Source: a candidate division LCP-89 bacterium B3_LCP
GTDB taxonomy: Bacteria > Electryoneota > B3-LCP
Assembly: GCA_005223185.1 (NCBI GenBank)
Contig: NJBN01000007.1
Location: 1-64,000 of the forward strand
Direction of reading: 5' to 3'
Length of the DNA stretch: 64,000 nucleotides
Shown here: in pieces, positions 1-64,000 of the stretch
Position numbering within the stretch: position 1 is the stretch's first letter
Layout of the letters: every line of letters starts with the position of its first letter
The notes under the pieces: model-generated
Seen by the model: the letters and a program-made list of their open reading frames with translations, nothing else
What the model was told of the DNA's origin: nothing
Databases searched by the model: none
Position numbers and translations under genes: made by a program

Positions 1-174
1 ACATAGGGATACCTGATTAAAATTGGCTTGTTTATTATACGATTGAATTTGCCGAAGGCTCCCTATTGTTTTCAAAGAACTTACAAAATATCTATTGTTT
101 TTAATAGAATTATTCTCGGACAGACTCCTTGACCCGGAATCCAGTTGCTTATTGATTTGTCAGAGATTTCGAAA

Positions 175-939
175 ATGTACATAGACACCCACGCTCACCT
201 CGATTTCCCCGAGTTGAAACCGCACTTAGGTTCAGTCTTATCGAACGCCCAGAAAGCGGACGTGCAGAAAATTATCACTATCGGTATCGATGCACCTACC
301 AACCAAAATGCGCTTGCCATTGCCGTTCAAAATGAGGGTATTTACGCCTCAGCCGGCTGGCATCCTCATGAAGCACAGCGCGCTGATGATTCTTTGGAGA
401 GCCACATATCGCTCTTGGCACAATCACCGCAGGTGGTTGCCATCGGTGAAATCGGTTTGGACTTTTATCGCAACCGTTCACCTCACGACGTGCAGCAGCA
501 GGTCTTCAGGCGTATGATAAGAATCGCTGCAGATTTAGACCTTCCGGTTATCGTCCATTGCCGAGATGCTTTCGAAGACACAATCTCCATCCTGAAAACA
601 GAAATATCCGATAATACCAGGGGAGTTTTCCATTGCTTTGCAGGCGATGTGAACGAATTACAACAGGTCCTGGATTTGGGTTTCCACATCTCCTATACTG
701 GCAATATCACCTACAAAAACACCAGCCTCCTCCCCACCGTTATAGCAACTCCCTTGGATCGAGTCATGTTGGAAACGGATTGCCCCTTTCTGACGCCTCA
801 TCCTCACCGGGGTAAACGCAACGAACCTGCCTTCATCCCCTTAATCGCGGAAAGAATAGCTGAAATCAAGAAAATCAGCAAGTCGGAAGTAGCTGAAATA
901 ACGACCGCTACCGCCTGCGAGTTTTTCGGTATTAAATAA
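175..939 (+). CDS. tatD: TatD family metal-dependent hydrolase/DNase
   Basis: N-terminus MYIDTHAHLDF with His-rich TatD motifs; start moved to the Met of MYIDTHAHL inside track ORF 145..939. Confidence 0.85.
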   Translation: MYIDTHAHLDFPELKPHLGSVLSNAQKADVQKIITIGIDAPTNQNALAIAVQNEGIYASAGWHPHEAQRADDSLESHISLLAQSPQVVAIGEIGLDFYRNRSPHDVQQQVFRRMIRIAADLDLPVIVHCRDAFEDTISILKTEISDNTRGVFHCFAGDVNELQQVLDLGFHISYTGNITYKNTSLLPTVIATPLDRVMLETDCPFLTPHPHRGKRNEPAFIPLIAERIAEIKKISKSEVAEITTATACEFFGIK

Positions 940-950
940 CATGTATCTAT

Positions 951-1065
951 AGGGGGGGACAGACATTCTTACCTGTCGGCTTTAACTGCTTATTCTACAG
1001 TCAGGCAGGAATGCCTAACCTCCCCAGTAGCAATGCGGGGAGGACGGACATTCTTGTCTGTCAAC
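951..1065. repeat. G-family tandem palindromic repeat, about 1.3 units of roughly 75 nt (ggaCRgacattcttRYctgtc ... cagtcaggcaggaatgcctaacctcccc ... ggggagg)
   Basis: Direct internal repetition of ggacagacattcttacctgtc and ggacggacattcttgtctgtc; a near-identical permuted copy lies at 41561..41656. Confidence 0.6.
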
Positions 1066-1093
1066 TCTAACATAAAGACATTCAGTTAATATC

Positions 1094-1131
1094 CCCAAAA
1101 AAAGACGCTGATCTTTCGACCAGCGTCTTTT
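1094..1131 (-). terminator. Rho-independent terminator downstream of flagellin
   Basis: Hairpin aagacgctg-atctttcgacc-agcgtctt followed by a T-run on the minus strand. Confidence 0.7.
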
Positions 1132-1173
1132 GCAGGGTTTGCGTGAGTACACGCATCTTTGTGGTATGTGTGC

Positions 1174-2007
1174 TTATCCGACTAAACCCGCAATCATCTG
1201 CGGAATCATATTCGCCTGTGCTAACATTGCAACGCCTGACTGCATTAGTATCTGTGAACGGACAAATTCGGACATTTCTTGAGCAAAGTCAGCATCACGG
1301 ATCTGAGATTCAGAGGCGACAGCTCTCTCTCGTGCCGTCAATAACTGGCTGATGGTCCCTTGCAGCCGATTGACGTAGGATCCAAGGCGGGTGCGTTCGT
1401 TGTCCTTTCTATCTATGGCGATATCTATTGATCCTATGGCGTTCTGTGCACTGGTGGTAGTAGTCAAACCTGTGCCGGTCAGTCCCAGTGATGATATAGT
1501 CATGGAATTGAAATTAACGTAGTAGTAATCCTCGCTCTGGGCGTTGTAGGTTCCTATGTGGAACTTGATACCAGTAGCAGAGAAACTGCCATCAAGCAGG
1601 TACAGACCGTTATAGTTGGTCACCTGTGATATCCTGTTGACCTCTGATAGCAGCTGTTGATATTCAACATCCAGCGCCTGTCGGTCTGAATCGGTTAAAG
1701 ATCCATTCGATGATTCAATCGCCAATGCTCTCATGCGGGTCAAGGTCTCATCAAGGACGGATAAGGCTCCTTCTGCCGTCTGCATGAGGTTGATATTATT
1801 GTTAGCATTACGCTCGGCTTCTTCCATGGAAGCAATCTGCGCACGGAACCGTTCGGAAATAGCTAAACCGGCAGGATCATCCCAGGCGTTGTTAATGCGC
1901 AGTCCGGATGACAGGCGTTGAACCGCTCTATCCAGAACTAACTGTGTTGACCATAAATTCCTCTGAGCAGTCATCGACAGTATGTTATGGTTGATCCGTG
2001 TGCTCAT
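1174..2007 (-). CDS. fliC: Flagellin
   Basis: Conserved flagellin N-terminus (MSTRINHNILSMTAQRNL) and C-terminus (QSGVAMLAQANMIPQ); short central variable domain; 277 aa. Confidence 0.9.
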   Translation of the reverse strand: MSTRINHNILSMTAQRNLWSTQLVLDRAVQRLSSGLRINNAWDDPAGLAISERFRAQIASMEEAERNANNNINLMQTAEGALSVLDETLTRMRALAIESSNGSLTDSDRQALDVEYQQLLSEVNRISQVTNYNGLYLLDGSFSATGIKFHIGTYNAQSEDYYYVNFNSMTISSLGLTGTGLTTTTSAQNAIGSIDIAIDRKDNERTRLGSYVNRLQGTISQLLTARERAVASESQIRDADFAQEMSEFVRSQILMQSGVAMLAQANMIPQMIAGLVG

Positions 2008-2048
2008 TTAAAACCTCTCTTAATGATTCCATTTTGCCTTCAGCTATT

Positions 2049-2078
2049 CTATCGGCTTCTTTATAAAAGAACTTTAAC
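2049..2078 (-). promoter_or_regulatory. sigma-28 (FliA) type promoter for flagellin
   Basis: Minus strand reads TAAAGTT-N16-GCCGATAG about 45 nt upstream of the flagellin start, matching TAAA-N15-GCCGATAA. Confidence 0.55.
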
Positions 2079-2220
2079 CTTTTTTACAAATATTTTCAAA
2101 TAACACGACTATAGTGTTGTTATTGCAACAGTTAAAAACTTATGAATACTTAAAGTATCACCTGAAATAAACTACAACTGCACGTTTAAGTAAAAAATAT
2201 ATCCGCCGTTGGGCGGATTT

Positions 2221-2409
2221 GTTGTCCTGGTTTTTTCCTGACAGCGTCAGGTCACATCCGTCGGCTGACGGACAGGACCTGACGCAACGGGAACTTTTTG
2301 AGCGTCCCACTTGAGTGGGACAGCATAAATTAGCCCGGAAATTTATTTCCGGGCGTTGTGAGGCTGTTTAGACAAATGATTCTCATTCTATCCGAAGGAG
2401 TCCTATGAA
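2221..2409. repeat. Mosaic palindromic repeat, copy 1 (modules A, B, C, D)
   Basis: Hairpins tccgtcggctgacgga (A), gcgtcccacttgagtgggacagc (B) and cccggaaatttatttccggg (C), then motif ccgaaggagtcctatg (D); the same modules recur at 14166, 19590, 34075 and 55240. Confidence 0.7.
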
Positions 2410-2427
2410 CAGAGTGACATTAACAAA

Positions 2428-3132
2428 TCACCCCCCCACGAGAATACTGAACTGGAAGAAGGGCTGTGTCAAATCAAGTGAAGGAGCGTCATAGATATTA
2501 TCGCCGTTTATTGACCAACCAGATGAACTCAGATTTAATATGGGAACGTCAATTGATCCTCCCACTGCCAGCCAATCGAGCAGGTAATATTTCACCCCAA
2601 CCCGAGGCTGGATCATGAAGAAGGAATGGCTCAATTCTGATGAGATGCTATCCCCAGAACCGGTTTGTGAAGTGTAATTATTCCATATTTCACCCCAACT
2701 GACCGGGCTGTCGGTTTTTCTTAAACTTACGGACACGCTGCCCCAGCCCAGTGTGCCACCGGTGAAAAGCTCGAAATTCGACACTTCCAGCATCAGGTAT
2801 TCTATCAATATACCTCCCCAACCCATGCTGAATATGGCTTCGCGGGCGTAGCCGTTCTCGATGTCATTGACGCTCACAGAGCCGCCAAATCCCATACCGC
2901 CAATACGCAGACTGTTGGATACGTAACCGAATCCCTGACCACCATAGAGGAACATGTAGCCATCAAATTGAGGCATCCCCAACGCTTTCAATTCGGTATT
3001 AAGAGGTCCTAAATCAGGTTTAACGATATAGAAGCTGAAACCTCCCGCTCCCCCCTGAAATGAATTCCAGGCTGCTCCGACAGGCGAGCTAATTACTATG
3101 ATTGTCAGAGTAATAATCAGAATCGTTTTCAT
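2428..3132 (-). CDS. Secreted beta-rich protein, possible outer-membrane beta-barrel, unknown function
   Basis: Signal peptide MKTILIITLTIIVISSPVGAA, Gly/aromatic-rich alternating pattern, strong RBS ggagaggagag before this ATG; start moved to the internal Met of track ORF 2428..3171. Confidence 0.5.
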   Translation of the reverse strand: MKTILIITLTIIVISSPVGAAWNSFQGGAGGFSFYIVKPDLGPLNTELKALGMPQFDGYMFLYGGQGFGYVSNSLRIGGMGFGGSVSVNDIENGYAREAIFSMGWGGILIEYLMLEVSNFELFTGGTLGWGSVSVSLRKTDSPVSWGEIWNNYTSQTGSGDSISSELSHSFFMIQPRVGVKYYLLDWLAVGGSIDVPILNLSSSGWSINGDNIYDAPSLDLTQPFFQFSILVGG

Positions 3133-3216
3133 CTCTCCTCTCCCTTTTATAGAAGTCCTATATTGATACACATTTTGTTTAATTGACTCTGCTTTATGTG
3201 GGAAAGTTACAGAATA

Positions 3217-3957
3217 TCAGGAAAGTTCTTCTTTTAAAGCCTTCAATTCATCATCGGTGAGGTCCCTCCATTCACCCGCCTTCAGGTTTTTCAGTATTAA
3301 CCCGGACACGCTTACTCGGTGCAGTTTAGATACGTTAAGGTTTATCGTTTGCAGAGTCCTGCGTATCTGCCGCTTTTTTCCTTCAGTTAATATTACCTTT
3401 ATCTCATTGCTTCCCCGCAGTTCGATTTCCTTGAATTTGCTGGTCCCGTCATCAAGCTGAACTCCACTGCGAAGTTTTACCAGATGTGCCTCTTCGATTG
3501 CTTCATCTGTCTCTACCAGATACTCTTTTTCTTTCTGATAGGATGGGTGAGTCAATTTCTGGGCAAATTCACCATCATTGGTCAATAAAAGCAGCCCGGA
3601 AGTGTCCTTATCAAGTCTGCCAACTGGGAAGACTCTTTCAGGGACTTTCACCAGGTCCAGGATGATTTCCCCCTTTTCTCTGCCCGGGTTACAGGTGCAA
3701 AGCACGCCGGCAGGTTTGTTGAAGATTATGTAGCGTAAAATCTTCGGCGGGGAAACAAATTTCCCGCGTACTTTGACGCGGGAAATCTGTGAATCAATCC
3801 GTGTTTGGGGAGTCAGAACGATCTCCGAGTCAACTGTCACCCATCCGGCTTTGACATACTCCTCGCATTTCCTCCGGGAGGCAACACCGCAACGAGCCAG
3901 GTATTTGGCAATTTTCTCACCATCAGGCTGTTCGCTACGGTCGTCGGATCTTACCAA
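3217..3957 (-). CDS. rluB: Pseudouridine synthase, RsuA/RluB family, with S4 domain
   Basis: S4 motif KYLARCGVASRRKCEEYVKAG and catalytic motif GRLDKDTSGLLLLTNDG. Confidence 0.85.
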   Translation of the reverse strand: MVRSDDRSEQPDGEKIAKYLARCGVASRRKCEEYVKAGWVTVDSEIVLTPQTRIDSQISRVKVRGKFVSPPKILRYIIFNKPAGVLCTCNPGREKGEIILDLVKVPERVFPVGRLDKDTSGLLLLTNDGEFAQKLTHPSYQKEKEYLVETDEAIEEAHLVKLRSGVQLDDGTSKFKEIELRGSNEIKVILTEGKKRQIRRTLQTINLNVSKLHRVSVSGLILKNLKAGEWRDLTDDELKALKEELS

Positions 3958-4707
3958 CTACTTACCTTCCTGGTTCTTCATAAAAACCTGAAAGAGGTCT
4001 ATGGGAACCGGGAATACCACGGTGGAATTATTCTCTGACGCCACTTCTGACAGAGTCTGCAGGAACCTCAGTTGTAAAGCCATGGGGTGATCGCCTATTA
4101 TCGAAGCTGCTTCAGCCAACTTTGTGGAAGCCTGGAACTCACCCTCAGCGTGGATAACTTTGGCACGTCTCTCACGTTCCGCCTCGGCTTGTTTCGCCAT
4201 GGCGCGCTGCATTTCAGCAGGGAGATCCACATGTTTCACTTCCACTAAAGTCACCTTGATTCCCCAGGGGTCAGTATGAGCGTCCACTATTTCCTGCAAC
4301 GTCTTGTTGATCTTCTCCCTTGCAGATAGCAGATCATCGAGTTCGAATTGTCCCAGAACACTTCGCAGAGTCGTTTGTGCTAATTGACCTGTGGCGTACA
4401 GGTAATTTTCAACTTCCACGACAGCTTTGTTCGGTTCCATCACCCTGAAGTTGATAACTGCATTTACTTTGACTGAAACGTTGTCCTTGGTGATGATGTC
4501 CTGCGGGGGTACGTCCGTCACGATGGTTCTCAAGGAAATCTTACGCACACGATCGATGATGGGAATGATGATAATTAAGCCGGGACCTCTTGATCCTATC
4601 AACCTTCCCAATCGAAATATTACCGCACGTTCATATTCATTCAGCACCTTAATCGCTGAAATGAGCAGCAGCACTACCAAACCTATGAGTATAGCGAAAC
4701 CAGGCAT
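3958..4707 (-). CDS. SPFH/band-7 (stomatin-like) membrane protein
   Basis: N-terminal TM helix followed by an SPFH domain (VIFRLGRL ... coiled-coil [11 protein letters not shown]). Confidence 0.85.
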
Positions 4708-4746
4708 ATCTCCTCCATCTGTTTTTGTTTTTATTGCAGATTTATA

Positions 4747-5043
4747 TTAAATGCGTTTATCGATAATCAACCATGCTCCCAGGACTATAAGCGCCGCTGG
4801 CAGAAATGGTACGTTTAGATTGAACCAATCGAAATATTCACCCAATAGTACAAAACCAGCTATGACCAACACTATTCCCCAGAAAGGGGTATCATGCTTC
4901 TTAGTCACTTTAGCTGTAAATTTAGGTCCACTGGAATTCAATGAGGATAACTTTCCTTCAATTTTATCAGACAGCTCCTTGAACCGCTCTTCAACTTTAC
5001 TGCTCAGCTCTTCCAGCTTTTTTTCTAGATCACCCATTGTCAC
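4747..5043 (-). CDS. Small membrane protein with N-terminal coiled-coil, unknown function
   Basis: 98 aa; charged helical N-terminus then two TM helices; sits between the NfeD and stomatin genes. Confidence 0.45.
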   Translation of the reverse strand: MTMGDLEKKLEELSSKVEERFKELSDKIEGKLSSLNSSGPKFTAKVTKKHDTPFWGIVLVIAGFVLLGEYFDWFNLNVPFLPAALIVLGAWLIIDKRI

Positions 5044-5098
5044 GATTATTCTCCACTTAATACAATGACAGAAAGCACTTCATCACTATGAGGCTGTA

Positions 5099-5416
5099 TC
5101 AGGATTTCTTCGCAGCCCGAGCGGCTTTGGCTTTAGCTACACGCCGTTTTCTGTACCATTCACGCTGATATTTCAGGCGAGCTTCCCTGTGAGTCTGGTA
5201 GTAGTTCTTTAGATAGGGACGCCTCTTCTTGTATTGTCGCCGCTGTTTCTTCAGCAACTCTTCACGGTTATCCCAATAGTAGTCCCTGGTGACGGCACGA
5301 TAGCATTCCTTACATCTGGAACGATAAACCATCGATCCAGTTGCGGTTTTCTGAGTGTAGAAATTTCGAACTGGCAGCGTCCTGCCACAGAGATTACAAA
5401 CTTTTTCCTTTTTCAT
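5099..5416 (-). CDS. Highly basic zinc-ribbon protein, putative nucleic-acid binding
   Basis: CNLC-x24-CKEC zinc ribbon followed by a Lys/Arg/Tyr-rich tail (RRQYKKRRPYLKNYY ... KRRVAKAKAARAAKKS). Confidence 0.5.
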   Translation of the reverse strand: MKKEKVCNLCGRTLPVRNFYTQKTATGSMVYRSRCKECYRAVTRDYYWDNREELLKKQRRQYKKRRPYLKNYYQTHREARLKYQREWYRKRRVAKAKAARAAKKS

Positions 5417-5469
5417 GATCGGTACCTTATGCGTTTATTTATATTGATGATCTTCGTTATACGCTTTTC

Positions 5470-6786
5470 TTATTCCTTGAATTCTTCGACAATTAATAAG
5501 TTTCTCTCAGCCTTCTGGACTCTAATCTGAGATCCTTTTGGCAATTTCCCGACAGTTGATTTTGCATTCCATATTTCCCCCCTGACTTTTACTTTCCCCA
5601 CAGGATCAAGTTTCTCGATCACCTCGCCGGTTTCTTCAATCATGCCCTCTAAACCTGTGGTGGGACGCCGCTTCTGTGCTTTTATCGAAAGGGAGATCGC
5701 CACGAGGAAGAAGAGGACTGTGCCGATAACCCCTGGCAGGATGACTCCCCAGGATATCTCCACACCCGGAATTGGTGATTCAATAAGCATAACTGATCCT
5801 AAGATGAGTGATATGGTTCCCCCGATGGCGAGAACTCCGTAACTGACCACTTTTATCTCCAGAAGAAAGAGAATGATTGCCAAAACTATAAGCAATAAGC
5901 CCGCGACATTTATAGGCAGAGTCTGAAAAGCGAAGAAGGCTAAAATTAAGCATATACCACCTATAACGCCCGGCACTACAGTTCCCGGGTTGTACAGTTC
6001 GAAGAATAACCCGTACATGCCCAGCATCATCAGCACGTAAGCGATGTTGGGATCGCTGATTACTTCCAAAAACTGATCGCGCCATGTCCGGGAAATTTCC
6101 TCTAAGACGACGCCTGTTAATTCCAGTTTGCGATTTCCCAGCGGGAGCGCCACTTCACGTCCGTCCAGCATCACCAATAAACTGTCAACTGATGGCGCTA
6201 TCACGTCAATTACGCCTAATTCCAACGCTTCCGTTTCCGTGATGGACGCCGATTCACGCACTGCGCTTTCCGCCCAGTCAGCATTTCTGCCCTGCTTTTC
6301 GGCAATGGAGCGAATAAAAGCCACAGCATCATTGAGGACCTTCTCTTCCATCACTCCAGTTGTGTCATCTTCCTGCCCCATCCCCAGTGATACAGGGTGA
6401 GCAGCACCGATGTTAGTTCCCGGTGCCATAGCCGCAACATGAGCAGAAAGCGTAATAAAAACTCCCGCTGAACCCGCACGGGATCCGGAAGGAGACACAT
6501 AGACGATAACAGGAACGTCACTTGCTAAGATTGATTTGATGATGTCCCGCATCGATTCCATCAAACCTCCGGGTGTATCCAGTTGAATCAGAAGCGCTTC
6601 AGCTTCGCTATCGTTCGCTTCATCGATAGCTCTCTGGATGAACCGGGAACTGGCAGGATGGATAACGCCGTCTATTTCGATGTATTTCACCTGCTTGGCG
6701 CTGACGTCCTGCATAAAGATAATAATGGCAGCGAATAACGCAAGTGAAGATAGTAACTTCCTGCTGATGTTGATCACCATCATCAA
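5470..6786 (-). CDS. NfeD-like membrane-bound ClpP-class serine protease, long form
   Basis: Signal peptide, ClpP-like domain (YIEIDGVIHP ... GSRAGSAGVFI), multi-TM region and a C-terminal OB-fold; classic partner of stomatin. Confidence 0.8.
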   Translation of the reverse strand: MMMVINISRKLLSSLALFAAIIIFMQDVSAKQVKYIEIDGVIHPASSRFIQRAIDEANDSEAEALLIQLDTPGGLMESMRDIIKSILASDVPVIVYVSPSGSRAGSAGVFITLSAHVAAMAPGTNIGAAHPVSLGMGQEDDTTGVMEEKVLNDAVAFIRSIAEKQGRNADWAESAVRESASITETEALELGVIDVIAPSVDSLLVMLDGREVALPLGNRKLELTGVVLEEISRTWRDQFLEVISDPNIAYVLMMLGMYGLFFELYNPGTVVPGVIGGICLILAFFAFQTLPINVAGLLLIVLAIILFLLEIKVVSYGVLAIGGTISLILGSVMLIESPIPGVEISWGVILPGVIGTVLFFLVAISLSIKAQKRRPTTGLEGMIEETGEVIEKLDPVGKVKVRGEIWNAKSTVGKLPKGSQIRVQKAERNLLIVEEFKE

Positions 6787-6874
6787 TTTACTAATGATTA
6801 GCTACAGCGTTAAAATAAGCATAAATTACCTTCAGTTCAAGAATAAAATGAAGAAATTGTCAAGAATATCATCA

Positions 6875-8281
6875 TTAATAAATACGCAATATCTGGCTTA
6901 TTGTGTGAGCAGTTTCGGCAATGTCCTCATCCATAACAGCCTTTACATCCAGAAATAGGTAATCCCGACGCACGTACCCGATTATCGGTAATTCGGCTGT
7001 GCGCAACTCAGCAGCCAATTTTGAAACGGGGATTCCTCTGACCTTAATCTTTAGGGCAGCCGAAGGAAATTCATGCAGAGGTAACGCTCCTGATCCCAAT
7101 TGTCCGGTTGATTCGGTCAACAGAATCCGTACTTTTTCTGACAATTCAACCTGAGAAATTAAATCATATAACTGTTTTGCACGCCTCATCGCTTCACTCT
7201 GATCTTCAGATAACCTTTTCAACACCGGGTGTCTGCTGATAAACTTGTCTGGTTCAAGATAAATTCTCAGGGTTTCTTCCAGCAATGCCAGCGTAAACTT
7301 ATCTGGACGCAGAGCACGCATCATAGGATTCTTGCAGATTTTCCCAATCGTACCCGAATCTCCTACCAAAATACCGCATTGCGGACCACCCAGTACCTTA
7401 TCTCCGCTGAAAGTGGCAACGTGCACTCCACTTTTAACGCTTTCCTGCACAACCGGTTCATGAGGTAAACCTGACTTCTCCAAATCAATCAAGACACCAC
7501 CACCCAGATCGTGAATAACGAAAACACCCCGCTCTCTACACGCGGGTGCAATTTCCTCAATTTCCGCTTCGTGCACAAAACCTTTCACTCTGTAGTTACT
7601 GGAATGAGCTACTAGCACCGCTCTGGTTTTCGGCGTTATCGCTTCTGTATAATCTTCCAAATAGGTCCTGTTCGTTGTCCCCACCTCTACAAGTTTGGTG
7701 CCTGATTTTCGCATTATTTCCGGCAGGCGAAAGGAGCCGCCAATTTCAATCAATTGGCCTCGTGAAACGATGGTCTCCTTGCGGTACGCCAGCGTGTTAA
7801 GTGATAGCATCACCGCAGCGGCGTTATTGTTTACAACTGCAGCAGCATCAGCCCCGGTTAAGAAAGTGATCAGGTCTTCTAAAACGCACTGTCTATCGCC
7901 GCGCTTTCCAGTGAGCATATCAAGTTCGAGCGAACAGGCAGCTTTTACTCTGTCGAAGGCACGCTGATAAATATCTTCAACGAGTGGCGCTCGCCCCAAC
8001 CCTGTATGAAGAATTATACCTGTAGCGTTTATCACCCGCTTCAGGCGTGGTTTTAAGAAGACAGCTACCCGATCCTGCACAGATTGCACAAATTCATCCA
8101 GCGAAGGTGGATCTTCTCCCCTATCAAGAATCGCCTCCCGTGCTGCCTTGATGACGTCATTGCAGCACTTCTTCACTAAATCGTGCGAATACTCTATCGA
8201 GAGGTTCTGTAATGCCTGTGTCTCTAAGAGGCTGCCAACTTGCGGCAAGAATTTTAGTTTTTCATGTTGTTTCTTGTTCAT
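6875..8281 (-). CDS. selA: L-seryl-tRNA(Sec) selenium transferase (selenocysteine synthase)
   Basis: Full-length match to the SelA architecture including ILHTGLGRAPL and a PLP-fold core. Confidence 0.85.
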   Translation of the reverse strand: MNKKQHEKLKFLPQVGSLLETQALQNLSIEYSHDLVKKCCNDVIKAAREAILDRGEDPPSLDEFVQSVQDRVAVFLKPRLKRVINATGIILHTGLGRAPLVEDIYQRAFDRVKAACSLELDMLTGKRGDRQCVLEDLITFLTGADAAAVVNNNAAAVMLSLNTLAYRKETIVSRGQLIEIGGSFRLPEIMRKSGTKLVEVGTTNRTYLEDYTEAITPKTRAVLVAHSSNYRVKGFVHEAEIEEIAPACRERGVFVIHDLGGGVLIDLEKSGLPHEPVVQESVKSGVHVATFSGDKVLGGPQCGILVGDSGTIGKICKNPMMRALRPDKFTLALLEETLRIYLEPDKFISRHPVLKRLSEDQSEAMRRAKQLYDLISQVELSEKVRILLTESTGQLGSGALPLHEFPSAALKIKVRGIPVSKLAAELRTAELPIIGYVRRDYLFLDVKAVMDEDIAETAHTISQILRIY

Positions 8282-8483
8282 CCTGCCTTCAGGATCAAAC
8301 CGACAATTGTTCTAAGATGCATAGTGTAAAATACAACCATCATCAGTAAAAAGCAAGCAATTCAGGAGAGAAATGTTATTGATTGCGCGCATTCAGGCAA
8401 GTAGTACGGCTGTGGTCAAATAATGGAAATACCCGGAGACTATCCGGGCATTTGACTGTCTTGACACAAGTTGCTGCACTTCC

Positions 8484-9680
8484 TCATCTCTTCAGTTCTG
8501 CAATCTGTAAATCCAGGATTTCTATTATATCGGGTCGAAATCCAATATGTTTGTACTGTATGTTTCCGTGCGCATCGATCACATACAAGGTGGGAATCCC
8601 CGCCACACCATAATCCTTACCCGTGCCATTATTGAAAAGCACCGGAAAGGTGTATTCATTTTCAGTGATAAACGGCTCCACCTTATCTTTTTCTTTATCG
8701 GTGGATATTGCCAGAAATTCCACGTCTTCTGACCTCCAGTGTGAGTAAGCTTCCTGCAGATGCGGCAGTTCTTTTCTGCAGGGAGGACACCAGGTAGCCC
8801 AGAAATCCAGAATGACGATCTTTCCATCGTAATCTGAGAGGCTGATTTCACCCCCTGTAAGTGATTCCAATTCGAATATTGGCGCTGGTCTATTGATTTT
8901 TTCCTCTATCAGTTTCTCATATTCGACACTTTTAAGCTGAAGTAGCCTGCCTTCAACGTAATTATCGATATATTTATTACTTCCATGGACTCCTGTGTAG
9001 GACTGGTTGATCAGTTCCTGCAGTTCATCATTAGCTTCACCAGTGAGGTAACGAACTCTTATGGCGTTCTCCAGCGATTTCTCCGCATCGCCAGTTTGTA
9101 AATAGGCTTGGGCCAGGTGCAGGTTTATATCGGGATCTTCAGCTTTTTCACGCGCTTGCAGGAGTATCTCCAGAGCTTTTTCCGGCTCTCCCAACTTCAG
9201 GTGGACGAAGCCGTTGGTATCAAGGTAATATCCCATCAGCATCTGCTGGCGCTCTTTCCAGGCATCTTCGGATTTGTCTGCTGGCGGAGGCAGCATGGTA
9301 TTCTGGCGTTGAGCAGATACAGCCAACTGGCTGAAAAGCAGGGCTTTCTCTAACGATTTATCGTTCTTAGCCAAAGCCCAGGCCATAGTGTTCATGGGGC
9401 TGGCTGGAGGGGGTTTTAACTCCGAGAGATAATCACCTAAAGCCACCATGTCATCGAACCTGTCGTTTTTCGCTAAGAGACTGGCAAACCGTCCGGCAGC
9501 ATCGGGGAAATCCCTATCACTGCGCGCCTCTCTCACGTATTTCCAGTACAGTTCAACAGCTTTTTCCACGTTCTCCTCTGATGAAGCCTTTGTATAGAGA
9601 GGATGCGTATTTCCCCCTTTTTTCTGACAAGCAGAAAGCATCAAGGCGGCCATCACCGCGAAGACTATTATTCTCTTCAT
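8484..9680 (-). CDS. Lipoprotein with TPR repeats and a C-terminal TlpA-like thioredoxin domain
   Basis: Lipobox LSAC; TPR helices; WATWCPPCRKELPHL thiol-disulfide oxidoreductase motif. Confidence 0.75.
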   Translation of the reverse strand: MKRIIVFAVMAALMLSACQKKGGNTHPLYTKASSEENVEKAVELYWKYVREARSDRDFPDAAGRFASLLAKNDRFDDMVALGDYLSELKPPPASPMNTMAWALAKNDKSLEKALLFSQLAVSAQRQNTMLPPPADKSEDAWKERQQMLMGYYLDTNGFVHLKLGEPEKALEILLQAREKAEDPDINLHLAQAYLQTGDAEKSLENAIRVRYLTGEANDELQELINQSYTGVHGSNKYIDNYVEGRLLQLKSVEYEKLIEEKINRPAPIFELESLTGGEISLSDYDGKIVILDFWATWCPPCRKELPHLQEAYSHWRSEDVEFLAISTDKEKDKVEPFITENEYTFPVLFNNGTGKDYGVAGIPTLYVIDAHGNIQYKHIGFRPDIIEILDLQIAELKR

Positions 9681-9700
9681 TGTATTTCTCCAGCTTTATA

Positions 9701-12118
9701 TTATTTCACTTCAATTTGATAAGGCATGAACATCAAAGGTTCACCGTTGTACAATTCCGCCATCAGCGACAGCGGTTCCACTGCGTCTGATAGAACGTCC
9801 GGGAGAGCTTGACCTCGCATGTTGAATAGTTCCTGTGTCATCAGATTGAAGAACGGCTTCCGTTTCGGATAGAATTCCACCTCCAGGGGCACTGTCTCCT
9901 CTAAGCCCAAACGGCTGCGAGTTACGGCTAAAGCCACGTCCATCCCACCGATTAAGTCAACCAGACCTCTTTCCACCGCCTGTCTTCCTGTCCACACTCG
10001 ACCTTCGCCAATAGCATCGACGTCTGCAATATCCATGTCTCTTGACTCAGCAACTCTTTCGACGAAATCCTGGTAAAACTGCTCAACTACCTGCTGAAGC
10101 ATCGCCATCTCTTCATCGCTGAAAGGTCTGGTGGAGGACGTGGCGTCTGCATGTTCACCACGTTTGAATGTATGTGTATTTAAGTAAATCTTCTCGTACA
10201 AACCGGCAAGACAGAATTTTCCCCCTAAAACCCCGATGGAACCAGTAACCGTGCTTTCCTCAGCAATGATGGTGTCCGCTGCGCAGGCTATGTAATAACC
10301 ACCGGAACCCGCCACATTACCCATGGAAACGATGAAGGGCTTCCTGTTTTTCTCATCAGTAACAGATCGCCGCACTTCTCTATATATAGCTTCCGAGGGA
10401 AACGCGGAACCACCGGGCGAGTTCACCCGCATGATTATAGCGTCGATGCTCTTATCTTCGCGAGCGTGCCGGATCGCTTCTGTAATTGTTTTTGAACCGA
10501 TACGCTTGTCACCGAAGAAACTGCTACCACTCTCACCTGAAAATATCGGTCCCTCTGCGTAGATTATAGCCACTCTAGGAATCCGCTGGTCGTGCCACTC
10601 TTCCGCGTAGATTGGTGATCTCCAGTATGCCCCTTCACTCACAGGTCGGAATTGCTGAGCTTTTAAGTTATCCCTTATCTGGTCATAGTAAAGCAGATCG
10701 TCGACCAGGCCGTTGTCTAAAGCACGGTGGCAGTTATACGGTCCACCATCGACAATGGTTTTCACTTCATCCAGTTGCCAGCCTCGCCCTTCGCCAACTT
10801 GCGTGCAAAGCTGATCATAGATATCATCCAGTAGCCAGTTAATCATCTCCGCTTCAGCGTTAGTTGCATCTTCCTGGGTCAGCATATTTGCAGCGGTTTT
10901 GTATTCTCCTGCCTGAACCACCTGGAAGTTGATACCCAATTTATCTAAAGTCCCCTTCCAGTAACCCATCACAGCCGCCAGACCGCGCAGATCCACAAAT
11001 CCCACAGGCATCAGATACAATTCATCGCAAACTGAGGCCAAATAATATTCCTTCTGAGAATAGAACTCAGCGTAACCCACCAACTTCTTCCCGTTTGCTT
11101 TGCATTCTTCCAGAGCGCGCCTGATCTGCTGTGCTTGCGCTAAACCGTATTTCGGCGCTTCGAAGGTAATCAGCAGACCACTGACTTTGGGATCATCGGC
11201 GTATTGAGCAATTTCCTGGCGCAATTGCCGCAGAGTTTTACCCCTCTTCGTAAATGGGAAAACAAATCCAGGATCAGCCTCCAAAATTTCGCCTCCTATC
11301 GTTATCTCCACCATCTGGCGTTTCGGCTCTGTGAAGATATTTCTGTGTTTAGCAGAAGATAGGCTCACATAGGAAACGTTGCTCACCGGTTCACCTGCTT
11401 CGTCCATACTATTGAAATTTCCAACGGTGAGATTTCCCAACGAAAGACCTACCCCAAAACTCAACATAGCACTTTCAGTTCGATATTCACCTAAAAGCCG
11501 AATGCCATCAAATGGTATAGCTTCAAAGCGAATGCGCGGATCCAATTCTTCGCCATAGCTGTGATTGGTGCTTTCCGTTAAGAGGACGTCCCCTGATAAA
11601 GTCCAGCGGTAACCGAAGGGGCGCAATGCTAAGGCAAGATTATAGGAGGCATTCGATCTCATGCCGTTCCAGGTTGGCTCATTAACGTCAAACGCTACTG
11701 CGCCAGCACTCAAAAACGGAAACGGTCGATATCCAATTCCGATGTCCCAGCTTCCCGGGCGGTCGATGGCACGATACCAGTGATGAGCCATACCGGCGTA
11801 TAACCCTCCACCCAAGTCGAATCCATGCGCCAGCGTATAGCGGTTGTACAGTTCGATATCATTCTTCACAAATTCCCCGGCGAAACCTAACTGTCCCAAT
11901 TTAACTAACACAGCACGATCGCGGCTGGTAGTGGCGTCATTGTAAGGCATGAGTGCGGATAATTCCATCCCGGAACGAACACCCAACCAGGCGGGATTGC
12001 TAAAAATGGAAACTGCATTGTCCGTCACTGCAGCTGAATTCGACGGCAGTGTAACACTCTGCCCTGACACACTTACGATCAGAAGCATTATACTTAAGAT
12101 GGTGATTATCTTCTTCAT
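9701..12118 (-). CDS. sppA: Signal peptide peptidase SppA (S49, tandem-domain 67K type) with an extra ~270 aa N-terminal beta-rich domain
   Basis: Second S49 domain has the catalytic Ser motif GNVAGSGGYY plus a Lys dyad; the N-terminal domain has a signal peptide and an IFSNPAWLG motif reminiscent of the PorP/SprF family. Confidence 0.75.
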   Translation of the reverse strand: MKKIITILSIMLLIVSVSGQSVTLPSNSAAVTDNAVSIFSNPAWLGVRSGMELSALMPYNDATTSRDRAVLVKLGQLGFAGEFVKNDIELYNRYTLAHGFDLGGGLYAGMAHHWYRAIDRPGSWDIGIGYRPFPFLSAGAVAFDVNEPTWNGMRSNASYNLALALRPFGYRWTLSGDVLLTESTNHSYGEELDPRIRFEAIPFDGIRLLGEYRTESAMLSFGVGLSLGNLTVGNFNSMDEAGEPVSNVSYVSLSSAKHRNIFTEPKRQMVEITIGGEILEADPGFVFPFTKRGKTLRQLRQEIAQYADDPKVSGLLITFEAPKYGLAQAQQIRRALEECKANGKKLVGYAEFYSQKEYYLASVCDELYLMPVGFVDLRGLAAVMGYWKGTLDKLGINFQVVQAGEYKTAANMLTQEDATNAEAEMINWLLDDIYDQLCTQVGEGRGWQLDEVKTIVDGGPYNCHRALDNGLVDDLLYYDQIRDNLKAQQFRPVSEGAYWRSPIYAEEWHDQRIPRVAIIYAEGPIFSGESGSSFFGDKRIGSKTITEAIRHAREDKSIDAIIMRVNSPGGSAFPSEAIYREVRRSVTDEKNRKPFIVSMGNVAGSGGYYIACAADTIIAEESTVTGSIGVLGGKFCLAGLYEKIYLNTHTFKRGEHADATSSTRPFSDEEMAMLQQVVEQFYQDFVERVAESRDMDIADVDAIGEGRVWTGRQAVERGLVDLIGGMDVALAVTRSRLGLEETVPLEVEFYPKRKPFFNLMTQELFNMRGQALPDVLSDAVEPLSLMAELYNGEPLMFMPYQIEVK

Positions 12119-12150
12119 ATCAACCTCTAGTTCATTTAAAGCTATTGCCG

Positions 12151-13041
12151 TTAGTACAACCGTTTTCGTTTATTTAGATATTCCATTAGAGCGAAATCAA
12201 AAGGTTGGCTAGTATCGAACAACGCATAGTCCACCCTATTCTCCCGGCAGCCACTTTTCAGTTCATCCAGGAACCCCTTCATCTCCTTCTGATAGGCGTC
12301 CTTAAGGTGCCACGGCTGGGAAATTATCCGTTCATCCGTTTCCAAATCCCGGAAACGGGCATCTCGGGGAAAGGCGAAGCTCCTTTCCAGTGGATCGATC
12401 ACCTGCAGCACTATCACTTCATGACCGTCATAGCGGAAGTGCCGCAATCCGGAAATGATCTCTTCAGGTTCGTCCAGCAGGTCAGATATCAGGATCACCA
12501 GACCTCTGCGCTGCATACGTTCAGCTACACGATGGAGAGTTTCGGCTATTCCGGTTTTCCCTGACGGTTCTAAATTCACCAGTTCTGAAAATATCTGGCT
12601 CAAATAGCTGCGTACCGAACGCGGTGGAAGCAGTCTCTTTATCTTCTGATCGAAGATTGCCAGTCCCACCGCATCACGCTGTTCGATCATCAGGTGTGAT
12701 AATGCTGCAGTTAACTGTATTCCATACTGCAACTTGCTGAGACTGCCTGAACCGAACGCCATGGAAGCGGAACTATCCAGCAAAATGTAACCCTTAAGAT
12801 TGGTCTCCTCCTCGAACCGTTTGATCACAAAACGGTCTGTCCGAGCATATACTTTCCAATCGATATTGCGTATGGAATCACCAGGCAAGTAGGGGCGGTG
12901 TTCGGCAAATTCCACCGAAAAACCGTGATAGGGACTCTGGTGCAGACCGGTGATGAATCCTTCCACAACCCGGCGTGCCAGCAATTGCAGATTAGACAGG
13001 CGTGCTAATTCTTGAGGTTTTAGGAGCTGAGCTTGCGGCAT
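12151..13041 (-). CDS. DUF58 (vWA-like) protein, MoxR partner
   Basis: HQSPYHGFSVEFAEHRPYLPGD motif typical of DUF58; immediately downstream of MoxR. Confidence 0.8.
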   Translation of the reverse strand: MPQAQLLKPQELARLSNLQLLARRVVEGFITGLHQSPYHGFSVEFAEHRPYLPGDSIRNIDWKVYARTDRFVIKRFEEETNLKGYILLDSSASMAFGSGSLSKLQYGIQLTAALSHLMIEQRDAVGLAIFDQKIKRLLPPRSVRSYLSQIFSELVNLEPSGKTGIAETLHRVAERMQRRGLVILISDLLDEPEEIISGLRHFRYDGHEVIVLQVIDPLERSFAFPRDARFRDLETDERIISQPWHLKDAYQKEMKGFLDELKSGCRENRVDYALFDTSQPFDFALMEYLNKRKRLY

Positions 13042-13044
13042 CCT

Positions 13045-14046
13045 TTAGCTATCTCCGGCGAGTAATTTGTCTATGACGTCAAAAGCGTCGATGCCTTCAG
13101 CTTCTGCATTGAAGCTTAACACCAGGCGGTGCCTCAAGACCGCTATTGCGGAAGCGTTGACGTCTTCAATGTCCGGCGTGGGTCGCCCGTTTAAAGCGGC
13201 TCGGGCTTTGGCGCCTAAAATGAGATACTGTCCTGCTCTTGGACCGGCTCCCCAACGAATCCACTTCGAGGCAAAGTCTGGTGCATCAGGGTCTTCCGGC
13301 CGGGTCCTGCGAGCTAACTTAACTGCATATTGGACAACGTGATCTGATACCGGCACTCGTCTGATCAAGTCCTGCAGGTGAATTATCTCTTCACCGCGTA
13401 GTACCGGCTCGATACTGGCGACTTCATCGCTGGTGGTAGCCTTCACCATAGTCAGTTCATCCTCTTTGGACGGGTAATCCACCCAGAGGCTGAACATGAA
13501 TCTGTCTAATTGGGCTTCAGGCAGCGGATAGGTTCCTTCCTGTTCTATGGGATTCTGCGTTGCTAAGACAAAGAAAGGTTCTTCCAAATTATGTGTCGTT
13601 CCTCCGGCGGAAACCTGGTGTTCCTGCATAGCTTGCAGGAGTGCCGCTTGCGTCTTGGGTGGCGTTCTGTTGATCTCATCGGCGAGCACTATATTGGCAA
13701 AGACCGGCCCTCGCACGAACTTGAAACCCTTCTGCCCGGTAGCGCGATCCTCTTCGATGATTTCGGTTCCGGTGATGTCGGAAGGCATCAGATCGGGTGT
13801 GAACTGTATGCGCGAAAAAGATAGATCCAGAGCCTGTGCCAGGGTGCTGATCATCAAGGTCTTCGCCAGTCCGGGAACGCCTATCAACAGACAGTGCCCG
13901 CGAGCAAGCAAACTGATTAATAGCCCCTCAATTATTTCCTTCTGCCCAACTATTACCTTCGCAAGCTCACTTTCAATCTTCTGGCGAGCGTCCGTCAGTT
14001 TTTTCAAGGTTTCAATATCGTCAGCCACGTTTTCTCCATTTGACAA
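13045..14046 (-). CDS. MoxR family AAA+ ATPase
   Basis: Walker A GVPGLAKT; MoxR signature over the full length. Confidence 0.9.
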
Positions 14047-14165
14047 ACCTGTATTGTAGTTACTTCATTAAAGAGTAAAAAGTGTTAATTGTTCCACCGA
14101 TTGTCAATAAATTCTCTTGCATTCTTTTTAAAGTTGATCTAAATTTGGTTTCGTAAAGATTATTC

Positions 14166-14430
14166 ACTATTTGGAGAGGTAGCGCGGGGGCTTGCTCCCG
14201 CCATGTAAATTCGTGCCGCTGACTCCCCGCAGTCAGCGGCTATAACAACCGCAGAGTACGGGGACTCTGCGGCACTGGAATAGCCTCTCACCGCCCGGAA
14301 ATGTCCGAAGGACTCCTATGGAGAATTTCCAGGCTAGTCTTATGCTGTCCCGCTAAAGCGGGACGCTTAAAAACCTTTACGTCCGTCAGATGACGGACAG
14401 AAATTGAATAGCCCGGGAATTCATTCCCGG
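14166..14430. repeat. Mosaic palindromic repeat, copy 2 (modules E, D, B, A, C), the most complete copy
   Basis: E hairpins gccgctgact-ccccgc-agtcagcggc and ccgcagagt-acgggg-actctgcgg; D ccgaaggactcctatggagaatttccaggct; B gtcccgctaaagcgggac; A gtccgtcagatgacggac; C cccgggaattcattcccggg. Confidence 0.75.
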
Positions 14431-14566
14431 GTAGGGGATTGGTAACAGAACCTTCAGTCCGGTACTGATTATCGGATGACTCGAGCCCAGGGTATGTTAC
14501 GAAATCACAAGGAGTAATCTAACCATCAACCTGAAAAACCTGAACAAAACCGAACTACAAGACCTG

Positions 14567-15547
14567 ATGGAGAGCTGGGGTGAGAAACGCTTTCACGGCC
14601 GGCAGATATTCGCTGCTCTACACCGGAGGGGTGTGAAATCTGTGGGTGAAATGATGGATCTAACCCTCAAACTCAGAGAGCGCCTGGCAGATTTCGAACC
14701 GCTGGATTCTCTCTTCCCCGTTCAAGAACTAAAAGGTGAGGACGGCACTATCAAGATCCTTTTCCGCCTGAGGGACGGTGAACATATCGAATCTGTCTGG
14801 ATTCCGAAGGGGGACCATGCCACGCTCTGTATTTCCACGCAGGCAGGCTGCCCGTTGGACTGCACCTTCTGTGCTACCGGGAAAATCGCTTTCAAACGCA
14901 ACCTCAGCGTGGCAGAAATTGTTGACCAGGTGATTTATTTCCGTAGATTGAAAAGCGATCTACTGTTGCGCAACCTGGTTTTCATGGGGATGGGTGAACC
15001 GCTGTTGAATTACGATAACTTAGTGCGTTCGATACGGACGTTATACGCCGCTGATGGGTCAGCGATTTCACAGAGGCGCATGACTGTTTCAACTGCTGGT
15101 ATAGTACCCAAAATCGAACAATTAAGGGATGAGGGTCTGAAGATAAAGCTGGCGGTTTCTCTGAATGCTCCGACGGATGAATTGCGTGATCGTATCATGC
15201 CTATAAATAAGAAGTATCCATTGAATGTTCTGTTTAAGGCTTTGGACGAATTTTGCCTGAAATCTGGTGACCGCATCACATTCGAGTATACTCTTATGCC
15301 CGGACTGAATGACACTGATGAGATGATTCATGCTCTGCGGAAGTGGCTGATCAAGATGCCCTGCAAGTTGAACCTGATTCCGCTCAATCCCCTTGATCGG
15401 AGGAGAAGAAAGCAAACTGATTGGGACGGGATATTCGATCGCTTTTATGAGGTTTTCGCAAAGGATAAGATAACACTGACCCTGCGCCGCAGCCGCGGTG
15501 CAGAAATACGAGCTGCCTGCGGGCAGTTAGCTGGGAAAACACTTTAA
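14567..15547 (+). CDS. rlmN: 23S rRNA/tRNA m2A methyltransferase RlmN (radical SAM)
   Basis: CPLDCTFCATGK radical-SAM motif; homology continues about 15 codons upstream of the ATG with no canonical start (see finding). Confidence 0.85.
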   Translation: MESWGEKRFHGRQIFAALHRRGVKSVGEMMDLTLKLRERLADFEPLDSLFPVQELKGEDGTIKILFRLRDGEHIESVWIPKGDHATLCISTQAGCPLDCTFCATGKIAFKRNLSVAEIVDQVIYFRRLKSDLLLRNLVFMGMGEPLLNYDNLVRSIRTLYAADGSAISQRRMTVSTAGIVPKIEQLRDEGLKIKLAVSLNAPTDELRDRIMPINKKYPLNVLFKALDEFCLKSGDRITFEYTLMPGLNDTDEMIHALRKWLIKMPCKLNLIPLNPLDRRRRKQTDWDGIFDRFYEVFAKDKITLTLRRSRGAEIRAACGQLAGKTL

Positions 15548-15565
15548 TGTAAATGTTTTGTTAAA

Positions 15566-15597
15566 TGAAAAAGCCCCCAGTTCGGGGGCTTTTCTAT
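15566..15597. terminator. Bidirectional Rho-independent terminator
   Basis: aaa-agcccccagttcgggggct-tttt sits between convergent rlmN and the T9SS cargo gene. Confidence 0.7.
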
Positions 15598-15615
15598 TTT
15601 CTTTCTGTCAGGGAA

Positions 15616-16953
15616 TTATTTCACCAACAACAGTTTTTGAGTTAACGAACCATGGGTTGAATTGAGGTTCGCAAAGTAGATACCACTGGGAAGATTATGA
15701 GCGTCGAAAGTGGCATCGTAGGTTCCAGCTACCTTATAGCCATCCGCCAATCTTGCGACTTCACAGCCCTGGGTATCATAGATAATCAGCGTTACATAAC
15801 CTTCATCTGGTAGGCTGAAACTCAGGCTGGTTTGTGGATTGAATGGGTTGGGGTAATTCTGCATCAGTTGAAACTTATTAGCAATCCCGATGGTAACTGT
15901 AACCTCATCGGAGTAGGAGGTCGCACCGCTGATGTCAGTTTGCATAAGCTTGTAGGTGTAAGTGCCGTTCCCAACTTCATCCAGATAGCTATAAGATTGA
16001 GGTTCTTCTGTAGTTCCAGCGCCGGGGAGTGTCGCGATTTCAATGTTATTGCGCAGGATAGTCCAACTGTAACATTCGTTTTCGCTGGCAGTATTCCAGG
16101 TTAACAGCACCCCGCTCTCAGCGACGTTAGCATTAAATGCGGTTAATTCTACAGGTGTAGGTGCGCCAAGATCATAGTAGTTCAGGTTTTCATTGTCATA
16201 ATCCACGTTCCAGAGATAACCGCCCTCAACCGTTACTCCAGCGAGCCACGCAGGGACATAGGTAGGTGAGGAGTCCACGATTGTCCCTGTCATGGTGATC
16301 TGGTATAATGTGAATGTTTGTGAATCAGAATAGTACAAATGTCCATCGTAGTAAGTCAGTCCGCTGATATCCTGCGAAGGAACGGAAATTGTACCAACCT
16401 GAGCTCCAGTGTTGGGATCAATTTTGTAAATGGTATGTGAGCCTGGCGAACCTGTGTTCGTTCCGTAGTACAGATACTGACCATCCCAGGCAACTCCAGC
16501 CCAATAGGAAGAGTAGACGATTGGGAATGAAGTAACAACTGCTCCTGTCATCGGATCGACTTTACATATTACCGGTCCGCCAACATAGTCCGTAACCCAC
16601 AAATGACTGCCATCCCAGGTAATACCTCCCGGCCAAAGTGCAGGTGAATTTATGTGACCAACTATATTCCCGGTCATATCAACCTTATAGATGTACGGAT
16701 CACCTACTCCAGCGCTCCATCTCGGTATCCAGAAATATTGACCATCGAAGGCCAACCCCGTTGGATTAGCAATGAGGAGAGGGCAAAATCCTACCCAGGG
16801 CCAATCGCATGGTTGTGGATTAGAGGGTTGTACGACACGTTCTTCCACCGCAAAGTACTGTCCGGCAGGTGGGACGCTAAGATTTTGTGCCAGCGCGCAT
16901 GATGTGAGAAAGATGAGTGTACACAAAATTACTACAAATTTCTTCATTTTCAT
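15616..16953 (-). CDS. Secreted beta-propeller-like protein with T9SS C-terminal sorting domain
   Basis: Signal peptide MKMKKFVVILCTLIFLTSCALA; repeated YY/W blades; C-terminus NYPNPFNPQTSLSF ... KLLLVK. Confidence 0.7.
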   Translation of the reverse strand: MKMKKFVVILCTLIFLTSCALAQNLSVPPAGQYFAVEERVVQPSNPQPCDWPWVGFCPLLIANPTGLAFDGQYFWIPRWSAGVGDPYIYKVDMTGNIVGHINSPALWPGGITWDGSHLWVTDYVGGPVICKVDPMTGAVVTSFPIVYSSYWAGVAWDGQYLYYGTNTGSPGSHTIYKIDPNTGAQVGTISVPSQDISGLTYYDGHLYYSDSQTFTLYQITMTGTIVDSSPTYVPAWLAGVTVEGGYLWNVDYDNENLNYYDLGAPTPVELTAFNANVAESGVLLTWNTASENECYSWTILRNNIEIATLPGAGTTEEPQSYSYLDEVGNGTYTYKLMQTDISGATSYSDEVTVTIGIANKFQLMQNYPNPFNPQTSLSFSLPDEGYVTLIIYDTQGCEVARLADGYKVAGTYDATFDAHNLPSGIYFANLNSTHGSLTQKLLLVK

Positions 16954-17093
16954 ACCTCCGATTTTATTTCTTACCATAAAGATCGTTATCACGCAATATA
17001 TAAAGAATATCGGTAAGAGTCAAGCACTTTTTAAAAAGTCAGTAATTCCTATTATATCAATTACTTATAGCATGATATAAGTAACTCTTTTTA

Positions 17094-17128
17094 TTAAAAA
17101 AGGCTGTCCCCAAAGAGGAACAGCCCCT
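17094..17128 (-). terminator. Rho-independent terminator
   Basis: GC stem ggctgt/acagcc flanked by A/T runs downstream of 17150..18184. Confidence 0.5.
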
Positions 17129-17149
17129 ATTTCTCTATTGACCACAAGG

Positions 17150-18184
17150 TCATTTAACCAATGTAATCTTCTGCGTCTGCTGAACGTTGCCAACGGTTAA
17201 CCTGGCAAAGTAATTACCACTGGAAAGACTGGCAGCATCGAAAGCAGCCCGATAGGAACCAGGCATCATCCAGCCATCCTGCAAATTAGCAATCATACTC
17301 CCCTGAGCATCATAAATTACCAGAGACACATTGCCTGCTTTGGGCAGATCGAAATCGAAGTTCGTATTTGGATTGAAGGGATTGGGATACGCGGGTGCCA
17401 ACGAGATTTCAACTGGCAAATTGATCTGACCTGGCAATTCCTGAATTCCTGTCATACCAGTAGTTCTGTGGAAGTAACCAGTAGTAAAATTGGGATTTGT
17501 CTCATCTATATTAGAGATAAGGAAGACCTGCCCCTCGCCATTCTGTGTGAGATAAATATATTGCCAGGTCTCAAGGGAACTCAATGGAATCCCGCTCACG
17601 ACAGTCCAGCTCATTATATGCATCTGTAGCCTCAGGCAGCTATAGGAGCCCATTGCATCTGTCACTGTGCCCCAGGCATCCACAACCCCCCAAGTTGTGT
17701 CAACTTGAGAATTTCCGGGAATGCCAAAATCGAGTTCGGTAACTCCCCACCACTCATCGTTGTAGGTCATGGGGAAACTATTGGGCAATTCCAGTATTGT
17801 GATATTTACAGCGGTTCCACCAGCTGCACTCCCTAAATATTGGTGATTACTTGCCGTTGTCTCATAATACTGGTAAAAGTCTGGCGTACCAGAATACCAA
17901 GTTGCATGGTTGGCATTAGGATAGCTTGCAGCGTATGGAGTACTGGCTGGTGTGACCCAGTTTTCATCCCATGAGTCGGGAGCTGACATGCTGGTAAAAT
18001 TCCAGCTTTGGTTTGGTCCAGAAGCTCCAGGATCAACCGTAACAGGATTATAAGTGTTTCCTGCCCGGTGAATAGTTGTCCCTGGATCAATTGGCAAATC
18101 TGATGTGTTAACGGTTATCTGTCCCAAAGATACTGATGCAATCAGCAGTGATAGGATGATCGTAATTCTTAAACGATTTAACAT
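17150..18184 (-). CDS. Secreted protein with T9SS C-terminal sorting domain
   Basis: Signal peptide; C-terminus AYPNPFNPNTNFDF ... KITLVK; start set at the ATG after RBS ggaggtgg. Confidence 0.7.
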   Translation of the reverse strand: MLNRLRITIILSLLIASVSLGQITVNTSDLPIDPGTTIHRAGNTYNPVTVDPGASGPNQSWNFTSMSAPDSWDENWVTPASTPYAASYPNANHATWYSGTPDFYQYYETTASNHQYLGSAAGGTAVNITILELPNSFPMTYNDEWWGVTELDFGIPGNSQVDTTWGVVDAWGTVTDAMGSYSCLRLQMHIMSWTVVSGIPLSSLETWQYIYLTQNGEGQVFLISNIDETNPNFTTGYFHRTTGMTGIQELPGQINLPVEISLAPAYPNPFNPNTNFDFDLPKAGNVSLVIYDAQGSMIANLQDGWMMPGSYRAAFDAASLSSGNYFARLTVGNVQQTQKITLVK

Positions 18185-18319
18185 TTCCACCTCCGTGAGT
18201 TGTACGCATTTTCAGTATATTTCATGTATTTAGAAAGCTACATAATAACAATGATAATGTCAAGAGAATTCTATGGGATTCCCTGCAAATGATTTAGCAG
18301 GTTTATTACAACGACTCAA

Positions 18320-19534
18320 TCAGGTTATGCTCAAAGCAGGGATTTTATGCTTTTTACCGATTTCGGCAGCCTCCTCTCCTATATGAACGATAGCTGTGAT
18401 GTCGTTTTTATCGAGTTTATTCAATTCAATATTGCCATGTACACGCCACTCTCTCTCCTTTGTCCAGTCCTGTTTTCCCGAACCAGCCATCTGAAAGAAG
18501 GAGCGGTCGCCTTCACTTAAGGAATCATACTTAGCAATGTCGCCGTATAGCGCTGGTCTAGCGCCCAACGCCTCCAGTCTCGACCTCTTGATGGCTATAC
18601 CATAAGGCTCAAATGTCCAGCGTCTTAAGCCCACTCGCCACCTGATCAATTTCGACAGATCTTCCGGTGGCCTGGCAGTGAAAGGGACCACGGCATATCC
18701 ACCGCGTATCATTCTGGTGGAAGCGCGAATTACTTTTTCTGAAAAGATGCGCATGAGCGTTTCCATTCCTTGATTGTCAGATGGTTTACTCTCCATCATA
18801 CGCCCGAAATGTTCACATCTCTTCTCATCGGGCCAGGGACCTACGCAGGAACGCGTCCAATGGATCAGATACTCCTCTGGCTTGTACCATTCTGGTAACG
18901 CAATTCTCTCAGGTAGTTTAGGCCTTCTGTTTGGAGGGGATTTCTTATATTGAACTTCGAGTTCCCTGGAAATATCAGTTTCTGGCAGTTCCTCATGAGA
19001 AAGATATCTTTCGAAATTGCCCCCCGGTCGTATGGAGTTTTTGATAAGTCGCTGGCTTAAGGCGAAAACCCAGTTATCCCGCAGAGCATTGGTCTCGGTA
19101 TGCTTCATACTTCTCCTTATAACCAAAGGACGAATTGCTAAGGTTTTAGCATCTTCCAGACCTAGACCAATTATAGCTTTGGTGCGCAGAACGTTGAAAT
19201 TCTGAGCACTACCCGGAGGGAATATCAGAATTATGGGAAGACCGATTCTATTTCCCGCCCATGTCAGGAAATCCCAGGAAGTTGTGCCTAAGCTTGTTAC
19301 CAGGACGTTATTGCGCAAATCCTCGCTGCGAAGAGAGTTGAGTGTGTTGGCTATCCACTCATCGTGTTTATTCATGCGCGGTGACTGGCGGGAATTCAAG
19401 ATGGTAAATCGGCTTTTTTTAAGAAGATCAGTGGGACCGCAGAGGACGATAGGTGAGGATTCTTGAAGGAAAAAAGGGTGTGGTATTACAGCAGGGAAGT
19501 CATTCTGACTCATGCAGAACGCAAGCTTGTGCAT
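18320..19534 (-). CDS. Hypothetical protein with a divergent DprA/Smf-like (SLOG superfamily) Rossmann domain and an uncharacterised C-terminal domain
   Basis: Residues ~40-110 (FTILNSRQSP ... NVLVTSLGTTSWDFLTWAGNRIGLPIILIFPPG) follow the DprA strand-helix-strand pattern but lack GxARGID; the C-terminal half (DWTKEREWRVHGNIEL) has no recognisable family. Confidence 0.45.
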   Translation of the reverse strand: MHKLAFCMSQNDFPAVIPHPFFLQESSPIVLCGPTDLLKKSRFTILNSRQSPRMNKHDEWIANTLNSLRSEDLRNNVLVTSLGTTSWDFLTWAGNRIGLPIILIFPPGSAQNFNVLRTKAIIGLGLEDAKTLAIRPLVIRRSMKHTETNALRDNWVFALSQRLIKNSIRPGGNFERYLSHEELPETDISRELEVQYKKSPPNRRPKLPERIALPEWYKPEEYLIHWTRSCVGPWPDEKRCEHFGRMMESKPSDNQGMETLMRIFSEKVIRASTRMIRGGYAVVPFTARPPEDLSKLIRWRVGLRRWTFEPYGIAIKRSRLEALGARPALYGDIAKYDSLSEGDRSFFQMAGSGKQDWTKEREWRVHGNIELNKLDKNDITAIVHIGEEAAEIGKKHKIPALSIT

Positions 19535-19589
19535 GAACTTAGTTTCCTAAGAAAGCAAAATAATGCAGGAAAGTATAGCACCGAAGGTA

Positions 19590-19750
19590 GGTATTTTCAT
19601 TAGTTATGCTGCCAACTCCCTGCAGTTGGCAGCACTGCCTCAGAATCAATTCTGAGGCTTAAACTGATTCAAGAACACTGAAGTGATCTTCTTAGCGTCC
19701 TACTTTAGTGGGACAGCATTTTTATAGCTCGGGAATTCATTCCCATGTCT
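19590..19750. repeat. Mosaic palindromic repeat, copy abutting the tmRNA 3' end (E-like hairpins, B, C)
   Basis: gctgccaactccctgcagttggcagc; gcctcagaatcaattctgaggc; gcgtcctactttagtgggacagc; cgggaattcattccc ends 8 nt from the tmRNA 3' terminus. Confidence 0.65.
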
Positions 19751-19757
19751 AACTTTG

Positions 19758-20114
19758 TGGAGACGGCGGGAATCGAACCCGCGTCCGAAATAGTGACCGA
19801 AGGACCCGCTACAGGCTTAGTCGCTGTTTAGTTCTCGCTAACCATCAAATCCAGCGACAGATCAGATGGGAAGCCAGCCTCGGAATTCTCACGTCAGGCA
19901 TTGAGGCGCTGCTTGACGCCAGCCCATCATTATGACGCCCGCATCCCAACTCGATGGGCAAGAATCGGGTCGGACGTAGCCGCTTCTTTATTAAGCAGCT
20001 AAGGCATAGCCGTGATTATCGGCATTTGTGATTGTGGCGGGTTTATACGGGGTCACGCCATCCCCGACCTGCTGATCCAGCTTCCTCCTATCCCGTCGAA
20101 ACCAAGTCGTCCCC
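19758..20114 (-). ncRNA. ssrA: tmRNA (SsrA)
   Basis: 5' GGGGACGACTTGGTTTCGACGGGAT and 3' GGTTCGATTCCCGCCGTCTCCAC(A); acceptor stem includes the G3-U pair; internal tag reading frame ...ADNHGYALAA then TAA TAA; about 357 nt. Confidence 0.9.
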
Positions 20115-20312
20115 AGATTACTGTATGTTATGTTACGTAGTTATTATAGAAATGTTCCTCTTGCCCCAATTCCAACAATCCTATTGGGTGTAACTTAATT
20201 GCCTTTTTAGTACACAATATTTCTTAAGTTTTTTCTCTCCCCCTATTGCTTTTGATAATATAATTTCTTATATTATAGAAGTCAACCCCTAATAACACTA
20301 AAAGGAGTTACC

Positions 20313-21731
20313 ATGCACATTAGAAACAGAATGATCACAGTGATCATAGGTTGCTGCCTGTTATTGGCAGCGGGGATCCCGTTGCAGACAGGTTACGCTT
20401 ACACCCACACAGTTTTAGTGGAAGAAGCAACTGCTACCTGGTGCGGCTACTGCCCCAGTCATGTATCGGCTCTTGATGAGATGTACTCTTCGGGGCTCTA
20501 TGATTTCTACTATGTTACGCTTGTAACCGACATGAATACTTATGCTTACAATCGAGTTATCGGTGAATTAGGTGTAGGTGGCTATCCGACTTCTTTGGGC
20601 GACGGTGGATACCAGCAGGTCGTCGGTTGGGTACCGAACAGTTCATCCATGATCAACATGGTCAACAATTGTGGCAATCGTGCAGTCGCAGATATCGATC
20701 TTAATCTGGGCGTCACCTGGGATGGAAATGCACAGATCAGTATAGATCTCGATGTGATCAATAACGATCCATCCATGTACTTAGGACATCTGCACGCGTA
20801 TGTAACAGAAAAAGATTCCCGCTGGTACGTCTCAGGCAATCAGTATCACTTTGCCATGATCGGCGATTATGCCTTAAATGAAGATATCTTCGTTGCCGCA
20901 GGCGGCACTGCACAATATTCAACCACCTGGAACGGTAACACCTATGGATTCGGCGATATCGTTCCCGAAAATATCACAGTCATCGTTGCAGTGTTCAGTG
21001 GTGGAAATGTCTGGACAGATGAAACAGTAGCTATGCAGCCCGGTCTTCCGGTTGGCGACGTAACTGTTACTCTGACACCTTACGGCACACCTATCGTAAT
21101 TCCGGCTAACGGTGGTGCTTTCGATTTCAACATTGCGGTAACCAACAATGAAACTTCACCCTGGTCATTTGCAGTCTGGACGGACGTTACTCTGCCAAAC
21201 TCATCCATCTTCGGTCCCATTATCGGGCCGTTGACAATTACCATACCGGCAACAACCACCATCAATCGTGACCGTTCTCAGAGCATTCCTGGTGGAGCTC
21301 CTGCAGGTACTTATTCCTACAACGCCTATGTAGGCAACTACCCGGATGATATCTGGAACTCTGATACCTTCACTTTTGAAAAATCTACTGTTGGCGATGG
21401 GTCTGATTTCATTGGGGAATGGATAACTTCCGGTGATTCATTCACTACTGGAAATGTAGCATCTGTAGAAGATATTACTTTACTACAAAACTACCCCAAT
21501 CCCTTCAACCCAGAAACAACTATCAGCTACATCATACCGGAAGCAACTGATGTAAACCTCACTGTTTATGACGTAAGCGGTCGGCAGGTCGCAGAATTAG
21601 TTAGCGGCTACCGGAATGCCGGTCATCACGACGTAACCTGGGATGCTTCTTCCCTATCGGCTGGTGTTTACATATATCGTCTATCGGCTGGTGAGTTCAA
21701 CGCCAGTGGAAAGATGGTGCTTCTCAAGTAA
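20313..21731 (+). CDS. Secreted protein with N-terminal thioredoxin-like CxxC domain and T9SS C-terminal sorting domain
   Basis: Strong RBS aaaggag; signal peptide; EEATATWCGYCPSH motif; C-terminus QNYPNPFNPETTISY ... KMVLLK. Confidence 0.7.
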   Translation: MHIRNRMITVIIGCCLLLAAGIPLQTGYAYTHTVLVEEATATWCGYCPSHVSALDEMYSSGLYDFYYVTLVTDMNTYAYNRVIGELGVGGYPTSLGDGGYQQVVGWVPNSSSMINMVNNCGNRAVADIDLNLGVTWDGNAQISIDLDVINNDPSMYLGHLHAYVTEKDSRWYVSGNQYHFAMIGDYALNEDIFVAAGGTAQYSTTWNGNTYGFGDIVPENITVIVAVFSGGNVWTDETVAMQPGLPVGDVTVTLTPYGTPIVIPANGGAFDFNIAVTNNETSPWSFAVWTDVTLPNSSIFGPIIGPLTITIPATTTINRDRSQSIPGGAPAGTYSYNAYVGNYPDDIWNSDTFTFEKSTVGDGSDFIGEWITSGDSFTTGNVASVEDITLLQNYPNPFNPETTISYIIPEATDVNLTVYDVSGRQVAELVSGYRNAGHHDVTWDASSLSAGVYIYRLSAGEFNASGKMVLLK

Positions 21732-21758
21732 AAGGGAAAATGTTAAAAAGATAATGTA

Positions 21759-21787
21759 GGGGCGGACCTGTGTGTCCGCCCTTTTTA
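21759..21787 (+). terminator. Rho-independent terminator
   Basis: ggggcggac-ctgtgt-gtccgccc followed by ttttt. Confidence 0.75.
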
Positions 21788-21926
21788 TGTAAAGTCATTC
21801 CGGACAAGACACATGAATAAATTCATGAGCCCAATTTTTAGGTAAAGTCACTGAAGCGACTGGTGAAGTTACAAGATATCAGCATTGGTTTCAACCAATT
21901 AACGCAAAGTTTGGGCATAGGATTTT

Positions 21927-21958
21927 CCCGAAGGGACTCCCATGGAGTAATCCTATGG
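21927..21958. repeat. Solo D-module repeat (cccgaagggactcccatggag)
   Basis: Matches the ccgaaggactcctatgga module seen at 2391, 14303, 49628 (reverse) and 55240. Confidence 0.5.
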
Positions 21959-22005
21959 CAATTGACGCAGTCCACCTTATAATCTGCGGTTCAGCTATTT
22001 TACCC

Positions 22006-22302
22006 TCACATCACAGGCTTAGATAAAGTCTTTATCAGACCGACAATCCAACAGACCGCAGAGGCAATTTCAACTATTCTAAAAATCACAATTGATAGTG
22101 AAGGAAATACCAAGAAGATAATAACATCGAGCAGGTAGATACCTCCCGCTGCACGAAACCAGTCGTTCTCCATGAGTATAGGTTTGGTGGAGGTCGGCCG
22201 GGCACGCATGGTGAAGATGGGTTTACCGGTTATGAGCAAATAGACGGCATATACACCGGTAAGGGCTATAACGCCGCAGGGAAGGACATCTAGTGCTTCC
22301 AT
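22006..22302 (-). CDS. Small integral membrane protein, unknown function
   Basis: 98 aa with three predicted TM helices; starts 8 nt after the ferredoxin-tail remnant. Confidence 0.45.
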   Translation of the reverse strand: MEALDVLPCGVIALTGVYAVYLLITGKPIFTMRARPTSTKPILMENDWFRAAGGIYLLDVIIFLVFPSLSIVIFRIVEIASAVCWIVGLIKTLSKPVM

Positions 22303-22310
22303 TTTTCCTA

Positions 22311-22376
22311 CTATCCCCTCCCCACCATCTCAATCGCTCCTTCCGGGAAGACGTCCACACAAACGCCGCAGCCGCG
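22311..22376 (-). pseudogene. Remnant of a 4Fe-4S ferredoxin-domain gene (3' tail only)
   Basis: Encodes RGCGVCVDVFPEGAIEMVGRG, paralogous to the C-terminus of 23152..23700 (CYGCGVCVDVCPEGAIDMVGR); differences are mostly synonymous apart from Cys-to-Phe and loss of the stop codon. Confidence 0.55.
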
Positions 22377-22387
22377 TTTTCCTTTGC

Positions 22388-23118
22388 CTAATCCTGACAT
22401 TTTCGCACGATAAAGGTTGAATCTGTTCTGCGCCGGATACCAGCAAGGCGCATGAGTGTTCCGATACGTTTCTCTTTAATTCCTCTATCCACTAAGTGGC
22501 ATCGTGTCATGCCAGAGATCATGTCTTCAAGCTGCTCATTCGTGAAATATGATACAACAGGTGCGCCGATGTTATTCCATTTGCCTAGAATCTGGATCCG
22601 GTTGGATGTAACTTTTGTCACGAACCTCTTAACATAAAACACGACTCCCATCATGAAGACAGGATAGAAGACAGGCTCTATAATAATCAGATGACCACCG
22701 GGTTTTAACAAATTCAAGGCATGAGTGACGGCTAATGATGCATTGTCCCGAGATTGCCTTCGCGTTTTACCTACCAAGTGATGGAGAACCGCTGCCAAGA
22801 TGGCAAAATCAAATTTTCAGTAATACTCGCCGCGAAATCATAATCCAGTATGGATCCCCGGAGGGTATGGCACGTGAGTTTTTGTTGCATTATTTCGAGG
22901 TAATTTTCGCTTATGTCGATTCCAGAGAAACACTCCATAGGAGTGTTATCCTTGAAATATTTGAGGATATTACCTGTGCCGCAACCGATATCGATGAGAG
23001 AACTATCCGGCTGGCAGTGTCCATTGATAAATTTGCAAGCGTACTCAAGCCGTTCCACGGAATATTCCGGTGTAAGCACATCGAAATAATTTTTTGAAGC
23101 TCTGTCAAATGTTTCCAT
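22388..23118 (-). pseudogene. Class I SAM-dependent methyltransferase disrupted by a 29-nt insertion (frameshift)
   Basis: N-terminal ORF carries motif I LIDIGCGTGN and DYDF; the C-terminal ORF carries AILAAVLHHL ... LKPGGHLIIIEP in another frame; removing 22803..22831 restores DYDF-AILAAVLHHL in frame. Confidence 0.7.
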
Positions 23119-23151
23119 AAAAATATAACTACTTTATAAGAAGATCGTTTA

Positions 23152-23700
23152 TCACCGCCCCACCATATCAATCGCTCCTTCCGGGCAGACGTCAACGCAG
23201 ACACCGCAGCCGTAACATTCATCTGCAACAACCGTCAACTCTTCTCCATCCCACTCCCGCGCTTTGAAGAAACAGAATTCCTCACATTCGCCGCAATGCG
23301 TACACAATTCCTCATCTGTCCGTTCTATGTACACTCCTTTGTCACAGGGGCTGGGTACATCGTCCGTGAAGAAATCACAGCAGCAGTCACAGCAGAAACA
23401 TATACCTTCCGTAACTGTCTTGATGTCGTTATCTCTGAACGGCCGCGGCACCAGGTGAGTTTCTTCAGATTCCTTCAAAATCTTCAGCACTTCATCTTTG
23501 GATACCGGTCGCAAACCCGTTCCCGTTGCCGCCGTCTTCTCCTTAAACTGAAGGCATAGAAATATTCCCGATCTTTTGCAGGAGCCGCGTTCTTCCCGGC
23601 ATTCACAATTAGAAACCCAGTAAAGATCGTGTCCATCCACAATCTCACGTGCTTCAGCGATAGTGCATACAAAATGGAAGTTTGGCTCTGATGTGGACAT
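23152..23700 (-). CDS. Cysteine-rich Fe-S protein with a C-terminal 2x[4Fe-4S] ferredoxin domain
   Basis: CTHCGECEEFC and CYGCGVCVDVCP ferredoxin motifs plus N-terminal Cys clusters (NCECREERGSC, CFCCDCCCD); start set at MSTSEPN after RBS gaggaa. Confidence 0.65.
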   Translation of the reverse strand: MSTSEPNFHFVCTIAEAREIVDGHDLYWVSNCECREERGSCKRSGIFLCLQFKEKTAATGTGLRPVSKDEVLKILKESEETHLVPRPFRDNDIKTVTEGICFCCDCCCDFFTDDVPSPCDKGVYIERTDEELCTHCGECEEFCFFKAREWDGEELTVVADECYGCGVCVDVCPEGAIDMVGR

Positions 23701-23772
23701 TTTGTTCCTCAAACACAACAGCCGAGGAGTATCCCCCTCGACTGTGCTGGAAAATTAGTATTTTAACTCAGC

Positions 23773-26136
23773 TTATCCACATTTGGTAAAACCACATGAA
23801 CGGCACACCAGACAGCCATCCTCATGCGCGATCGGCCCGCCGCAATCCGGACACTGATCGGGGATTTCCAGCAGGTTAGTATCCTTTTCAAACTTCGGTT
23901 CCTTTACTTTTATGGGAGGCTTATTGTTGGAATTGGCTTCCTGACGCTGTATGTATCGTTCCAGGGCTTTGGCGATGGCATCAGGCGCTGAAGTTATCAG
24001 AGTGCCGTTTTCCCACACGGGATTGGGCCCTGAGATTCCTTTCAACTGTTTTACGATGTTATCTGGTGCGATTCCCGATTTCAGACAGAGTGAAATCAGG
24101 CGGGAAATCGCCTCGGATTGAGCCGCTAAATTTCCCCCCGCTTTACCGATGGAGGTAAACACTTCGCAAGGACCGTGTTCATCCGAATTGATGGTTACGT
24201 AGGAAGGACCATCACCGGTATTGACTCTTTCGGTCATGCCGTAGGTAACTGCCGGTCTCTTCCTCGGTGAAAGTTTCGGTCTGCTGATTTCCTTTTTTGT
24301 TTCCTGTTTTTTAGCGCTATCACCCCTGTGCATGACCTGTTCGCTCCGTGAACCATCCCGATATACGGTCAATCCTTTGCAGCCCAAATCATAAGCCAGC
24401 ATGTAAGCACGCCTGACGTCTGTGGTAGTGGCGTTGTGAGGAAAATTAATTGTTTTGGATACGGCATTGTCAGTATGTTTCTGGAAAGCTCCCTGCATGC
24501 GCACATGCCAATCGGAAGCGATTTCATGCGAGGTTACAAAAGTGCGCTTTAGAGGTTCAGGAATCTCTTCGATTTCTTCCAAGGATTTGCACGCAGATAT
24601 TTTCTTAATCAGTTCTTCGCTGTATATTCCAGCTTTTTGCAACGCCTTCTCGAAATGGTGATTTACGTAGAGTAATTCCTGACCATCCATAACTTTTTTC
24701 ACGTAAACCAGGCTGAACACGGGTTCAACACCTCCGGAACAGTCAGCGATCATGGATAACGTGCCGGTAGGCGCTATCGTGGTGATGGTGGCGTTGCGGA
24801 TGGGCGTATCGTAAATTGATTTATCAAAATTAGGAAAAGTCCCTCTAACTGACGTCAGTTCTTTTGATGCTTCGCGTGCTTTTCCTAAGATGAACTCCAT
24901 TACCTCCTCACCTAACTTGATTCCTTCCGCCGAGTTGTAAGGTATGTCAAGCTGGTAGAGCAGATCTGCGAAACCCATCACCCCCAGTCCAATCTTGCGG
25001 TTGGCTCTGGTTATTTCAGCGATTTCCGGCAAGGGATACTTATTAACTTCAATCACATCATCCAGGAAGCGCACAGACAGCTTAATTATCTGCGCTAACT
25101 TCTCCCAATCGATGGCGTCATCGACTACCAGGTGGTCTAAGTTTATAGAGCCTAAATTGCACGATTCATAAGGCAGCAACGGCTGTTCACCACAGGGATT
25201 GGTGGATTCAATTCTTCCCACCGATGGCGTGGGGTTGTCCCGGTTGATCTGATCTAAAAATACTATCCCCGGTTCGCCGTTACTCCAGGCATTATCCACA
25301 ATTTTATCGAAGAGTTTCTTAGCTGATACATCTCGGACAAATTCACCGGAACGGGGTTCTTTTAGTTTAAATTTCAGGTTATTCTTCACCGCATCCATAA
25401 ACTCATCGGTAACCGCAACAGAAATGTTAAAATTGTTAAGCGAGTGTTCACCTTTTTTGCAGTCAATGAATTCTTCAATATCGGGATGATCTACATGCAG
25501 AATAGCCATATTAGCGCCGCGTCTGGTCCCCCCCTGTTTTATCGTCTCGGTCGCGGCATTGAAGACGGTCATGAATGAAACCGGTCCCGAAGCCGTTCCC
25601 GCCGTGGATTTAACCACGCTGTTTTTCTCACGCAGTTTGGAGAAGGAAAATCCCGTTCCTCCCCCACTTTTGTGAATCAAAGCAGTGTATTTTATGGCGT
25701 TAAAAATGCCCTCCATGCTATCTTCAATAGGCAGGACAAAACAAGCGGAAAGTTGCCCCAGTTCCCGGCCGGCATTCATCAAAGTTGGGGAATTGGGAAT
25801 AAAATCAAGTGAAGCCATGAGGTGGTAAAAGGCATCTTCAATGTCCTGGCAGTCTTTATCACTCAAATTCTTGTTAAATACCTTCTCCGCGGAGGCAACA
25901 TGCTTAGCAACCCTTCTGAACATCTCTTCAGCAGTTTCGATAATCTCGCCTGTATCATTCTTAGCCAGATAACGGCGTTTGAGAACTGCCAGACTGTTAT
26001 CGGAATAGCTGTACTTCTCCTGTCTTTTTATTTTCGGCAGAGTGATTTTATCTGTTTTCTCGTCTTTGCGTTGTACCGTAGAGGACGTGAAAAGATCATT
26101 TTCTCTCTTGCCGACAGAAGACGTTCTGGCTAACAT
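23773..26136 (-). CDS. nrdJ: Class II (adenosylcobalamin-dependent) ribonucleotide reductase
   Basis: NPCGEQPLLPYESCNLGSINL active-site region; C-terminal zinc ribbon CPDCGG ... CLVCRSCG; 787 aa. Confidence 0.9.
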   Translation of the reverse strand: MLARTSSVGKRENDLFTSSTVQRKDEKTDKITLPKIKRQEKYSYSDNSLAVLKRRYLAKNDTGEIIETAEEMFRRVAKHVASAEKVFNKNLSDKDCQDIEDAFYHLMASLDFIPNSPTLMNAGRELGQLSACFVLPIEDSMEGIFNAIKYTALIHKSGGGTGFSFSKLREKNSVVKSTAGTASGPVSFMTVFNAATETIKQGGTRRGANMAILHVDHPDIEEFIDCKKGEHSLNNFNISVAVTDEFMDAVKNNLKFKLKEPRSGEFVRDVSAKKLFDKIVDNAWSNGEPGIVFLDQINRDNPTPSVGRIESTNPCGEQPLLPYESCNLGSINLDHLVVDDAIDWEKLAQIIKLSVRFLDDVIEVNKYPLPEIAEITRANRKIGLGVMGFADLLYQLDIPYNSAEGIKLGEEVMEFILGKAREASKELTSVRGTFPNFDKSIYDTPIRNATITTIAPTGTLSMIADCSGGVEPVFSLVYVKKVMDGQELLYVNHHFEKALQKAGIYSEELIKKISACKSLEEIEEIPEPLKRTFVTSHEIASDWHVRMQGAFQKHTDNAVSKTINFPHNATTTDVRRAYMLAYDLGCKGLTVYRDGSRSEQVMHRGDSAKKQETKKEISRPKLSPRKRPAVTYGMTERVNTGDGPSYVTINSDEHGPCEVFTSIGKAGGNLAAQSEAISRLISLCLKSGIAPDNIVKQLKGISGPNPVWENGTLITSAPDAIAKALERYIQRQEANSNNKPPIKVKEPKFEKDTNLLEIPDQCPDCGGPIAHEDGCLVCRSCGFTKCG

Positions 26137-26239
26137 TTTCGCACCACCTTACTTAAGATTATTTTTGAGTGAAAATTAATATACTGCTTTTCCAAGTTCG
26201 AGTCAAGTACTTTTTAAAACGCTATACATTGATGAATGA

Positions 26240-26259
26240 ACATATGTGTACACAATATA
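26240..26259. promoter_or_regulatory. NrdR-box-like palindrome upstream of nrdJ
   Basis: acatatgtgtacacaatata contains ACACAATATA (NrdR half-site consensus) and the perfect palindrome tgtgtacaca, about 100 nt upstream of the nrdJ start. Confidence 0.3.
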
Positions 26260-26355
26260 AAGCCAATAGGTGCGAAATAAATGTAAAATCTTGTAGCGAA
26301 GCTTTAAGAATTTCTAACCTTTGGTGAAAGATATGACAGGGAGTAATTGTGGTAT

Positions 26356-27096
26356 TTACTCTTCTATAAGTTTAGGGAGAACTTCTCCTGCTTTTTCGTG
26401 AACGATCCATTTCGCTAGATGATCCACTGGCGTGGGATCGACGTTGATGATGGCAAGCTCGGCCCCCGCTTCCACGGCGACCACAGGCGCCTGCGCGGCG
26501 GGATAAACGACCAATGAACTTCCTACAACCAGGAATAAAGAACATTGACGAGCCAGGTCAAAAGCTTTTTCAATCGCGCCTGGCGGGAGCATTTCACCGA
26601 AAAACACAATGTCCGGACGCAAAATACCTCCACAATCTGTGCAGATCGGGGGATTTGCCTTTTCCACAGCTTCCTCAGCTTCAGGTAAGTTATATCCTTT
26701 ACGGCATTTCATGCAGTGAAATGCGCGGGATGATCCGTGCAATTCAATTACATTTTGCGAACCAGCCACTTGATGAAGACCATCGATATTCTGGGTTATG
26801 ACAGCGTTTACCTTGCTCTTCTCTTCAAGTTCTGCCAGAGCAATATGAGCTGAGTTTGGCTTAGCATCATGCAGCAACGGTCCCCGCGTGTCCTTGAAGA
26901 AAGACCAATAGTAAGAAGGATCTTTCTCAAAATATGCTATCGAGGCATACTTATCAGGATCGTATTTTGTCCAGAATCCATCTGTGCCCCGGTAGGTGGG
27001 TATTCCGGATTCTTCGGATACTCCCGCTCCGGTAAAGGCAACTACATTGCCCTTGGCAATAGCTTCACACAAGCCTGATAAATCATCTGATGGCAT
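26356..27096 (-). CDS. cobB: NAD-dependent protein deacylase (sirtuin/CobB)
   Basis: GAGVSEESGIPTYRG and a Zn-binding CxxC ... CxxC module. Confidence 0.85.
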   Translation of the reverse strand: MPSDDLSGLCEAIAKGNVVAFTGAGVSEESGIPTYRGTDGFWTKYDPDKYASIAYFEKDPSYYWSFFKDTRGPLLHDAKPNSAHIALAELEEKSKVNAVITQNIDGLHQVAGSQNVIELHGSSRAFHCMKCRKGYNLPEAEEAVEKANPPICTDCGGILRPDIVFFGEMLPPGAIEKAFDLARQCSLFLVVGSSLVVYPAAQAPVVAVEAGAELAIINVDPTPVDHLAKWIVHEKAGEVLPKLIEE

Positions 27097-27289
27097 TGAT
27101 ATATATGAAGTTATAGTTGTGTTCTATGAGAAATAGTGCTTACTTTGAGTATAAGTAATATTCAATCCAATTACAAGTATTTTTCCTGTTATCCGGTAAA
27201 CATCATTCACTTCTGCGTTCCTCATTTGCACATTAATAGTTGACTTTGTGCAGAAGTAATTTTATCTTATTGTTTTAACATAATTCTAA

Positions 27290-28270
27290 TTGCTGATGTT
27301 CACCAGAATAAAGCCCAAAGTTGGATTAGCCTTAGGCGGCGGCGGAGCCCGGGGATTCGCTCACTTAGGAATTTTGAATATTCTTGAGAAAGAAGGCTTT
27401 CCGGTTGACCTCATCGTGGGCACAAGCATGGGCGCAATCGTCGGTTCACTATACGCTCGCCTGAATTCCGCTAAAGTCGCCACAGAACATTTTCAGCAGA
27501 TTTTAAATGAAAACAAATCTGACGTACACGAACTGAACGTCTATCAGAATGATGGCAAGGGCGATCATCTGTTCGATCATATCGCTCGGGAGATTAAACA
27601 GCGGATCACCATCAACCTGTCAATTTCAAGGCAATCGCTCTTTTCATCTGAGCGATTGCAACGAGCGGTACACTGCCTGTTTGATGACTGCCAGATAGAG
27701 GAATTGCCCATAAAATTCGCTGCTGCCGCTTCAGATCTTATTTCCGGTAAGGGAGTTATAATAAATAAGGGTTCTTTGAGAAATGCCGTGATTGCCAGTT
27801 CTTCTATTCCGGGCTTTTTCCCACCGGTAAGTATTAAGGATTATCTTTTGGTCGATGGTGAGGTAACCGACTTAATTCCAGTGGAAGCATGTTACGCTTT
27901 AGGTGCGGATATGGTAATAGCCGTTGACGTCCGCAGAACATCCCAGACAACGCAAAAGTTTCAGCACACGATCGATATTTTCATGCGTTCCGCTCAGGTA
28001 ACTGGTTACCGCTACACCGACACGTTGTTGAAAAATGCGGATTTTGTCATTCGCCCGACTCTGTTGGACGTCCATTGGTCAGATTTTGATCGCTTCAGAG
28101 AGATGGTTAATTCCGGTGAAGAGGCTGCAGCTAACTGCTTATCAGATTTACAAGCAATATTCACTTCCAGACAAAGCGGTGGTATTCTCAACAAACTAAA
28201 GAAGAAACATAAGAACCGTGATAACGTATCACACTTAGAACATATAGACCTGATCGAATTTCCGCCTTAA
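27290..28270 (+). CDS. Patatin-like phospholipase
   Basis: GGGARG oxyanion motif and GTSMG nucleophile elbow; DGE/DGG motif. Confidence 0.85.
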   Translation: MLMFTRIKPKVGLALGGGGARGFAHLGILNILEKEGFPVDLIVGTSMGAIVGSLYARLNSAKVATEHFQQILNENKSDVHELNVYQNDGKGDHLFDHIAREIKQRITINLSISRQSLFSSERLQRAVHCLFDDCQIEELPIKFAAAASDLISGKGVIINKGSLRNAVIASSSIPGFFPPVSIKDYLLVDGEVTDLIPVEACYALGADMVIAVDVRRTSQTTQKFQHTIDIFMRSAQVTGYRYTDTLLKNADFVIRPTLLDVHWSDFDRFREMVNSGEEAAANCLSDLQAIFTSRQSGGILNKLKKKHKNRDNVSHLEHIDLIEFPP

Positions 28271-28315
28271 TAGGCAGGGAGATCACTAAAGACCCGAATA
28301 GCTTCAGGAATAGCG

Positions 28316-31276
28316 ATGAACATAAAACATCCTAAAGTTCAAATGAACATGACATGTTTCATTTGGATTCTTATAGCCCTATTCACAGTTCTAACCCGAC
28401 CTACGGACGCACAGCCGTCGATCGGTCTTGATGCTATCGAAGCGATAGATGAATTGCCTCTCTACATACAGGGGATAACTGCTGACCAGGTCTCCAGCTC
28501 GGATCAAACCGGCGGAAACAGCGACCGCAGTGGTTACCTCTACCAGAATGATTCGTTGTACGTCATTTTCGATAAAGAAGGACCGGGGTGTATTTACCGG
28601 ATGTGGGTTCGCGGCACTACTACTTCTGCAAACCGAAGGATGGTCTTCTATTTCGATGGTGAAGAAGAACCGACCATAGATGCTACCGTGCAACAGCTTT
28701 TTTCAGGGCTATACAGCCCAATGTTAGAACCTCTGGCTGGCGGGATCAATGTTTCCGAGGGTGGAAACTACTGTTATTATCCGATAAAATATGCAGAACA
28801 TTTAAAGGTCGCATTTATAGATGACGTCGAACCTCACCAGATCTGTTACAAAACCTACCCATCAGCAACAGCTTTGACGTCGTACGATCCTGCCGAATTG
28901 CCCACCAACGTTTTATCGCAGTGGCAGAATACAGGTACAGATCCTAAAGACCCAACCGGTAATAATTATTCCAACGGTTCGCTGACAGTTGGGATCAGTT
29001 CAACTGAGACTATATTTACCTATTCCGGCAGCGGCAGCATAACCGGCATTCATTTCACACCTTCGCCTTTAACTTCCAGCATGCTGGGAAGCCTCAGGCT
29101 GCGTTTTTATTGGGACGACAGTATCGATCCACAGGTGGAATGTAGCTTTGGAAGCTTCTTCGGAAATTCATTGAGTACTTCTAATGTTGACGGTCTGTTA
29201 GTCGGTGTCACCGGCGACGTTTATTACTGCTACTTTCCCATGCCTTTCTGGGATAACGCCCACCTTGACGTATATAATTCTTCCCTGAATCAAGCTGTCG
29301 ATATAGATTATGAGATCTCCTACAAGGCGGATATTCCTCCAGAAGACCATGGTTACTTTACCGCCAAGCTGCTTGAATTCACACAATCTGTTCCCGGGCA
29401 GGATATGTTGTTTGGCGAACTGTTCGGTCATGGTAATTTTGTAGGTATGGTCGTTACAATCAGCTCTTCACAATGGCCGGATTTTTTAGGCGGTGATATG
29501 CGCATCTACCTGGATGGTCAAGCCAGTCCTTTTTTCCAGGGCACCGATTTTGACGGTGATTTCAACGCAGGAGATTATTTCGCTTCAGGGATCTTCTCGC
29601 TGCCCATTCACGGAGCACCAGCTATACAAACTGGTTTTGAAAGAAAGATATGCACCTATCGCTTCATGCTTGGTGATCTGATACCGTACGGCAACTCCAT
29701 TCGCATTCTGGCTGAACACGGTCATGATAATCTGGAATTGATAGAATATGCAGCTACGATTTATTCCTATAACCACAGCGAAGTCGCGCTAATTCTGTCC
29801 GATCATCTGGACGTGGGCGACCCGGCAGAAGAAGCGACACACAGTTATGTTAACCAGGGAACAGTTTCGCAGGAAACGCATTACTACGCCTACCCCGGCA
29901 CCTACGATGATGAGTACTTCAGTGATACTGGATATATTATAGAAGGCGCCGCATCCTTCACCGCAACCATAGATCCTTATAATGAAGGCGTTCGCTTGGT
30001 GCGCAGGAGAGATGCTCTTCATTTCCCGCAATATGCGCAGGTTATAGTAAACGGCGATACTGTCGGCACCTGGTGGGATATGGAGAATAACTACTACAAA
30101 CGTTGGGCTCTATCTTCATTTGAAATACCGCCACAATATACACAGTCCCTTTCTGAGATTGACATTTCTATAGCCTCCGGCGATAGCGCTGACTGGACGG
30201 AATATTTCTACTGGATTTATTCGCATATTCCACCCCGAGAAGACCTGCTACCACCGAATCAGGTAACAAGCGTATCCATCGAGGCACTGGAAAATGGATC
30301 GGAGCTATTCCTGCAGTGGGATATCCCCTTTGATAATTCCGGCGTCTCCGGATATAGAATATATAGGGACGTTACCACCGGAGTACAAGCAACTGAAGAA
30401 TTCTTAGTCGGGCAAACGGTGATGACGACATACACTGACACCGGCTTGATACCTGGAACCCAGTATTTCTACTTAGTGAGCGCTGTTGATTACAGCAGCA
30501 ATGAAGGTGAAGCTTCAGTTATCACAACTCAGATTACCGCAATAAATTTTATTTACGAGGCAGAAGAAATTGAGAGATTCTTGGGGAATTCCGGTGATCC
30601 TTACATTGTCGAAAACATGATGCAATACGGTGAAAACTGGAGTAATCAGCATCAATTGCTCTACTATTCTAACAATGTGGGTGATTACTTCAACATTCCC
30701 ATAGAAGCAGCTACGGCTGACACCTATCTCATCTCAGGCTATTGCACTATGGGATCGTTCTACGGTAATTTCAGACTGTGGGTAAATGAGGAACAAGTCA
30801 GCGACTACATATACCTTTACGACCCAAATACCATACGAAGTCCGCTGATTGAATTCGGATCGCACTATCTTGAAGAAGGTGAAAATGAATTCTCCTTCCA
30901 GGTTACCGGAAAAAACGTTGCCAGCACTGATTATTGCATCGGAGTTGACAACTTATTGATCACGCCATATTCGCTATTATCCGTGCCACCCTCTGCGCCG
31001 AACTCAACTCCTAATGAGTTCGGATTATCGCAGAATTTCCCCAACCCATTCAACGCCAGTACCCGCATCGCCTTCACTCTGCCCGTAGCAGGAAAAGTTC
31101 GCTTGACTATCTATGATATAGGAGGCCGTCTGGTAAGCAGGCTTCTGGATGGACGATTAACAGCAGGACAACAGAACATCACCTGGAATGCACAGGATTT
31201 TGCTTCTGGTATATACTTTGTCAGGTTAGAACAAGAAAGCAGAAAAACCACGCGTAAGATGGTGCTGATGAAATAG
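28316..31276 (+). CDS. Large secreted multidomain protein (beta-sandwich glycosidase-like domain, FN3 domain) with T9SS C-terminal sorting domain
   Basis: Signal peptide; FN3-like segment PPNQVTSVS ... SGYRIYRD; C-terminus QNFPNPFNASTRIAF ... KMVLMK; assignment of the N-terminal domain is tentative. Confidence 0.7.
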   Translation: MNIKHPKVQMNMTCFIWILIALFTVLTRPTDAQPSIGLDAIEAIDELPLYIQGITADQVSSSDQTGGNSDRSGYLYQNDSLYVIFDKEGPGCIYRMWVRGTTTSANRRMVFYFDGEEEPTIDATVQQLFSGLYSPMLEPLAGGINVSEGGNYCYYPIKYAEHLKVAFIDDVEPHQICYKTYPSATALTSYDPAELPTNVLSQWQNTGTDPKDPTGNNYSNGSLTVGISSTETIFTYSGSGSITGIHFTPSPLTSSMLGSLRLRFYWDDSIDPQVECSFGSFFGNSLSTSNVDGLLVGVTGDVYYCYFPMPFWDNAHLDVYNSSLNQAVDIDYEISYKADIPPEDHGYFTAKLLEFTQSVPGQDMLFGELFGHGNFVGMVVTISSSQWPDFLGGDMRIYLDGQASPFFQGTDFDGDFNAGDYFASGIFSLPIHGAPAIQTGFERKICTYRFMLGDLIPYGNSIRILAEHGHDNLELIEYAATIYSYNHSEVALILSDHLDVGDPAEEATHSYVNQGTVSQETHYYAYPGTYDDEYFSDTGYIIEGAASFTATIDPYNEGVRLVRRRDALHFPQYAQVIVNGDTVGTWWDMENNYYKRWALSSFEIPPQYTQSLSEIDISIASGDSADWTEYFYWIYSHIPPREDLLPPNQVTSVSIEALENGSELFLQWDIPFDNSGVSGYRIYRDVTTGVQATEEFLVGQTVMTTYTDTGLIPGTQYFYLVSAVDYSSNEGEASVITTQITAINFIYEAEEIERFLGNSGDPYIVENMMQYGENWSNQHQLLYYSNNVGDYFNIPIEAATADTYLISGYCTMGSFYGNFRLWVNEEQVSDYIYLYDPNTIRSPLIEFGSHYLEEGENEFSFQVTGKNVASTDYCIGVDNLLITPYSLLSVPPSAPNSTPNEFGLSQNFPNPFNASTRIAFTLPVAGKVRLTIYDIGGRLVSRLLDGRLTAGQQNITWNAQDFASGIYFVRLEQESRKTTRKMVLMK

Positions 31277-31302
31277 TATTTTCCATATATGATAAAAGTT
31301 AA

Positions 31303-32706
31303 ATGACTAAACAATCAAAATATGACCTCACTATAATCGGATCAGGACCCGGCGGTTATGTCGCCGCTATCCGCGCTGCGCAATTAGGAATGAAAGTCGC
31401 CGTAATTGAGCGTGAAAAGGTTGGTGGCGTCTGCCTGAACTGGGGCTGCATCCCTACCAAAGCGCTATTAAAATCAGCCGAAGTTGTGCGTATAGCTAAA
31501 AAATCCCGCGAATTCGGCGTGCATTGCGAGAATGTAACGGTGGATTTCCCCGCGGTAATTAAACGCAGCCGCCAGGTGGCTAATCGGCTTTCCAAGGGTG
31601 TAGGATATCTTCTAAAACAGAACAACGTGGAAATTATCCATGGCACCGGATCTTTTTTAGATCCACACGAATTAGCTATCACCGATGCAGCAGGGAAAGA
31701 ACTGCAATCAATTGAATCACAGTATTATCTGATATCGACCGGCGCCCGCCCTCGCAATCTGCCCGGACTTGAACTTGACGAAAAGAAACTGATTTCCTAT
31801 CGCCGCGCCATGACGCTGGAAGAAATGCCATCTTCCATGATAATTATCGGCGCGGGCGCAATAGGCGTTGAATTTGCCTATTTTTATAACTCAATGGGTA
31901 CGGACGTTACCCTGATAGAAATGCTTCCGCAAATATTACCCTTAGAAGATGCGGAAATCGTCGAACCTCTGCATAGAGCTTTAAAAAAGTCAGGCCTTAA
32001 GATCGCTGTAGATACCAGGATCGAAAAAGTTGATAGATTGGCTGCAGGCGTTACAGTTCATGGTACTACACCTGATGGCGAACAGAAATGGCAGGCGGAA
32101 GTCTGTCTGGTTGCCGTAGGCGTTCAGGCTAATTCTGACGGAATGGGCCTGGAAACTTTGGGAATTCAAACGGAAAATGGATTTATTATAACGGACGACG
32201 CTTATCGCACCTCTGTCCCCCATATCAGTGCTATAGGCGATGTCATTGGTGCGCCCATGTTAGCGCACGCAGCCTCCCATGAAGGAATCGCAGCAGTAGA
32301 AGCCATGGCAGGTTCACATGTGCATAGGATCGAACCGGATAGGATACCATCCTGTACTTACTGCCACCCCCAGGTTGCTTCTATCGGTTTGACTGAAAGC
32401 CAGGCGGTAGAAAAGGGCTACGAGGTGAATATCGGCAGGTTTCCCTTTGTGGCAGCCGGCAAGGCGGTCGCTTATGGCGAGAGAGATGGTTTGGTGAAGC
32501 TTATCTTCAACAAGGAAGACCAAAAACTATTGGGAGCTCACATCGTCGGTCTTGAAGCAACCGAACTGATAGCTGAGTTAGGTTTGGCACAGGCAATGGG
32601 GGCTTCTCCCGAAAGCATCGCCTGGGCTGTGCATGCGCATCCCACATTATCAGAAGCAGTATCCGAAGCAGCGCTGGATGCGCTGGGACGAGCTATACAT
32701 AAATAG
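31303..32706 (+). CDS. lpdA: Dihydrolipoyl dehydrogenase
   Basis: GSGPGGYVAAIRAAQLG FAD motif and redox disulfide GGVCLNWGCIPTKALL. Confidence 0.9.
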   Translation: MTKQSKYDLTIIGSGPGGYVAAIRAAQLGMKVAVIEREKVGGVCLNWGCIPTKALLKSAEVVRIAKKSREFGVHCENVTVDFPAVIKRSRQVANRLSKGVGYLLKQNNVEIIHGTGSFLDPHELAITDAAGKELQSIESQYYLISTGARPRNLPGLELDEKKLISYRRAMTLEEMPSSMIIIGAGAIGVEFAYFYNSMGTDVTLIEMLPQILPLEDAEIVEPLHRALKKSGLKIAVDTRIEKVDRLAAGVTVHGTTPDGEQKWQAEVCLVAVGVQANSDGMGLETLGIQTENGFIITDDAYRTSVPHISAIGDVIGAPMLAHAASHEGIAAVEAMAGSHVHRIEPDRIPSCTYCHPQVASIGLTESQAVEKGYEVNIGRFPFVAAGKAVAYGERDGLVKLIFNKEDQKLLGAHIVGLEATELIAELGLAQAMGASPESIAWAVHAHPTLSEAVSEAALDALGRAIHK

Positions 32707-32712
32707 GAATTC

Positions 32713-33051
32713 ATGAAAACAGATCGACCCAACAAATCCGAAGAGAGTAAATCCCAATACACCTGGCCGGTTATTGCGGTTTTATCAGTACTGCCCCCGC
32801 TGCTCTTCTGGCTTACCATCAAATCCGGTTTCTCAGGAGGGATTGATCTCATATTCCGCTTCTGGCAATACCTGCCTGACTTTCTTCTTAACGTTATAAT
32901 AGTTCTCCTGCCAATTCCCCCTTTATTACTGGGTGTATATTCTCTTTGGCAGATATGGAAACGGAAGGCTAAGGGCATCTATTTCGGGTTGCTGAGCATC
33001 ATCGCCAGCGTTTTATTGATAATCTTCTGCACTATGACAATTATCCGATGA
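32713..33051 (+). CDS. Small membrane protein, unknown function
   Basis: 112 aa with 3-4 predicted TM helices; starts 7 nt after lpdA. Confidence 0.45.
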   Translation: MKTDRPNKSEESKSQYTWPVIAVLSVLPPLLFWLTIKSGFSGGIDLIFRFWQYLPDFLLNVIIVLLPIPPLLLGVYSLWQIWKRKAKGIYFGLLSIIASVLLIIFCTMTIIR

Positions 33052-33098
33052 TGCGGTGCGTATTTCTAAATATTGAGATTGCTGTAGGAGTCCCCTCT

Positions 33099-33746
33099 TC
33101 ACCAAATAAACCTGTACCCAATCCTGAACGTACCCAAAGTCTGTCCCGGTTTGCCCAGTTCAAGCACAGAGTTACCGGGATAAAACCACTGCTTATATCC
33201 TACCACGAAATTACCAATACCGATTAGCACACCTGGCGTTAAATATAAGTCGGTTCTGTACTTGTTTGTTGAACGCGACGTGTACTGTAACATGTCAATA
33301 ATATTATCCTGCGCATCCACCTCAAACTGAGTGATGTAAACAATACCAGAGCTCGATTGGATAATAACGCCACTGTTTAAAGTTAACCATCCCTTCCAAT
33401 GTGCATCCTCAGAATGCCCGAAGAACTTCAAGCGACCTTCCAAAAAGAAATCGAAGTTCACCAATTCAACTAACCTCTCCTCAAATTCCCACCAATCACT
33501 AAAACCGGGGATCGAATCAGCCGGAGTGGTCTCGTAATTGAACCTGTTGGATATGTTCAAAGCCAGCCCCGCGCCCAGGGAAAGCCATTTCCCCTCTAAG
33601 TATTCAGGTGTGAACGATCCGCAGAATCCCGGCGCCAGTCTGTCATATGGATCTATAAATCCAATGCTTATCTCACCCGTGATCTCGTGCGCCGAAGCGC
33701 TGTACGCTATTACAAACAGTGATAGTAGTATAATTGCTTTCTTCAT
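33099..33746 (-). CDS. Secreted beta-rich protein, possible outer-membrane beta-barrel
   Basis: Signal peptide MKKAIILLSLFVIAYSASA; alternating hydrophobic pattern; C-terminal aromatic residues. Confidence 0.5.
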   Translation of the reverse strand: MKKAIILLSLFVIAYSASAHEITGEISIGFIDPYDRLAPGFCGSFTPEYLEGKWLSLGAGLALNISNRFNYETTPADSIPGFSDWWEFEERLVELVNFDFFLEGRLKFFGHSEDAHWKGWLTLNSGVIIQSSSGIVYITQFEVDAQDNIIDMLQYTSRSTNKYRTDLYLTPGVLIGIGNFVVGYKQWFYPGNSVLELGKPGQTLGTFRIGYRFIW

Positions 33747-33854
33747 CTGTCCTGTACCTCATTTTCAGGTTATACGCTACAAAGTAAAGCTATTCTCCTT
33801 AAAAGTCAAGCGCAATTTATTCATAAGCAAAACCCGTTCCTCTTCGGTTAACTT

Positions 33855-33935
33855 CGTTTTTTGTGCTGCTGACTCCCTGTAGTCAGTAGCTAATATCGCA
33901 GCCGAGTGCAGGGACTCTACGGCACGGATAGTAAC
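33855..33935. repeat. E-module repeat (two hairpins with complementary loops)
   Basis: gctgctgact-ccctgt-agtcagtagc and ccgagt-gcaggg-actctacgg; paralog of 14216..14282. Confidence 0.6.
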
Positions 33936-34074
33936 AAAAAAGACTCTCATTGACTTTAGTCAATTGAATTTAAAGCGTGAGCACTGGAACTTCAGTCCAG
34001 TGCCGAAAGCGCAGAGTTCTCCCCCAATCTCATTTTCATTCATGAAGCGTTGCTTTGAAAGAAGAGATTTCGTA

Positions 34075-34192
34075 GATTGTAAGGGTAAACAGATTTTTAC
34101 GGAGCAGTCCGTCGGCTGACGGACGAAAACTCATTAAGCGTCCCACTTCAGTGGGACAGCATTAATTAGCGAGGAAATTCATTTCCTCGCGG
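34075..34192. repeat. Mosaic palindromic repeat, copy 3 (modules A, B, C)
   Basis: gtccgtcggctgacggac; gcgtcccacttcagtgggacagc; cgaggaaattcatttcctcg. Confidence 0.7.
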
Positions 34193-34216
34193 TATAAGAT
34201 TACTATAATCTACACC

Positions 34217-37084
34217 ATGACCAATCCACCTTTTTCCGACTCCATAGTAATCAAGGGCGCTCGAGAGCATAACCTGAAAAACATAGATCTGACTCTCCCC
34301 CGTAATAAGCTGATAGTTATTACCGGCATTTCCGGTTCAGGGAAGTCGTCGTTAGCCTTTGATACTCTATACGCCGAAGGTCAACGCCGCTACGTGGAAT
34401 CGCTATCCGCCTATGCCCGCCAATTCTTAGGTCTAATGGAAAAACCGGACGTAGATTTCATAGAGGGTCTTTCACCTGCTATTTCCATAGAACAGAAATC
34501 CACTCACAGAAATCCCCGTTCCACAGTAGCAACCGTTACGGAAATTTATGACTATTTGCGTCTTCTCTATGCTCGTATAGGCAAAGCATACTGCTACGAG
34601 TGCGGTCGCCCTATAGAGAAACAATCCGTACAAAACATCGTTGATCGAGTGTTAGAATTGGAATCCGGTACTCGTTTCGTAGTATTGGCTCCCATAGTTC
34701 GAGGGAGAAAAGGCGAATATCGCGAAATTTTAAGCGGGCTGAAGCGGGACGGTTACTTAAGGGTACGGATTGATGGTAAAACTCGTTCGCTGGATGAAAC
34801 GATCTCTCTGGACAAAAACAAGAAGCATAATATAGATGTAGTGATTGACCGCCTGGCAGTAGAGGGCGATCTGCGCATACGCTTGACCGATTCAGTGGAA
34901 ACCGCTCTTCGCCTGTCGTCAGGATTGGTTATCGTGGACGTCCAGGGGGGTTCAGAAATACTATTTTCCGAGCATTACAACTGCCCTGATTGCGGCATCA
35001 GTTATGAAGAATTAGAACCCCGCAGTTTCTCTTTCAACAGCCCCTATGGCGCTTGTTCCACCTGTTCCGGTTTGGGATTTACCCTGGAAATTGATCCCCA
35101 GAGGATTGTTCCCGATCCTTTCATCTCGGTCAGAAATGGAGCTATCGCTACTTTAAGCAACTGGAACGAAACCATGTGGCTCCGCATGCTGGAAACCGTA
35201 GCGGATCATTTCAACTTCTCACTGAGCGGTCCTTTTTCTAAGCTTGCCAAAAAAGATCAGGATATCTGTCTTTACGGTTCCGGAAAAGAAGAGATACGTT
35301 TTAAACTGATACACAAAGGCGGACGCGGTTCCTGGGAACACACAGGCGTGTGGGAAGGGGTTATTCCTAACCTGAAAAGGCGCTACCGCCAGACAACTTC
35401 CACCGGCATTCGGGAATGGATAGAAGGCTTCATGAGCGCTCTCCCCTGCCCTGGATGCAAAGGCGGGCGTCTGAAACCCGAAGCCCTCTCTGTGAAGGTC
35501 GCTGATTATAATATCTCAAACCTTACTGAACTCTCCATAAAGGATTCATTACGCTTTTTCCAGAACATAAAGCTTAGTTCAATAGAGCAGAAGATCTCCC
35601 AGCAGATTTTAAAAGAGATCAACGCCCGCTTGCAGTTCTTAGTTGACGTCGGTTTGGATTATTTAACCTTGGACCGTTCCGCTGGCACGATTTCCGGTGG
35701 AGAAGCACAGCGCATTCGTTTAGCCACTCAAATCGGTTCACAACTAGTCGGTGTGCTATACATCTTAGATGAGCCATCCATCGGCTTGCACCAGCGTGAT
35801 AACAAGCGCCTGATCGAAACTCTGAAACATCTTCGCGATCAGGGTAATACCATCATCGTGGTGGAACACGACCACGAAATGATTAATTCCGCGGATATTA
35901 TCGTTGACTTAGGACCAGGCGCTGGCAGACATGGTGGACAAGTGGTATCTTTCGGAAGACCCTCAGAGGTAGCAGCAGATGACAAATCCATAACAGGGCG
36001 CTTTCTATCAGGAAAGGAACAGATAGAGATCCCACCAAAACGCCGCAAGGGAAATAAGAAGAGGCTTTCCCTGTTCGGAGCAACCGGAAATAACCTGAAA
36101 TCCGTGAATCTGCATCTATCTTTGGGCAGTTTCGTATGCGTCACCGGTGTCTCCGGGTCAGGGAAGTCCACACTACTGAACGAAACGTTGTACAAAGCCC
36201 TCTGTCGAAATATATATAAATCCAAGGATAAACCGCTGCCTTTCAAACGCCTGACTGGCGTGGAATTCGTTGATAAGGTGATCAACATTGACCAATCACC
36301 CATCGGGCGTACCCCTCGTTCTAACCCTGCAACTTACACCGGCCTCTTCACTCCTATCCGAGACCTCTTTTCAGAGTTGAAAGAATCCAAAAAACGCGGT
36401 TATAAACCCGGACGGTTCAGCTTCAATGTTAAAGGTGGTCGCTGCGAAGCCTGCCATGGTGACGGTATCATAAAGATTGAAATGCACTTCTTGCCCGATG
36501 TGTACATCCCCTGTGAAGTATGCAAAAGCAAGCGCTACAACCGCGAAACTCTAGAGATTAAATATCGCGGCAAATCCATCGCCGACGTCCTGGATATGAC
36601 GGCGGAAGAGGCGCTGGAGTTCTTCCATGCTCATCCGGTCATACGAAGGAAATTAGAGACTATCGTCAGAGTGGGTCTGGGGTACATTCATTTAGGTCAG
36701 CAGGCAACGACTTTATCTGGCGGTGAGGCTCAGCGGGTCAAATTGTCAACTGAGCTATCAAAAATCCAGACCGGCAACACGCTCTACCTGCTGGACGAAC
36801 CGACAACCGGTCTCCACTTTGCTGATATAAGACTTCTGTTGTCAGTCCTCCATGAATTGGTGGAAAAGGGTAATACCGTATTAGTGATAGAACACAACTT
36901 AGATGTGATAAAGACTGCTGATTATATCGTAGATCTGGGTCCGGAAGGTGGCGATGAAGGTGGTCGTATAATTGCACGGGGAACGCCTGAAAGTTTAGCT
37001 AAGTCTGAGCTTTCATATACGGGCAGGTTCCTTCGTCAGCAGCTTCACATTGGAAAACCTGCTGAAGAGGAATTGATAAATTAA
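34217..37084 (+). CDS. uvrA: Excinuclease ABC subunit A
   Basis: Two ABC ATPase modules ([23 protein letters not shown]), zinc fingers, 955 aa. Confidence 0.95.
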
Positions 37085-37298
37085 TAAACACGGCAATTAA
37101 CGCTATTTGAAAAGAGCTTTTCATCGTATTTGAAACAGGCTAACCGACTGAATTTACTATATATTTAAATATCAGTGAGTTATAAATAATAAAATTCTGT
37201 AAATACTGAAATTTTTACTTGCATAAAATAATTGCCTTGGCTATATTACCCGCCAAAGCCAACAAAAAACACTAATTTCGACACAGGAGGTACGAATT

Positions 37299-37454
37299 AT
37301 GGCCGACGGTACAACAGGTTATTGTGTTAAATGCAAAGCCAAGGTCGAGCTGAAAGACGCACAGAAAATCACTATGAAGAACGGACGTCCTGCCATGAAG
37401 GGCAAGTGCTCCACATGTGGCACATCTGTTTTTCGCATTCTCCCCAGTAAGTAG
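37299..37454 (+). CDS. Small zinc-ribbon protein (51 aa), unknown function; not in the ORF track
   Basis: Strong RBS aggagg 8 nt upstream; MADGTTGYCVKCKAKVELKDAQKITMKNGRPAMKGKCSTCGTSVFRILPSK; CxxC-x25-CxxC. Confidence 0.55.
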   Translation: MADGTTGYCVKCKAKVELKDAQKITMKNGRPAMKGKCSTCGTSVFRILPSK

Positions 37455-37498
37455 AATCAGCGAAATTCTAAAGAAGCACTTAGCAGCTTAAATGACAT

Positions 37499-37537
37499 TA
37501 GTGTCTCATACTCACCTGAGTATTGAGGCACTTTTTT
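37499..37537 (+). terminator. Putative Rho-independent terminator
   Basis: Imperfect hairpin gtgtctcatactc ... agtattgaggcac followed by tttttt. Confidence 0.5.
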
Positions 37538-37642
37538 ATGGAACCGTTCTTGCATTAACGAAGACAATGCGGCTTCATGGAAACTTTTGCTCACCGAAAT
37601 ATCTTTAAATAAAGACCGGGGTTTAATTCCCATTACTGAATA

Positions 37643-40090
37643 ATGATTTCAACAAGATACATACGTTTTCTGTTCCTTGCTCTCACTTTTACGGTTGGGA
37701 TGATCAGCATAATCGCTGTTTTTGACGGTATGACCTCCAAACCGACCGACGGTCTGATCTGGCGTTTAGGCCTCGACCATGTAATTGTAGAATCGATAGT
37801 TACCGCCGGTCCCGGGGAAAAAGCCGGCTTAAAAGTGGGAGACCAGATATTAGGAATAAACCACGTTCTGGTCAGGAACCCCGGGGAAGCCGCTTCCATC
37901 TTGATGGGACTCCAGATTGGATTCAGAATTCCCTACCTGATTCAGCGCGGTGATGAGATTATCACTTTAGAATTAACGCCGCATCCTTACCGCACGGGTG
38001 ACAACACCCTGCTCTACAGTGCCTTAGTCGGCTTTGTTTTCTTGGGTGTCGGCTTGTACACCTGCCTGAAGCAGCCAAATTCCCCGCCTGCGCGCATATT
38101 CCTGTTGATGAATCTCTGCTTTCTGCTGGTTCTCACCTGTAGTTTCCGAGGCAGCCCTTACTACTGGATCGATCTCTTGGTACAGAATGCAGCAAGTTGG
38201 GGGTTAACATTTTTAGGACCCCTGTTTCTTCATTTCTTTCTATTGTTTCCCAAGCGTAAACCGATTTTAAACCGCTTCAAGGCACTGATTCCAGCGCTGT
38301 ATCTGATCCCCTGGATCAGGCATTTTGCCTATACGCTATCACAATATTTTGGTGGCGGTCTCTGGGAACAGGAACTGTTCGGCGTTCAGATTGAATTATG
38401 GGCAATTTTAGGGATCTATCTGATAGCTGGTTTGTGGGCGTTAATGCACTCCTACTTAAGTACAACCGATCCCTTGGAACGCAGGCAGATCAAGCTTGTT
38501 CTCTGGGGTACCTTCATCGGCTTGTCTCCTTTCATGATATTCTCAGTCTTAGGCGCTGGCATTTTCGAACAGCGCAATCTGTTCTCTATAGGGGTGGTTC
38601 CTCTGGCTGTAATTCCACTTTCGTTTGCTTACTCTATCATTCGTTATAGATTGTTGCGAATACAGGTAATAATCAAACGAAGCATCCTCTATTCTCTGCT
38701 GACGGGCTTATTCATCGGCGTTTATATGGTTATAGTCCACGTTTTGGGTGGCTGGGTGGAACGGGTTACTCCCTTTGGTGGCGGTTTCTTCGGAGTATTA
38801 TTCGTGCTGGTATTCGCCATAAGTTTCGAACCGGTTCGTTCGCGCTTACAACAGGTAATCAACCGCCTCTTCTTTCGCTCGGATTATCACCGTCAGAGTA
38901 CTCTGGATAAATTATCCAGATCATTCCGCAATATCGAGGAAATGGGCAAACTGGCTCGTGCCACACTCCATGCAGTTGATGAGATATTCCAACCGGAAAA
39001 ATCGAGTCTTTCCATCATTACAGACCGCCCTGGCGCCATCGAAGTCAATCAGTTCACACTGCAGAAGGGTAAAACCGACGAGAGGATCTACAAGCTGAAT
39101 GAAGATGAACCCGTAGATTTCGCCGCTGAATTTATCCAGTGCAACGGTAAAAATATAACCACTGATAACATTCATATTGGCGGTGTTCAGGGCGTGCAGT
39201 TAGAGCGTTCACCCGACCATCTGAAGCTCCCCATATTCAGCCATGACAAAATTGTCGGACTCCTGTCTTTAGACGCCAAACGATCCGGCGAGAAGTACGC
39301 AATCAACGAACTTGAAGCACTTGAAGCTTTCTGCGGACAGGCTGGTTTAGCTATAGAGAACATACAGTTACTAAAGTCAATCTTTGAAGCAAACCAAAGG
39401 CTTTTTGAGGCTGAGAAGCTGGTGAGTTTAGGGCAATTGGCGAGCGGCGTAGCGCATGAAATTCGCAACCCTCTCTCTTCCATTAAGCTTAACATTCAGG
39501 GATTGGCGCGCAACATGCGACCTGATCAGATGAATAAACGCAGGTTGGATATTATCCAGCGGGAGATAGATCATCTTGATCATATCGTCCATGACGTGCT
39601 GATCTATGCCCGACCATCCGGCTTGAAAATAGAACCGGTACAACCGGAAGAGGTGATCTACCGAACGGCAGAGTTGTTATCACCTGACTTAAAGGCAGCC
39701 GAGCATAAGATTGTTTTAAATTTCCCGGAGAACTTTCCTAAGGTCGCCGCTGACCGTGAAAAGCTCCACCAAATTTGCAAAAATCTGATTGTGAATGCAG
39801 CAGATGCGATGGGGACAAAGGGGCGGCTGGAAATCACGGGAAGAGTCTTTTCAGGGAAAGTTGATCTGATTTTCAACGATAACGGCCCGGGCATTGCTGA
39901 AGAGGACGTAAGTTCCATATTCAATCCCTTCTTCACTACCAAGGCAGATGGAACTGGCCTGGGTCTTGCGAATGCTCAGAAGTTCATCCAGGAGATGAAT
40001 GGTGAAATTACGGTGAAGTCCACTCTGAAGGAGGGAGCTGAATTCACCATCACGTTGCCTGTTTATCAAGAGAAGAAACTGGAGAAATAG
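37643..40090 (+). CDS. Sensor histidine kinase with periplasmic PDZ domain, polytopic TM region and GAF domain
   Basis: PDZ GEKAGLKVGDQILGIN; multiple TM helices; HisKA VAHEIRNPLSSI; HATPase NLIVNAADAM ... DNGPGI; stop overlaps the start of the response regulator. Confidence 0.85.
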   Translation: MISTRYIRFLFLALTFTVGMISIIAVFDGMTSKPTDGLIWRLGLDHVIVESIVTAGPGEKAGLKVGDQILGINHVLVRNPGEAASILMGLQIGFRIPYLIQRGDEIITLELTPHPYRTGDNTLLYSALVGFVFLGVGLYTCLKQPNSPPARIFLLMNLCFLLVLTCSFRGSPYYWIDLLVQNAASWGLTFLGPLFLHFFLLFPKRKPILNRFKALIPALYLIPWIRHFAYTLSQYFGGGLWEQELFGVQIELWAILGIYLIAGLWALMHSYLSTTDPLERRQIKLVLWGTFIGLSPFMIFSVLGAGIFEQRNLFSIGVVPLAVIPLSFAYSIIRYRLLRIQVIIKRSILYSLLTGLFIGVYMVIVHVLGGWVERVTPFGGGFFGVLFVLVFAISFEPVRSRLQQVINRLFFRSDYHRQSTLDKLSRSFRNIEEMGKLARATLHAVDEIFQPEKSSLSIITDRPGAIEVNQFTLQKGKTDERIYKLNEDEPVDFAAEFIQCNGKNITTDNIHIGGVQGVQLERSPDHLKLPIFSHDKIVGLLSLDAKRSGEKYAINELEALEAFCGQAGLAIENIQLLKSIFEANQRLFEAEKLVSLGQLASGVAHEIRNPLSSIKLNIQGLARNMRPDQMNKRRLDIIQREIDHLDHIVHDVLIYARPSGLKIEPVQPEEVIYRTAELLSPDLKAAEHKIVLNFPENFPKVAADREKLHQICKNLIVNAADAMGTKGRLEITGRVFSGKVDLIFNDNGPGIAEEDVSSIFNPFFTTKADGTGLGLANAQKFIQEMNGEITVKSTLKEGAEFTITLPVYQEKKLEK

Positions 40091-41458
40091 ATGAAGCAGA
40101 TATTAATAGTAGATGACGACGCTTCCAGCCGAGAATCCATTATGCTGAACTTGCACAGGGATGGCTGGCAATTCTCAGAAGCCGCTGACGGGCAGGAAGC
40201 TCTAAATATCGTCAATGCTGAACATCCGGATTTAGTGATCTGTGACATCCGCATGCCCCGCATGGACGGCCTGGAATTCCTGAAACTTGCCAGAAAGCAG
40301 AATCCCGACCTCCAGGTAATCATGATCACTGCTTATGATGATATGCAGACTACGGTTAAAGCCATTCAATCGGGCGCTTATGAATACGTGCGCAAACCGA
40401 TCGATCTGATCGATCTTGAGATCACCATACAGCGAGCGCTCGAGACACAGGATATGAGCAGACGCCTCGATGGATTTGCCAATACGATCGGCAAGGATTT
40501 TCGTATCGACAACATAATCGGTAAATCATCCGGTATGCTGGAAGTCTTCAAAATAATCGGCGCAGTGTCCAAATCTAATGTAACAGTATTAATCAGGGGA
40601 GATTCCGGCACTGGAAAAGAGCTGATCGCTAAAGCCATCCATTATAACAGCCCCTACAGAGATCATCCCTTTATCCCTATCAACTGCACGGCTATCCCGG
40701 AAAACCTGATTGAATCGGAACTTTTCGGACATGAGAAAGGATCATTCACCGGAGCGGTAACACAGAGCAAAGGAAAATTTGAGTTGGCTGGTGAAGGAAC
40801 CATCTTTTTAGATGAAATCGGTGATATGCCCCTGCAGCTACAAACCAAGCTGTTACGAGTTATCCAGGAAAGGACCTTCGAACGTGTCGGCGGCAACCGT
40901 TTACTACGTTCTGAAGCACGAATTATAGCGGCTACACATCAGGATTTGGAGAGACTTCTCGAATTGGAAAATTTCCGGGAAGATCTGTACTACCGCCTCC
41001 GTGTGGTTGAATTAAACGTTCCACCGCTACGAAACCGACGGGAGGATATTCCCCTATTGATTGAATACTTAATTGAGAAGATCAACAGGGATTTGGGCAC
41101 CAACGTGCGCAAAGTATCGCCTAGCTTAATCAACATGCTGACCGGTATGACCTGGAGAGGCAACGTACGGGAACTCGAAAACCGGCTGCGCCGAGCGATC
41201 GTCCTGTGCAGAGGAGAAGTTCTCATACCGGACGATTTTGAAGAAACTGCTGAGACCGCCGCCACACCCTCTGATACTGTATCCCTCATGCCGTTTAGCA
41301 CTCTGGCTGAAGCAGAACGCGATTACATTCTCAAGGTCTTGCAACACAATAACTGGAATAAGAAGAGAACCTGCGAAGTCTTAAGCATAGCCCGCACTAC
41401 CCTCGACAGAAAGATAGAACAATATCAGCTTAAAGCGGAAAACAAATCGGAAGAATGA
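40091..41458 (+). CDS. Sigma-54-dependent response regulator (NtrC family)
   Basis: REC domain (D at DIRMP), AAA+ sigma-54 interaction domain with GSFTGA, C-terminal Fis-type HTH. Confidence 0.9.
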   Translation: MKQILIVDDDASSRESIMLNLHRDGWQFSEAADGQEALNIVNAEHPDLVICDIRMPRMDGLEFLKLARKQNPDLQVIMITAYDDMQTTVKAIQSGAYEYVRKPIDLIDLEITIQRALETQDMSRRLDGFANTIGKDFRIDNIIGKSSGMLEVFKIIGAVSKSNVTVLIRGDSGTGKELIAKAIHYNSPYRDHPFIPINCTAIPENLIESELFGHEKGSFTGAVTQSKGKFELAGEGTIFLDEIGDMPLQLQTKLLRVIQERTFERVGGNRLLRSEARIIAATHQDLERLLELENFREDLYYRLRVVELNVPPLRNRREDIPLLIEYLIEKINRDLGTNVRKVSPSLINMLTGMTWRGNVRELENRLRRAIVLCRGEVLIPDDFEETAETAATPSDTVSLMPFSTLAEAERDYILKVLQHNNWNKKRTCEVLSIARTTLDRKIEQYQLKAENKSEE

Positions 41459-41560
41459 TTGTTGCTAAATGCTACTCATTCTCATAAATCTGTAGCAAAT
41501 TGAACAGGGTGGAAAGAAAATCTCTCTTACATCGAGCTAACCCGAGTGCCCTACAACTAA

Positions 41561-41656
41561 AATGGGGAGACAGGGGATGGCGGACATCCTTGTCTGTCTA
41601 TTAAGCCACCTGTCAGATAGGAATATCTGACCTCCCCGTATGTATCTTGACAGACG
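41561..41656. repeat. G-family tandem palindromic repeat, second locus
   Basis: ggcggacatccttgtctgtc ... ctgtcagataggaatatctgacctcccc; a permuted match to 951..1065. Confidence 0.6.
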
Positions 41657-41750
41657 TTGTAATACCTTTTTCTAATAACTCCTCCATTCTGGCACCTATC
41701 TTGCGATAACATCCCTTGATTATCCCCTAATTTAAGGTAATTCTACTCTT

Positions 41751-43301
41751 ATGAGAGTAAAAGTGATCATTGGTCTGCTGGCGCTGATAGTGATAATCTC
41801 TCTGGCGCTATCATTACAGACCGACCGTAAGGTAACGACCAAATCCGATCAAGCCTATAATTACTTCTTAGCTGGCATCGAGGACGCCAACCGCCTCTAC
41901 AACAACGAGGCGCTGGAGAACTTAGAAGCGGCTGTAATGCTGGATAGCTCTTTCGCTTCCGCCTGGGCTTACCTGAGTAAGTACTATGCGATATTAGGGC
42001 AAAAGGAAGAAGCCTCAATCGCCGCTGATTTAGCCTTCGACTTATCACAAGACCTGCCTGAAAGAGAACGCCTGAATATTCACCTGGTCACCTGTGGATT
42101 GCGCGATGATTGCGACAATTTCGACGAAATCCTGGACTATATGCTAAAGGAATTTCCGGAAGAATTAGACCCTCATCTATATAAAGCTGGCATCTATTGG
42201 AAGGAAAACAAGATTGTTGAGGCGATTGAAGAATACGAGACCGCCTATCAAATCAACCCCAACTATGCTTTAATTTACAATGAGTTGGGTTATCTGCATG
42301 CTACCATTGGGGATCTAAAAAAAGCCATTGAATACATGAAGAAATACGTATTCATTGCACCCGATCAGGCAAATCCTCATGATTCTTTGGGCGACATTCT
42401 CATCAGAGTGGGTCGCTATAGAGAGGCGATCGATCACCTTCGCAGCGCTCTCTCCGTAAAACCGAATTTAGCGGCAGAACCTAACAACTTAGGACACGCT
42501 ATTTATCTGCACCTGGCTACAGCTAATCTACGATTGGGTCGCTTAAAACAAACTGAACAGCATTTAAATCGTGCCATTGAATTAGCTCCGAATGAATGGA
42601 TGAAGAATCAGGTAATAACGGCAACGACAGAACTGTTCAGAACGCAAAGAAAATATGCAGAAGGCATAGAATCATTGAAGCGCGTTCACAGTCCGGAGAA
42701 GTTTTACAAGAACATGGTTCTCGAACATTTGGCCTATCTATATTCGGATATCAACAGGGACGCTGAGATCATGGAATTGATTGACAAACTTGAAAGATAT
42801 CTCTTTGAGATTATCCGGGAAGCTGGTGGGGATTCTATTGAAGTAACGTCTGAGAACTATAAAGAGTATATTAGCATGTCCTGCAAGAGCGAAGGAATCA
42901 ATCGTAGATTGGAGATGCTTCGAGTTTTCCACGATCGTGCCAGTGGAAAACTTATCCAGGCAAAAGAGCAAACTGCTGCCCTTATCGAACATGAAAAGAA
43001 CTTCGAAGCGAAGATGTTCTGGACATTTTTCAAGGCGGGTTTGGAACATGATCTGGGGGATTATCAGGCCGCCTTGCTGACATTGGAACCATTCATAGAA
43101 ACGAATCCCAACGATCCTGACGTTACCATTCTTCAGGCAAAAGTCTTAATGAAAAGCGATCAGTATGACCAGGCGAAGGATCTGCTAAAAGCATTTCTAA
43201 TATCTACTGATGGCGCTGATGAAGATTGGATCCCAGCCCACGAAGCCAGGGAGTTGCTAAAACGTCTAGAAGAGACAACTTTAACACTTACTGATCATTA
43301 G
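41751..43301 (+). CDS. Membrane-anchored TPR-repeat protein
   Basis: N-terminal TM helix; multiple TPR-like helical repeats (AYNYFLAG ... YNELGYLHA ...). Confidence 0.7.
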   Translation: MRVKVIIGLLALIVIISLALSLQTDRKVTTKSDQAYNYFLAGIEDANRLYNNEALENLEAAVMLDSSFASAWAYLSKYYAILGQKEEASIAADLAFDLSQDLPERERLNIHLVTCGLRDDCDNFDEILDYMLKEFPEELDPHLYKAGIYWKENKIVEAIEEYETAYQINPNYALIYNELGYLHATIGDLKKAIEYMKKYVFIAPDQANPHDSLGDILIRVGRYREAIDHLRSALSVKPNLAAEPNNLGHAIYLHLATANLRLGRLKQTEQHLNRAIELAPNEWMKNQVITATTELFRTQRKYAEGIESLKRVHSPEKFYKNMVLEHLAYLYSDINRDAEIMELIDKLERYLFEIIREAGGDSIEVTSENYKEYISMSCKSEGINRRLEMLRVFHDRASGKLIQAKEQTAALIEHEKNFEAKMFWTFFKAGLEHDLGDYQAALLTLEPFIETNPNDPDVTILQAKVLMKSDQYDQAKDLLKAFLISTDGADEDWIPAHEARELLKRLEETTLTLTDH

Positions 43302-43390
43302 TTAATATAGAATTGCGGAGACCGGCCGGTGTAACTGCCGGACAGATGGGGTGGTTGCAGTCTGCCCACGGTCGGTAATTCCGCTTGATC

Positions 43391-43430
43391 ACCCCCGCCC
43401 TGAAGGGCGGGGGTTCTCTGTTATTATACT
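43391..43430 (+). terminator. Rho-independent terminator
   Basis: acccccgccc-tgaa-gggcgggggt followed by a T-rich tract. Confidence 0.75.
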
Positions 43431-43576
43431 TGATTTTGCTCGTATATATTATTACATTAATGCAGTTATTTATAGCAATACGATAAAGTGAGTTCACTAT
43501 TACTACAATAATAGAAAAACCTGACGAGCAGTCGTTCTTAAGTGGACATGCCAACCGCTTTTTCCGCTTTGGCATA

Positions 43577-43945
43577 GTGGGACTAATTGGCGTCCTCGTC
43601 AATCTGGGATTCTATACTCTCCTGCACGACGTTGTCGGTATCTATGATATTATAGCTGGCGCCATCGCTATCGAACTGTCCATTCTCAATAATTTCATTT
43701 TGAACGATCGCTGGACTTTCAGAGATCGCTCGACGGGTGGTCGAAAGCAGTGGTTCAAACGATTCTTAGCTTTCCACCTATCCAGTGGACTGGTAGCCAT
43801 GCTGGCGCAATTGTTGATGCTGTTTGTTTTAACAAGGTTTATGGGCTTCTGGGATAAATTGGCTTACGCAATCGGTATCGGTTTCGGTGCTCTGGCTAAC
43901 TATCTAATCTGTAACCTCTGGATATTTAAAGCATCTAATAAATAA
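43577..43945 (+). CDS. GtrA-family membrane protein
   Basis: GtrA-like four-TM pattern (LNNFILNDRWTF); GTG start directly after an in-frame TAG. Confidence 0.7.
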   Translation: MGLIGVLVNLGFYTLLHDVVGIYDIIAGAIAIELSILNNFILNDRWTFRDRSTGGRKQWFKRFLAFHLSSGLVAMLAQLLMLFVLTRFMGFWDKLAYAIGIGFGALANYLICNLWIFKASNK

Positions 43946-44079
43946 GTCGCCCAACTTCACTTTATTTTTATCCTGAATCGAAAATCCTACAGAAAAAGTT
44001 TCATTATCCTGCAATTTAATGGCAGTATTCTTGCTACCATCTTTATAAATCTGTGAATTAAAACCTCGAGGTAAACAAA

Positions 44080-47000
44080 ATGTGTATCCCCCGTATGACC
44101 TTCCTTCATATCGTTGTAGCAGTTGTTACCTGCAGTTTTCTAACATCAGTTTCAAACGCTCTGGTGCCGATCCCCAAAGAAATGGTTGAGATGCGTATCA
44201 GCGGCAACCCAGCAAACGGTTCCATCATCCATCTGGATTTTGCAGAATACTGGCAATCTGCCGGTGAAATTACCGGTGATGAAGCGCTCAGTTTCTGGGT
44301 GACACTGCCCGACCTGGGTCAACCTTCGGCCAAAGTACGTGTTTTTACTTCTGATGGCATTTTACATACAATTTCAGAGTGCGCCCAAATAGGGGAACCT
44401 GCAATCATTCGGGGAGTCCGCGTTGCCTCTGTGACGATACACCCCGTCATACAGGGAGATTCCGGTTCAGAAGCAGTCGAAGAAATGGATATAATGATAT
44501 CCGCTTCCGGCACCGGAATAAACGAAGTTTATCAGGATAGACGATCACAGGCTTTCGATGGAATAATCAGCTCCTTTGTAGTGAATCCACCAGGTGTAAA
44601 CGCCACGGATGATTTTGAACAGGAACACATGCTGATAATATGCCCGGATTTTGCCCAGGAGATAATCACGCCTTTCGCAGAATGGAAGCGCCGCAAGGGG
44701 CTGGAAGTAACGCTCTCGACATTGACGGAAATTGGCATCACAGCCGACGATTTTGAAGGGATGAAGGATTACATCCAGGAAGCGTACGACACCTGGCTAA
44801 ACCCACCCGATTTCGTCCTGCTTGCGGGCGATGAAACCGTACTCCCAGTCAGAGCGGACTGGACTGACGATCCCCACACGATGTTTTCAACCGCTTCCGT
44901 TCCGGGTACCTACTTAGATGATAACTACTTCGCCTGCGTTGATGGATCGGATTTCTTCCCGGATATTATCTTAGCGCGTTGGCCTTTACCCAATGAAGGC
45001 TATTCCTATGCCTATGTGTCCGCAAAGACTATGCGTTATGAAATGGCTCCAACTTTGGACCAAACAGATTGGTATCAGCACTCTGCGGTTACTGCTCAGG
45101 GCCCACTATATGATCCCACAAACCTGACTCAACGTGAAACTAAACTTTACACTAAGGATCTTATGTTGAACTTCGGATTTGCCGAGGTCGATACGCTCTT
45201 CGATCCTTATTCACCAGACCAACTTGTGCAGTGGGTAAATGACGGTTTGAGTTATGTTAACCACCGCGGCGCAGGTTGGAGTTTCGGTTGGGCTGGGAAT
45301 AATTTCTATATAGATCATGTACTGGAATTACAGAATTCCTTCATGCTTCCCGTTGTGACCGGTATCGGTTGTGGTGTGGGACTCTTCGGTGATCCCGGCA
45401 TCTGCTTCGGAGAAGCCTGGATGTGGGTTGTTGGCACTATGACCAACCATCGCGGTGCTATTGCGTTTATAGGTCCAGGTTGGAACACGCATACCTTTTA
45501 CAATGATTCCCTTGATATTGGACTCTATGAATCGATCTTCGTAGAATCAGAACCACGAATAGGAGCATCCCTAATTGACAGCAAGCTGTTCATGTATGAT
45601 GCCTTCGATGATTACATTCCTCTTGATCCGGACATAGAGGAAATACTGCGAGTGGCATTCAACCAGTATTATCTCTTCTCCGATCCAGAACTGAAACCCT
45701 ACAACAACGTCCCTGCTGGATTGCAGACAGCAGAAACAATTCCCGTAGCACTGGGACAGGGTAGCTTTTCCCTGACTTTTACCATTCAAGACGGCGCTGG
45801 CTTGCCCTTTGAAGGTGCCCAGGTCTGCCTCTACCACCCGGAAGATTTTCAATCTGTTGATCTCACCGATGCCAACGGCGAGGTAGAGCTGGATTGGGAT
45901 ACCAACACTGAATCTTCCTTCGTTTATTTCACGGTTACTGCACACAATCACGCCCCTATAGTTGATAGCATAGCAGTAATAGGTGATCAGGCTTATGTGC
46001 TACACTATGACTTCGAACTTGATGATTCTATGGGTGGAAACGGAGATGGAGGCATATCCCCGGGCGAATCAGCCGACTGGATCGAGACAGTTAGAAACTG
46101 GGGATTGAATGATGCATCAGAAGTTAATGCCATCTTGACCAGCCTGAGTCCGACAGCAATCGTAATACAGAACAGCTCATACTTCGGTGACATTCCTGCA
46201 GAAGCCACCATGATGGGAACTCCGAATTTCGTAATTTCAGTCGATCCGGAAAACTATACAGTTGGGGATTCTCTGGAGTTCCAGATAGACGTCTCCGATG
46301 CATTGGATTCCTGCTGGACCTCTTATGTGGACGTACCCCTGGTAACACCTATATTAAGCTACATTTATGCAGCGCCTGACATTTATACCAATGGACTGAT
46401 AGACCGAGGTGAAACTTGCGAAATGTTCATCGGTGTTTATAACAACGGTTTCGTTGACATAGATGATGCCGTCCTAGAACTTCACACTGATGATCCTTAC
46501 ATCGAAATAATAGACGGCACGATTGACATAGGTCCTTTTAATGCGGGTTCAATGTACCTGAGCTACTATGCTTCTCCGCAGGATTCCTTCATAGTGAGTG
46601 CCAGCTTGTACGCGCCTATGTACTATGAGGCTGAATTCTGGATGAAGATCAGTTCAGAACAGGCAACCTACTTCTATGAAGATTCGGTTTCCTTTGTTCT
46701 TCCCATAGGGCAAATCTTTGAAGGCGACCCCACATTCGATTCCCTGGAAACCTACTTCGGTTATGAATCGCTGGATACCTTATACGAAGAATGCCCAACC
46801 TACGAATGGTTCGAGATCGATCCTGATTCGGGTGGTCCGGGATATGTCCTCCCATTCTCCTATGAAACACAAACATTGAAGATCGAACTTCCCTTCACGT
46901 TCACGTATTGGGGTGAAGATTTCGATAGCTTGACTGTGAGCGCCGACGGTTGGATCATGCCGGGGGTAACATCTGCAGTCGCACCTGATTACCAGCACTT

Positions 47001-47718
47001 TCCCTATGAGGATGAAATTACAGGAATAATCGCTCCTATGTGGCTTGATTTATGGAATCCCACATCAGAAACCGGGAAGATATGCAGTTATTACGATGAT
47101 GTTAATGGAAAGCTCTACATAGAATATAACGGTGTCTCAAATGACTTCTCGCCCATCTTCAAGGAAACGTTCCAGATTGTACTCTTCGACCCAACAGAAC
47201 AACCAACCCTGACCGGCGATAGTGAATTCATGTTCTACTATCGAAGTCTATCCATCTTTGGCCTTCAGTACTGTTCTGTTGGTCTAGAGAGTCCAGATCA
47301 AAACATTGGCATCGAGTACTCATATGGTATGACTTTCGCATTCACAGTAAATGGGATTGAAGACAGCTTAGCCATCAAGTGGACCACCGATCCACCACCC
47401 AGTTTCCTGTACGTACCACCGCTACCTGATCCCGGAACGGTGATGCAGATACCTGATGAGTTCACCTTCGCAGAGCCTTACCCCAATCCGTTCAATCCAA
47501 CAACAATGCTGAGGTTCGCTATTCCGGTTGCAGGAAAGGTGGAACTGGAGATATTCAACGTCAGGGGACAGCGCGTAGCAGAACTTTACAGCGGTAAAGT
47601 AAACGCTGGCTGGCACCGCTTCGAATTTGACGGATCAAACCTGGGATCCGGAATCTACTTCGCCCGTTTAATTTATCAGGATCAACCCACGGTGCATAAA
47701 TTACTCCTGGTCAAGTAA
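44080..47718 (+). CDS. Peptidase C25 (gingipain-like) family protein with T9SS C-terminal sorting domain
   Basis: C25 catalytic-domain pattern (DFVLLAGDETVLP ... YVNHRGAGWSFGW ... TGIGCGVGLF); C-terminus PYPNPFNPTTMLRF ... KLLLVK; 1212 aa. Confidence 0.75.
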   Translation: MCIPRMTFLHIVVAVVTCSFLTSVSNALVPIPKEMVEMRISGNPANGSIIHLDFAEYWQSAGEITGDEALSFWVTLPDLGQPSAKVRVFTSDGILHTISECAQIGEPAIIRGVRVASVTIHPVIQGDSGSEAVEEMDIMISASGTGINEVYQDRRSQAFDGIISSFVVNPPGVNATDDFEQEHMLIICPDFAQEIITPFAEWKRRKGLEVTLSTLTEIGITADDFEGMKDYIQEAYDTWLNPPDFVLLAGDETVLPVRADWTDDPHTMFSTASVPGTYLDDNYFACVDGSDFFPDIILARWPLPNEGYSYAYVSAKTMRYEMAPTLDQTDWYQHSAVTAQGPLYDPTNLTQRETKLYTKDLMLNFGFAEVDTLFDPYSPDQLVQWVNDGLSYVNHRGAGWSFGWAGNNFYIDHVLELQNSFMLPVVTGIGCGVGLFGDPGICFGEAWMWVVGTMTNHRGAIAFIGPGWNTHTFYNDSLDIGLYESIFVESEPRIGASLIDSKLFMYDAFDDYIPLDPDIEEILRVAFNQYYLFSDPELKPYNNVPAGLQTAETIPVALGQGSFSLTFTIQDGAGLPFEGAQVCLYHPEDFQSVDLTDANGEVELDWDTNTESSFVYFTVTAHNHAPIVDSIAVIGDQAYVLHYDFELDDSMGGNGDGGISPGESADWIETVRNWGLNDASEVNAILTSLSPTAIVIQNSSYFGDIPAEATMMGTPNFVISVDPENYTVGDSLEFQIDVSDALDSCWTSYVDVPLVTPILSYIYAAPDIYTNGLIDRGETCEMFIGVYNNGFVDIDDAVLELHTDDPYIEIIDGTIDIGPFNAGSMYLSYYASPQDSFIVSASLYAPMYYEAEFWMKISSEQATYFYEDSVSFVLPIGQIFEGDPTFDSLETYFGYESLDTLYEECPTYEWFEIDPDSGGPGYVLPFSYETQTLKIELPFTFTYWGEDFDSLTVSADGWIMPGVTSAVAPDYQHFPYEDEITGIIAPMWLDLWNPTSETGKICSYYDDVNGKLYIEYNGVSNDFSPIFKETFQIVLFDPTEQPTLTGDSEFMFYYRSLSIFGLQYCSVGLESPDQNIGIEYSYGMTFAFTVNGIEDSLAIKWTTDPPPSFLYVPPLPDPGTVMQIPDEFTFAEPYPNPFNPTTMLRFAIPVAGKVELEIFNVRGQRVAELYSGKVNAGWHRFEFDGSNLGSGIYFARLIYQDQPTVHKLLLVK

Positions 47719-47734
47719 ACGAAACGAAGGGATT

Positions 47735-49561
47735 TTGAAACACGCAACCGGACACACCAGGTATTCTCACGGAAGAAGATCAACCGCATCTGCGGATAGT
47801 GAACCCCATGACAACTGGACAATTCGGGACACTATCCGCAGACTTATTCCCTATATGAAGCCCTACCGGAAAGGATATTCGGTAGGGTTTCTCTGTATCG
47901 TCTTCACCAATCTCTTTGCAGTGATCACACCTCTGGTGCTGAAGTTCGGAATCGAAGACTTGCAGCAGGGCGTAACCGCCTCCAAGATTGCCTATTATTC
48001 AGGTATCATAGTAATTATCGCTCTTTTTGCGGGAATATTTCGTTATTTCATGCGCCGCGTAATCGTTTCCGTTTCCCGCAGAATTGAGTTCGACATGCGC
48101 ATCCGCTACTTTGCCCACCTGCAGGTACTATCACCGTCCTTTTACAATCGCCAGCAGACTGGCGACTTGATGACACGCGCTACCTCTGACATAGAAGCTG
48201 TTCGCATGGTGTTCGGTCCCGCCGTCATGTATTCGGTCGATACCTTGCTGACTGCGGCATTTGCCTTGAGCGTGATGTTTGCGCTGTCCGTCCCGCTTAC
48301 TTTAACGGTACTGACGCTAGCACCCATTTTGTCCACTCTAATATACTTTTTAGCCAAGAATATTCTTCGGTTTTCCCTGCAAGTCCAGGAACGTTACAGC
48401 GATTTAAATGCCATGATTCAAGAGCATTTATCCGGCGTCAGAGTAGTACGCAGCTACTGCCAGGAAGACCCGGAGAAGGAGCTTTTTCACAGCTTGAATA
48501 ACAAGTATTTCAAAGCTAACATGAAACTGGTCAAGATTCAGGCTATGCTGTTCCCGTTGTTCTATTCTATTTTCGGAGTGGGTATGGCTCTGATTTTATA
48601 CATGGGCGGGCGTGCCATCATATCTGGAACGATATCATTAGGCGATTTTGTGGCTTACAGCGCCTACGTATCCATGTTAGCCTGGCCCGTGATGGCTATC
48701 GGATGGATACTGAATATGATTCAACGCGGGTCAGCTTCCATGCGTAGAATCGTTCGTATTATGGATATAAAGCCGGAAATATCTGATCAGGTTGCAGGTG
48801 GACAATTGCGGGATATTATTGGCAATATACGCTTTGAAAACGTCACTTTTTCCTATCCCGACACCGATACTGACGTGCTTGAGAAAATAGACCTGGATAT
48901 ACCAGCAGGATCTTCTCTGGGCATTGTTGGCTATGTGGGTTCAGGTAAAACAACTCTGCTGTCTTTGATACCACGGCTCTATGAAGTATCATCGGGCAAA
49001 ATCTTGATAGATGACGTTCCGGTAGAAGAGATCCCGCTGGACGTTCTGAGAAAAGAGCTCGCCATAGTTCCTCAGGACAGCTTCCTGTTCAGTGATAAAC
49101 TGGAAAGGAACGTTCTCTTCGCTGATAGAGAGTATGAAGAAGGCGATCTGCTGAAATATGCATCAGCTTCCGGTATCGATGAAGACGTGAAGGAATTTCC
49201 CGACGGTTACGACGTCTGGGTGGGTGAAAGAGGCATCACGCTCTCCGGAGGTCAGAAACAGCGCACCAGTCTAGCGCGAGCATTGTCAGCTGAACCGAAA
49301 ATACTCCTGTTAGATGACTGTTTTTCAGCGGTTGACACCAGCACGGAAGCTGACGTCATCAACAACATCTCAAGCCTCCTGAAGGGCAAGACGATCCTTA
49401 TCGTCGCTCACCGGATTTCCACCTTGCAATGGGCGGATCAAATTATCGTGCTTCATGAAGGGAAAATAACGGAAAGAGGCAACCATGATAAGTTGCTGAA
49501 GATAAAAGGTAAGTACGCTGAACTTTACCACAAGCAACTTTTAGAAGCGGAACTAAGGTGA
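47735..49561 (+). CDS. ABC transporter, fused permease/ATPase (MsbA-like exporter)
   Basis: Six-TM domain followed by an NBD with Walker A GYVGSGKTT, signature LSGGQKQR and Walker B ILLLDD. Confidence 0.9.
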   Translation: MKHATGHTRYSHGRRSTASADSEPHDNWTIRDTIRRLIPYMKPYRKGYSVGFLCIVFTNLFAVITPLVLKFGIEDLQQGVTASKIAYYSGIIVIIALFAGIFRYFMRRVIVSVSRRIEFDMRIRYFAHLQVLSPSFYNRQQTGDLMTRATSDIEAVRMVFGPAVMYSVDTLLTAAFALSVMFALSVPLTLTVLTLAPILSTLIYFLAKNILRFSLQVQERYSDLNAMIQEHLSGVRVVRSYCQEDPEKELFHSLNNKYFKANMKLVKIQAMLFPLFYSIFGVGMALILYMGGRAIISGTISLGDFVAYSAYVSMLAWPVMAIGWILNMIQRGSASMRRIVRIMDIKPEISDQVAGGQLRDIIGNIRFENVTFSYPDTDTDVLEKIDLDIPAGSSLGIVGYVGSGKTTLLSLIPRLYEVSSGKILIDDVPVEEIPLDVLRKELAIVPQDSFLFSDKLERNVLFADREYEEGDLLKYASASGIDEDVKEFPDGYDVWVGERGITLSGGQKQRTSLARALSAEPKILLLDDCFSAVDTSTEADVINNISSLLKGKTILIVAHRISTLQWADQIIVLHEGKITERGNHDKLLKIKGKYAELYHKQLLEAELR

Positions 49562-49627
49562 CTGAATAGTTGATCGAATAGGTCAATCAAAAAGGGGGCT
49601 GTCCCAAAAATCGACTAGTCATCCTGT

Positions 49628-49740
49628 CCATAGGACTCCTTCGGAGAGCTCGCTGAAAGCGAAGCGAAGAATCTCTTGTTCTTCTGTGAATCCCGTAGTC
49701 GGGGTCGCCTGCGACCATGGTGTCCCTGACCCCGACGAGA
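49628..49740. repeat. Composite repeat: D module (reverse) plus F element with left inverted repeat
   Basis: ccataggactccttcgg; gcgaagcgaagaatctc; core ccgtagtcggggtcgcctgcgaccatggtgtccctgaccccgac. Confidence 0.7.
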
Positions 49741-49753
49741 TACATTCCAGTAC

Positions 49754-49786
49754 AAAAAAAAGCACCCTTCTCTGGGCGCTTTTTTT
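49754..49786. terminator. Bidirectional Rho-independent terminator
   Basis: aaaaaaaa-gcaccc-ttctct-gggcgc-ttttttt sits between the convergent ABC exporter and tonB. Confidence 0.7.
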
Positions 49787-49804
49787 ATAAAAGTATCTTT
49801 ATCC

Positions 49805-50461
49805 TTAGTAATTCTTCACTTCAAATCGGATTACCTGCTGCATAGGGACTTTCACGAAACGGTCGCGCTGGCGCCCCGGCTTAAATTTCATGGCTGATAT
49901 GGCTTTAGTACCTGCTTCACCGAAGCCTAACCCCTGCGGTCTTTCCTGAAAGACCTTGATGTTGGTCGGCTTACCAGTTTCATCGACTATGAACTGAATG
50001 ATACACACTCCACCAACACCAGCATTAGCAGCCATTTCAGGAAATAGATTATTCCTCTGGATGTAATCGTAGATAGCTTGCGAACCACCGATTAACTCCG
50101 GTTTCTGTTCCACCGCGAAGAAATCAACAATATCGCCACCTTCTGGCGGCGGTGGTGGCGGTTCATCGCCCAGGTCCCAGTCGGTGTCATCGATGGTCAT
50201 ATCATCTTCAATGTCCGCATCATCGGACTCAATGGGTATGGTCGGTCTGGCAGGAGGCGGTGGTCGCTTTATCTGGTGGGTGATGGGTATGTCTTCTACT
50301 TTGATGATTACTTCTTCGACTTTTGCCTTTTTGGCCGTAATCGCCATCTGTTTGGATGATATGAATGTCAGCGTCATCAGCAGGAGGACAACAACTAAAG
50401 ACGCCTCTATGATCTTGGGATACTGCAGACGCAGATCCACTTGCGGATATTTCTTTACCAT
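49805..50461 (-). CDS. tonB: TonB family energy transducer
   Basis: N-terminal TM anchor, Pro-rich spacer (PPPPARPTIP ... EPPPPPPEGG), C-terminal TonB domain. Confidence 0.8.
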   Translation of the reverse strand: MVKKYPQVDLRLQYPKIIEASLVVVLLLMTLTFISSKQMAITAKKAKVEEVIIKVEDIPITHQIKRPPPPARPTIPIESDDADIEDDMTIDDTDWDLGDEPPPPPPEGGDIVDFFAVEQKPELIGGSQAIYDYIQRNNLFPEMAANAGVGGVCIIQFIVDETGKPTNIKVFQERPQGLGFGEAGTKAISAMKFKPGRQRDRFVKVPMQQVIRFEVKNY

Positions 50462-50470
50462 TTCTTCGCG

Positions 50471-50875
50471 TTATTTGAAGCGAGTTGAATAGTTAATACG
50501 GAGTGCGTACGCGTCTCGTAACTGCTCCTGTATGTCGCTGACCAGCCCCATTTTCACTTCCTTATCTATCTTCAATGAGACGATCAGCCGCAGGTTAGCC
50601 GCGTATTTCTCACCGACGATCTGCGAGATGGAACTGACCGGCACGATCTTATCATCAATGGAAATACGGCTGTTCTTATCCGTCCAAACGTATGTGATGT
50701 TGCGTTTGGCTTCTACTTTTTCCGTGGATCGAGCCGCTGGAGTAAGTATGGGAAGACCGCGGAATTCCTTGAATACCGTTGTGACCATGAAGAAGATAAT
50801 CAGCATGAAGATGATATCCGGCATCGAAGCGGTCGGAATAGAAGCGTCGGCTCCTTGTTTCTTTTCGAATTTCAT
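50471..50875 (-). CDS. exbD: ExbD/TolR biopolymer transport protein
   Basis: Single N-terminal TM helix (IIFMLIIFFMVTTVF) plus a periplasmic domain. Confidence 0.85.
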   Translation of the reverse strand: MKFEKKQGADASIPTASMPDIIFMLIIFFMVTTVFKEFRGLPILTPAARSTEKVEAKRNITYVWTDKNSRISIDDKIVPVSSISQIVGEKYAANLRLIVSLKIDKEVKMGLVSDIQEQLRDAYALRINYSTRFK

Positions 50876-50881
50876 AACTGA

Positions 50882-51307
50882 TTACTTCTCCGGTTCAGCA
50901 ATGGATATCTTGGTGGCACCAGCAACCTTTACGTTATCCAGAACCTGTATATAGGTATTGTAATCTGTATCGCGAGCAGTCTGTATGGAAACAATCAATA
51001 TCGGTTTGCCATCCTTGTCATAACCCTTCTCTTCGATCTTCTGCTTAATTAGCTCCTGGATCTGGGTAACGTCAATGGGCTCATTGTCGAGTAAAATCTG
51101 ACCTGCAGCGTTTACTAACAGGTTGGCAATGTTGCCTTTCTTGATCTTCACCTGTTCTCCGCCCTTCTCCGGCAGAGTCAGGTTTATACCTTTATCCATG
51201 TCTATTGTCGTCGTCACGAGAAAGAAGATCATCAAGAGGAAAGCAATATCCGCCATCGATGAGGTGAAGATTTCGGTAGTACCTTTTTTTCTTTTTTTAA
51301 TCAGCAT
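50882..51307 (-). CDS. exbD: ExbD/TolR biopolymer transport protein (second copy)
   Basis: IAFLLMIFFLVTTTI TM helix plus a periplasmic domain. Confidence 0.85.
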   Translation of the reverse strand: MLIKKRKKGTTEIFTSSMADIAFLLMIFFLVTTTIDMDKGINLTLPEKGGEQVKIKKGNIANLLVNAAGQILLDNEPIDVTQIQELIKQKIEEKGYDKDGKPILIVSIQTARDTDYNTYIQVLDNVKVAGATKISIAEPEK

Positions 51308-51339
51308 GCTTTTTTTCGATTTGCACGGATTATTTCTAA

Positions 51340-51972
51340 TTAGCCGGCATTTGCCTGAGTGTCGCCGCGTTGCGTCTCATCAATGTAATCAACCAATTCG
51401 ACAGTAGCTTCTTCCATATCAATGACGAGCTTGTCAACACGCGAGACGAAGTAGTTGTGGAATACCTGGATAATCATCGCCACAATCAGACCGAAAAGCG
51501 TAGTCAACAAGGCTTCGGAAATGCCGCTCGCCACGATGGACGGGGATATGTCATTGGCTTTAGCGATGTCTTCGAAAGATTTGATCATCCCGGAAACTGT
51601 ACCGGTAAACCCTAACATAGGTGCAATGGCGATGACCGTGGAGAGCCAAACTAGATTTTTCTCCAGAAACGCCATTTCTATAGAACCTGAAGTCATTATC
51701 GCCTTTTCGACGTGGTCCAGACCGCGATCAAACCTCATTAGTCCAGCGTGCAATACCGAAGCTACCGGTCCACGAGTGTTGGCGCAGACCTCCAATGCAG
51801 CATCAACTCCGCCATCAGTCATGGCTTGACGAATATTGAGCACGAACTTGCGTGTATTGACAGTTGCCCTGGTCAAAGTCCACAATCTTTCCAATGTGAA
51901 CATCAGACCAAAAATAAAGAGAGCGAGAATGGGCCACATAAATGGACCACCATTTAGGAAAAGCTCAACCAT
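51340..51972 (-). CDS. exbB: ExbB/TolQ/MotA proton-channel protein
   Basis: Three-TM MotA/TolQ/ExbB topology. Confidence 0.85.
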   Translation of the reverse strand: MVELFLNGGPFMWPILALFIFGLMFTLERLWTLTRATVNTRKFVLNIRQAMTDGGVDAALEVCANTRGPVASVLHAGLMRFDRGLDHVEKAIMTSGSIEMAFLEKNLVWLSTVIAIAPMLGFTGTVSGMIKSFEDIAKANDISPSIVASGISEALLTTLFGLIVAMIIQVFHNYFVSRVDKLVIDMEEATVELVDYIDETQRGDTQANAG

Positions 51973-52104
51973 GTTATACCCTTCCTCCTTATATTTCGAC
52001 TTGTGGGAAATTTATAATTCAGACCCTAACTTAACAAATTTTCACCTTATTGTCAAATTCTTTTTTGAAGAGTTTCGTTGATCACTTCAGCGCCAAATTA
52101 GCCG

Positions 52105-53676
52105 CTAGAGCCCGGCAACTTCCCTGGCCTGGTCAAATAAATTCAAGGACGTCTGAATCTGTTTGTCATTCAGAGCGCGCACCCGATAGTAGTAAACTCG
52201 GTTATTCCAGTAGATCTGAGCCATCTCCGCTTTTAACAAGAGAGCTAAAAACTGCCGATCCCTGTTGAATCCATCTTCATCGTACTCTATTTCGTGCTCA
52301 GCACCTTTAGCAATCAAGCCCTGAAGCATCTCTTCTGTAGGTTGGTAATCTTTTAGAAAATCTTCAAAATCCCCGTTGATTTCAGGGTGCTCTGCGCAAT
52401 ATTCGTTGGCGTATTCGAAGAATATACGCTGCCTCATCAATCGCCCGCCATAAGCGCTGAAATAATCAGTTGACGCCTTCACATCCGGAGTTATTCCTCC
52501 CCCGCCATAGACATTTCTGCCCTTGGAAGTAACAAAAACTTCTTTCAGGCTATCCGGCTGTTCGTTAGGATCTTCTTCGTCATAGGCATCTGAAATGTAT
52601 TCAGCAAGTCCGTCTTCGTAAGCTCGCTGTATTAATCTACCGCTGGGAGTATAATAGCGTTCGGTAGTTATGCGCACTACCGCACCGTCGCCCAGTGGGA
52701 ACCCCTGCTGAACCAGTCCCTTTCCGAAGGTGGTCTGCCCCACTACTAAACCCCTGTCCAAATCCTGCACGGCGCCTGCCACAATTTCCGAAGCTGAAGC
52801 GCTTCCGTGACTAACCAGAACAATTAAGGGCAGATCGTAAAACGGCGCTTCTTCTGGCGCGAAGAACGATCGCTCGGAATCACTCTCCCGACCCATCGTG
52901 TAGACTAACCTCTGCTTATCACCAATAAATTCCCCTAAAACTGCTATCGCCTGCTGTAGATATCCTCCGGCGTTATTGCGCAGGTCGAACAGAAGCTGCT
53001 TCATGCCGTTTTGGTACATGTTTTCCAGCGCCTGCTTTATCTCCTCGTTGGTCGTGGAAGTAAACTGGTTTAAAAGGATATAACCAGTTTCAGCGTCCAG
53101 CATGAACGAGGTTTCCACGCTGTTGATGGGGATTTTATCGCGGGTAATTGTATAATCAAGAGTTTCTTTCATGCCGGGACGCCGCACGGTAACGTCCACC
53201 TGCGTTCCCTTGGGCCCACGTAGTTTTTCGAAGACCCCTTCGTTGGTGATTCCGAAAGTGGATACGTCATTTATCTTGATTATCTGGTCTCCTGAACGAA
53301 TGCCCAAAAGATCCGCCGGTGTACCGGGTATGGGACTAATTACCGTCAGGATGCTGTTCTGTATGTCAAAGCGGATGCCGATGCCCTCAAATTCACCGGC
53401 GAACTGCTCTGCAATCCGCTGCTGGTCTTCAGGACTGATGTAAACCGAATGAGGATCCAATGAAGCTAACATGCCGTCTATGGCGCCTTCCAATAAAACG
53501 TTCATGTCCGGCTCTTCCACGTAATGGTCGCGAATCAACTGCATGACGTAGTTGAAGCGGCTTATCTGTTCATAGACGCTCTCACCCGCCGCCCAGAGGT
53601 TCTCGGTAAACTTCATCCCGCCAATAAAGGCGATAATTATCACCAGGGAACCCATCACAAACATTTTCTTTTTCAC
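52105..53676 (-). CDS. ctpA: S41 family C-terminal processing peptidase with PDZ domain
   Basis: PDZ GIRSGDQIIKINDV and S41 catalytic region (TFGKGLVQ). Confidence 0.85.
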   Translation of the reverse strand: MKKKMFVMGSLVIIIAFIGGMKFTENLWAAGESVYEQISRFNYVMQLIRDHYVEEPDMNVLLEGAIDGMLASLDPHSVYISPEDQQRIAEQFAGEFEGIGIRFDIQNSILTVISPIPGTPADLLGIRSGDQIIKINDVSTFGITNEGVFEKLRGPKGTQVDVTVRRPGMKETLDYTITRDKIPINSVETSFMLDAETGYILLNQFTSTTNEEIKQALENMYQNGMKQLLFDLRNNAGGYLQQAIAVLGEFIGDKQRLVYTMGRESDSERSFFAPEEAPFYDLPLIVLVSHGSASASEIVAGAVQDLDRGLVVGQTTFGKGLVQQGFPLGDGAVVRITTERYYTPSGRLIQRAYEDGLAEYISDAYDEEDPNEQPDSLKEVFVTSKGRNVYGGGGITPDVKASTDYFSAYGGRLMRQRIFFEYANEYCAEHPEINGDFEDFLKDYQPTEEMLQGLIAKGAEHEIEYDEDGFNRDRQFLALLLKAEMAQIYWNNRVYYYRVRALNDKQIQTSLNLFDQAREVAGL

Positions 53677-53699
53677 TATAACACCGTAATTCGTTTGAT

Positions 53700-55004
53700 T
53701 TATGACGTCCTATTCTCGTGAATCCAGGTCAATATTTTTATTTCCCCATCAGTCAATTCCTTCTGGCGGCGCCTCATCACGGATCGAGCGGTCTCCAGAG
53801 TTGGTTTTAAGGGATACTTAGTGAGTTTTTCCGCGCCGCCCCAGTTGAATGAAGGCACGTAACGAGGCGGAAAACCGGCTCCGAATATCATGCTTCCCAC
53901 ACCCATTACAGTTCCTGTATTGAAGACAGACCCGATGGCGCTCTTGGAATGATCCCCCATCATCAAACCAACGAAAAGCTGTCCGGTATCCACTAACTTA
54001 GATCCTACCTGAACTTTGACGGGAGTATAATTGTTTTTAAGGTTGGACGTTTCCGTTCCCGACCCCAAATTGCACCAGGATCCTATATACGAATGCCCTA
54101 AAAAGCCACCGTGCTGTTTGTTGGAATAATCCTGTATTATCGAAACCGACACTTCGCCGCCCATGCGGCTCTGTTCGCCGAAGCAGCTACCCCTGATGTG
54201 CGACAGCGGTTTCACCTGAGATCCTGCACCTAAATACACGGGACCTTCTATAATTGAGTTATAACCAATGATGACTCCTTCATCCGCTACAATCGGCCCG
54301 TTTGAGGCGTCAAGCACCACGCCGGACATTATATCTGATCCATCAGCTAAATAGATGTCTTCTTCGGAAACCAGCGATGCATTCTTATGAACATTTCCGT
54401 CTAATTGCCCCAGCGAGCGCAATTCACGAGCTTCAATATCGATCTGCTCGTTCATTGCACCGATGGCCTCCCAGATGTAGGTTACCAAAACACCAATATT
54501 GGTCAGCGCTTCCGTAGTCGGGGTCGCCTGCACGCCTGGTGTCCCTGACCCAGACAGTTTCACTGCCTCTATTGAATTAAACTCATGCAGATCAAGTGCC
54601 GTTCCTGCTTCCCATCCTGAAGGTGGATTACCACAGAAAGCGATAACTCTACCGTCAGAAACTAACGCATCACCTGGCGCGAGATCGAGAACACGCTTGA
54701 AATTCACACCCGGTATCAAACAGCCGTTAATCCATAGCAGATCTATTCCTTTTTCAGGAGAAGGCTTCGCACCGGGATAATTCCCGGAAAGATACGGCCT
54801 GGTAAAATGATACTCTGCCGCCTGTGGAAAATACGCCAGTATTTTTTCCCGCAGAGTACGAATACCACAACGCAAATCCCATACCGGCCGTGTCAATGAT
54901 AGCGGCTCGGTGGTTATGGCAGCTTGATCTTCAAATAAGACGATAGCTCCAGGTGATTTCACCAAAGTTGATCCTTGAATTGTATATGATCGTGTAATTG
55001 TCAT
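53700..55004 (-). CDS. Putative sugar nucleotidyltransferase-like protein with C-terminal left-handed beta-helix (hexapeptide repeats)
   Basis: N-terminus AIVLFEDQ ... LTRPVWDLRCGIRTLREK; C-terminal hexapeptide repeats; carries an in-frame copy of the F repeat core (SGSGTPGVQATPTT); first ATG used (track ORF starts at TTG 55016). Confidence 0.7.
   Translation of the reverse strand: MTITRSYTIQGSTLVKSPGAIVLFEDQAAITTEPLSLTRPVWDLRCGIRTLREKILAYFPQAAEYHFTRPYLSGNYPGAKPSPEKGIDLLWINGCLIPGVNFKRVLDLAPGDALVSDGRVIAFCGNPPSGWEAGTALDLHEFNSIEAVKLSGSGTPGVQATPTTEALTNIGVLVTYIWEAIGAMNEQIDIEARELRSLGQLDGNVHKNASLVSEEDIYLADGSDIMSGVVLDASNGPIVADEGVIIGYNSIIEGPVYLGAGSQVKPLSHIRGSCFGEQSRMGGEVSVSIIQDYSNKQHGGFLGHSYIGSWCNLGSGTETSNLKNNYTPVKVQVGSKLVDTGQLFVGLMMGDHSKSAIGSVFNTGTVMGVGSMIFGAGFPPRYVPSFNWGGAEKLTKYPLKPTLETARSVMRRRQKELTDGEIKILTWIHENRTS
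54512..54555. repeat. F repeat core inserted in-frame within a CDS
   Basis: ccgtagtcggggtcgcctgcacgcctggtgtccctgacccagac; about 90% identical to the intergenic cores at 49693..49736 and 55054..55097. Confidence 0.65.
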
Positions 55005-55028
55005 TCTGAGCCCCAATTTATTGGGGTG

Positions 55029-55372
55029 AAGAATCTCTTTCTATCACGCGAATCCCGTAGTCGGGGTCGCCTGCGCCTATGGTGCCCCTGACCCCGATAT
55101 GAGACTCTTCGCTTCGCTCAGAGTGACACTCTCTGCATATACTCATATTGCCCTTTTTTTCAAGGGGGAGTAAGAGGGATAAGAATAATCCCCTAAAAAC
55201 CAACCACTACGAATAATATGAAAGACACCGCCCGAAAATGTCCGATGGACTCCTATGGAAAATTTCCAGGCTAATTTTATGCTGTCCCGCAAAGCGGGAC
55301 GAAAATAACTTGGAGCGTTCTACTTCAGTAGGACTGCATTGCATTAGTCCGGGAATTTATTCCCGGATGACA
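55029..55372. repeat. Composite repeat: F element with terminal inverted repeats (MITE-like) plus D, B and C modules
   Basis: gaagaatctc ... core ccgtagtcggggtcgcctgcgcctatggtgcccctgaccccgat ... gagactcttcgcttcgc; then tccgatggactcctatggaaaatttccaggct, gtcccgcaaagcgggac, tccgggaatttattcccgga. Confidence 0.7.
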
Positions 55373-55375
55373 CCC

Positions 55376-56524
55376 CTACGCCAACAACTTAGCCAACAGA
55401 CTCATTTCCTGATAGATAGCACCATCCTGACAGACTTCATCACAGCAGCCGCATTTTATGCACTTATCGTAGTCTATCCGCGGTATTTCATGATTCATTT
55501 CCATGGCTTTTTCAGGACAGTTATCTACACAAAGCTCACAAGCGGTGCATAATTTGGGTTCTGCTTTGGGTCTGATCCATACCAATCGGCTCAGGCTCTT
55601 CTGCACGAATTTCGGCAGTCTCTCAATGCGGCTGACGTCCGGCTGAACAAAGTCATCGATAGTAAAATCGGATAACTCACCTCCAATAAAAAGATTATCT
55701 TCAGCGCCATCCCAGAGTCCAGCCTCTTCCGCTGCTTGAAAGATCGGCAGGTCAGACTTATTCATGTTCATAATTCTGGCGGCAGCGTTATCTATCGCAA
55801 AGGCATCTTGCGATACCAATATGGTACCTACATGCTTTGGTTTCCCTGCTGAGGGACCGTTGCCTTCCATGCCGATAACTGCATCCATAATATTAAGATC
55901 AGGCTTAACATGCTGATAAACTGCAACGATATATCTTGAGAACGGCAACGCTGCCGGAGCTAAACTGTGAATGTGCCCCTTGCGGAATCCAGGTACCGTT
56001 CCGAACATGTTCTTCACCGCGCCGGTCATTCTGGTCAGCGTATGAGTTTTCAATTTCGGCAAATTAATGATCCCATCCGCTTCCAAAGCAATGCAGGAAA
56101 TATTAACATGGCCTGCCAAAGTTGAAAAGCTTTTAGTCCTCCCCGATTCGAATGATACCAGCTCTATTCCTAAGCGCTTTGCTGCTTCTGCCATGCCGGT
56201 TTTCTGCCAGTATTTTTCGAGACTTTTGGGTTGTCCAGCCGGACTATCCCCTAAAATCACCTTGCCGCCGCAATCTAAGACGATTTCCCCCACGGCAGTA
56301 ATAACTTCTGGATGGGTCGTTACTGCCTTTTCCGGCTCCTTGGCAGAAAGCATGTTTGGCTTCAGCAGGATTCTATCGCCTGACTTAATGAATTGCTCCG
56401 GGTGTCCCGCCAGTTCCAAAGCCTGCCGGATGGCACTGCGAACGTTTGCAGGATCATAATCCTGGCAACGAACCAGGGCAGTTCCATGCCGCGAAGTCGA
56501 AGATATATGTTCGGATACAGCCAA
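55376..56524 (-). CDS. DUF362 domain protein with C-terminal 2x[4Fe-4S] ferredoxin domain
   Basis: DUF362 N-terminal pattern (GDRILLKPNM); C-terminal CTACELCVDNCP and CIKCGCCDEVCQ. Confidence 0.8.
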   Translation of the reverse strand: MAVSEHISSTSRHGTALVRCQDYDPANVRSAIRQALELAGHPEQFIKSGDRILLKPNMLSAKEPEKAVTTHPEVITAVGEIVLDCGGKVILGDSPAGQPKSLEKYWQKTGMAEAAKRLGIELVSFESGRTKSFSTLAGHVNISCIALEADGIINLPKLKTHTLTRMTGAVKNMFGTVPGFRKGHIHSLAPAALPFSRYIVAVYQHVKPDLNIMDAVIGMEGNGPSAGKPKHVGTILVSQDAFAIDNAAARIMNMNKSDLPIFQAAEEAGLWDGAEDNLFIGGELSDFTIDDFVQPDVSRIERLPKFVQKSLSRLVWIRPKAEPKLCTACELCVDNCPEKAMEMNHEIPRIDYDKCIKCGCCDEVCQDGAIYQEMSLLAKLLA

Positions 56525-56545
56525 GTTAGAGATTATAAAGTAACG

Positions 56546-57697
56546 TCAGTTTTTCTTGATAGCAAACATTTTACCGGGTAGTTGAACCACCCAGCCTTTC
56601 ATTTCCAATCCTAAAAGGTCAGCCAGAACGGAATTAACCGGTATATCCATCTCTCTGGTCAACTGATCTATATGAATCGGATCAAACGATAGATACTTCG
56701 CAACTGCTTCTTCAGATGCGTTCAACTTAGGCAGCGGTGTAGAGACGTCCTTCCCTGCTTCACCGATGGCGGAAAGATTTATCTCCTGCAGGATATCATC
56801 TGCGCAGGTGACCAGACCGGCTCCCTCTTTTATCAACATGTGCGGTCCCACCGAACGCCTGTCTTCGACGTTTCCCGGCAGAGCGAAAACGTCCCGGTTC
56901 TGATCCAGTGCAAATTTTGCCGTAATCAAAGCCCCGGAATCCCTTCCGCCCTGAACCACTAACACAGCCTCACTTAAACCACTGATGATTCGGTTTCTTC
57001 GGGGAAAGAAGCGCGCATCCGGCTTGACGCCGGGTAGAAATTCAGAAATTAAAGCGCCGTTTGATTCGATTTTTTCTGCAAGCGATTTATTTTCAGTGGG
57101 GTATATGCGGTCAATGCCGCAACCGAACACTGCATAGGTTCTGCCGTTTGCCTGAAGTGCGCCCCCATGCGCTGAAGAATCGATTCCCCTTGCCATGCCA
57201 CTGACTACACCCACTCCACGTGCCGCTAACTGTTCCGCTATGCTATGCCCCTGAGAAATGCCGTAAGCGGTGGGAGTTCTGGTCCCCACTATGGCAATGC
57301 ACTTTTCGGCAACATCCGGTAGACTACCCCGTACGAAAAGCAGCGCTGGCGGGTCATGTATCTCCTTGAGACGATGAGGATACCGTTCATCCCAGATGGA
57401 CACCACGGAAGCGCCACAGGATTGCAGCTTCTCCAGCAGTTTTTCTCCAGTTCCATCTGGTGAAGTTTGTGAAATCGCAGCGGCCGTGTTGGTATCGACT
57501 CCAGGCACGCTGCAAATAGATTTCTCTGTGGCTTTAAAAACATCAACAGGACCGCCAAAGGCTTTCAGCAGAGCCCGAAAACGAGCTGATCCAACTCCTT
57601 CAACGCTCCATAGAGCCAAAGTTCCCGGAAGATCTTCTTCAATCGCCTTACCCGGGGAGACCCCATGACTGAAGAGTGAAGATTGATCTCTACTCAT
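56546..57697 (-). CDS. dprA: DNA processing protein A (DprA/Smf)
   Basis: IVGTRTPTAYG ... VVSGMARGIDSSAHGGAL ... RNRIISGLS Rossmann domain. Confidence 0.85.
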   Translation of the reverse strand: MSRDQSSLFSHGVSPGKAIEEDLPGTLALWSVEGVGSARFRALLKAFGGPVDVFKATEKSICSVPGVDTNTAAAISQTSPDGTGEKLLEKLQSCGASVVSIWDERYPHRLKEIHDPPALLFVRGSLPDVAEKCIAIVGTRTPTAYGISQGHSIAEQLAARGVGVVSGMARGIDSSAHGGALQANGRTYAVFGCGIDRIYPTENKSLAEKIESNGALISEFLPGVKPDARFFPRRNRIISGLSEAVLVVQGGRDSGALITAKFALDQNRDVFALPGNVEDRRSVGPHMLIKEGAGLVTCADDILQEINLSAIGEAGKDVSTPLPKLNASEEAVAKYLSFDPIHIDQLTREMDIPVNSVLADLLGLEMKGWVVQLPGKMFAIKKN

Positions 57698-58662
57698 TCC
57701 GGCAGTTCCTGGAGTTTATTCCAGAGGTCATTTATCAGTTCTGTAATGCCTTCCCCGGTCACTGAAGATATTTTGCAATCATAATCGAGTTTCTCTGAAT
57801 CAATATCCACCTTTAGGTCCGACTTAGATAGCGCCACGACGCGAGGACGGCGCAGTAAATCAGAATTAAACTGGGCCAACTCATCTTCTAAAGTTTGTAC
57901 AGCATCCGCTGTCTCTGGGATGCTTGAATCTATCAGGAAAAGCAGGATTCTGGTTCTCTCGATATGCTTCAGAAATCTGTGTCCTAAACCCTTTCCCTGG
58001 TGAGCGCCCTCGATTAAACCGGGCAAGTCAGCCATGACGAAACTGCGGTATTCACCGGCAGATACAATTCCTAAGTATGGTTCCAAAGTGGTAAAGGGGT
58101 AATCGGCTATCTTCGGCCGGGCGTTGGATACGCGGGAAAGCAAAGTGGATTTACCGGCATTAGGCAGGCCTACAAGACCCACATCCGCGATCAGTTTTAA
58201 TTCCAGCTCGACCTTTAATTCGTCCCCGGGTTTTCCAGTCTCAAATTTGCGCGGAGCGCGATTAGTCGAAGTTGCAAAACGCGCATTTCCGCGACCGCCG
58301 CGTCCCCCTTCTGCGACCAGGAAAATCTGACCATCATCCACAAGGTCAGCCAGGATCTTCCCAGAATCAAGTTGCTTGACGATAGTCCCCGGTGGCACGG
58401 GGATGTAGAGGTCTTCCCCACTCCTGCCGGTTTTGTTGGAACCCAGACCGTGCCGTCCGCTTTGTCCCTTGAAGTGCTGGCGATAGCGAAAATCCATCAA
58501 AGTATGCACAGAGGGATCTACCCTGAAATAGATACAACCACCATGCCCGCCATCACCGCCATCCGGTCCACCCTTGGGAACGAACTTCTCCCTCCGGAAA
58601 CTCAGAGCTCCAGCGCCCCCGTCTCCAGCCTTCAAATAGATTTTAACCTGGTCGATAAACAT
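57694..58662 (-). CDS. obg: GTPase Obg/CgtA
   Basis: Obg-fold N-terminus (KAGDGGAGALSFRREKFVPKGGPDGGDGG), G-domain GLPNAGKST; start overlaps the dprA stop (ATGA). Confidence 0.9.
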   Translation of the reverse strand: MFIDQVKIYLKAGDGGAGALSFRREKFVPKGGPDGGDGGHGGCIYFRVDPSVHTLMDFRYRQHFKGQSGRHGLGSNKTGRSGEDLYIPVPPGTIVKQLDSGKILADLVDDGQIFLVAEGGRGGRGNARFATSTNRAPRKFETGKPGDELKVELELKLIADVGLVGLPNAGKSTLLSRVSNARPKIADYPFTTLEPYLGIVSAGEYRSFVMADLPGLIEGAHQGKGLGHRFLKHIERTRILLFLIDSSIPETADAVQTLEDELAQFNSDLLRRPRVVALSKSDLKVDIDSEKLDYDCKISSVTGEGITELINDLWNKLQELPE

Positions 58663-58820
58663 ATCTATTAACAGCGCAGTAATCCAACCATAAAATATAC
58701 ATGAAAAAATGATTTAAAGCAACGCATTTTAGCTGTAATACCAACAAATACCGACAACGGAACTTGACATTTGCCGTAATATTGCTTAACTTAATAGTGT
58801 ATAGTTTTCTGGAATAGAAT

Positions 58821-59288
58821 ATGCTCTCAGAAGAAATCAACATCGTCCTCCATAAGGAAGTGGTGAAGTTTACCCTTCACGACGTCCCCGACCGACCCGG
58901 CATGGCTGCTGAAATATTCGACAGCCTGAGCCGAAAAGACATTAATGTGGAGCTAGTGGTTCAAACCGCACGTGAAGGTGGTACAGCGGATATCTGCCTG
59001 GCTGTCTCCTGGGATGATGCCCAAAAAACTCTCGCCGAGTTAAAAATAGTTGAAGCGCAAAACCGAGCAGAAGGAATATCACAGGAAGAAGACATTGCAA
59101 TAATTACCATCGCTAAACAGGGTTTATCGCGGACACCGGGGCTGGCAGCAGGAATGTTTCGTGCTCTGGCGTGCAGTGGTATAAATATTGATCTAATATC
59201 GACCAGTCTCAACAGCATAACCTGCCTTATCAATCGCGAGAATGCAGATACTGCCCGCGAAGCAATAATCACTGAATTTGAGAAATAA
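58821..59288 (+). CDS. Tandem ACT domain protein (aspartokinase regulatory-domain-like)
   Basis: Two ACT-like beta-alpha-beta-beta-alpha-beta units (PDRPGMAAEIF ..., TPGLAAGMFRAL ...). Confidence 0.65.
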   Translation: MLSEEINIVLHKEVVKFTLHDVPDRPGMAAEIFDSLSRKDINVELVVQTAREGGTADICLAVSWDDAQKTLAELKIVEAQNRAEGISQEEDIAIITIAKQGLSRTPGLAAGMFRALACSGINIDLISTSLNSITCLINRENADTAREAIITEFEK

Positions 59289-59437
59289 TCACATCTGCAA
59301 CTATTCCTACCGAAGAAGTTCCACGACCTGACTTTCCATTTCACCCCTTCAACCCTCAAATTATCATTTATCACTTTAAGATTTCAGGATAATGTGACGA
59401 TAAGAGAAACGGTAAACTGTTATCTTCAGGTTGTTCT

Positions 59438-60847
59438 ATGCGCCGTGCGCGAATCTTAATAGTAGATGACGAAGCGGATATTTGCATTCTCTTAGCAGAA
59501 GCATTAGCTTCAGAGGAATGGATAGTTGAGTGGACCACGCGTCCTCTGCAAGCTTTGGACAGCATAAAATCCGAGCCCTTCGATCTCGTACTATTGGACA
59601 TCAAAATGCCGGAGATTTCCGGTCTGGAACTACTCCCACAGATTAAACAGGCTTCTCCTGAAACTGCGGTTACAATGATGAGCGCCTACGGCAATGTCGC
59701 CATGGCAGTGGAAGCCATGAAGGAAGGTGCTGAAGATTATTTAGAGAAGCCTTTTCAGGATTTCGAACAAGTGCGTTTAGCCATCAGCAGATTGGTAGCG
59801 ACTGCCAGAATGCGCATGGAAAACCGCATTCTCAAACAGCAGCTAGAAGAGAAATTCAGCCTGGATGGATTAGTAAGCGCCAGCCCCAGGATGCAGGAAG
59901 TTTTCGCTTTAGTGCGCAAAGTTGCGCCCATAAACACTACAACCCTTATATACGGTGAAACAGGCACCGGAAAAGAACTCATAGCCAGGACGCTGCACAG
60001 AAACAGCAAACGTTCCGAAGGTCCATTTGTCAGCGTAAACTGCGGAGGGTTACCAGAAGGACTTTTAGAATCACTGCTTTTTGGTCACGAAAAGGGTGCT
60101 TTTACCGGCGCCATAAGACGATCCAGAGGCTATTTCGAAGAGGCTGAAGGAGGTACATTATTTTTAGATGAAGTTGGCGAGACTCCTGCCTCTCTACAAG
60201 TTAAGCTTTTGCGTGTACTGCAGGAAAGAACATTCCAGCGGGTTGGTGGCGCCGAAGAGATCACCGCAGAAGTCCGCCTCATAGCTGCAACTAACAAAGA
60301 TTTAGAAAGTGAAGTAGTGAACAACAAATTCAGACAGGATCTGTTTTATAGATTAAATGTAATAACAATCGCCTTACCATCCCTTCGTGAGAGAAAGGAA
60401 GACATTCCCTTTCTGACGAAGTTCTTCATAGATAAGTATGCCAAGGCTTTCGAACGATCGGTGCATAATATCACTTCAAAAGCGGTTCATCACCTTTGTT
60501 CTTTCGACTGGCCCGGAAACGTAAGACAGTTAGAAAATACCATAGAGAGAGCCGTTGCGTTATCAGATAGTGAACAACTCGATCTTTCTGATCTGACAGC
60601 CGAATTGCAGGATCAAACCGGAGATTGGATTTCAGCTATCATCAACCTGCCTTTAAAACAGGCAAAACAAGAATTTGAACGGCGCTATCTGATTGAAAAC
60701 CTGAGACTCCACAACGGTAGAGTCACAGATGCGGCGCGGACTGCCGGTCTGCCCCGCCAGAACTACCACAGAAAGATGAAACAATTGGGTTTACCTTCCT
60801 CACGTGAGCTCGCCGATATGGCAAATCTTCAATTAGAACACTCTTGA
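59438..60847 (+). CDS. Sigma-54-dependent response regulator (NtrC/PilR-like), orphan
   Basis: REC domain, AAA+ domain with GAFTGA, C-terminal HTH; no cognate histidine kinase is adjacent. Confidence 0.85.
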   Translation: MRRARILIVDDEADICILLAEALASEEWIVEWTTRPLQALDSIKSEPFDLVLLDIKMPEISGLELLPQIKQASPETAVTMMSAYGNVAMAVEAMKEGAEDYLEKPFQDFEQVRLAISRLVATARMRMENRILKQQLEEKFSLDGLVSASPRMQEVFALVRKVAPINTTTLIYGETGTGKELIARTLHRNSKRSEGPFVSVNCGGLPEGLLESLLFGHEKGAFTGAIRRSRGYFEEAEGGTLFLDEVGETPASLQVKLLRVLQERTFQRVGGAEEITAEVRLIAATNKDLESEVVNNKFRQDLFYRLNVITIALPSLRERKEDIPFLTKFFIDKYAKAFERSVHNITSKAVHHLCSFDWPGNVRQLENTIERAVALSDSEQLDLSDLTAELQDQTGDWISAIINLPLKQAKQEFERRYLIENLRLHNGRVTDAARTAGLPRQNYHRKMKQLGLPSSRELADMANLQLEHS

Positions 60848-60870
60848 ATTTCATTCCAACTGCCACTAAA

Positions 60871-60975
60871 TGCGCATAATTGCGACATCAGCACAATTTT
60901 ATGACAAGTACGTAACACTTGAATTATTAAGTACTAACTATTACTTTATGGGATTTATCGTCGCATTAATGCGAC
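60871..60975. promoter_or_regulatory. Pair of palindromic candidate enhancer (UAS) sites for a sigma-54 activator
   Basis: TGCGCAtaatTGCGAC (60871..60886) and the perfect palindrome GTCGCAttaaTGCGAC (60960..60975), about 90 bp apart and 110-200 bp upstream of the -24/-12 element. Confidence 0.4.
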
Positions 60976-61066
60976 ACTTTTATCCCATTTTCGCATTTTG
61001 ACTTCTGTTTCTTTGAGAAGCATAAAAATGATATTCTATGATCTTTATTATCATAATGTTACAAAA

Positions 61067-61083
61067 TTGGCATAATGATTGTT
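61067..61083 (+). promoter_or_regulatory. Sigma-54 (-24/-12) promoter
   Basis: tTGGCATaatgaTTGTt matches TGGCAC-N5-TTGCW with correct GG-to-GC spacing; about 80 nt upstream of the pilin-like gene. Confidence 0.55.
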
Positions 61084-61159
61084 TATTACAGTAAAAATTT
61101 CGAACTCAGACAAACAAATCAATAACTAATCAATCCAATTCAATGCTTAAGGAGGTATC

Positions 61160-61573
61160 ATGGGTCAGCAACAACTCCTACTCATCGTTCTATCTGTAAT
61201 CATCGTTGGAATCGCGGTAATAGTAGGTATCAACATGTTCGCCGATCAGGCAGCTTCATCGAATCTTGATGCGGTCACTGCCGATCTTATTAACCTGGCT
61301 TCACGTGCACAGCAGCATTTTCGCCGCCCCACAGCTATGGGTGGTGGTGGTGGCACATTCACTCTCTTGTCTGCTGATGCCGCAGGGATGGCATATCTCA
61401 CCTCTCAGCCCACCAATGAGAACGGAGCTTATACGATTACCTCTGCAGGAAATGGCACAAGCGTTTCAGTCAAAGGAATTGGCTCAGAAGATGGTGACAA
61501 GGACGGAACCAACTGTACGGCGACTATTCAGGTTTGGTCAGACAGCATAGCGGTTGTAATTTCGAACCGTTAG
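61160..61573 (+). CDS. Pilin-like protein with a non-canonical N-terminus (putative major pilus subunit)
   Basis: Strong RBS aaggagg; MG-QQQLLLIVLSVIIVGIAVIVG hydrophobic N-terminal helix but no G/FTLIE prepilin motif; lies between the sigma-54 promoter and a strong terminator, upstream of pilC and pilB. Confidence 0.45.
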   Translation: MGQQQLLLIVLSVIIVGIAVIVGINMFADQAASSNLDAVTADLINLASRAQQHFRRPTAMGGGGGTFTLLSADAAGMAYLTSQPTNENGAYTITSAGNGTSVSVKGIGSEDGDKDGTNCTATIQVWSDSIAVVISNR

Positions 61574-61628
61574 GTTCAACAATGAAAACTATCACGGACT
61601 TTCAGCCTCTACCGACGTCCGTTGATAG

Positions 61629-61675
61629 CAGCCGGCGGATCATTACAACGATCCGCCGGCTGGTGAATATTTTTT
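61629..61675 (+). terminator. Rho-independent terminator after the pilin-like gene
   Basis: cagccggcggatc-attacaac-gatccgccggctg followed by a T-run. Confidence 0.65.
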
Positions 61676-61815
61676 AGTACAATAACCGGTAGAATTATTT
61701 CTACAAACAATAATCAAGGTCAGAAATATTCAATTAAGGATTTTATGTCATAAGCAAAGTTCACTAAATAGTAAGATCTACTATCTGATTGGTGTATCTA
61801 CAGGACGGGTTTACC

Positions 61816-63159
61816 ATGGCGGAATTTCGTTACCAGGGGATTGGGTTATCCGGTCGTATGATCCAGGGGATCATTTCGGCGAATAACAAACGTGATGCCA
61901 ACAGACGAGCTGAAGAGATAGCGCAAAGCAGGCGGTTCAAGCTTAGAAACCTGAATCGCAAAGCCACTTTTTTATACAAAGTAAGAAAAGGTCGTGAGGC
62001 TGCAATAAGTGGTCAGCAGAAGGCATTCAGTTCTGATGAAGTTCGCCGCGCTCTGGAAAAAATGGGCTATACGGTAGTTACCATTCAGAAGAAGCTAATT
62101 GACCTCAAATTAAAACCGCCCACCAAAGATGTAGTTATGTTCATCCGGCTTTCAGCCGACCTTCTGCGAGAAAAACTTCCCTACGATGAAATATTAAATC
62201 TTCTGTCCAACGATATGGACAACAAAAGCCTCAAGCAGACTCTGAAGGAAATTCATCAGGATCTGAAAGACGGCAAGGATGGCGTGGAAGTTTTCGGGAA
62301 ACAAGCTGATGCTATCGGAAAGTTCCCTGCCCACATGTTGGGAGTCGCTTCAAAATCAGGAAACATGGTCGAAATATACGAAGCGACAGCTAAGGTTTTA
62401 GAACGCAACGAAGAATTCAAGAAGAACTTGAAGAGCGCTCTGATTATGCCCAGTGTAGTGGTGCTGGCTTTGTTAGGCGCAGTCCTCTTCTACGTAGCCT
62501 ACATCTTTCCGGAAACTGCCAACATGTTCTTAAAGTTCGATATCGAGCTGCCCCCCATGACAGCAGCTACATTGCAAATGTCTGAATGGCTGCAAGACAA
62601 AGCTCTGCTTATTTTAGGAACGATTGTAGGCGCTGGAATATTTTTAGGTAGATTCTTTACAACACAAAAAGGACGTTTCTTCCTTTCAAGATACTTGATA
62701 AAAGTCCCGGTAATAGGAACTTTGATGCATAAGACGTCCATTGAAATATGGTGTCGAGTGTTCTATTCGCTCTATTCAGGATCTGGTGAAAATGTGGAAG
62801 CCATCAGAGTAGCGGCAGAAGCGTGCAGGAGCCCCTATATGGAACACAGGATAAAGGCAGTCGCTTTACCTTTAATGCTGAAGGAAGGGCAGGGGTTGGT
62901 CGAGGCGCTCGAAAAGACGGGAGTTTTTACGAAAAACGCTCTCTCCAGGTTGCATTCCGGCGCCGAAACCGGCACTATCAGGGAAACAGCCCTTCAAGTA
63001 GCAAATTACTACGAGAAAGAAACAACGCACAAACTCAGAAACATTATAGATTTAATTCAAGTTTTCATTGCCATGGCAATCATGATAGTCATGACAGCAA
63101 TAACCATAATAAGTTCAGAAACTGCCGTGATAAAGCCAAAAATGCCGGGTGTAGGTTAG
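61816..63159 (+). CDS. pilC: Type IV pilus/T2SS platform protein (PilC/GspF family)
   Basis: Two T2SS-F repeats, three TM helices; start set at MAEFRYQGIGLSG (the track ORF begins nine codons upstream). Confidence 0.85.
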   Translation: MAEFRYQGIGLSGRMIQGIISANNKRDANRRAEEIAQSRRFKLRNLNRKATFLYKVRKGREAAISGQQKAFSSDEVRRALEKMGYTVVTIQKKLIDLKLKPPTKDVVMFIRLSADLLREKLPYDEILNLLSNDMDNKSLKQTLKEIHQDLKDGKDGVEVFGKQADAIGKFPAHMLGVASKSGNMVEIYEATAKVLERNEEFKKNLKSALIMPSVVVLALLGAVLFYVAYIFPETANMFLKFDIELPPMTAATLQMSEWLQDKALLILGTIVGAGIFLGRFFTTQKGRFFLSRYLIKVPVIGTLMHKTSIEIWCRVFYSLYSGSGENVEAIRVAAEACRSPYMEHRIKAVALPLMLKEGQGLVEALEKTGVFTKNALSRLHSGAETGTIRETALQVANYYEKETTHKLRNIIDLIQVFIAMAIMIVMTAITIISSETAVIKPKMPGVG

Positions 63160-63162
63160 TTG

Positions 63163-64000
63163 ATGGCTGTAAAGGAAGACATAAAAAGAGGTACTCGCAG
63201 CGGCGAACTCCTGATAGATAGCGGTGTTATTGATCAGGACCTGTTGGATAAGGCGATTCTGATTCAATTGGCGGAAACCGGTTCTCACAGGAAATTAGGC
63301 GAGATACTTATAGAAGATCTTAACTGTGACCGGCATGAGATCTACAGAGAGTTGGCGCGAATATATGCATTTTCGGAAGTAGATTTAGAGAGGGAAGAAT
63401 TAACAGATCAGCGGAGTCAGTGGATTAAGAACATCTATGAGTCCGTTGATAAGGAACATCGAGATAAGTTAATAAATAACAATATACTTCCGTTCCGTTT
63501 AGATGGTAAAGAAAAAAATACCTTACTGATACTTACAGATGACCCTACTGATCGCGAACGTTTCAAAATAGCACAGAAGATCGGTTTTCGCCGCCTGGAG
63601 CTGGCTTACGCACGCAAGGAACTTGTTAAAAAGTGGATAGAGACAATCTATCCAACGACGAATGAATTTCTGCGGATCATTGAAGAGGTTTCTGGAACAG
63701 TTGAAAATCTTGATGACGGTGGTGGAGAAGAATGTGTTGATGAAGATGTTTTAGATCAGGAGATCAATCAATCATTACTTACAAATTTAATAGAGGGGTG
63801 TCTCGTTGAAGCAGTGCGAAGAGGGGTGTCGGATATTCACATAGTCCCTGGTGCAGGTGGATCTTCAGATTTTCTCTTTCGCGTAGATGGTAAACTGGAA
63901 AAATGGCATACTCAGGATAGCATTAAACCGGAAGCCATCTCAGCAGTTGTCAAGGACCGTTCCAGAAACGTGGATCGTTTTGAGAGAGAGGCTGCTCAGG
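63163..64000 (+). CDS. pilB: Type IV pilus/T2SS assembly ATPase (PilB/GspE family), 5' partial (runs off the window)
   Basis: GspE N-terminal domains; no stop codon before the window end; starts 3 nt after pilC. Confidence 0.8.
   Translation, partial: MAVKEDIKRGTRSGELLIDSGVIDQDLLDKAILIQLAETGSHRKLGEILIEDLNCDRHEIYRELARIYAFSEVDLEREELTDQRSQWIKNIYESVDKEHRDKLINNNILPFRLDGKEKNTLLILTDDPTDRERFKIAQKIGFRRLELAYARKELVKKWIETIYPTTNEFLRIIEEVSGTVENLDDGGGEECVDEDVLDQEINQSLLTNLIEGCLVEAVRRGVSDIHIVPGAGGSSDFLFRVDGKLEKWHTQDSIKPEAISAVVKDRSRNVDRFEREAAQ

Follow-up and report, generated by a model that had tools for sequence, protein, structure and literature searches.

Short palindromic repeats of a candidate division LCP-89 bacterium probably represent two or more REP systems with Y1 (HUH) transposase-like partner genes

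The short palindromic repeats that recur in the window, the 64,000 nucleotides of contig NJBN01000007.1 analyzed here, are with a probability of roughly 0.8 REP/BIME-type elements, belonging to at least two REP systems with Y1 (HUH) transposase-like partner genes elsewhere in the genome. The first system (System 1) would consist of a two-hairpin doublet, present singly or as an inverted pair, and of an IS200-like Y1 protein matching TnpA_Y1 subclass 1.2; the second would combine module F, a canonical GTAG REP, with a partner of the canonical RAYT type. REP/RAYT is the best-studied bacterial case of a transposase kept in single copy together with hundreds of tiny non-autonomous repeats, and, to our knowledge, almost everything known about it comes from Proteobacteria and class 2 RAYTs. 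The source genome of the window is B3_LCP, the RlmN encoded in the window being 100% identical to the B3_LCP protein.

On re-reading the sequence, we found the modules A to F of an earlier note at every locus where it had placed them. Compared with dinucleotide-preserving shuffles, in which 0.00 sites are expected for each pattern, the window holds four sites of the module B pattern, four of the TAGC-plus-C pattern, and three of a 20-mer of module F. We modeled the B-C doublet by covariance (R1), using LCP-89 doublets together with three from L101 and L102, loci that also have a Y1 homologue; the model recovered five full copies on the plus strand (62–78 bits) and three inverted copies directly abutting full doublets (33–56 bits). 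The total in the window is eight doublets plus copies of E, F, and G, with 0 expected by chance. The features are the following.

2244..2287, plus strand: long palindrome G (GCGTCAGGTC...GACCTGACGC) with hairpin A inside it at 2256-2273 (sequence; DNA fold −18.6 kcal/mol); 92% match over 48 nt to sister-MAG L011 2320-2367.
2296..2361, plus strand: B-C doublet, with B at 2304-2321 and the TAGC foot and C at 2331-2353 (R1 78.3 bits, E = 3.5e-20).
2392..2409, plus strand: D-core fragment (CCGAAGGAGTCCTATGAA; pattern match and sister-MAG comparison).
14184..14201, plus strand: small G+C hairpin (GCGGGGGCTTGCTCCCGC; sequence and match to sister-MAG L011 2526-2549).
14213..14275, plus strand: module E, a REPIN-like pair of inverted hairpins (22/28 matches; fold −22.4 kcal/mol).
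14291..14372, minus strand: inverted doublet, with C' carrying a 22-nt loop insertion (D, 14293-14335) and B' at 14347-14364 (R1 56.1 bits, full length); 91% identical to 55226-55293.
14373..14439, plus strand: doublet with an A-type hairpin (14381-14398) in the B position and TAGC-C at 14409-14431 (R1 62.5 bits).
19607..19634, plus strand: single E-type hairpin (sequence, pattern, fold).
19630..19697, minus strand: degenerate inverted doublet (R1 32.9 bits, E = 2e-7).
19689..19755, plus strand: B-C doublet (R1 71.8 bits); the C hairpin ends at 19747, and the R1 match reaches the 3' end of the tmRNA gene (19755/19757-20114, minus strand).
21927..21958, plus strand: weak D-core-like sequence, the least certain part (four mismatches to the D pattern; weak fold).
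33864..33925, plus strand: module E, a second and more diverged inverted pair (sequence, pattern, fold).
34107..34124, plus strand: hairpin A, of B' type without a C' partner (sequence, pattern).
34132..34197, plus strand: B-C doublet ~25 nt upstream of the start of a uvrA-like ORF (34217), with compensatory changes in the C stem (CGAGG/CCTCG in the alignment; R1 75.7 bits).
49627..49650, minus strand: D-core in reverse orientation (pattern and sister-MAG comparison).
49693..49735, plus strand: module F, canonical GTAG-footed REP (GTAG + TCGGGGTC ... GACCCCGA; sequence, 20-mer count, fold).
54512..54554, plus strand: module F within ORF 53700-55016 (minus strand), read through in frame (19-aa insertion IEAVKLSGSGTPGVQATPT).
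55055..55097, plus strand: module F, third copy (sequence, 20-mer count, fold).
55100..55128, plus strand: further hairpin module (TTCGCTTCGCTCAGAGTGACACTCTCTGC; 100% identity over 29–30 nt to sister-MAG L057 4959-4988).
55227..55308, minus strand: inverted doublet, with C' carrying the D insertion (55229-55272) and B' at 55275-55291 (R1 41.7 bits).
55309..55375, plus strand: B-C doublet with a compensatory B stem (GTTCTAC/GTAGGAC in the alignment; R1 72.6 bits).

The earlier note had the repeats outside all gene calls, which is true of every copy except the F at 54512-54554.

At the core of the family stands a doublet of two hairpins, B–(~13 nt)–TAGC–C, with five occurrences on the plus strand. 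Hairpin B has 7 bp (GTCCYAC-N4-GTRGGAC), the ~13-nt linker from B to the foot is A-rich, and hairpin C has 9 bp; the full foot reads [A/T]TAGC, and its T37, A38, G39, and C40 are 90–100% conserved in the doublet alignment. Three of the five full doublets adjoin an inverted doublet, giving dimers at 14291-14372(−)/14373-14439(+), 19630-19697(−)/19689-19755(+), and 55227-55308(−)/55309-55375(+). We call this inverted pair, [C'-B'][B-C], REPIN-like because its arrangement is the one around the partner gene (see below) minus the gene. Within the dimers, D corresponds to a C hairpin in inverted orientation whose loop carries an insertion of 22 nt, A to a variant of the hairpin in the B position, and the order runs [inverted C with loop insertion (D)]-[B' ("A"/H1)]-[B]-[C]. 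The recurrence of modules that had been described as a mosaic is real, but not their free shuffling, since the order is fairly fixed; the modules are structured positions in REPIN-like dimers, not free-standing pieces. Module E is an inverted pair of a third hairpin type, in which hairpin 1 and the reverse complement of hairpin 2 match at 22 of 28 positions. The hairpin pair attributed to E does exist, and its loops are complementary because the two hairpins are inverted copies of each other. Both REP systems are accompanied by additional hairpin families (E, G, and the D-core), an arrangement also known from E. coli BIMEs.

The focal region (14166-14440) folds more stably than its shuffles on either strand (z = −7.2 on the plus and −8.2 on the minus strand), and 96% of the cells in the hairpin stems of the doublet alignment are paired. 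Two-sided changes were found in seven stem pairs compared with 1.9 in shuffles (0/500 reach seven) and at most two pairs in slid controls, and on the strand with the 5' TAG foot ~15–19 G·T wobbles stand against four A·C mismatches, although both the covariation and the wobble counts overstate the independent events because the copies are related by descent. The wobble asymmetry fits a strand-specific folded substrate.

An Rfam scan of the window at gathering score returned tmRNA (19755-20114) as the sole family, and the modules are therefore not fragments of known RNA genes, a possibility that the earlier note had raised. Several other readings of the hairpins were discarded. The sequence has no R'/R'' cores, regular spacing, or U-tracts that would speak for attC sites, CRISPR, or terminators; a hammerhead-like CUGANGA...GAAA around hairpin A misfits in geometry and has no Rfam match; and a tiny ORF in D, where AAGGAC(N4)ATG would yield MENFQA* at 14318 and 55255, was ruled out by a sister-MAG copy with ACG in place of ATG and by differences in the other peptides. 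A replication-strand bias was suggested by the plus-strand position, within the window, of every F and E copy and of the five full doublets, and orientation also looked uniform within some MAG contigs; it was dropped on account of the three inverted partners on the minus strand and the presence of both orientations in L052 and L088, and the GC skew of 8-kb pieces was too noisy for use. At the unit borders, read by eye, we noticed no direct duplications of the MITE target-site type.

The window encodes no Y1 transposase (tblastn), in line with the earlier note; when the rest of the genome was searched for a RAYT or IS200-type gene, as the note had advised, two IS200-like Y1/HUH proteins emerged on other B3_LCP contigs. 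These proteins, P0001 (77% identity) and P0008 (58%), are the best and eighth-best matches to a protein of a sister LCP-89 MAG (L088). At the L088 locus, a PF01797 Y1_Tnp gene (E = 4e-31) stands between a D-H1-B-C unit and an inverted B-C; the gene has a 1-nt frameshift, and a pseudogene or an assembly error is possible. Over 112 kb, the sister MAG has 24 or more doublets; further copies thus exist outside the loci of the window, and their absence is what would have spoken against the earlier note. Among the MAG loci fetched by pattern, no region orthologous to the window was found.

The same association was found outside the sister MAG. In L102, a Y1 homologue (58% identical) is preceded by two inverted doublets and followed by two direct ones, and L101 (Zixibacteria) has the same flanking layout. 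In 80 metagenome loci with homologues, gathered via similarity to the L088 protein, most flanks carry inverted [short hairpin]-[~10 nt]-TAGCC-[hairpin]. Bracketing of the Y1 gene by inverted doublets is thereby seen in relatives (L088, L101, L102, and the metagenome loci), and it lends support to the earlier description of the repeats as REP/BIME-like or MITE-like and possibly selfish. The geometry is not uniform: around the gene, doublets point outward in L102 and L101, in both directions in L088, and inward in Acidobacteria-type loci. Almost all homologue clusters have a single member on a single contig, indicating a low copy number.

The only Rfam family found in the flanks of the metagenome Y1 loci was Acido-Lenti-1 (RF01687), at or above gathering score in 19 of 40 loci (the first 40 of the 80), usually on the minus strand upstream and the plus strand downstream of the Y1 gene and within ~150 nt of it. 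Copies flanking homologous Y1 genes score 37–55 bits; the best match in the window, at 14399-14431(−) on a C hairpin, stays below threshold (26.2 bits versus 37, E = 5e-4), and the best score in the sister MAG is 28.7 bits. In the reverse search, R1 recovered RF01687-called sites at full length on the opposite strand, with 20–37 bits and E values down to 8e-8. When the other strand is read, RF01687 and the doublet have in common an 8–9-bp hairpin, CUA, a ~12-nt linker, and a short G+C hairpin, whereas the window copies differ in their B hairpin of 7 bp with a 4-nt loop and in the GGAAT/ATTCC stem of C. The doublet at the core of the family represents a diverged version of Acido-Lenti-1, an orphan Rfam motif. 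Rfam files RF01687, from Acidobacteria and Lentisphaerae, as "Gene; sRNA" of unknown function; the source (Weinberg et al. 2010, PMC2864571) gives as its only context that copies occasionally lie near group II introns, and neither that paper nor its supplement mentions a link to a transposase.

It could be argued that each doublet encodes a small structured RNA, multicopy and trans- or cis-acting, whose association with Y1 is incidental or regulatory. The stems covary, the G·U-compatible wobbles are concentrated on one strand, Acido-Lenti-1 was rated a probable RNA from covariation (PMC2864571), and two window copies are sense-oriented in the probable 5' leaders of rlmN and uvrA. However, a protein-bound DNA hairpin would yield identical covariation, and the strand modeled by Rfam is opposite to the one favored by the wobbles. 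Moreover, the copies have no consistent orientation to their neighbors, lying between convergent, divergent, and co-directional genes, and their abutting inverted pairs, their inverted brackets around a transposase-family gene, and their co-occurrence with canonical GTAG REPs all speak against this reading, which we consider unlikely. Secondary RNA roles of the doublets are possible.

The partner protein is IS200-like and ~145 aa long, with the motifs DHVH, WQEGYGAF, and YIxNQxEHH; in the homologue alignment (lengths 140–162 aa), His-55, His-57, Trp-95, Gln-96, Tyr-99, Tyr-115, Gln-119, and His-123 are invariant. Doublet-associated proteins score 86.6, 86.0, and 82.3 bits against NCBIfam NF033573 (IS200/IS605, cut-off 55 bits) and lie below the cut-off of 80 bits of NF047646 REP_Tyr_transpos (L088 protein 29.7, P0001 29.9, and P0008 21.1 bits). 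Judged from published motifs, the partner agrees with TnpA_Y1 subclass 1.2 in its DH[IV]H, WQ, and YIKNQKEHH signature, its length (~148 aa), a conserved C-terminal tail of ~30 aa, and its low copy number. That subclass is described as having no REPs and as coming mostly from Cyanobacteria and Bacteroidetes (Quentin et al. 2018, PMC6006769), whereas the proteins studied here come from LCP-89, Zixibacteria, and varied metagenomes and are bracketed by repeats. By description, a partner gene without duplicates and with flanking repeats also resembles Bertels' IS200 Group 3, which has no duplicates and abundant flanking 16-mers (2017, PMC5581495).

The repeats might alternatively be the ends and internally deleted, PATE/MITE-like derivatives of an active IS200/IS605 element rather than a domesticated REP/RAYT system, an explanation to which we give even less weight than to the small RNA. 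The score against the IS200/IS605 equivalog, the position of the Y1 subclass nearest to IS200 (PMC6006769), and the frameshift in L088, of a kind often found in decaying IS copies, would agree with it. Against it stand the near absence of homologue clusters with more than one member or contig and the substantial difference between the B3_LCP paralogues, which are not recent copies given their 77 and 58% identity to the L088 protein. In addition, the flanks are inverted copies of one unit instead of distinct left and right ends on one strand, no tnpB adjoins the L101 and L102 copies, no ORF of at least 50 aa beside the L088 copy suggests one, and in L101 and L102 the gene has housekeeping genes as neighbors. 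Our repeats resemble those of IS200/IS605 elements (IS608, ISDra2) and their PATE derivatives in the Y1/HUH family, the subterminal DNA hairpins, and the guide at the foot, but they lack multiple identical gene copies, distinct ends, and tnpB, and they vastly outnumber the gene.

Host regulatory or structural elements (terminators, mRNA stabilizers, or nucleoid/gyrase sites) spread by recombination and with no present transposase role are a very improbable explanation: E. coli REPs do have such secondary roles (PMC2817692, PMC3733652), very stable hairpins do occur at gene ends and in leaders, and some modules are conserved between genomes with proteins 45–70% identical (e.g. 30 nt at 100%), but no U-tracts follow the hairpins, their placement relative to genes is inconsistent, and the inverted bracketing of Y1 genes across phyla would be left unexplained. 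Such roles are compatible with the REP/Y1 reading and do not exclude it.

In the REP reading that we prefer, the Y1 protein would behave like IS608 TnpA and E. coli TnpA-REP: it would bind the hairpin in its folded, single-stranded form, take the TAG-containing foot as its guide, and cut and rejoin single-stranded DNA, and the doublets would have spread through this activity. This mechanism is borrowed from IS200/IS605 elements, and we infer the mobilization of the doublets by the Y1 protein from that analogy. We count against the preferred reading the L088 frameshift, the partner score below the RAYT cut-off, the listing of subclass 1.2 without REPs (PMC6006769), the [A/T]TAGC foot, the non-uniform geometry, and the window scores below the RF01687 gathering score.

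The likeness to the REP/BIME/REPIN-RAYT "REPtron" of E. coli and Pseudomonas (PMC2817692, PMC3116915, PMC3333891, PMC6006769) extends to multicopy short intergenic palindromes that are often paired in inverted orientation, cluster with other motifs into mosaics, carry a short conserved foot on the 5' side of the hairpin, and now and then sit in frame inside a gene; it also covers the Y1/HUH gene, which is present in few copies and (here in relatives) enclosed by inverted copies of the repeat, and the coexistence in one genome of two or more REP families and two or more Y1 genes. System 1 differs in that its unit has two hairpins at fixed spacing instead of one, its foot is [A/T]TAGC instead of GT[AG]G, and its partner is a class 1 (IS200-like) Y---Q--HH protein, below the NCBIfam RAYT cut-off, instead of a class 2 Y---NP protein. 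Its core can also be recognized in several phyla, in contrast to classical REPs, which tend to be confined to one lineage.

Classical REPs turn over quickly. We tentatively propose, at somewhat less than even odds, that the Acido-Lenti-1 "sRNA" and the repeat-less subclass 1.2 are two halves of one ancient cross-phylum REP system with a two-hairpin, TAG-footed DNA substrate, its core recognizable in LCP-89, Zixibacteria, and unassigned metagenome contigs. If so, an IS200-type transposase would have been domesticated independently of, or earlier than, the classical RAYTs. Should the link between Y1 and the doublet hold, a subclass described as repeat-less would gain a cognate repeat, making the substrate of a Y1 subclass directly testable with oligonucleotides; an Rfam family would have to be read anew as a REP that works at the DNA level, perhaps with RNA roles in addition, and REP biology would reach candidate phyla of the FCB group.

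Module F, in contrast to System 1, is an ordinary GTAG REP. GTAG stands at its foot and is absent from the foot of the B-C doublet, and F-type GTAG REPs are present in the sister MAG (L052). A protein of that MAG (L016) scores 102 bits against NF047646 REP_Tyr_transpos (cut-off 80), and this canonical RAYT gene is flanked by inverted GTAG REPs. F belongs with the canonical REPs that have a GTAG foot and a canonical RAYT as partner. Compared with its closest homologue, P0121 (60% identical), ORF 53700-55016 carries the F copy as a 19-aa in-frame insertion, which matches the reported behavior of REPs that insert in frame inside genes (PMC3733652, PMC6006769).

Two repeat blocks, 14166-14439 and 34107-34197, are probably part of the 5' leaders of rlmN and uvrA, respectively. 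Around the first of these, the gene order S49-DUF58-MoxR-RlmN is kept in three relatives, in which the MoxR-RlmN spacer measures 13–152 nt compared with ~480–520 nt in the window. An R1 search of this spacer in the three relatives gave no match; the repeat block is absent from 3/3 relatives at this one locus, in a comparison between species. Such repeats inflate intergenic DNA, occupy probable 5' leaders (rlmN and uvrA), and can enter genes in frame, and they matter for the annotation and assembly of similar MAGs.

Repeats resembling module B were also seen in other bacteria. CGTC-tagged REPs, reportedly described by Di Nocera in 2013, have a CGTC tag, an 8–9-bp stem starting with A·T pairs, and a CCA tail, and the window hairpins do not fit this pattern. 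Povalibacter repeats that match the B pattern do fit it (cgtcattcccgcgaaagcgggaatcca), and they belong to a family different from that of the window. Anaerolineales repeats, with no Rfam match and no Y1 gene in the contig pieces examined, share the B hairpin and a TAGCCCG hairpin with the window family.

Each of the nine loci at which the earlier note had described recurring hairpin modules (A to F) was confirmed by direct reading and a mismatch-tolerant scan. The B pattern and the TAGC-plus-C pattern each occur at 4 sites in the window and the F 20-mer at 3, compared with 0.00 expected for each from dinucleotide shuffles, and region 14166-14440 folds with z = -7.2 (+ strand) and -8.2 (- strand) against shuffles. 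Across the window, only one Rfam family, a tmRNA (19755-20114, - strand), reaches its gathering score. A direct repeat at 21492-21545, 31037-31090, and 47479-47532 does not belong to the hairpin family; it is the coding sequence of T9SS C-terminal sorting domains (YPNPFNP…) in three secreted proteins. Two neighboring - strand ORFs have a 63-nt stretch in common, 87% identical between 22312-22374 and 23150-23212, and are probably paralogues in which one end is conserved.

Module B, sought in 185,579 representative genomes, was found at 14 loci with 20 matches, all in one further genome, the LCP-89 MAG Meg19_1012_Bin_459 (the sister MAG). TAGC and hairpin C follow B after ~13 nt in 20/20 of these matches. 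An alignment of 28 such B-C doublets supports both stems, with pairing in 96% of cells, and seven pairs have changes on both sides, compared with 1.9 in shuffles (0/500 reach seven) and at most 2 in a control with the partners slid. A covariance model of the doublet, R1, detects five full + strand doublets in the window, at 62-78 bits, and three inverted doublets, each directly abutting one of the full ones.

B-C doublets detected by R1 in the window
2296-2361, + strand, full doublet
14373-14439, + strand, full doublet
19689-19755, + strand, full doublet
34132-34197, + strand, full doublet
55309-55375, + strand, full doublet
14291-14372, inverted doublet, 56 bits
55227-55308, inverted doublet, 42 bits
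19630-19697, inverted doublet, 33 bits

At 19747-19757 the R1 match extends as far as the 3' end of the tmRNA gene, which lies on the other strand; the C hairpin itself stops ~8 nt before that end (19747 versus 19755). Mobile DNA commonly integrates at tmRNA 3' ends.

Doublets and abutting inverted doublets explain the modules named earlier. D is an inverted C hairpin whose loop contains ~22 nt of inserted sequence; A and the hairpin beside D are B-position hairpins with a differing middle, and at 14381 an A-type hairpin takes the B slot. E combines a hairpin of a third type with its own inverted copy (22/28 positions match between hairpin 1 and the reverse complement of hairpin 2), and for this reason its loops look complementary. 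F has the form of a canonical REP, an 8-bp stem with GTAG immediately at its foot. At locus L057 of the sister MAG (769-857), the loop of one C hairpin holds the D-core in reverse orientation, in the place where module D has its insertion; a separate small hairpin element may insert preferentially into the C loop. A hairpin module at 55100-55128 is 100% identical to L057 4959-4988 over 29-30 nt. Protein domains and paralogues shared by the window and the sister MAG are only about 25-48% identical, and a search for orthologous regions between the two found none. The identity of this module suggests strong constraint or recent exchange.

Listing the DNA upstream of the doublets revealed a Y1 transposase-family gene (PF01797, E = 4e-31) at locus L088 of the sister MAG, flanked on one side by a D-H1-B-C unit (H1 being a B'-type hairpin adjoining D) and on the other by an inverted B-C. 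The gene has one apparent 1-nt frameshift (L088 3948-3990) and may be a pseudogene, or the frameshift an assembly error. The repaired protein retrieved 975 relatives, whose clusters nearly all have one member on one contig. Among the relatives, P0001 (77%, ranked first) and P0008 (58%, ranked eighth) are encoded by the window's own genome, candidate division LCP-89 bacterium B3_LCP, in which the earlier note had proposed to search for a RAYT or IS200/IS605-type gene. Bracketing by doublets recurs around homologues elsewhere. At L102, two inverted doublets lie upstream and two direct ones downstream; at L101 (Zixibacteria), an inverted C and a small hairpin lie upstream, and B-C with two further C hairpins downstream. 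Scanning metagenomes with 28 aligned Y1 homologues gave 80 loci; most of those with enough flank carry inverted copies of a short G+C hairpin, about 10 nt, and a TAGCC-footed hairpin on both sides of the Y1 gene, often followed by a second short hairpin. The doublets face outward from the gene in L102 and L101, both ways in L088, and inward in Acidobacteria-type loci.

The partner proteins, of about 145-150 aa, share the motifs DHVH, WQEGYGAF, and YIxNQxEHH and a conserved tail, in agreement with the published signature of TnpA_Y1 subclass 1.2. That subclass lies near IS200, lacks IS properties, and is tabulated without REPs (Quentin et al. 2018, PMC6006769). The NCBIfam IS200 model accepts the partner protein (86.6 bits, cut-off 55), whereas the model for REP-associated tyrosine transposases does not (29.7 bits, cut-off 80). 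[quoted passage not shown] 2017, PMC5581495), may be the same group.

A permissive Rfam scan matched hairpin C of the focal region to the Acido-Lenti-1 motif (RF01687) on the - strand, below threshold (26.2 bits, E = 5e-4; gathering score 37). At the gathering score, the Y1-gene flanks of the first 40 metagenome loci contain 37 RF01687 matches over 19 loci, usually on the - strand before the gene and the + strand after it, no more than about 150 nt away; no second Rfam family was found in these 40 loci. Conversely, R1, trained on LCP-89 doublets and three from L101 and L102, recovers RF01687-called sites at full length on the opposite strand, with E down to 8e-8. Because the two models detect the same sites on opposite strands, the B-C doublet is a divergent Acido-Lenti-1 motif read from the other strand, as its reverse complement. 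The source paper presents Acido-Lenti-1 as a probable non-coding RNA found in Acidobacteria and Lentisphaerae; the only context given there and in the supplement is occasional nearness to group II introns, with no transposase link (PMC2864571).

These data support the REP/BIME reading of the earlier note, a kind of system already known. Within the literature searched, the pairing of a two-hairpin, TAG-footed Acido-Lenti-1-like repeat with an IS200-like subclass 1.2 Y1 protein appears to be new, as does its presence in LCP-89. If it acts like IS608 TnpA and E. coli TnpA-REP (summarized in PMC6006769), the Y1 protein would bind the folded single strand, read the foot beside hairpin C, and cut and rejoin single-stranded DNA; doublets and inverted pairs would spread through this activity. 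Counted on the strand whose 5' foot is TAG, over copies that are not independent, G·T wobbles exceed A·C mismatches by about 15-19 to 4. This excess fits a strand-specific folded substrate; an RNA role of the doublets would predict the same bias.

Further Y1 genes occur in the sister MAG. L016 encodes a canonical RAYT (5027-5554, - strand; NF047646, 102 bits, cut-off 80) flanked by inverted GTAG-GGGTCGG...CCGACCC REPs (4955-4990 and 5495-5580), and F-type GTAG REPs are present at L052. A third Y1-family gene begins at L057 7833 (7833-8000, MPQKIYSNIYFHVIWRTKN…GGIED) and runs off the locus end; TAG-footed hairpins with the D-core lie just upstream (7690-7815). If each of several Y1 genes had a repeat family of its own, the module mosaic would be explained; such pairing is established for B-C doublets in relatives, only suggested for F repeats, and hypothetical for E, palindrome G, and the D-core. 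In Anaerolineales SMBSF12 (Chloroflexi: L004, L005, L009, L027, L059, L064, L066, L080) and JBARSJ01 loci, a different family combines an identical B hairpin, GTCCCACTTCAGTGGGAC, with a TAGCCCGCG-hairpin about 12 nt further on. It has no Rfam match, and the locus pieces examined contain no Y1 gene; the B-C REP type may include it as another branch. In Povalibacter uvarum (L021-L023, L030, L034, L038, L041, L090, L097), the same B hairpin lies within a longer gammaproteobacterial repeat, TGTGG-GTCCCAC..GTGGGAC...GTCCGGCTGAAGCCGGAC-CCACA, adjoining CGTC-1-type REPs (cgtcattcccgcgaaagcgggaatcca).

The window encodes flagellin, a MoxR ATPase, RlmN (100% identical to B3_LCP protein P0271), and several proteins with T9SS sorting tails. 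The order S49-DUF58-MoxR-RlmN is kept in three related genomes (RlmN 68-70% identical), in which the MoxR-RlmN spacer measures 13, 127, and 152 nt, compared with about 480-520 nt in the window. R1 has no match in the three shorter spacers, and in the window the additional sequence separates the rlmN start from a conserved motif further upstream (about 14091-14121); this shows lineage-specific presence of the doublet block at one orthologous site.

The motif, TGTTCCRCC..TTGTCAAT..TCTCTTG, is conserved upstream of rlmN in four genomes and probably serves as a promoter or operator; the window's repeat block sits between it and rlmN.

Positions of the rlmN upstream motif
14091-14121, window
3905-3945, L185
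3925-3965, L184
3960-3995, L183

The window's RlmN is annotated from ATG 14567 (326 aa), compared with 342-371 aa in orthologues, which align to in-frame codons upstream of 14567 (…INLKNLNKTELQDL; region 14480-14570). No in-frame ATG, GTG, or TTG occurs between the stop at 14477 and 14567; AAGGAG lies at 14509-14514, followed by ATC at 14525. Either rlmN has a non-canonical start or its N-terminus is truncated beside the repeat block.

The F copy at 54512-54554 is translated in frame, adding 19 residues (IEAVKLSGSGTPGVQATPT; residues ~154-172) to a nucleotidyltransferase/hexapeptide-repeat protein (ORF 53700-55016, - strand). They are absent from the closest homologue (60% identical) and fall where homologues differ in length. 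REPs within genes have been reported earlier (PMC3733652, PMC6006769).

Follow-up and report, generated by a model that had tools for sequence, protein, structure and literature searches.

The 404-aa protein encoded beside the tmRNA gene of a candidate division LCP-89 bacterium belongs to a protein family that is large, unannotated and stably inherited, and we are confident that the members of this family share a constant two-domain architecture, in which a SLOG-fold domain of the DprA branch is followed by an ADP-ribosyltransferase (ART)-fold domain of the AbiGi/DarT type. Both kinds of module are already known, and what is new here is the fusion architecture and the divergent subfamily that carries it; our literature search returned no description of a DprA-ART fusion, and an earlier mention in surveys of SLOG or ART proteins is possible. 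The best explanation, to which we give about equal measures of belief and doubt, is that the protein is a cytoplasmic two-domain enzyme in which a NAD+-dependent ART is aimed at single-stranded DNA (ssDNA) by the DprA-like module. In what follows ‘window’ denotes the whole 64,000-nucleotide stretch of DNA that was analysed, and the features discussed are collected in Table 1.

A conserved gene for a two-domain protein

The earlier note, which was made from the letters alone, described a 404-aa open reading frame (ORF) next to the tmRNA, and the ORF list, ARAGORN and Rfam confirmed this location and the peptide strings quoted from the protein. A database protein from candidate division LCP-89 bacterium B3_LCP, CEE37_10480 (P0001, named hypothetical), is 100% identical to the query, and the homologue search returned 72 further homologues with E values down to 1e-155, including 27 at 45–57% identity; the identical deposited protein and the 72 homologues indicate that this is a real conserved coding sequence and not a chance ORF. 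Direct profile searches of the query against Pfam, NCBIfam, PHROGs and PDB sequences gave no match. A lone marginal match to PDC-S31 in PADLOC (E 0.0075) was dropped as an identity, since it received no reinforcement from other family members.

Table 1. Positions of the gene, its domains and motifs, and neighbouring features (window coordinates unless a locus is named)
Feature	Position	Strand	Basis or remark
Gene for the 404-aa protein, with stop codon	18320..19534	(-)	ORF list, homologue search
Divergent DprA-type SLOG/Rossmann domain, ~residues 29-190	18965..19450	(-)	
Inter-domain linker, ~residues 191-220, poorly conserved	18875..18964	(-)	A1
ART-fold domain, AbiGi/DarT type, residues 221-404	18323..18874	(-)	
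Candidate ART motif I, H225-W-T227-R228	18851..18862	(-)	A3; first domain strand (beta-1) in AlphaFold2 model
Candidate ART motif III, E360-R-E362-W-R364 (ExE)	18443..18457	(-)	A3
Promoter-like site ATGAAA-17-TATACT, TG extension, 38 nt upstream of start codon	19572..19600	(-)	Consensus scan
Two adjacent GC-rich hairpins, gcctcagaattgattctgaggc and gctgccaactgcagggagttggcagc, between ssrA and gene	19608..19658	(-)	Read from sequence
tmRNA gene ssrA, tag ADNHGYALAA	19755..20114 (or from 19757)	(-)	ARAGORN; Rfam RF00023, 193 bits
Genuine dprA	56546..57697	(-)	SGMARGID
T9SS-sorted proteins	15616..16992; 17150..18190	(-)	Por_Secre_tail
T9SS-sorted protein	20313..21731	(+)	Por_Secre_tail
Split SAM-dependent methyltransferase	22388..23118	(-)	Two overlapping ORFs, 22771..23118 and 22388..22798
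ssrA in relatives	L003 5590-5948; L013 242-600; L014 5175-5532; L016 5273-5629		
Stand-alone C-domain homologue, Streptomyces plasmid NZ_CP108566.1	L093 3794-4582	(+)	262 aa

An alignment of 55 full-length homologues (A1) contains two conserved blocks, an N-terminal one with the motifs LNSRQS, VSSxGxxTWE and RD(R)..LAD..PVSxRPGGN and a C-terminal one with YLIHWTRS..GPWP, TLxRIL, VVxFT, RWTFEPYGIA, RPVxYG, FFQ and DWxxExEWR. The full-length AlphaFold2 model, which was built on A1 (pLDDT 92.1, pTM 0.87), supports the DprA/SLOG fold for which the earlier note had proposed structure prediction as a check; residues 185–221, between the two domains, have no regular secondary structure in the model, and this region carries further insertions in other clades, which also have N-terminal extensions. 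Local HMMs of the two domains found both in 72 of the 73 first-round hits, and the N-domain was matched in 129 of 144 further representatives (114 of those at E<1e-5), the remaining 15 being mostly short and fragment-like. When the C-domain profile was run over all representative proteins it matched 2809 clusters at E<=1e-3, of which 1421 reached E<=1e-30, and we take the family to comprise at least 1421 clusters at 50% identity. The C-domain was C-terminal in all 150 best of the 2809 matches, each with E<1e-60, and a second search with the C-domain profile gave only shorter (<=360 aa) ‘hypothetical’ proteins among its best 120 matches. Wherever a source names a family member, the name is ‘hypothetical protein’. 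Representatives outside the query's clade (P0075-P0217; for example P0088, P0168 and P0201) are mostly 450–620 aa long, and the extra 50–140 residues that precede the DprA-like domain in many members have no Pfam match.

A scan with one conserved peptide pattern placed the gene in 117 of 185,579 species genomes, so that its distribution is patchy and not universal; the hosts include members of LCP-89, Zixibacteria, Ignavibacteria, Thermodesulfobacteriota, some Alphaproteobacteria, Gemmatimonadales and Spirochaetes. Named-strain hosts of the family are Desulfacinum infernum DSM 9756 (L027) and Rhodopirellula maiorica SM1 (P0317). By tblastn, no homologue was found in phage records and a single marginal match was found on plasmids, to a stand-alone C-domain homologue from Streptomyces. 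This 262-aa ‘hypothetical protein’ of Streptomyces sp. NBC_01201 has no Pfam match, corresponds to the C-domain only (hhalign probability 97.5%, E 5.5e-12) and adjoins a tyrosine recombinase (integrase) fragment and a transposase; the ART-like module thus also exists unfused, in a mobile context.

The N-terminal domain is a SLOG domain of the DprA/ShosA branch

DprA/Smf mediates recombination by loading RecA onto ssDNA that enters the cell. In the AlphaFold2 model the N-domain has a Rossmann-like DprA/SLOG fold with a strand at 41–47 (FTILNSR), a helix at 59–69, a strand at 76–81 (VLVTSL), a helix at 85–96 and a strand at 101–104 (IILI), and these elements, together with the family-level matches to DprA, bear out the strand-helix alternation that had been read from residues ~40–110. 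At the level of sequence, the link to DprA is weak for the query and clear for the family. PF02481 (DprA/Smf) did not match the query even at E<=10, let alone at its gathering score; 15 of 92 diverse relatives matched it at E<=0.01 (best 4.1e-11), and one of the family's proteins (P0053) lies above the gathering score, with 32.3 bits against a cutoff of 29.6. DprA, with these 15 members, and AbiGi, with 6, were the only Pfam families found among the 92 relatives at E<=0.01. The PADLOC models for ShosA and PsyrA matched nine (best 1.4e-10) and 14 (best 2.8e-8) of the 92, respectively, and these matches fall on the N-domain. In a search of the N-domain profile against PDB sequences the best match was S. 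pneumoniae DprA (E 0.015), aligned over the whole domain, with LnSRk opposite VGSRA and RDr opposite RNR. An hhalign comparison between the family and the window's own DprA, entered as a single sequence, gave a sensible alignment without statistical support (probability 0.7%).

The motifs of the N-domain are N47-S48-R49 (GSR in DprA), S81-x-G83 (in place of SGxAxGID), R152-D153 (RNR in DprA) and R169-x-G-G172-N. Their conservation, like that of the C-domain residues below, was counted in an alignment (A3) of 116 representatives clustered at 50% identity, each at most ~34% identical to the query. N47-S48-R49 aligns with GSR/GTR and is well kept (S48 in 114 of 116, R49 in 107 of 116), and the GSR-motif arginine of DprA/Smf is present as R49; HpDprA (R52) and ShosA (R139) depend on the corresponding arginine to bind ssDNA (PMC12961424). 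D153 is conserved in >95% of the 116 sequences, and R152, which corresponds to the arginine of RNR, in just 70. SGxAxGID is replaced by T80-S-L-G-T-T-S-W-D in the query and by VSSxGxxxY/W in the family consensus. The earlier note was therefore right to say that GxARGID is missing: the query has SLGTTSWD where the genuine dprA of the window has SGMARGID, and the latter gene also has the motif FPRRNRIISGLS. Since this canonical gene is present, the genome carries both a genuine DprA and a DprA-like fusion protein. The query differs from DprA/Smf, beyond the missing PF02481 match and SGxAxGID, in having neither an N-terminal SAM domain nor a C-terminal winged-helix domain, and the replacement of SGxAxGID also sets it apart from ShosA and PsyrA/RqlI.

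The SLOG domain of ThsA binds cADPR isomers, and a comparable role for the present protein, close to the conflict-system sensor of the earlier note, would be that the N-terminal SLOG senses a nucleotide second messenger and switches on the C-terminal effector in an anti-phage conflict system. We consider this improbable: within the SLOG fold, the N-domain groups with the DprA/ShosA branch and not with the ligand sensors, and neither sensor SLOGs as its closest structural neighbours nor an associated signal-generating enzyme was found.

The C-terminal domain has an ART-like fold

AbiGi, which forms part of the AbiG abortive-infection system of lactococci, is the sole effector-type profile that matched the C-domain of family members. 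The earlier note recognised nothing in the C-terminal ~200 aa, and the query itself has no match in Pfam, NCBIfam, PHROGs or PDB sequences; the AbiGi matches of its relatives, on the other hand, place an ART fold there. Pfam AbiGi (PF10899) was matched by 4 of 55, 6 of 10 divergent and 6 of 92 relatives (best 1.4e-5), with all listed scores at or below 20.1 bits against a gathering score of 22.4, and the PADLOC AbiGi model by 12 of 92 (best 6.3e-8). The modelled C-domain has the split beta-sheet of the ART fold, and Foldseek against the PDB ranked DarTG first, without significance (E 0.049); this search added next to nothing and is a weak point of the assignment. A search of the C-domain profile against PDB sequences returned chance matches only (UL131A, cobinamide kinase), which were discarded. 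AbiGi has been placed among the ART-like families, with DarT and DUF2971 as relatives and with ExE as motif III (bioRxiv 10.1101/2024.07.30.605764). We assign the C-domain to the AbiGi/DarT type of ART fold with moderate confidence, and this assignment is newly made here.

The candidate motifs follow one another as H-x-T-R on the first strand, S-F-T on the second strand, Y-G and E-x-E, an arrangement that fits the motif I/II/III layout of ARTs; by analogy with the ART family, H225-W-T227-R228 is the putative NAD-binding motif. Six residues of the domain (H225, Y330, W357, E360, E362 and R364) are invariant in all 116 representatives, and T227 (115), R228 (113), G312 (113), R277 (111) and Y311 (100, with Phe in a further 11) are nearly so or strongly conserved. 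In motif II, [S/C]284 is found in 109 and [T/S]286 in 113 of the 116; the query reads P-F-T, and its clade has Pro at 284, the first residue of the motif, as opposed to the Ser or Cys of the majority. The motif order, with H on strand 1 followed by CFS/SFT, YG and ExEWR, is like that of AbiGi. In contrast to AbiGi, the query lies below every threshold, and the loci have no AbiGii partner and no conserved second gene; the sub-threshold Pfam scores and the lack of an AbiGii partner indicate that the family is a distant sister group of AbiGi and not a member of it.

DarT, of the toxin-antitoxin system DarTG, ADP-ribosylates thymidine or guanosine in ssDNA. Neither the query nor any of the scanned relatives (54 at E<=1, 92 at E<=0.01 and 10 at E<=0.1) matched the DarT family PF14487, and motif III of the query, ExE-W-R, is of the AbiGi/DUF2971 type. 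Whereas DarT is a stand-alone toxin, the ART-like domain described here is fused to a DprA-like domain and lies in a chromosomal syntenic context; no DarG-like macrodomain antitoxin was found within 6 kb in annotated loci, and we do not count the family as a DarTG system. DarT is known to ADP-ribosylate ssDNA bases (PMC9967889), and AbiGi, which lactococcal plasmids encode as a stand-alone protein, has never been shown to have a biochemical activity (PMC13064643).

The gene lies in a conserved housekeeping context

The gene lies directly downstream of ssrA on the same strand, with a gap of 222 nt, and the earlier note took this location to fit accessory cargo. The 23-mer at the tmRNA 3' end is present as a single copy in the 64 kb, even with 3 mismatches allowed, so that there is no att repeat; no integrase was found around the locus, and the GC content (0.45–0.47) is like that of the flanks. 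The order in the window is MoxR, RlmN, two proteins with the sorting signal of the type IX secretion system (T9SS), the gene, ssrA, a T9SS-sorted protein, a split methyltransferase, ferredoxin and ribonucleotide reductase (RNR; the last called from the ORF sequence and a Pfam-annotated orthologue in L003), and in the related genome L003 it is RNR, ferredoxin, ssrA, the gene, and then, convergently, rlmN, moxR and DUF58; related LCP-89 genomes thus keep the arrangement ssrA-gene-rlmN-moxR. An ssrA-integrated genomic island was rejected on the grounds of the missing att repeat and integrase, the normal composition and the conserved synteny, and with it the idea of cargo fell away.

In every genome of the LCP-89 clade whose sequence reaches far enough upstream, ssrA directly precedes the gene on the same strand, at gaps of 53 nt (L003) to ~470 nt, and with the tags ADNHGYALAA, ADNYGYALAA, ADNNGYALAA and AENNGYALAA. 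The 53-nt gap in L003 makes co-transcription of the gene with the tmRNA a possibility. The two hairpins in the intergenic stretch of the window are probably ssrA 3' terminator or processing structures, to judge from their sequence, and went uncalled in the terminator scan because they have no T-run. The promoter-like site suggests that the gene may have its own promoter; the scan records consensus matches only, and the number of sites was not above that in shuffled sequence. Outside this one clade the ssrA adjacency is missing, at L001 (51% identity) as well as at all more distant loci (Zixibacteria, Ignavibacteria, Thermodesulfobacteriota, Planctomycetes and Spirochaetes). Because the relatives share the same backbone, we interpret the adjacency as inherited synteny within the LCP-89 clade.

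If the position beside ssrA and rlmN did reflect function, the protein could be a housekeeping RNA-processing enzyme tied to tmRNA or rRNA, in which RNA, structured or single-stranded, would be the ligand of the DprA-like domain and the C-domain would carry out Tpt1/KptA-like 2'-phosphate removal or ADP-ribose capping of RNA ends. The restriction of the ssrA adjacency to one clade, the difference between the H/R...ExE motifs and the H-H-h pattern of Tpt1 (PMC9967889) and the patchiness of the family in the species scan with one search pattern all argue against such an enzyme, which we regard as very unlikely.

The locus is flanked by genes for three secreted proteins with a C-terminal T9SS sorting domain (Por_Secre_tail, E 1e-8 to 6e-10). 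Two of these genes, on the downstream side, stand between the gene and rlmN and look like a local insertion or expansion, since the gene abuts rlmN in L001, L003, L014 and L016. The SAM-dependent methyltransferase gene on the other side is apparently split into two overlapping ORFs, of which 22771..23118 (115 aa) carries the N-terminal half of Methyltransf_25 and 22388..22798 (136 aa) has no Pfam match, and may represent a frameshift or a pseudogene.

The earlier note had suggested surveying the neighbourhoods of homologues for defence-island enrichment. Neighbour clustering over 92 loci revealed housekeeping neighbours, no universal partner and no defence genes, and the commonest neighbours were clade-specific; a defence island was rejected accordingly. 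No gene for a macrodomain, ARH, NADAR, PRTase, TIR or cyclase protein lies within 6 kb at the Pfam-annotated loci L001-L012. Overall, the fold proposed in the earlier note stood, and its ideas about context and sensing did not.

One clade-specific block occurs at 10–13 loci of Thermodesulfobacteriota, from Desulfomonilaceae and Syntrophaceae (L026, L028, L033, L038, L046, L056, L061, L066, L071, L074, L086 and L090, plus L008), and consists of a divergent comEC, a rodZ-like gene (HTH_25/RodZ_C), an uncharacterised 115-aa gene, the target gene and an A24 prepilin peptidase gene. The 115-aa protein is conserved and has no Pfam match; it and the competence- or pilus-related neighbours may be functionally linked to the gene. 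Such neighbours would suit a DprA paralogue whose ART-like domain is dead or no transferase at all, the C-domain doing no more than bind proteins or DNA in a process such as DNA uptake or recombination. The Pfam name of AbiGi, ‘antitoxin’, denotes no enzyme, and the Pro with which motif II begins in the query's clade points the same way. We nevertheless judge this reading to be improbable: the invariance of six C-domain residues across the 116 representatives, H225, E360 and E362 among them, is typical of an active site and not of a binding surface, the comEC/pilD synteny is confined to one clade, and the canonical dprA in the same window indicates that the 404-aa protein is not the competence DprA.

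A predicted ssDNA-directed ADP-ribosyltransferase

DprA-like antitoxins are paired with ribosyl-transfer toxins in the ShosTA and PsyrTA systems (bioRxiv 10.1101/2022.05.11.491447; PMC11961720), in which the DprA-like protein neutralises the toxin via ssDNA binding and RecA (PMC12961424, PMC11961720, bioRxiv 10.1101/2022.05.11.491447, PMC4670107); an interaction between ShosA and RecA and a role of the C-terminal degron have been described for these systems (PMC12961424, PMC11961720). The toxin of ShosTA and PsyrTA (RqlHI) is encoded by a separate, adjacent PRTase-domain gene, whereas here an ART-fold domain takes the partner's place within a single polypeptide; no PRTase gene was found next to the family gene at the loci examined, which places the family outside these systems. 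The protein resembles a ShosA/PsyrA-type neutraliser joined covalently to an AbiGi/DarT-type effector.

In our preferred reading, that of an ART directed to ssDNA, the DprA-like module would bind single-stranded nucleic acid, most probably ssDNA, and, once bound, would position or gate the ART domain, which would spend NAD+ to ADP-ribosylate the bound nucleic acid in the manner of DarT; the candidate NAD-binding and catalytic motifs that this would call for (HxTR, [S/C]F[T/S], YG and ExE) appear to be intact in the C-domain. We infer the catalytic activity, the ssDNA substrate and the physiological role, which may be a self-contained stress, defence or DNA-transaction function; the candidates range from defence and stress-induced growth control to surveillance of DNA uptake and a housekeeping modification of nucleic acids. 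The query's lack of profile matches, Pro284, the retention of R152 in only 70 of 116 representatives, the lack of a macrodomain, ARH or NADAR reversal gene within 6 kb at the annotated loci, the ‘antitoxin’ label that AbiGi bears in Pfam and the housekeeping syntenic context count against this reading.

A DNA-directed ART without a check is expected to be toxic. The housekeeping syntenic context and the absence of a reversal enzyme nearby argue against a classical suicidal toxin. A more far-reaching proposal, which we put forward tentatively and think rather doubtful, is that the family constitutes a self-contained system for the ADP-ribosylation of DNA, passed on by vertical inheritance, in which the DprA-type module recruits a DarT/AbiGi-like transferase to ssDNA. 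The targets would then be replication gaps or incoming or phage ssDNA, and the DprA-type module would do the work of a separate antitoxin, perhaps through gating of catalysis or by bringing RecA to the adduct.

Nucleic-acid ADP-ribosylation is a young field, represented by DarT, the pierisins, Tpt1 and PARPs acting on DNA ends, and the role of DprA-like proteins (ShosA, PsyrA) as type IV antitoxins is a recent finding. At least 1400 clusters at 50% identity join both modules in one polypeptide, have no annotation and lack a Pfam or NCBIfam model that covers the query, and the family is chromosomally stable and not island-borne. It offers a compact system for asking how ssDNA recognition couples to ADP-ribosyl transfer and how such an enzyme stays non-toxic without a macrodomain partner, and through it the poorly understood AbiGi-type ART domain gains a concrete predicted substrate. 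If the self-contained system proposed above is real, the family would be a fused counterpart of ShosTA, PsyrTA and DarTG, and would point to physiological, non-suicidal ADP-ribosylation of DNA bases in several poorly studied phyla.

Follow-up and report, generated by a model that had tools for sequence, protein, structure and literature searches.

Within the window, by which we mean the whole 64,000-nucleotide stretch of DNA that was analysed, two overlapping open reading frames (ORFs) on the minus strand are the halves of a single class I SAM-dependent methyltransferase gene, separated by the loss of one base. An ancestral GAA AAA TTY (Glu-Lys-Phe) lost one A, most simply by shortening of an A5 run to A4 at 22814-22817. 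We conclude that this is an ordinary frameshifted gene in a partly eroded clade-specific cluster, and that it is likely either a pseudogene or the product of a one-base assembly error. The gene and its parts are as follows.

22388..23118, minus strand: frameshifted class I SAM-dependent methyltransferase gene, whole; 731 nt, or 732 nt and 243 aa with one A restored
22816..23118, minus strand: N-terminal part in frame 1, residues 1-101, delimited by alignment to homologues
22388..22816, minus strand: C-terminal part in frame 2, residues 102-243, KFDFAILAAVLHHLVGKTRRQSR ... RRTDSTFIVRKCQD, stop codon at 22388-22390
22811..22817, minus strand: lesion site, minus-strand AAAATTT (plus strand AAA 22811-22813, TTTT 22814-22817)
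22802..22830, minus strand: 29 nt called an insertion by an earlier note on this DNA; native DNA that encodes residues 96-105, one base short

Read in frame 1, the gene encodes motif I (LIDIGCGTGN), GIDIS, LRGSILD and the helix YDFAAS, and its last native residues are ITE. Past residue 101 this frame runs for 14 codons, NLILPSWQRFSITW, to a stop at 22771-22773. The resulting ORF (22771..23118, minus strand) has 115 aa, contains LIDIGCGTGN and DYDF, and ends in GSILDYDFAASITENLILPSWQRFSITW. The second ORF (22388..22798, minus strand) lies in a different frame, reads ...AILAAVLHHLVGKTRRQSR...LKPGGHLIIIEP... and includes AILAAVLHHL; its C-terminus agrees with the family consensus RRTDTTxVxRK in the family alignment. 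The mechanical TTG start of this ORF is at 22798, and frame 2 is open farther upstream, where it is closed by a TGA at 22817-22819, with KFDFAILAAVLHHL directly after. The uninterrupted reading frame of a class I methyltransferase is thus absent here, the frame changing within 22811-22817. Frame translations and Pfam matches upheld the view of the earlier note that both ORFs belong to one class I methyltransferase with its halves in different frames. They also agree with its dismissal of selenocysteine recoding, which we reject as well: the TGA at 22817-22819 arises merely from AC-TGA-AAA read out of frame.

We located the lesion by aligning the DNA with the orthologous loci of the two nearest relatives for which DNA could be read, the closest (L001; JGI Ga0452216_033503, cluster at 2953-7600) and the next (L083; SRR31155647_596066, cluster at 2-3665). 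The alignment is gapped at a single base, which falls in the Lys codon: ACT GAA AA- TTT GAT TTT GCC in the window stands against GCT GAA AAA TTC GAT TTT TCC in L001 and TCG AGT AAA TTC GAT TTT GCC in L083 (aligned strings: ACTGAAAA-TTTGATTTTGCC in the window, GCTGAAAAATTCGATTTTTCC in L001 and TCGAGTAAATTCGATTTTGCC in L083). Adding one A restores ...ITEKFDFAILAAVLHHL..., and a one-base shift within the run GAAAATTTG joins both halves into a 243-aa protein, ...DYDFAASITEKFDFAILAAVLHHL.... A family alignment of 41 sequences has 23 invariant columns, and the protein repaired in this way keeps all of them; a chain of PDB entry 3dtn aligned across the repaired junction with a one-residue gap only.

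The earlier note had explained the broken frame by a 29-nt partial tandem duplication, the deletion of which was said to restore the protein. The string that it quoted is indeed present, at 22802..22830 rather than at 22803-22831; the offset of one base is harmless because deletion of either 29-nt string yields an identical protein. Removing the 29 nt does produce an open frame of 233 aa, but not the true protein, since 10 native residues are lost. These are residues 96-105 of the repaired methyltransferase (AASITE-K-FDF). Among the best 120 of 369 homologues, 119 have 10 residues across the disputed segment and one has nine; the closest relatives read ...AEKFDFSILAAVLHHL and ...SSKFDFAILAAVLHHL there, and the closest of the homologues listed read LRGSILDNEFVETIAEKFDFSILAAVLHHL and LRGSILDNDFAESISSKFDFAILAAVLHHL in the protein alignment. 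In the structural model of the repaired protein, beta3 spans residues 84-87, a helix spans 93-98 and beta4 spans 103-109. Residues 96-105 belong to the Rossmann core because they are modelled from helix 93-98 into beta4. The orthologous DNA aligns across all 29 nt, interrupted solely by the 1-nt gap.

The two repairs also differ in how well they match known families. In all seven Pfam methyltransferase families matched by both, the one-base repair outscored the 29-nt deletion by 5-10 bits:

Methyltransf_12: one-base repair 47.7 bits, 29-nt-deletion repair 40.9 bits
Methyltransf_11: one-base repair 46.9 bits, 29-nt-deletion repair 36.5 bits
MTS: one-base repair 33.9 bits, 29-nt-deletion repair 23.4 bits

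Tandem Repeats Finder reported no tandem repeat at 22650..22980, even at score 30, and a separate repeat search did not report a duplication at the 29-nt site. The 29-mer is identical to the 29-mer upstream of it at merely 13 of 29 positions, a value equalled by 4.3% of positions within the gene. The partial repetition of neighbouring sequence on which the duplication had been based is real as a resemblance at nine of 12 positions (tatgatttcgcg and tttgattttgcc). Of the 679 12-mers in the gene, 3 match another 12-mer 20-40 nt away at this level; the pair in question lies 29 nt apart. It is no duplication, and the likeness exists because the two stretches encode native, family-conserved motifs, ...LD-x-x-F... 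and ...FDF.... We conclude that the duplication model, to which we assign next to no probability, is refuted, and that the lesion is a single-base deletion.

Among 5.8 billion proteins searched there were 369 homologues at E <= 1e-5, the best of them 71% identical over 98% of the length. The best 120 of the 369 are 220-356 aa long, mostly about 240-255 aa. The repaired protein scored above the Pfam cutoffs (in parentheses) of Methyltransf_12 with 47.7 (30), Methyltransf_11 with 46.9 (21.2), Methyltransf_25 with 44.2 (27), Methyltransf_31 with 43.5 (27) and Methyltransf_23 with 42.4 (27). It reached no curated NCBIfam cutoff; the best model was CpaM (corrinoid protein-associated methyltransferase, NF043040), which has a cutoff of 180 bits and was matched at 41.5 bits. 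Like other class I Rossmann-fold SAM methyltransferases, it has motif I (LIDIGCGTG), an acidic residue ending beta2 (GID), LD after beta3 and an FDF...LHHL beta4 motif. In the family alignment, G45, C46 and G47 of motif I (LIDIGCGTGN) and D68 of GID are invariant. The model (pLDDT 86, pTM 0.84) has the alternating beta and alpha elements of a seven-stranded Rossmann-like fold, and many class I methyltransferases of known structure matched it in Foldseek at probability 1.00. The fold matches are generic, including METTL6, Ecm18, NodS, BioC and MM_2633 at TM 0.52-0.66. Unlike generic class I methyltransferases, the protein has conserved C-terminal motifs of its own, namely VFYP..., WNNIGAPVVSY(F/Y)TNE and RRTD. 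Judged by these features, the gene belongs to an uncharacterised class I methyltransferase subfamily with proteins of about 240 aa.

A frameshifted gene could still yield enzyme by recoding, or its halves could work as a split enzyme; together we give these two readings very little credence. Recoding would mean that ribosomes shift by -1, in a programmed or tolerated way, at A_AAU_UUG (codons AAT TTG of frame 1 at 22810-22815, with A 22816 ahead), which would produce some full-length enzyme (...ITENLDFAIL...). The sequence left by the deletion fits the pattern X_XXY_YYZ, a 0-frame stop follows soon after and the downstream frame is fully intact. In its formal fit and its nearby 0-frame stop, the site resembles programmed -1 sites such as dnaX A_AAA_AAG and those of IS element transposases. 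It differs from them in that the shift is kept in no orthologue, no downstream structure rises above chance and the slippery sequence is weak. The best 120 of 369 protein homologues are all single-frame at the site, as are the orthologous loci in L001 and L083, and none of 26 metagenome loci (L003-L028) is split there. The comparison with orthologues proposed by the earlier note thus uncovered no second case of the two-ORF arrangement. The 83 nt downstream fold at -16.5 kcal/mol, no better than shuffled sequences (z = +0.39), and the heptamer itself is a trivial by-product of losing one A from GAAAAATTT. In the A site, UUG slips poorly. We conclude that programmed -1 frameshifting is unsupported and that the lesion site is not a member of this class. 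A variant of the same idea, phase variation at the A/T run, was rejected: both transcriptional slippage and contingency-locus phase variation need longer runs than 4-5 bases. Frameshifting and its variant are, in our estimate, highly improbable.

On the split-enzyme reading, each ORF would be translated on its own and the two polypeptides would come together as an active methyltransferase. In its favour, neither half is damaged, and the second ORF has its mechanical TTG start at 22798. This TTG, however, lies inside strand beta4 (after KFDFAI), and starting there would remove the conserved D104; the DNA upstream of the TTG shows no ribosome-binding sequence. In the model, the cut would run through the central beta-sheet of the Rossmann fold, and neither the best 120 of 369 homologues nor the orthologous metagenome loci include a split orthologue. 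We regard a split enzyme as extremely improbable.

The surroundings of the gene bear on whether the deletion is real. The neighbouring features in the window are as follows.

26356..27096: Sir2
23773..26136, minus strand: NrdJ, vitamin B12-dependent ribonucleotide reductase; NF006417 at 1164 bits against a cutoff of 961
23152..23700, minus strand: Fer4-1, intact, 182 aa from ATG; matches Pfam Fer4 families; upstream partner of the methyltransferase
22311..22376, minus strand: Fer4-2 stump, the last ~21 codons, roughly 66 nt; RGCGVCVDVFPEGAIEMVGRG and stop
22006..22302, minus strand: small membrane ORF, 98 aa, downstream neighbour; 44% identical to the corresponding L001 stretch

In L001 the order is Sir2, NrdJ, Fer4 (185 aa), methyltransferase (250 aa), Fer4 (183 aa) and a small membrane ORF; in L083 it is NrdJ, Fer4, methyltransferase, Fer4 and a small ORF. 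A third contig (P0003) has Fer4, the methyltransferase and then a truncated ORF, and it probably also carries the arrangement NrdJ/Fer4-1/methyltransferase/Fer4-2/small membrane ORF. Sir2, NrdJ, Fer4-1, the methyltransferase and the membrane ORF follow one another in the window as in the relatives, with gene order and orientation alike. Identity between the window and L001 is 71% for the methyltransferase, 68% for Fer4-1 and 71% for NrdJ DNA. Distant family members do not lie beside Fer4 genes, which is why we consider the cluster clade-specific. What lies next to them differs, with RmuC and dCTP deaminase beside one member and glycosyltransferases beside a second, and therefore no function can be inferred from context. 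By its gene order, NrdJ/Fer4/methyltransferase/Fer4 is a conserved, uncharacterised cluster of this clade.

The Fer4-1 protein of the window has a Cys-rich N-terminal part and a C-terminal 2x[4Fe-4S] ferredoxin domain, and it is 51% identical to Fer4-2 of L001. Fer4 proteins of the cluster, about 185 aa long, contain the motifs CxC and CFCCDCCCD and end in the 2x[4Fe-4S] domain; their N-terminal ~125 residues matched no Pfam family or solved structure. In L001 the homologue of the 98-aa membrane ORF (7343-7597) is called as 46 aa, and the similarity runs on in frame beyond a TAA stop (...RIAGEL, stop, IVVFFLP...). From this reading-through of the similarity, the small membrane gene of L001 may itself be interrupted or mis-sequenced.

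The window departs from L001 and L083 at two adjacent genes: the methyltransferase has its 1-nt deletion, and Fer4-2 is cut to its last ~21 codons. In the DNA alignment, both relatives have about 480 nt of Fer4-2 that the window lacks. In the C-P-E motif of the stump, Phe (TTC at 22347-22349) stands in place of the conserved cluster-ligand Cys. The stump also explains a 63-nt direct repeat, 87% identical, that flanks the methyltransferase (22312-22374 and 23150-23212), which represents two paralogous Fer4 3' ends and not an insertion footprint. Together with an upstream ATG at 22398-22400, the stump forms a 29-codon mini-ORF, MSGLGKGKRGCGVCVDVFPEGAIEMVGRG and stop.

We consider it probable, with appreciable doubt, that the lesion is real, an inactivating mutation that the organism acquired recently. 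One A would have been lost from a short homopolymer, turning ancestral GAA AAA TTY into GAA AA TTT. Residue 101, which just precedes strand beta4, would then be the last one translated in the native frame, and a stop would follow 14 codons on. The predicted product, a 115-residue fragment with motif I, is presumably inactive because it would be without beta4-beta7 and the family-specific C-terminal region. The ancestral cluster would have been NrdJ/Fer4-1/methyltransferase/Fer4-2/small membrane ORF, with Fer4-2 destroyed by the ~480-nt deletion. Since Fer4-2 is also destroyed, selection on the part of the cluster formed by the methyltransferase and Fer4-2 appears to have relaxed, and this part appears to be in decay; two adjacent lesions favour real decay of the module. 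The evidence that ties the methyltransferase lesion causally to the loss of Fer4-2 is circumstantial; Fer4-2 could have been lost long ago, with the methyltransferase still functional afterwards. As in bacterial pseudogenes formed by single-base homopolymer indels, an A5 run loses one base, a premature stop follows, the rest of the sequence is intact and a neighbouring gene of the cluster is degraded. Compared with such pseudogenes, nothing about this case is unusual.

The other reading that we take seriously, though we think it unlikely, is that the organism has A5 and an intact gene and that the homopolymer is called one base too short in the window. The lesion lies exactly within a homopolymer run, and such runs are the classic site of indel errors; the closest relative, L001, has A5 at this very position. 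Apart from the missing base, the gene has no further stops and keeps its invariant residues (23 of 23) in both halves, with no decay elsewhere in it. A remainder so pristine is equally expected from a consensus or assembly error in a functional gene. Against an under-call, the run is short (5 to 4). In 53 kb of intact ORFs in the window there are 122 A/T and 35 G/C runs of at least 5 bases, including runs of 6-7, and these 157 runs contain no other frame break, from which we conclude that the window assembly is not error-prone at homopolymers. About 50 long ORFs in the window are unbroken, among them those of 1212, 986 and 955 aa, and a search of the window for other broken genes, as a sign of error-prone assembly, found none. 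The neighbouring Fer4-2 deletion, moreover, shows that the locus is really degenerating: a stump with a Cys-to-Phe change is beyond any homopolymer error. Exact-protein look-ups of the first methyltransferase ORF, Fer4-1 and the Sir2 neighbour found no second assembly of the organism. A second copy was likewise absent from the GTDB species representatives in a peptide-pattern scan (sole match 30% identical) and from the JGI metagenomes in an exact 28-mer scan.

A two-gene annotation, or one of a gene with a 29-nt insert, is wrong for these ORFs. We suggest that a single annotation cover both, as a methyltransferase gene or pseudogene frameshifted by a 1-nt lesion at 22814-22817, and that the repaired 243-aa sequence be used for comparative work. 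The case also illustrates that in-frame repair by eye can mislead where a simpler 1-nt fix exists, and that homologue lengths decide. That Fer4-2 and the methyltransferase are both lost, and Fer4-1 and NrdJ both intact, could mark the methyltransferase and Fer4-2 as a functional pair. They might then form, in this uncultured lineage, a redox-partnered methyltransferase module linked to the B12-dependent ribonucleotide reductase, and this genome would be a natural knockout; alternatively, A_AAU_UUG might keep up a low level of full-length enzyme through -1 shifting. We offer both ideas as speculation and consider them improbable.

Several other features of the window were seen in passing. A tmRNA gene lies at 19755-20114 on the minus strand (Rfam, 193 bits; ARAGORN tag peptide ADNHGYALAA) and fills most of the 778-nt gap between the ORFs at 18320..19534 and 20313..21731. 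The second of these ORFs encodes a 472-aa protein (20313-21731, plus strand) with a type IX secretion C-terminal sorting domain, Por_Secre_tail in Pfam. By eye, the tail of a 1212-aa protein (44080-47718, plus strand) is similar to Por_Secre_tail, and a GH172 protein in L001 also has this domain. Such sorting domains point to an uncultured bacterium that is FCB-group-like (Bacteroidota-related). At 49805-51972 on the minus strand we noted, by eye, genes for an ExbB/TolQ-like protein (210 aa), two ExbD-like proteins (141 and 134 aa) and a TonB-like protein (218 aa). These short adjacent ORFs were considered as another split gene and rejected, the genes being intact. GtrA-like genes, the other cluster of small ORFs in the window, also appeared intact by eye.

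Follow-up and report, generated by a model that had tools for sequence, protein, structure and literature searches.

Probable lineage-specific in-frame insertion of a REP-like intergenic repeat into a GlmU-like gene of candidate division LCP-89

Introduction

How does a short hairpin repeat that otherwise lies between genes come to be read in frame within a gene for a conserved enzyme, and in which direction did the sequence travel? The question is raised by a GlmU-like gene of the candidate division LCP-89 bacterium B3_LCP, the source of which is a metagenome-assembled genome. An original prediction held that a 44-nt repeat core, the F core, is contained in this coding sequence on the coding strand. 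This is borne out in the window, by which we mean the whole 64-kb stretch of DNA that was analyzed, and the homology is slightly longer than first thought, extending over 54510-54556 (47 aligned nt) rather than 54512-54555.

That REPs and Rickettsia palindromic elements (RPEs) can lie in frame within genes, and that MITEs can be fused to coding sequences in the same way, is well established (PMC3733652; PMC10969869). GTAG-tagged REPs are characterized by stems of 6-13 bp with an unpaired GTAG at one end and, in some families, by large loops with GC-rich ends, and their movement is attributed to RAYT tyrosine transposases cutting at GTAG (PMC3733652). REPs lying wholly inside the ORFs of known proteins have been described in several species, e.g., Opitutus terrae (Di Nocera et al., 2013, PMC3733652), and further intragenic examples are the short RPE-4 and RPE-6 of Rickettsia conorii (PMC3733652). 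MITEs (ERIC, BOX, Nezha and others) are non-autonomous and can likewise be read through when they are intragenic (PMC10969869).

The event discussed here, in which an intergenic, REP-like repeat very probably inserted in frame within one lineage, is of an already known type and reveals no new mechanism. Its significance lies in a REP-type hairpin repeat that adds a surface loop to a conserved enzyme, with syntenic orthologues available as empty-site controls. It would also extend the range of intragenic REPs and RPE-like events to LCP-89, a candidate phylum without described repeats of this kind, and it illustrates how an annotated gene model, in both its start codon and its extra loop, can be shaped by repeats.

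The GlmU-like gene and its additional segment

The host gene (53700..55004, minus strand) encodes a protein of 434 residues which is identical to the hypothetical protein CEE37_10610 of B3_LCP. It is a GlmU-like two-domain transferase and a member of TIGR03991 (alt_bact_glmU), which it matches in full length (residues 21-428) with 365.6 bits against a curated cut-off of 225.3. The N-terminal NTP_transf_4 domain occupies residues 21-159 in the Pfam match (PF13562, 86.8 bits) and is followed by a left-handed, hexapeptide beta-helix. All 52 invariant columns of an alignment with 34 homologues are kept, and the AlphaFold model of the protein (35 sequences, pTM 0.79) has a fold that resembles ST0452, a two-domain sugar-1-phosphate nucleotidylyltransferase/acetyltransferase.

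In the same alignment, in which the homologues are 40-66% identical, a block of 19 residues (LSGSGTPGVQATPTTEALT, aa 150-168) is present in the window protein alone and corresponds to a gap in all others. Protein alignments and the codon view place this lineage-specific insertion of 57 nt, or 19 codons, at 54501..54557 on the minus strand; as the insertion has EAV(K) and EAL(T) at its borders, the position of the gap is ambiguous by at most 9 nt (alternative 54510-54566). The comparison with orthologues had been set beforehand as the test by which the prediction could be refuted, and the segment was found in none of 119 homologues. In this 120-protein alignment, the stretch matching residues 140-180 comprises 22 residues in 112 of the 119 homologues, and 41 residues only in the window protein. 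The coding (minus) strand of the F core reads L-SGSGTPGVQATPTTE-A in the frame of the gene; the predicted length of about 14 residues has to give way to the 19 residues of the actual insertion. The repeat accounts for 47 of the 57 inserted nucleotides and leaves about 10 unexplained. The insert has a GC content of 0.65, the remainder of the gene one of 0.47, and no other 57-nt window in the gene reaches so high a value.

Two close homologues could be traced to contigs (L089 and L090/L091) in which the gene order is the same as in the window, namely ACT-Obg-DprA-DUF362-GlmU-like-S41-ExbB-ExbD-ExbD-TonB, and this identical order of ten genes identifies their GlmU-like genes as positional orthologues. 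Neither locus contains a copy of the F core, and both orthologues are devoid of the insertion. Since the insertion is absent in all 119 homologues and the syntenic loci are free of the repeat, the direction of travel can be regarded as settled, from the intergenic repeat into the gene and not the reverse.

The predicted location of the segment, between the N-terminal nucleotidyltransferase domain and the beta-helix and with the frame kept, agrees with both the Pfam limits (21-159) and the model, in which the insertion follows the last strand of the N-terminal domain and precedes a long helix (177-195) leading into the beta-helix. The pLDDT of the model dips at this site, with means of 50 for residues 151-160 and 66 for residues 161-170, compared to 84 and 86 in the flanks. 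An intein or intron was rejected as an identity for the segment, since 57 nt are too small and the frame is read through. In one homologue (P0023), a separate low-complexity, Gly/Ser-rich insertion of about 26 residues (GVPPLIKGGQGGSSSGQGGSSSGQGESSSGRGG) occupies another loop of the N-terminal domain (alignment columns 81-106), and as this site differs from that of the window protein, the GlmU-like family appears to tolerate loop insertions at more than one site.

The segment had also been called exapted. The insertion into the gene and the preserved frame are upheld, but not the function which this term implies, as tolerance alone is supported: we infer that the loop is tolerated rather than useful, and the GlmU-like protein may even be impaired by it. 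It would be a rather far-fetched reading that a genuine function was gained, with the Gly/Ser/Thr/Pro-rich loop serving as a flexible hinge or recognition segment that alters the cooperation of the nucleotidyltransferase and acetyltransferase domains. F would then be a REP family still active in an uncultured phylum, and its mostly stop-free antisense strand would repeatedly give rise to new protein loops.

At the other end of the gene model, the annotated ATG (55002-55004) is located inside a 27-nt repeat unit, at the base of a hairpin of -57.9 kcal/mol. The orthologues start with TTG or GTG about seven residues ahead of an IVLFED motif and after a Shine-Dalgarno-like site; the window has AAGGA 6 nt upstream of a TTG at 54963-54965, and a GTG at 54960-54962. 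The true start of the gene is thus probably this TTG and not the annotated ATG, and the first 13 annotated residues are probably untranslated.

The repeat unit and its copies

The F unit consists of GTAG followed by a GC-rich stem of 8 bp (TCGGGGTC/GACCCCGA) around a loop of 21 nt, which has a weak inner pairing (CGCC/GGTG). Copy A (49691..49737, plus strand), recognized by its 20-mer, by profile search and by its fold, is intergenic and flanked by the convergent genes of an ABC transporter (47735-49561, plus strand) and of TonB (49805-50461, minus strand). Copy B (55053..55099, plus strand) is intergenic as well and precedes the host gene in the spacer that separates it from the DUF362 gene, the two genes having the same direction. 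The 8-bp stem is perfect in both. Copy C (54510..54556, plus strand), within the coding sequence, has the structure TTCC-GTAG-TCGGGGTC-(21-nt loop)-GACCCAGA-CA, and seven of its eight stem positions are paired, the mismatch being a C to A change at 54552. On the plus strand, the copies fold with -19 to -25 kcal/mol (copy B: -25.1 kcal/mol, z -4.6).

The relatedness of the three copies is supported by several searches. The window contains the 20-mer CCGTAGTCGGGGTCGCCTGC in exactly three places, each time on the plus strand (49693, 54512 and 55055), compared to a chance expectation of 0.02 matches even with up to three mismatches allowed, and none of 100 shuffles reached three occurrences; the 3' arm GGTGNCCCTGACCCNGA is present at the same three sites. 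An nhmmer profile of the F core recovered the three copies with E values of 1e-15 to 1e-16, the next match in the window having an E value of 2.4, and no reverse-strand copy was found when both strands of the window were searched. A fragment of tRNA or tmRNA, or an attachment site, was considered as the nature of the F core and rejected, as the profile search shows no other similarity in the window. Over the 47 aligned nucleotides, copies A and B share 42 identities, A and C 40, and B and C 39, which means that the in-gene copy is 83-85% identical to the intergenic copies and not much more diverged from them than they are from each other.

In all three copies the GTAG is unpaired and directly precedes the stem, including copy C with its otherwise unrelated flanks. 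Outside the hairpin, the copies have this GTAG and the two bases before it in common and nothing more, which points to an asymmetric, GTAG-headed mobile unit. Copies A and B are nested in other repeats, and these flanking repeats are absent from copy C. GACG, the reverse complement of CGTC, is found 3' of the stem in copy A alone. Also 3' of copy A, at 49738-49790 and between the two convergent genes, a hairpin with an A run on one side and a T run on the other (AAAAAAAAGCACCCTTCTCTGGGCGCTTTTTTT) looks like a bidirectional intrinsic terminator.

The two strands of the unit differ in coding capacity. Two of the three frames of the GTAG strand contain a stop, i.e., the TAG of GTAG and a TGA, while the opposite strand is open in all three frames in copies A and C and has one stop, in the loop, in copy B. 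As copy C contains no stop in any frame in the antisense orientation, the reading frame of the gene runs through it. In the sense of the mRNA, the hairpin of copy C folds no better than shuffled sequences (z 0.17), compared to z values of -2.0 and -2.4 for A and B, and this loss goes back to one substitution in the stem, TCG to TCT, which is synonymous. The change may reflect neutral decay or selection against structure in the mRNA, between which one substitution cannot decide.

Beyond the window, the exact 20-mer had six matches in a genome collection that excludes the source genome, each of them single, with unrelated flanks, located in GC-rich coding DNA and attributable to chance. An 18-mer of the F core had two matches in viral contigs, both attributable to chance, and a metagenome scan with a pattern comprising both arms and the loop ends of the core gave no match. 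At the gathering threshold, Rfam recognized only tmRNA in the window, and permissive scans of both intergenic elements yielded nothing credible; the F core and its partners are thus not a described RNA family.

When a second metagenome scan required the GTAG head and the stem but left the loop free, most of the matches lay in GC-rich coding DNA and can be put down to chance. Not so in five contigs with a GC content of 45-52% (L031, L034, L035, L053 and L057), which carry GTAGTCGGGGTCGTCCCTGCCTG...GGGACCCCGAC in intergenic positions, amid other hairpin modules. By its sequence, this repeat is a sister family of F, with the same head and outer stem and a different interior. It adjoins another module (GGCTGGCTCAGGGACGAGCCAGCC), and in one of the contigs (L057) it runs into the longest ORF of a DegT-type aminotransferase gene at the 5' end of that ORF. 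Pfam scans of the ORFs beside the five sister repeats identified housekeeping genes only and no transposase.

Origin of the insertion

We propose that a single GTAG-headed F unit was inserted into the GlmU-like gene of the LCP-89 lineage after its split from the known relatives, and that it entered with the GTAG strand antisense to the gene. The product would be a surface loop rich in Gly, Ser, Thr and Pro, (L)SGSGTPGVQATPTTE(ALT), placed where the nucleotidyltransferase domain ends and immediately ahead of the linker helix to the beta-helix domain. The unit would have been moved in trans by a REP-type transposase (RAYT-like, IS200/IS605-family tyrosine) encoded elsewhere in the genome, and the substitution by which the mRNA-sense hairpin was lost (TCG to TCT, synonymous) would postdate the insertion. 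While the insertion itself is very probable, the RAYT-type mobilization step, taken alone, is a serious possibility that falls just short of being probable. Among the 38 ORFs of the window that were scanned, no transposase of any kind was found.

A different mode of transposition is suggested by the flanks of copy C, where a candidate decayed target-site duplication (TCAGCGCTTC on the left, 54503..54512, and TCACTGCCTC on the right, 54560-54569, plus strand) has 7 matches in 10 positions, its two copies being spaced exactly 57 nt apart. The insertion could on this basis be ascribed to a MITE-like element of 47 nt with 8-bp inverted ends, which together with a 10-bp target-site duplication generated by a DDE transposase would total exactly 57 nt. 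Only four of 1238 positions in the gene score 7/10 at this offset; moreover, the two sequences encode EAL and EAV, both of which resemble the single EAP-like motif of the orthologues, and of the three differences between them two are synonymous. The flanking 10-nt direct repeat may thus be a decayed target-site duplication, which would be a better fit to a DDE-type than to a RAYT-type mechanism. However, a match of 7/10 is weak and its position was noticed, and chosen, after inspection. Furthermore, the element is asymmetric, with its GTAG head on one side only, remains under the MITE size of 70-300 bp and is without terminal inverted repeats of 15-30 bp (PMC3733652). On balance we consider this origin unlikely.

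The insertion might also have arisen locally and without transposition, by template switching, patch repair or gene conversion with the nearby copy B as donor. Copies B and C are only 543 nt apart and on the same strand, the hairpin core alone was transferred, without the flanks that A and B have in common, and the window is without a transposase, all of which would suit such local copying. Nevertheless, copy C resembles the distant copy A (40/47) at least as much as it does B (39/47), and has a loop unlike either; the flanks in the gene share no microhomology with those of B beyond TCC-GTAG; and GTAG-headed units with the same stem are dispersed in other metagenome contigs, as would be expected of a mobile family. 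A local origin is therefore, in our view, unlikely.

A much smaller probability attaches to an assembly artefact, i.e., a repeat wrongly joined into the gene by the metagenome assembler. Misassembly typically occurs at repeats, and the source is a metagenome-assembled genome; yet both flanks continue one and the same gene, which stays in frame and is collinear with its orthologues, and an assembly graph could lead through the repeat only if the gene already contained it. Copy C also has a loop sequence of its own and two private substitutions, and is thus not a duplicate of A or B. Finally, the reverse direction, in which the segment would be native to the gene and the intergenic copies derived from it, and mere coincidence can both be excluded for practical purposes, as nothing beyond the similarity itself speaks for them and as they are at odds with the absence of the segment from all 119 homologues, the chance expectation of 0.02, the GC content of the insert, which is foreign to the gene, the better hairpin in the intergenic copies and the occurrence of the same head and stem in intergenic repeats elsewhere.

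Comparison with known repeat families

Insertion of a mobile, GTAG-headed unit thus remains the preferred reading, and the F element indeed has the structure of a GTAG-tagged REP. It has an unpaired GTAG at one end beside a GC-rich stem, the 8 bp of which are within the REP range of 6-13, and G-T pairs are possible on one strand; its loop may be comparable to the complex loops with GC-rich complementary ends in the families GTAG-3, 14 and 15. Its intergenic copies are located between convergent (A) or same-direction (B) ORFs, its units are nested in other palindromes, and a single unit within an ORF is read through in frame, all as described for GTAG-tagged REPs. Unlike most of these families, F has a loop as long as 21 nt (the described range extends up to 27 bp), no RAYT gene flanked by the repeat, which would constitute a REPtron, is found among the scanned ORFs of the window, and the three copies are a count for 64 kb only. 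Moreover, they are all singletons in one orientation, without head-to-head or tail-to-tail dimers, and LCP-89 is not among the eight phyla covered by the survey of these repeats (PMC3733652).

The parallel that had been drawn to Rickettsia palindromic elements holds for the in-frame insertion, whereas the closest analogue is the intragenic GTAG-tagged REP (PMC3733652) and not the RPEs of about 150 bp. RPEs are specific to Rickettsia, measure about 100-150 bp and encode about 30-50 residues (Ogata et al., 2000, 2002, as summarized in PMC3733652 and PMC10969869), and the short RPE-4 and RPE-6 are tagged with CGTC and not with GTAG (PMC3733652). In both cases a palindromic repeat lies in frame in a conserved housekeeping gene, preserves the ORF and adds a peptide to a protein that is apparently functional. 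However, F is set apart from the RPEs by this description, with 47 nt, a GTAG tag and 19 residues including flanks, and its host is a free-living, uncultured lineage. F is likewise no MITE: MITEs are 70-300 bp long with terminal inverted repeats of 15-30 bp and target-site duplications, whereas copy C has 47 nt and only its 8-bp stem, and the long inverted arms of copy B are absent from it.

Taken by its structure, F is also not a REPIN. REPINs, as Bertels and Rainey reportedly described in 2011, are inverted REP doublets mobilized by REP-associated tyrosine transposases (RAYT). F resembles them in the GTAG-headed hairpin as the recognized unit, presumably mobilized in trans as single-stranded DNA, but its core has no inverted partner in the window, where all three copies are on the plus strand. 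The small dispersed repeats of heterocystous cyanobacteria, which Elhai and co-workers are said to have characterized in 2008 as imperfect palindromes of 21-27 nt, inserted in repeats and occasionally in conserved genes, provide a further comparison. The nesting of the F core in a pair of 27-nt units is reminiscent of them, although they have a different sequence, belong to a different phylum and are shorter than F.

Composite elements and neighboring repeats

A full F element with inverted repeats had been predicted at 55029..55110, upstream of the host gene. Such an element is present and extends over 55000-55127, but its outer inverted repeats do not belong to F; they are copies of a separate 27-nt unit (GTCATTCTGAGCGAAGCGAAGAATCTC). 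The left arm (55000..55037, plus strand), which contains the annotated ATG, is a variant of this unit, GTCATTCTGAGC[..]GAAGAATCTC, in which the central GCGAAGC is swapped for the hairpin CCCAATTTATTGGGG. The right arm (55101..55127, minus strand) is a 27-nt unit (GTCACTCTGAGCGAAGCGAAGAGTCTC) with two mismatches to the widespread consensus, and it pairs with the left arm into a hairpin of 133 nt (-57.9 kcal/mol, z -5.7). The supposed full element is therefore an F hairpin at the tip of a long hairpin whose two units belong to another family, a very widespread one, and the gene received only the core because the core is the complete F unit. Similarly, the left outer arm at copy A (49618..49677, plus strand; GTCATCCTG...GCGAAGCGAAGAATCTC) is a 27-nt unit with extra hairpin modules inserted.

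The 27-nt unit itself is a hairpin, ATTCTGAGC-GAA-GCGAAGAAT, around the mini-hairpin GCGAAGC, and reads VILSEAKNL, or EILRFAQND on the opposite strand. A 22-mer of it has 21 exact matches in viral contigs (L007-L027), with unrelated flanks and a sharp 5' boundary, and some of these copies form inverted pairs 20-50 nt apart. The unit has no match in Rfam, and a literature search for it or its translations found no paper.

The spacer between the DUF362 and GlmU-like genes (55005-55375) is 371 nt long in the window, compared to 27 nt in L089 and 13 nt in L090, and is filled with no fewer than four repeat families (the F composite, plus copies of D6, D4 and D2 at 55226-55364), which indicates that a repeat mosaic has expanded within an apparent operon. 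Other hairpin families, all intergenic, are found at 2287-2362, 14289-14428, 19689-19744, 34123-34198 and 55226-55364, and their modules are combined in varying orders, like BIME mosaics. Examples are GCGTCCCAC-TTGA-GTGGGAC(A)GC, with the compensatory variants GTCCCGC/GCGGGAC and GTTCTAC/GTAGGAC; CCCGGGAAT-TC-ATTCCCGGG; and a 68-nt unit whose copies at 14289 and 55226 share 91% identity. Directly next to the tmRNA gene (19755-20114, minus strand; Rfam RF00023, 193 bits) lies a copy of the D4/D2 hairpin repeats (19689-19744).
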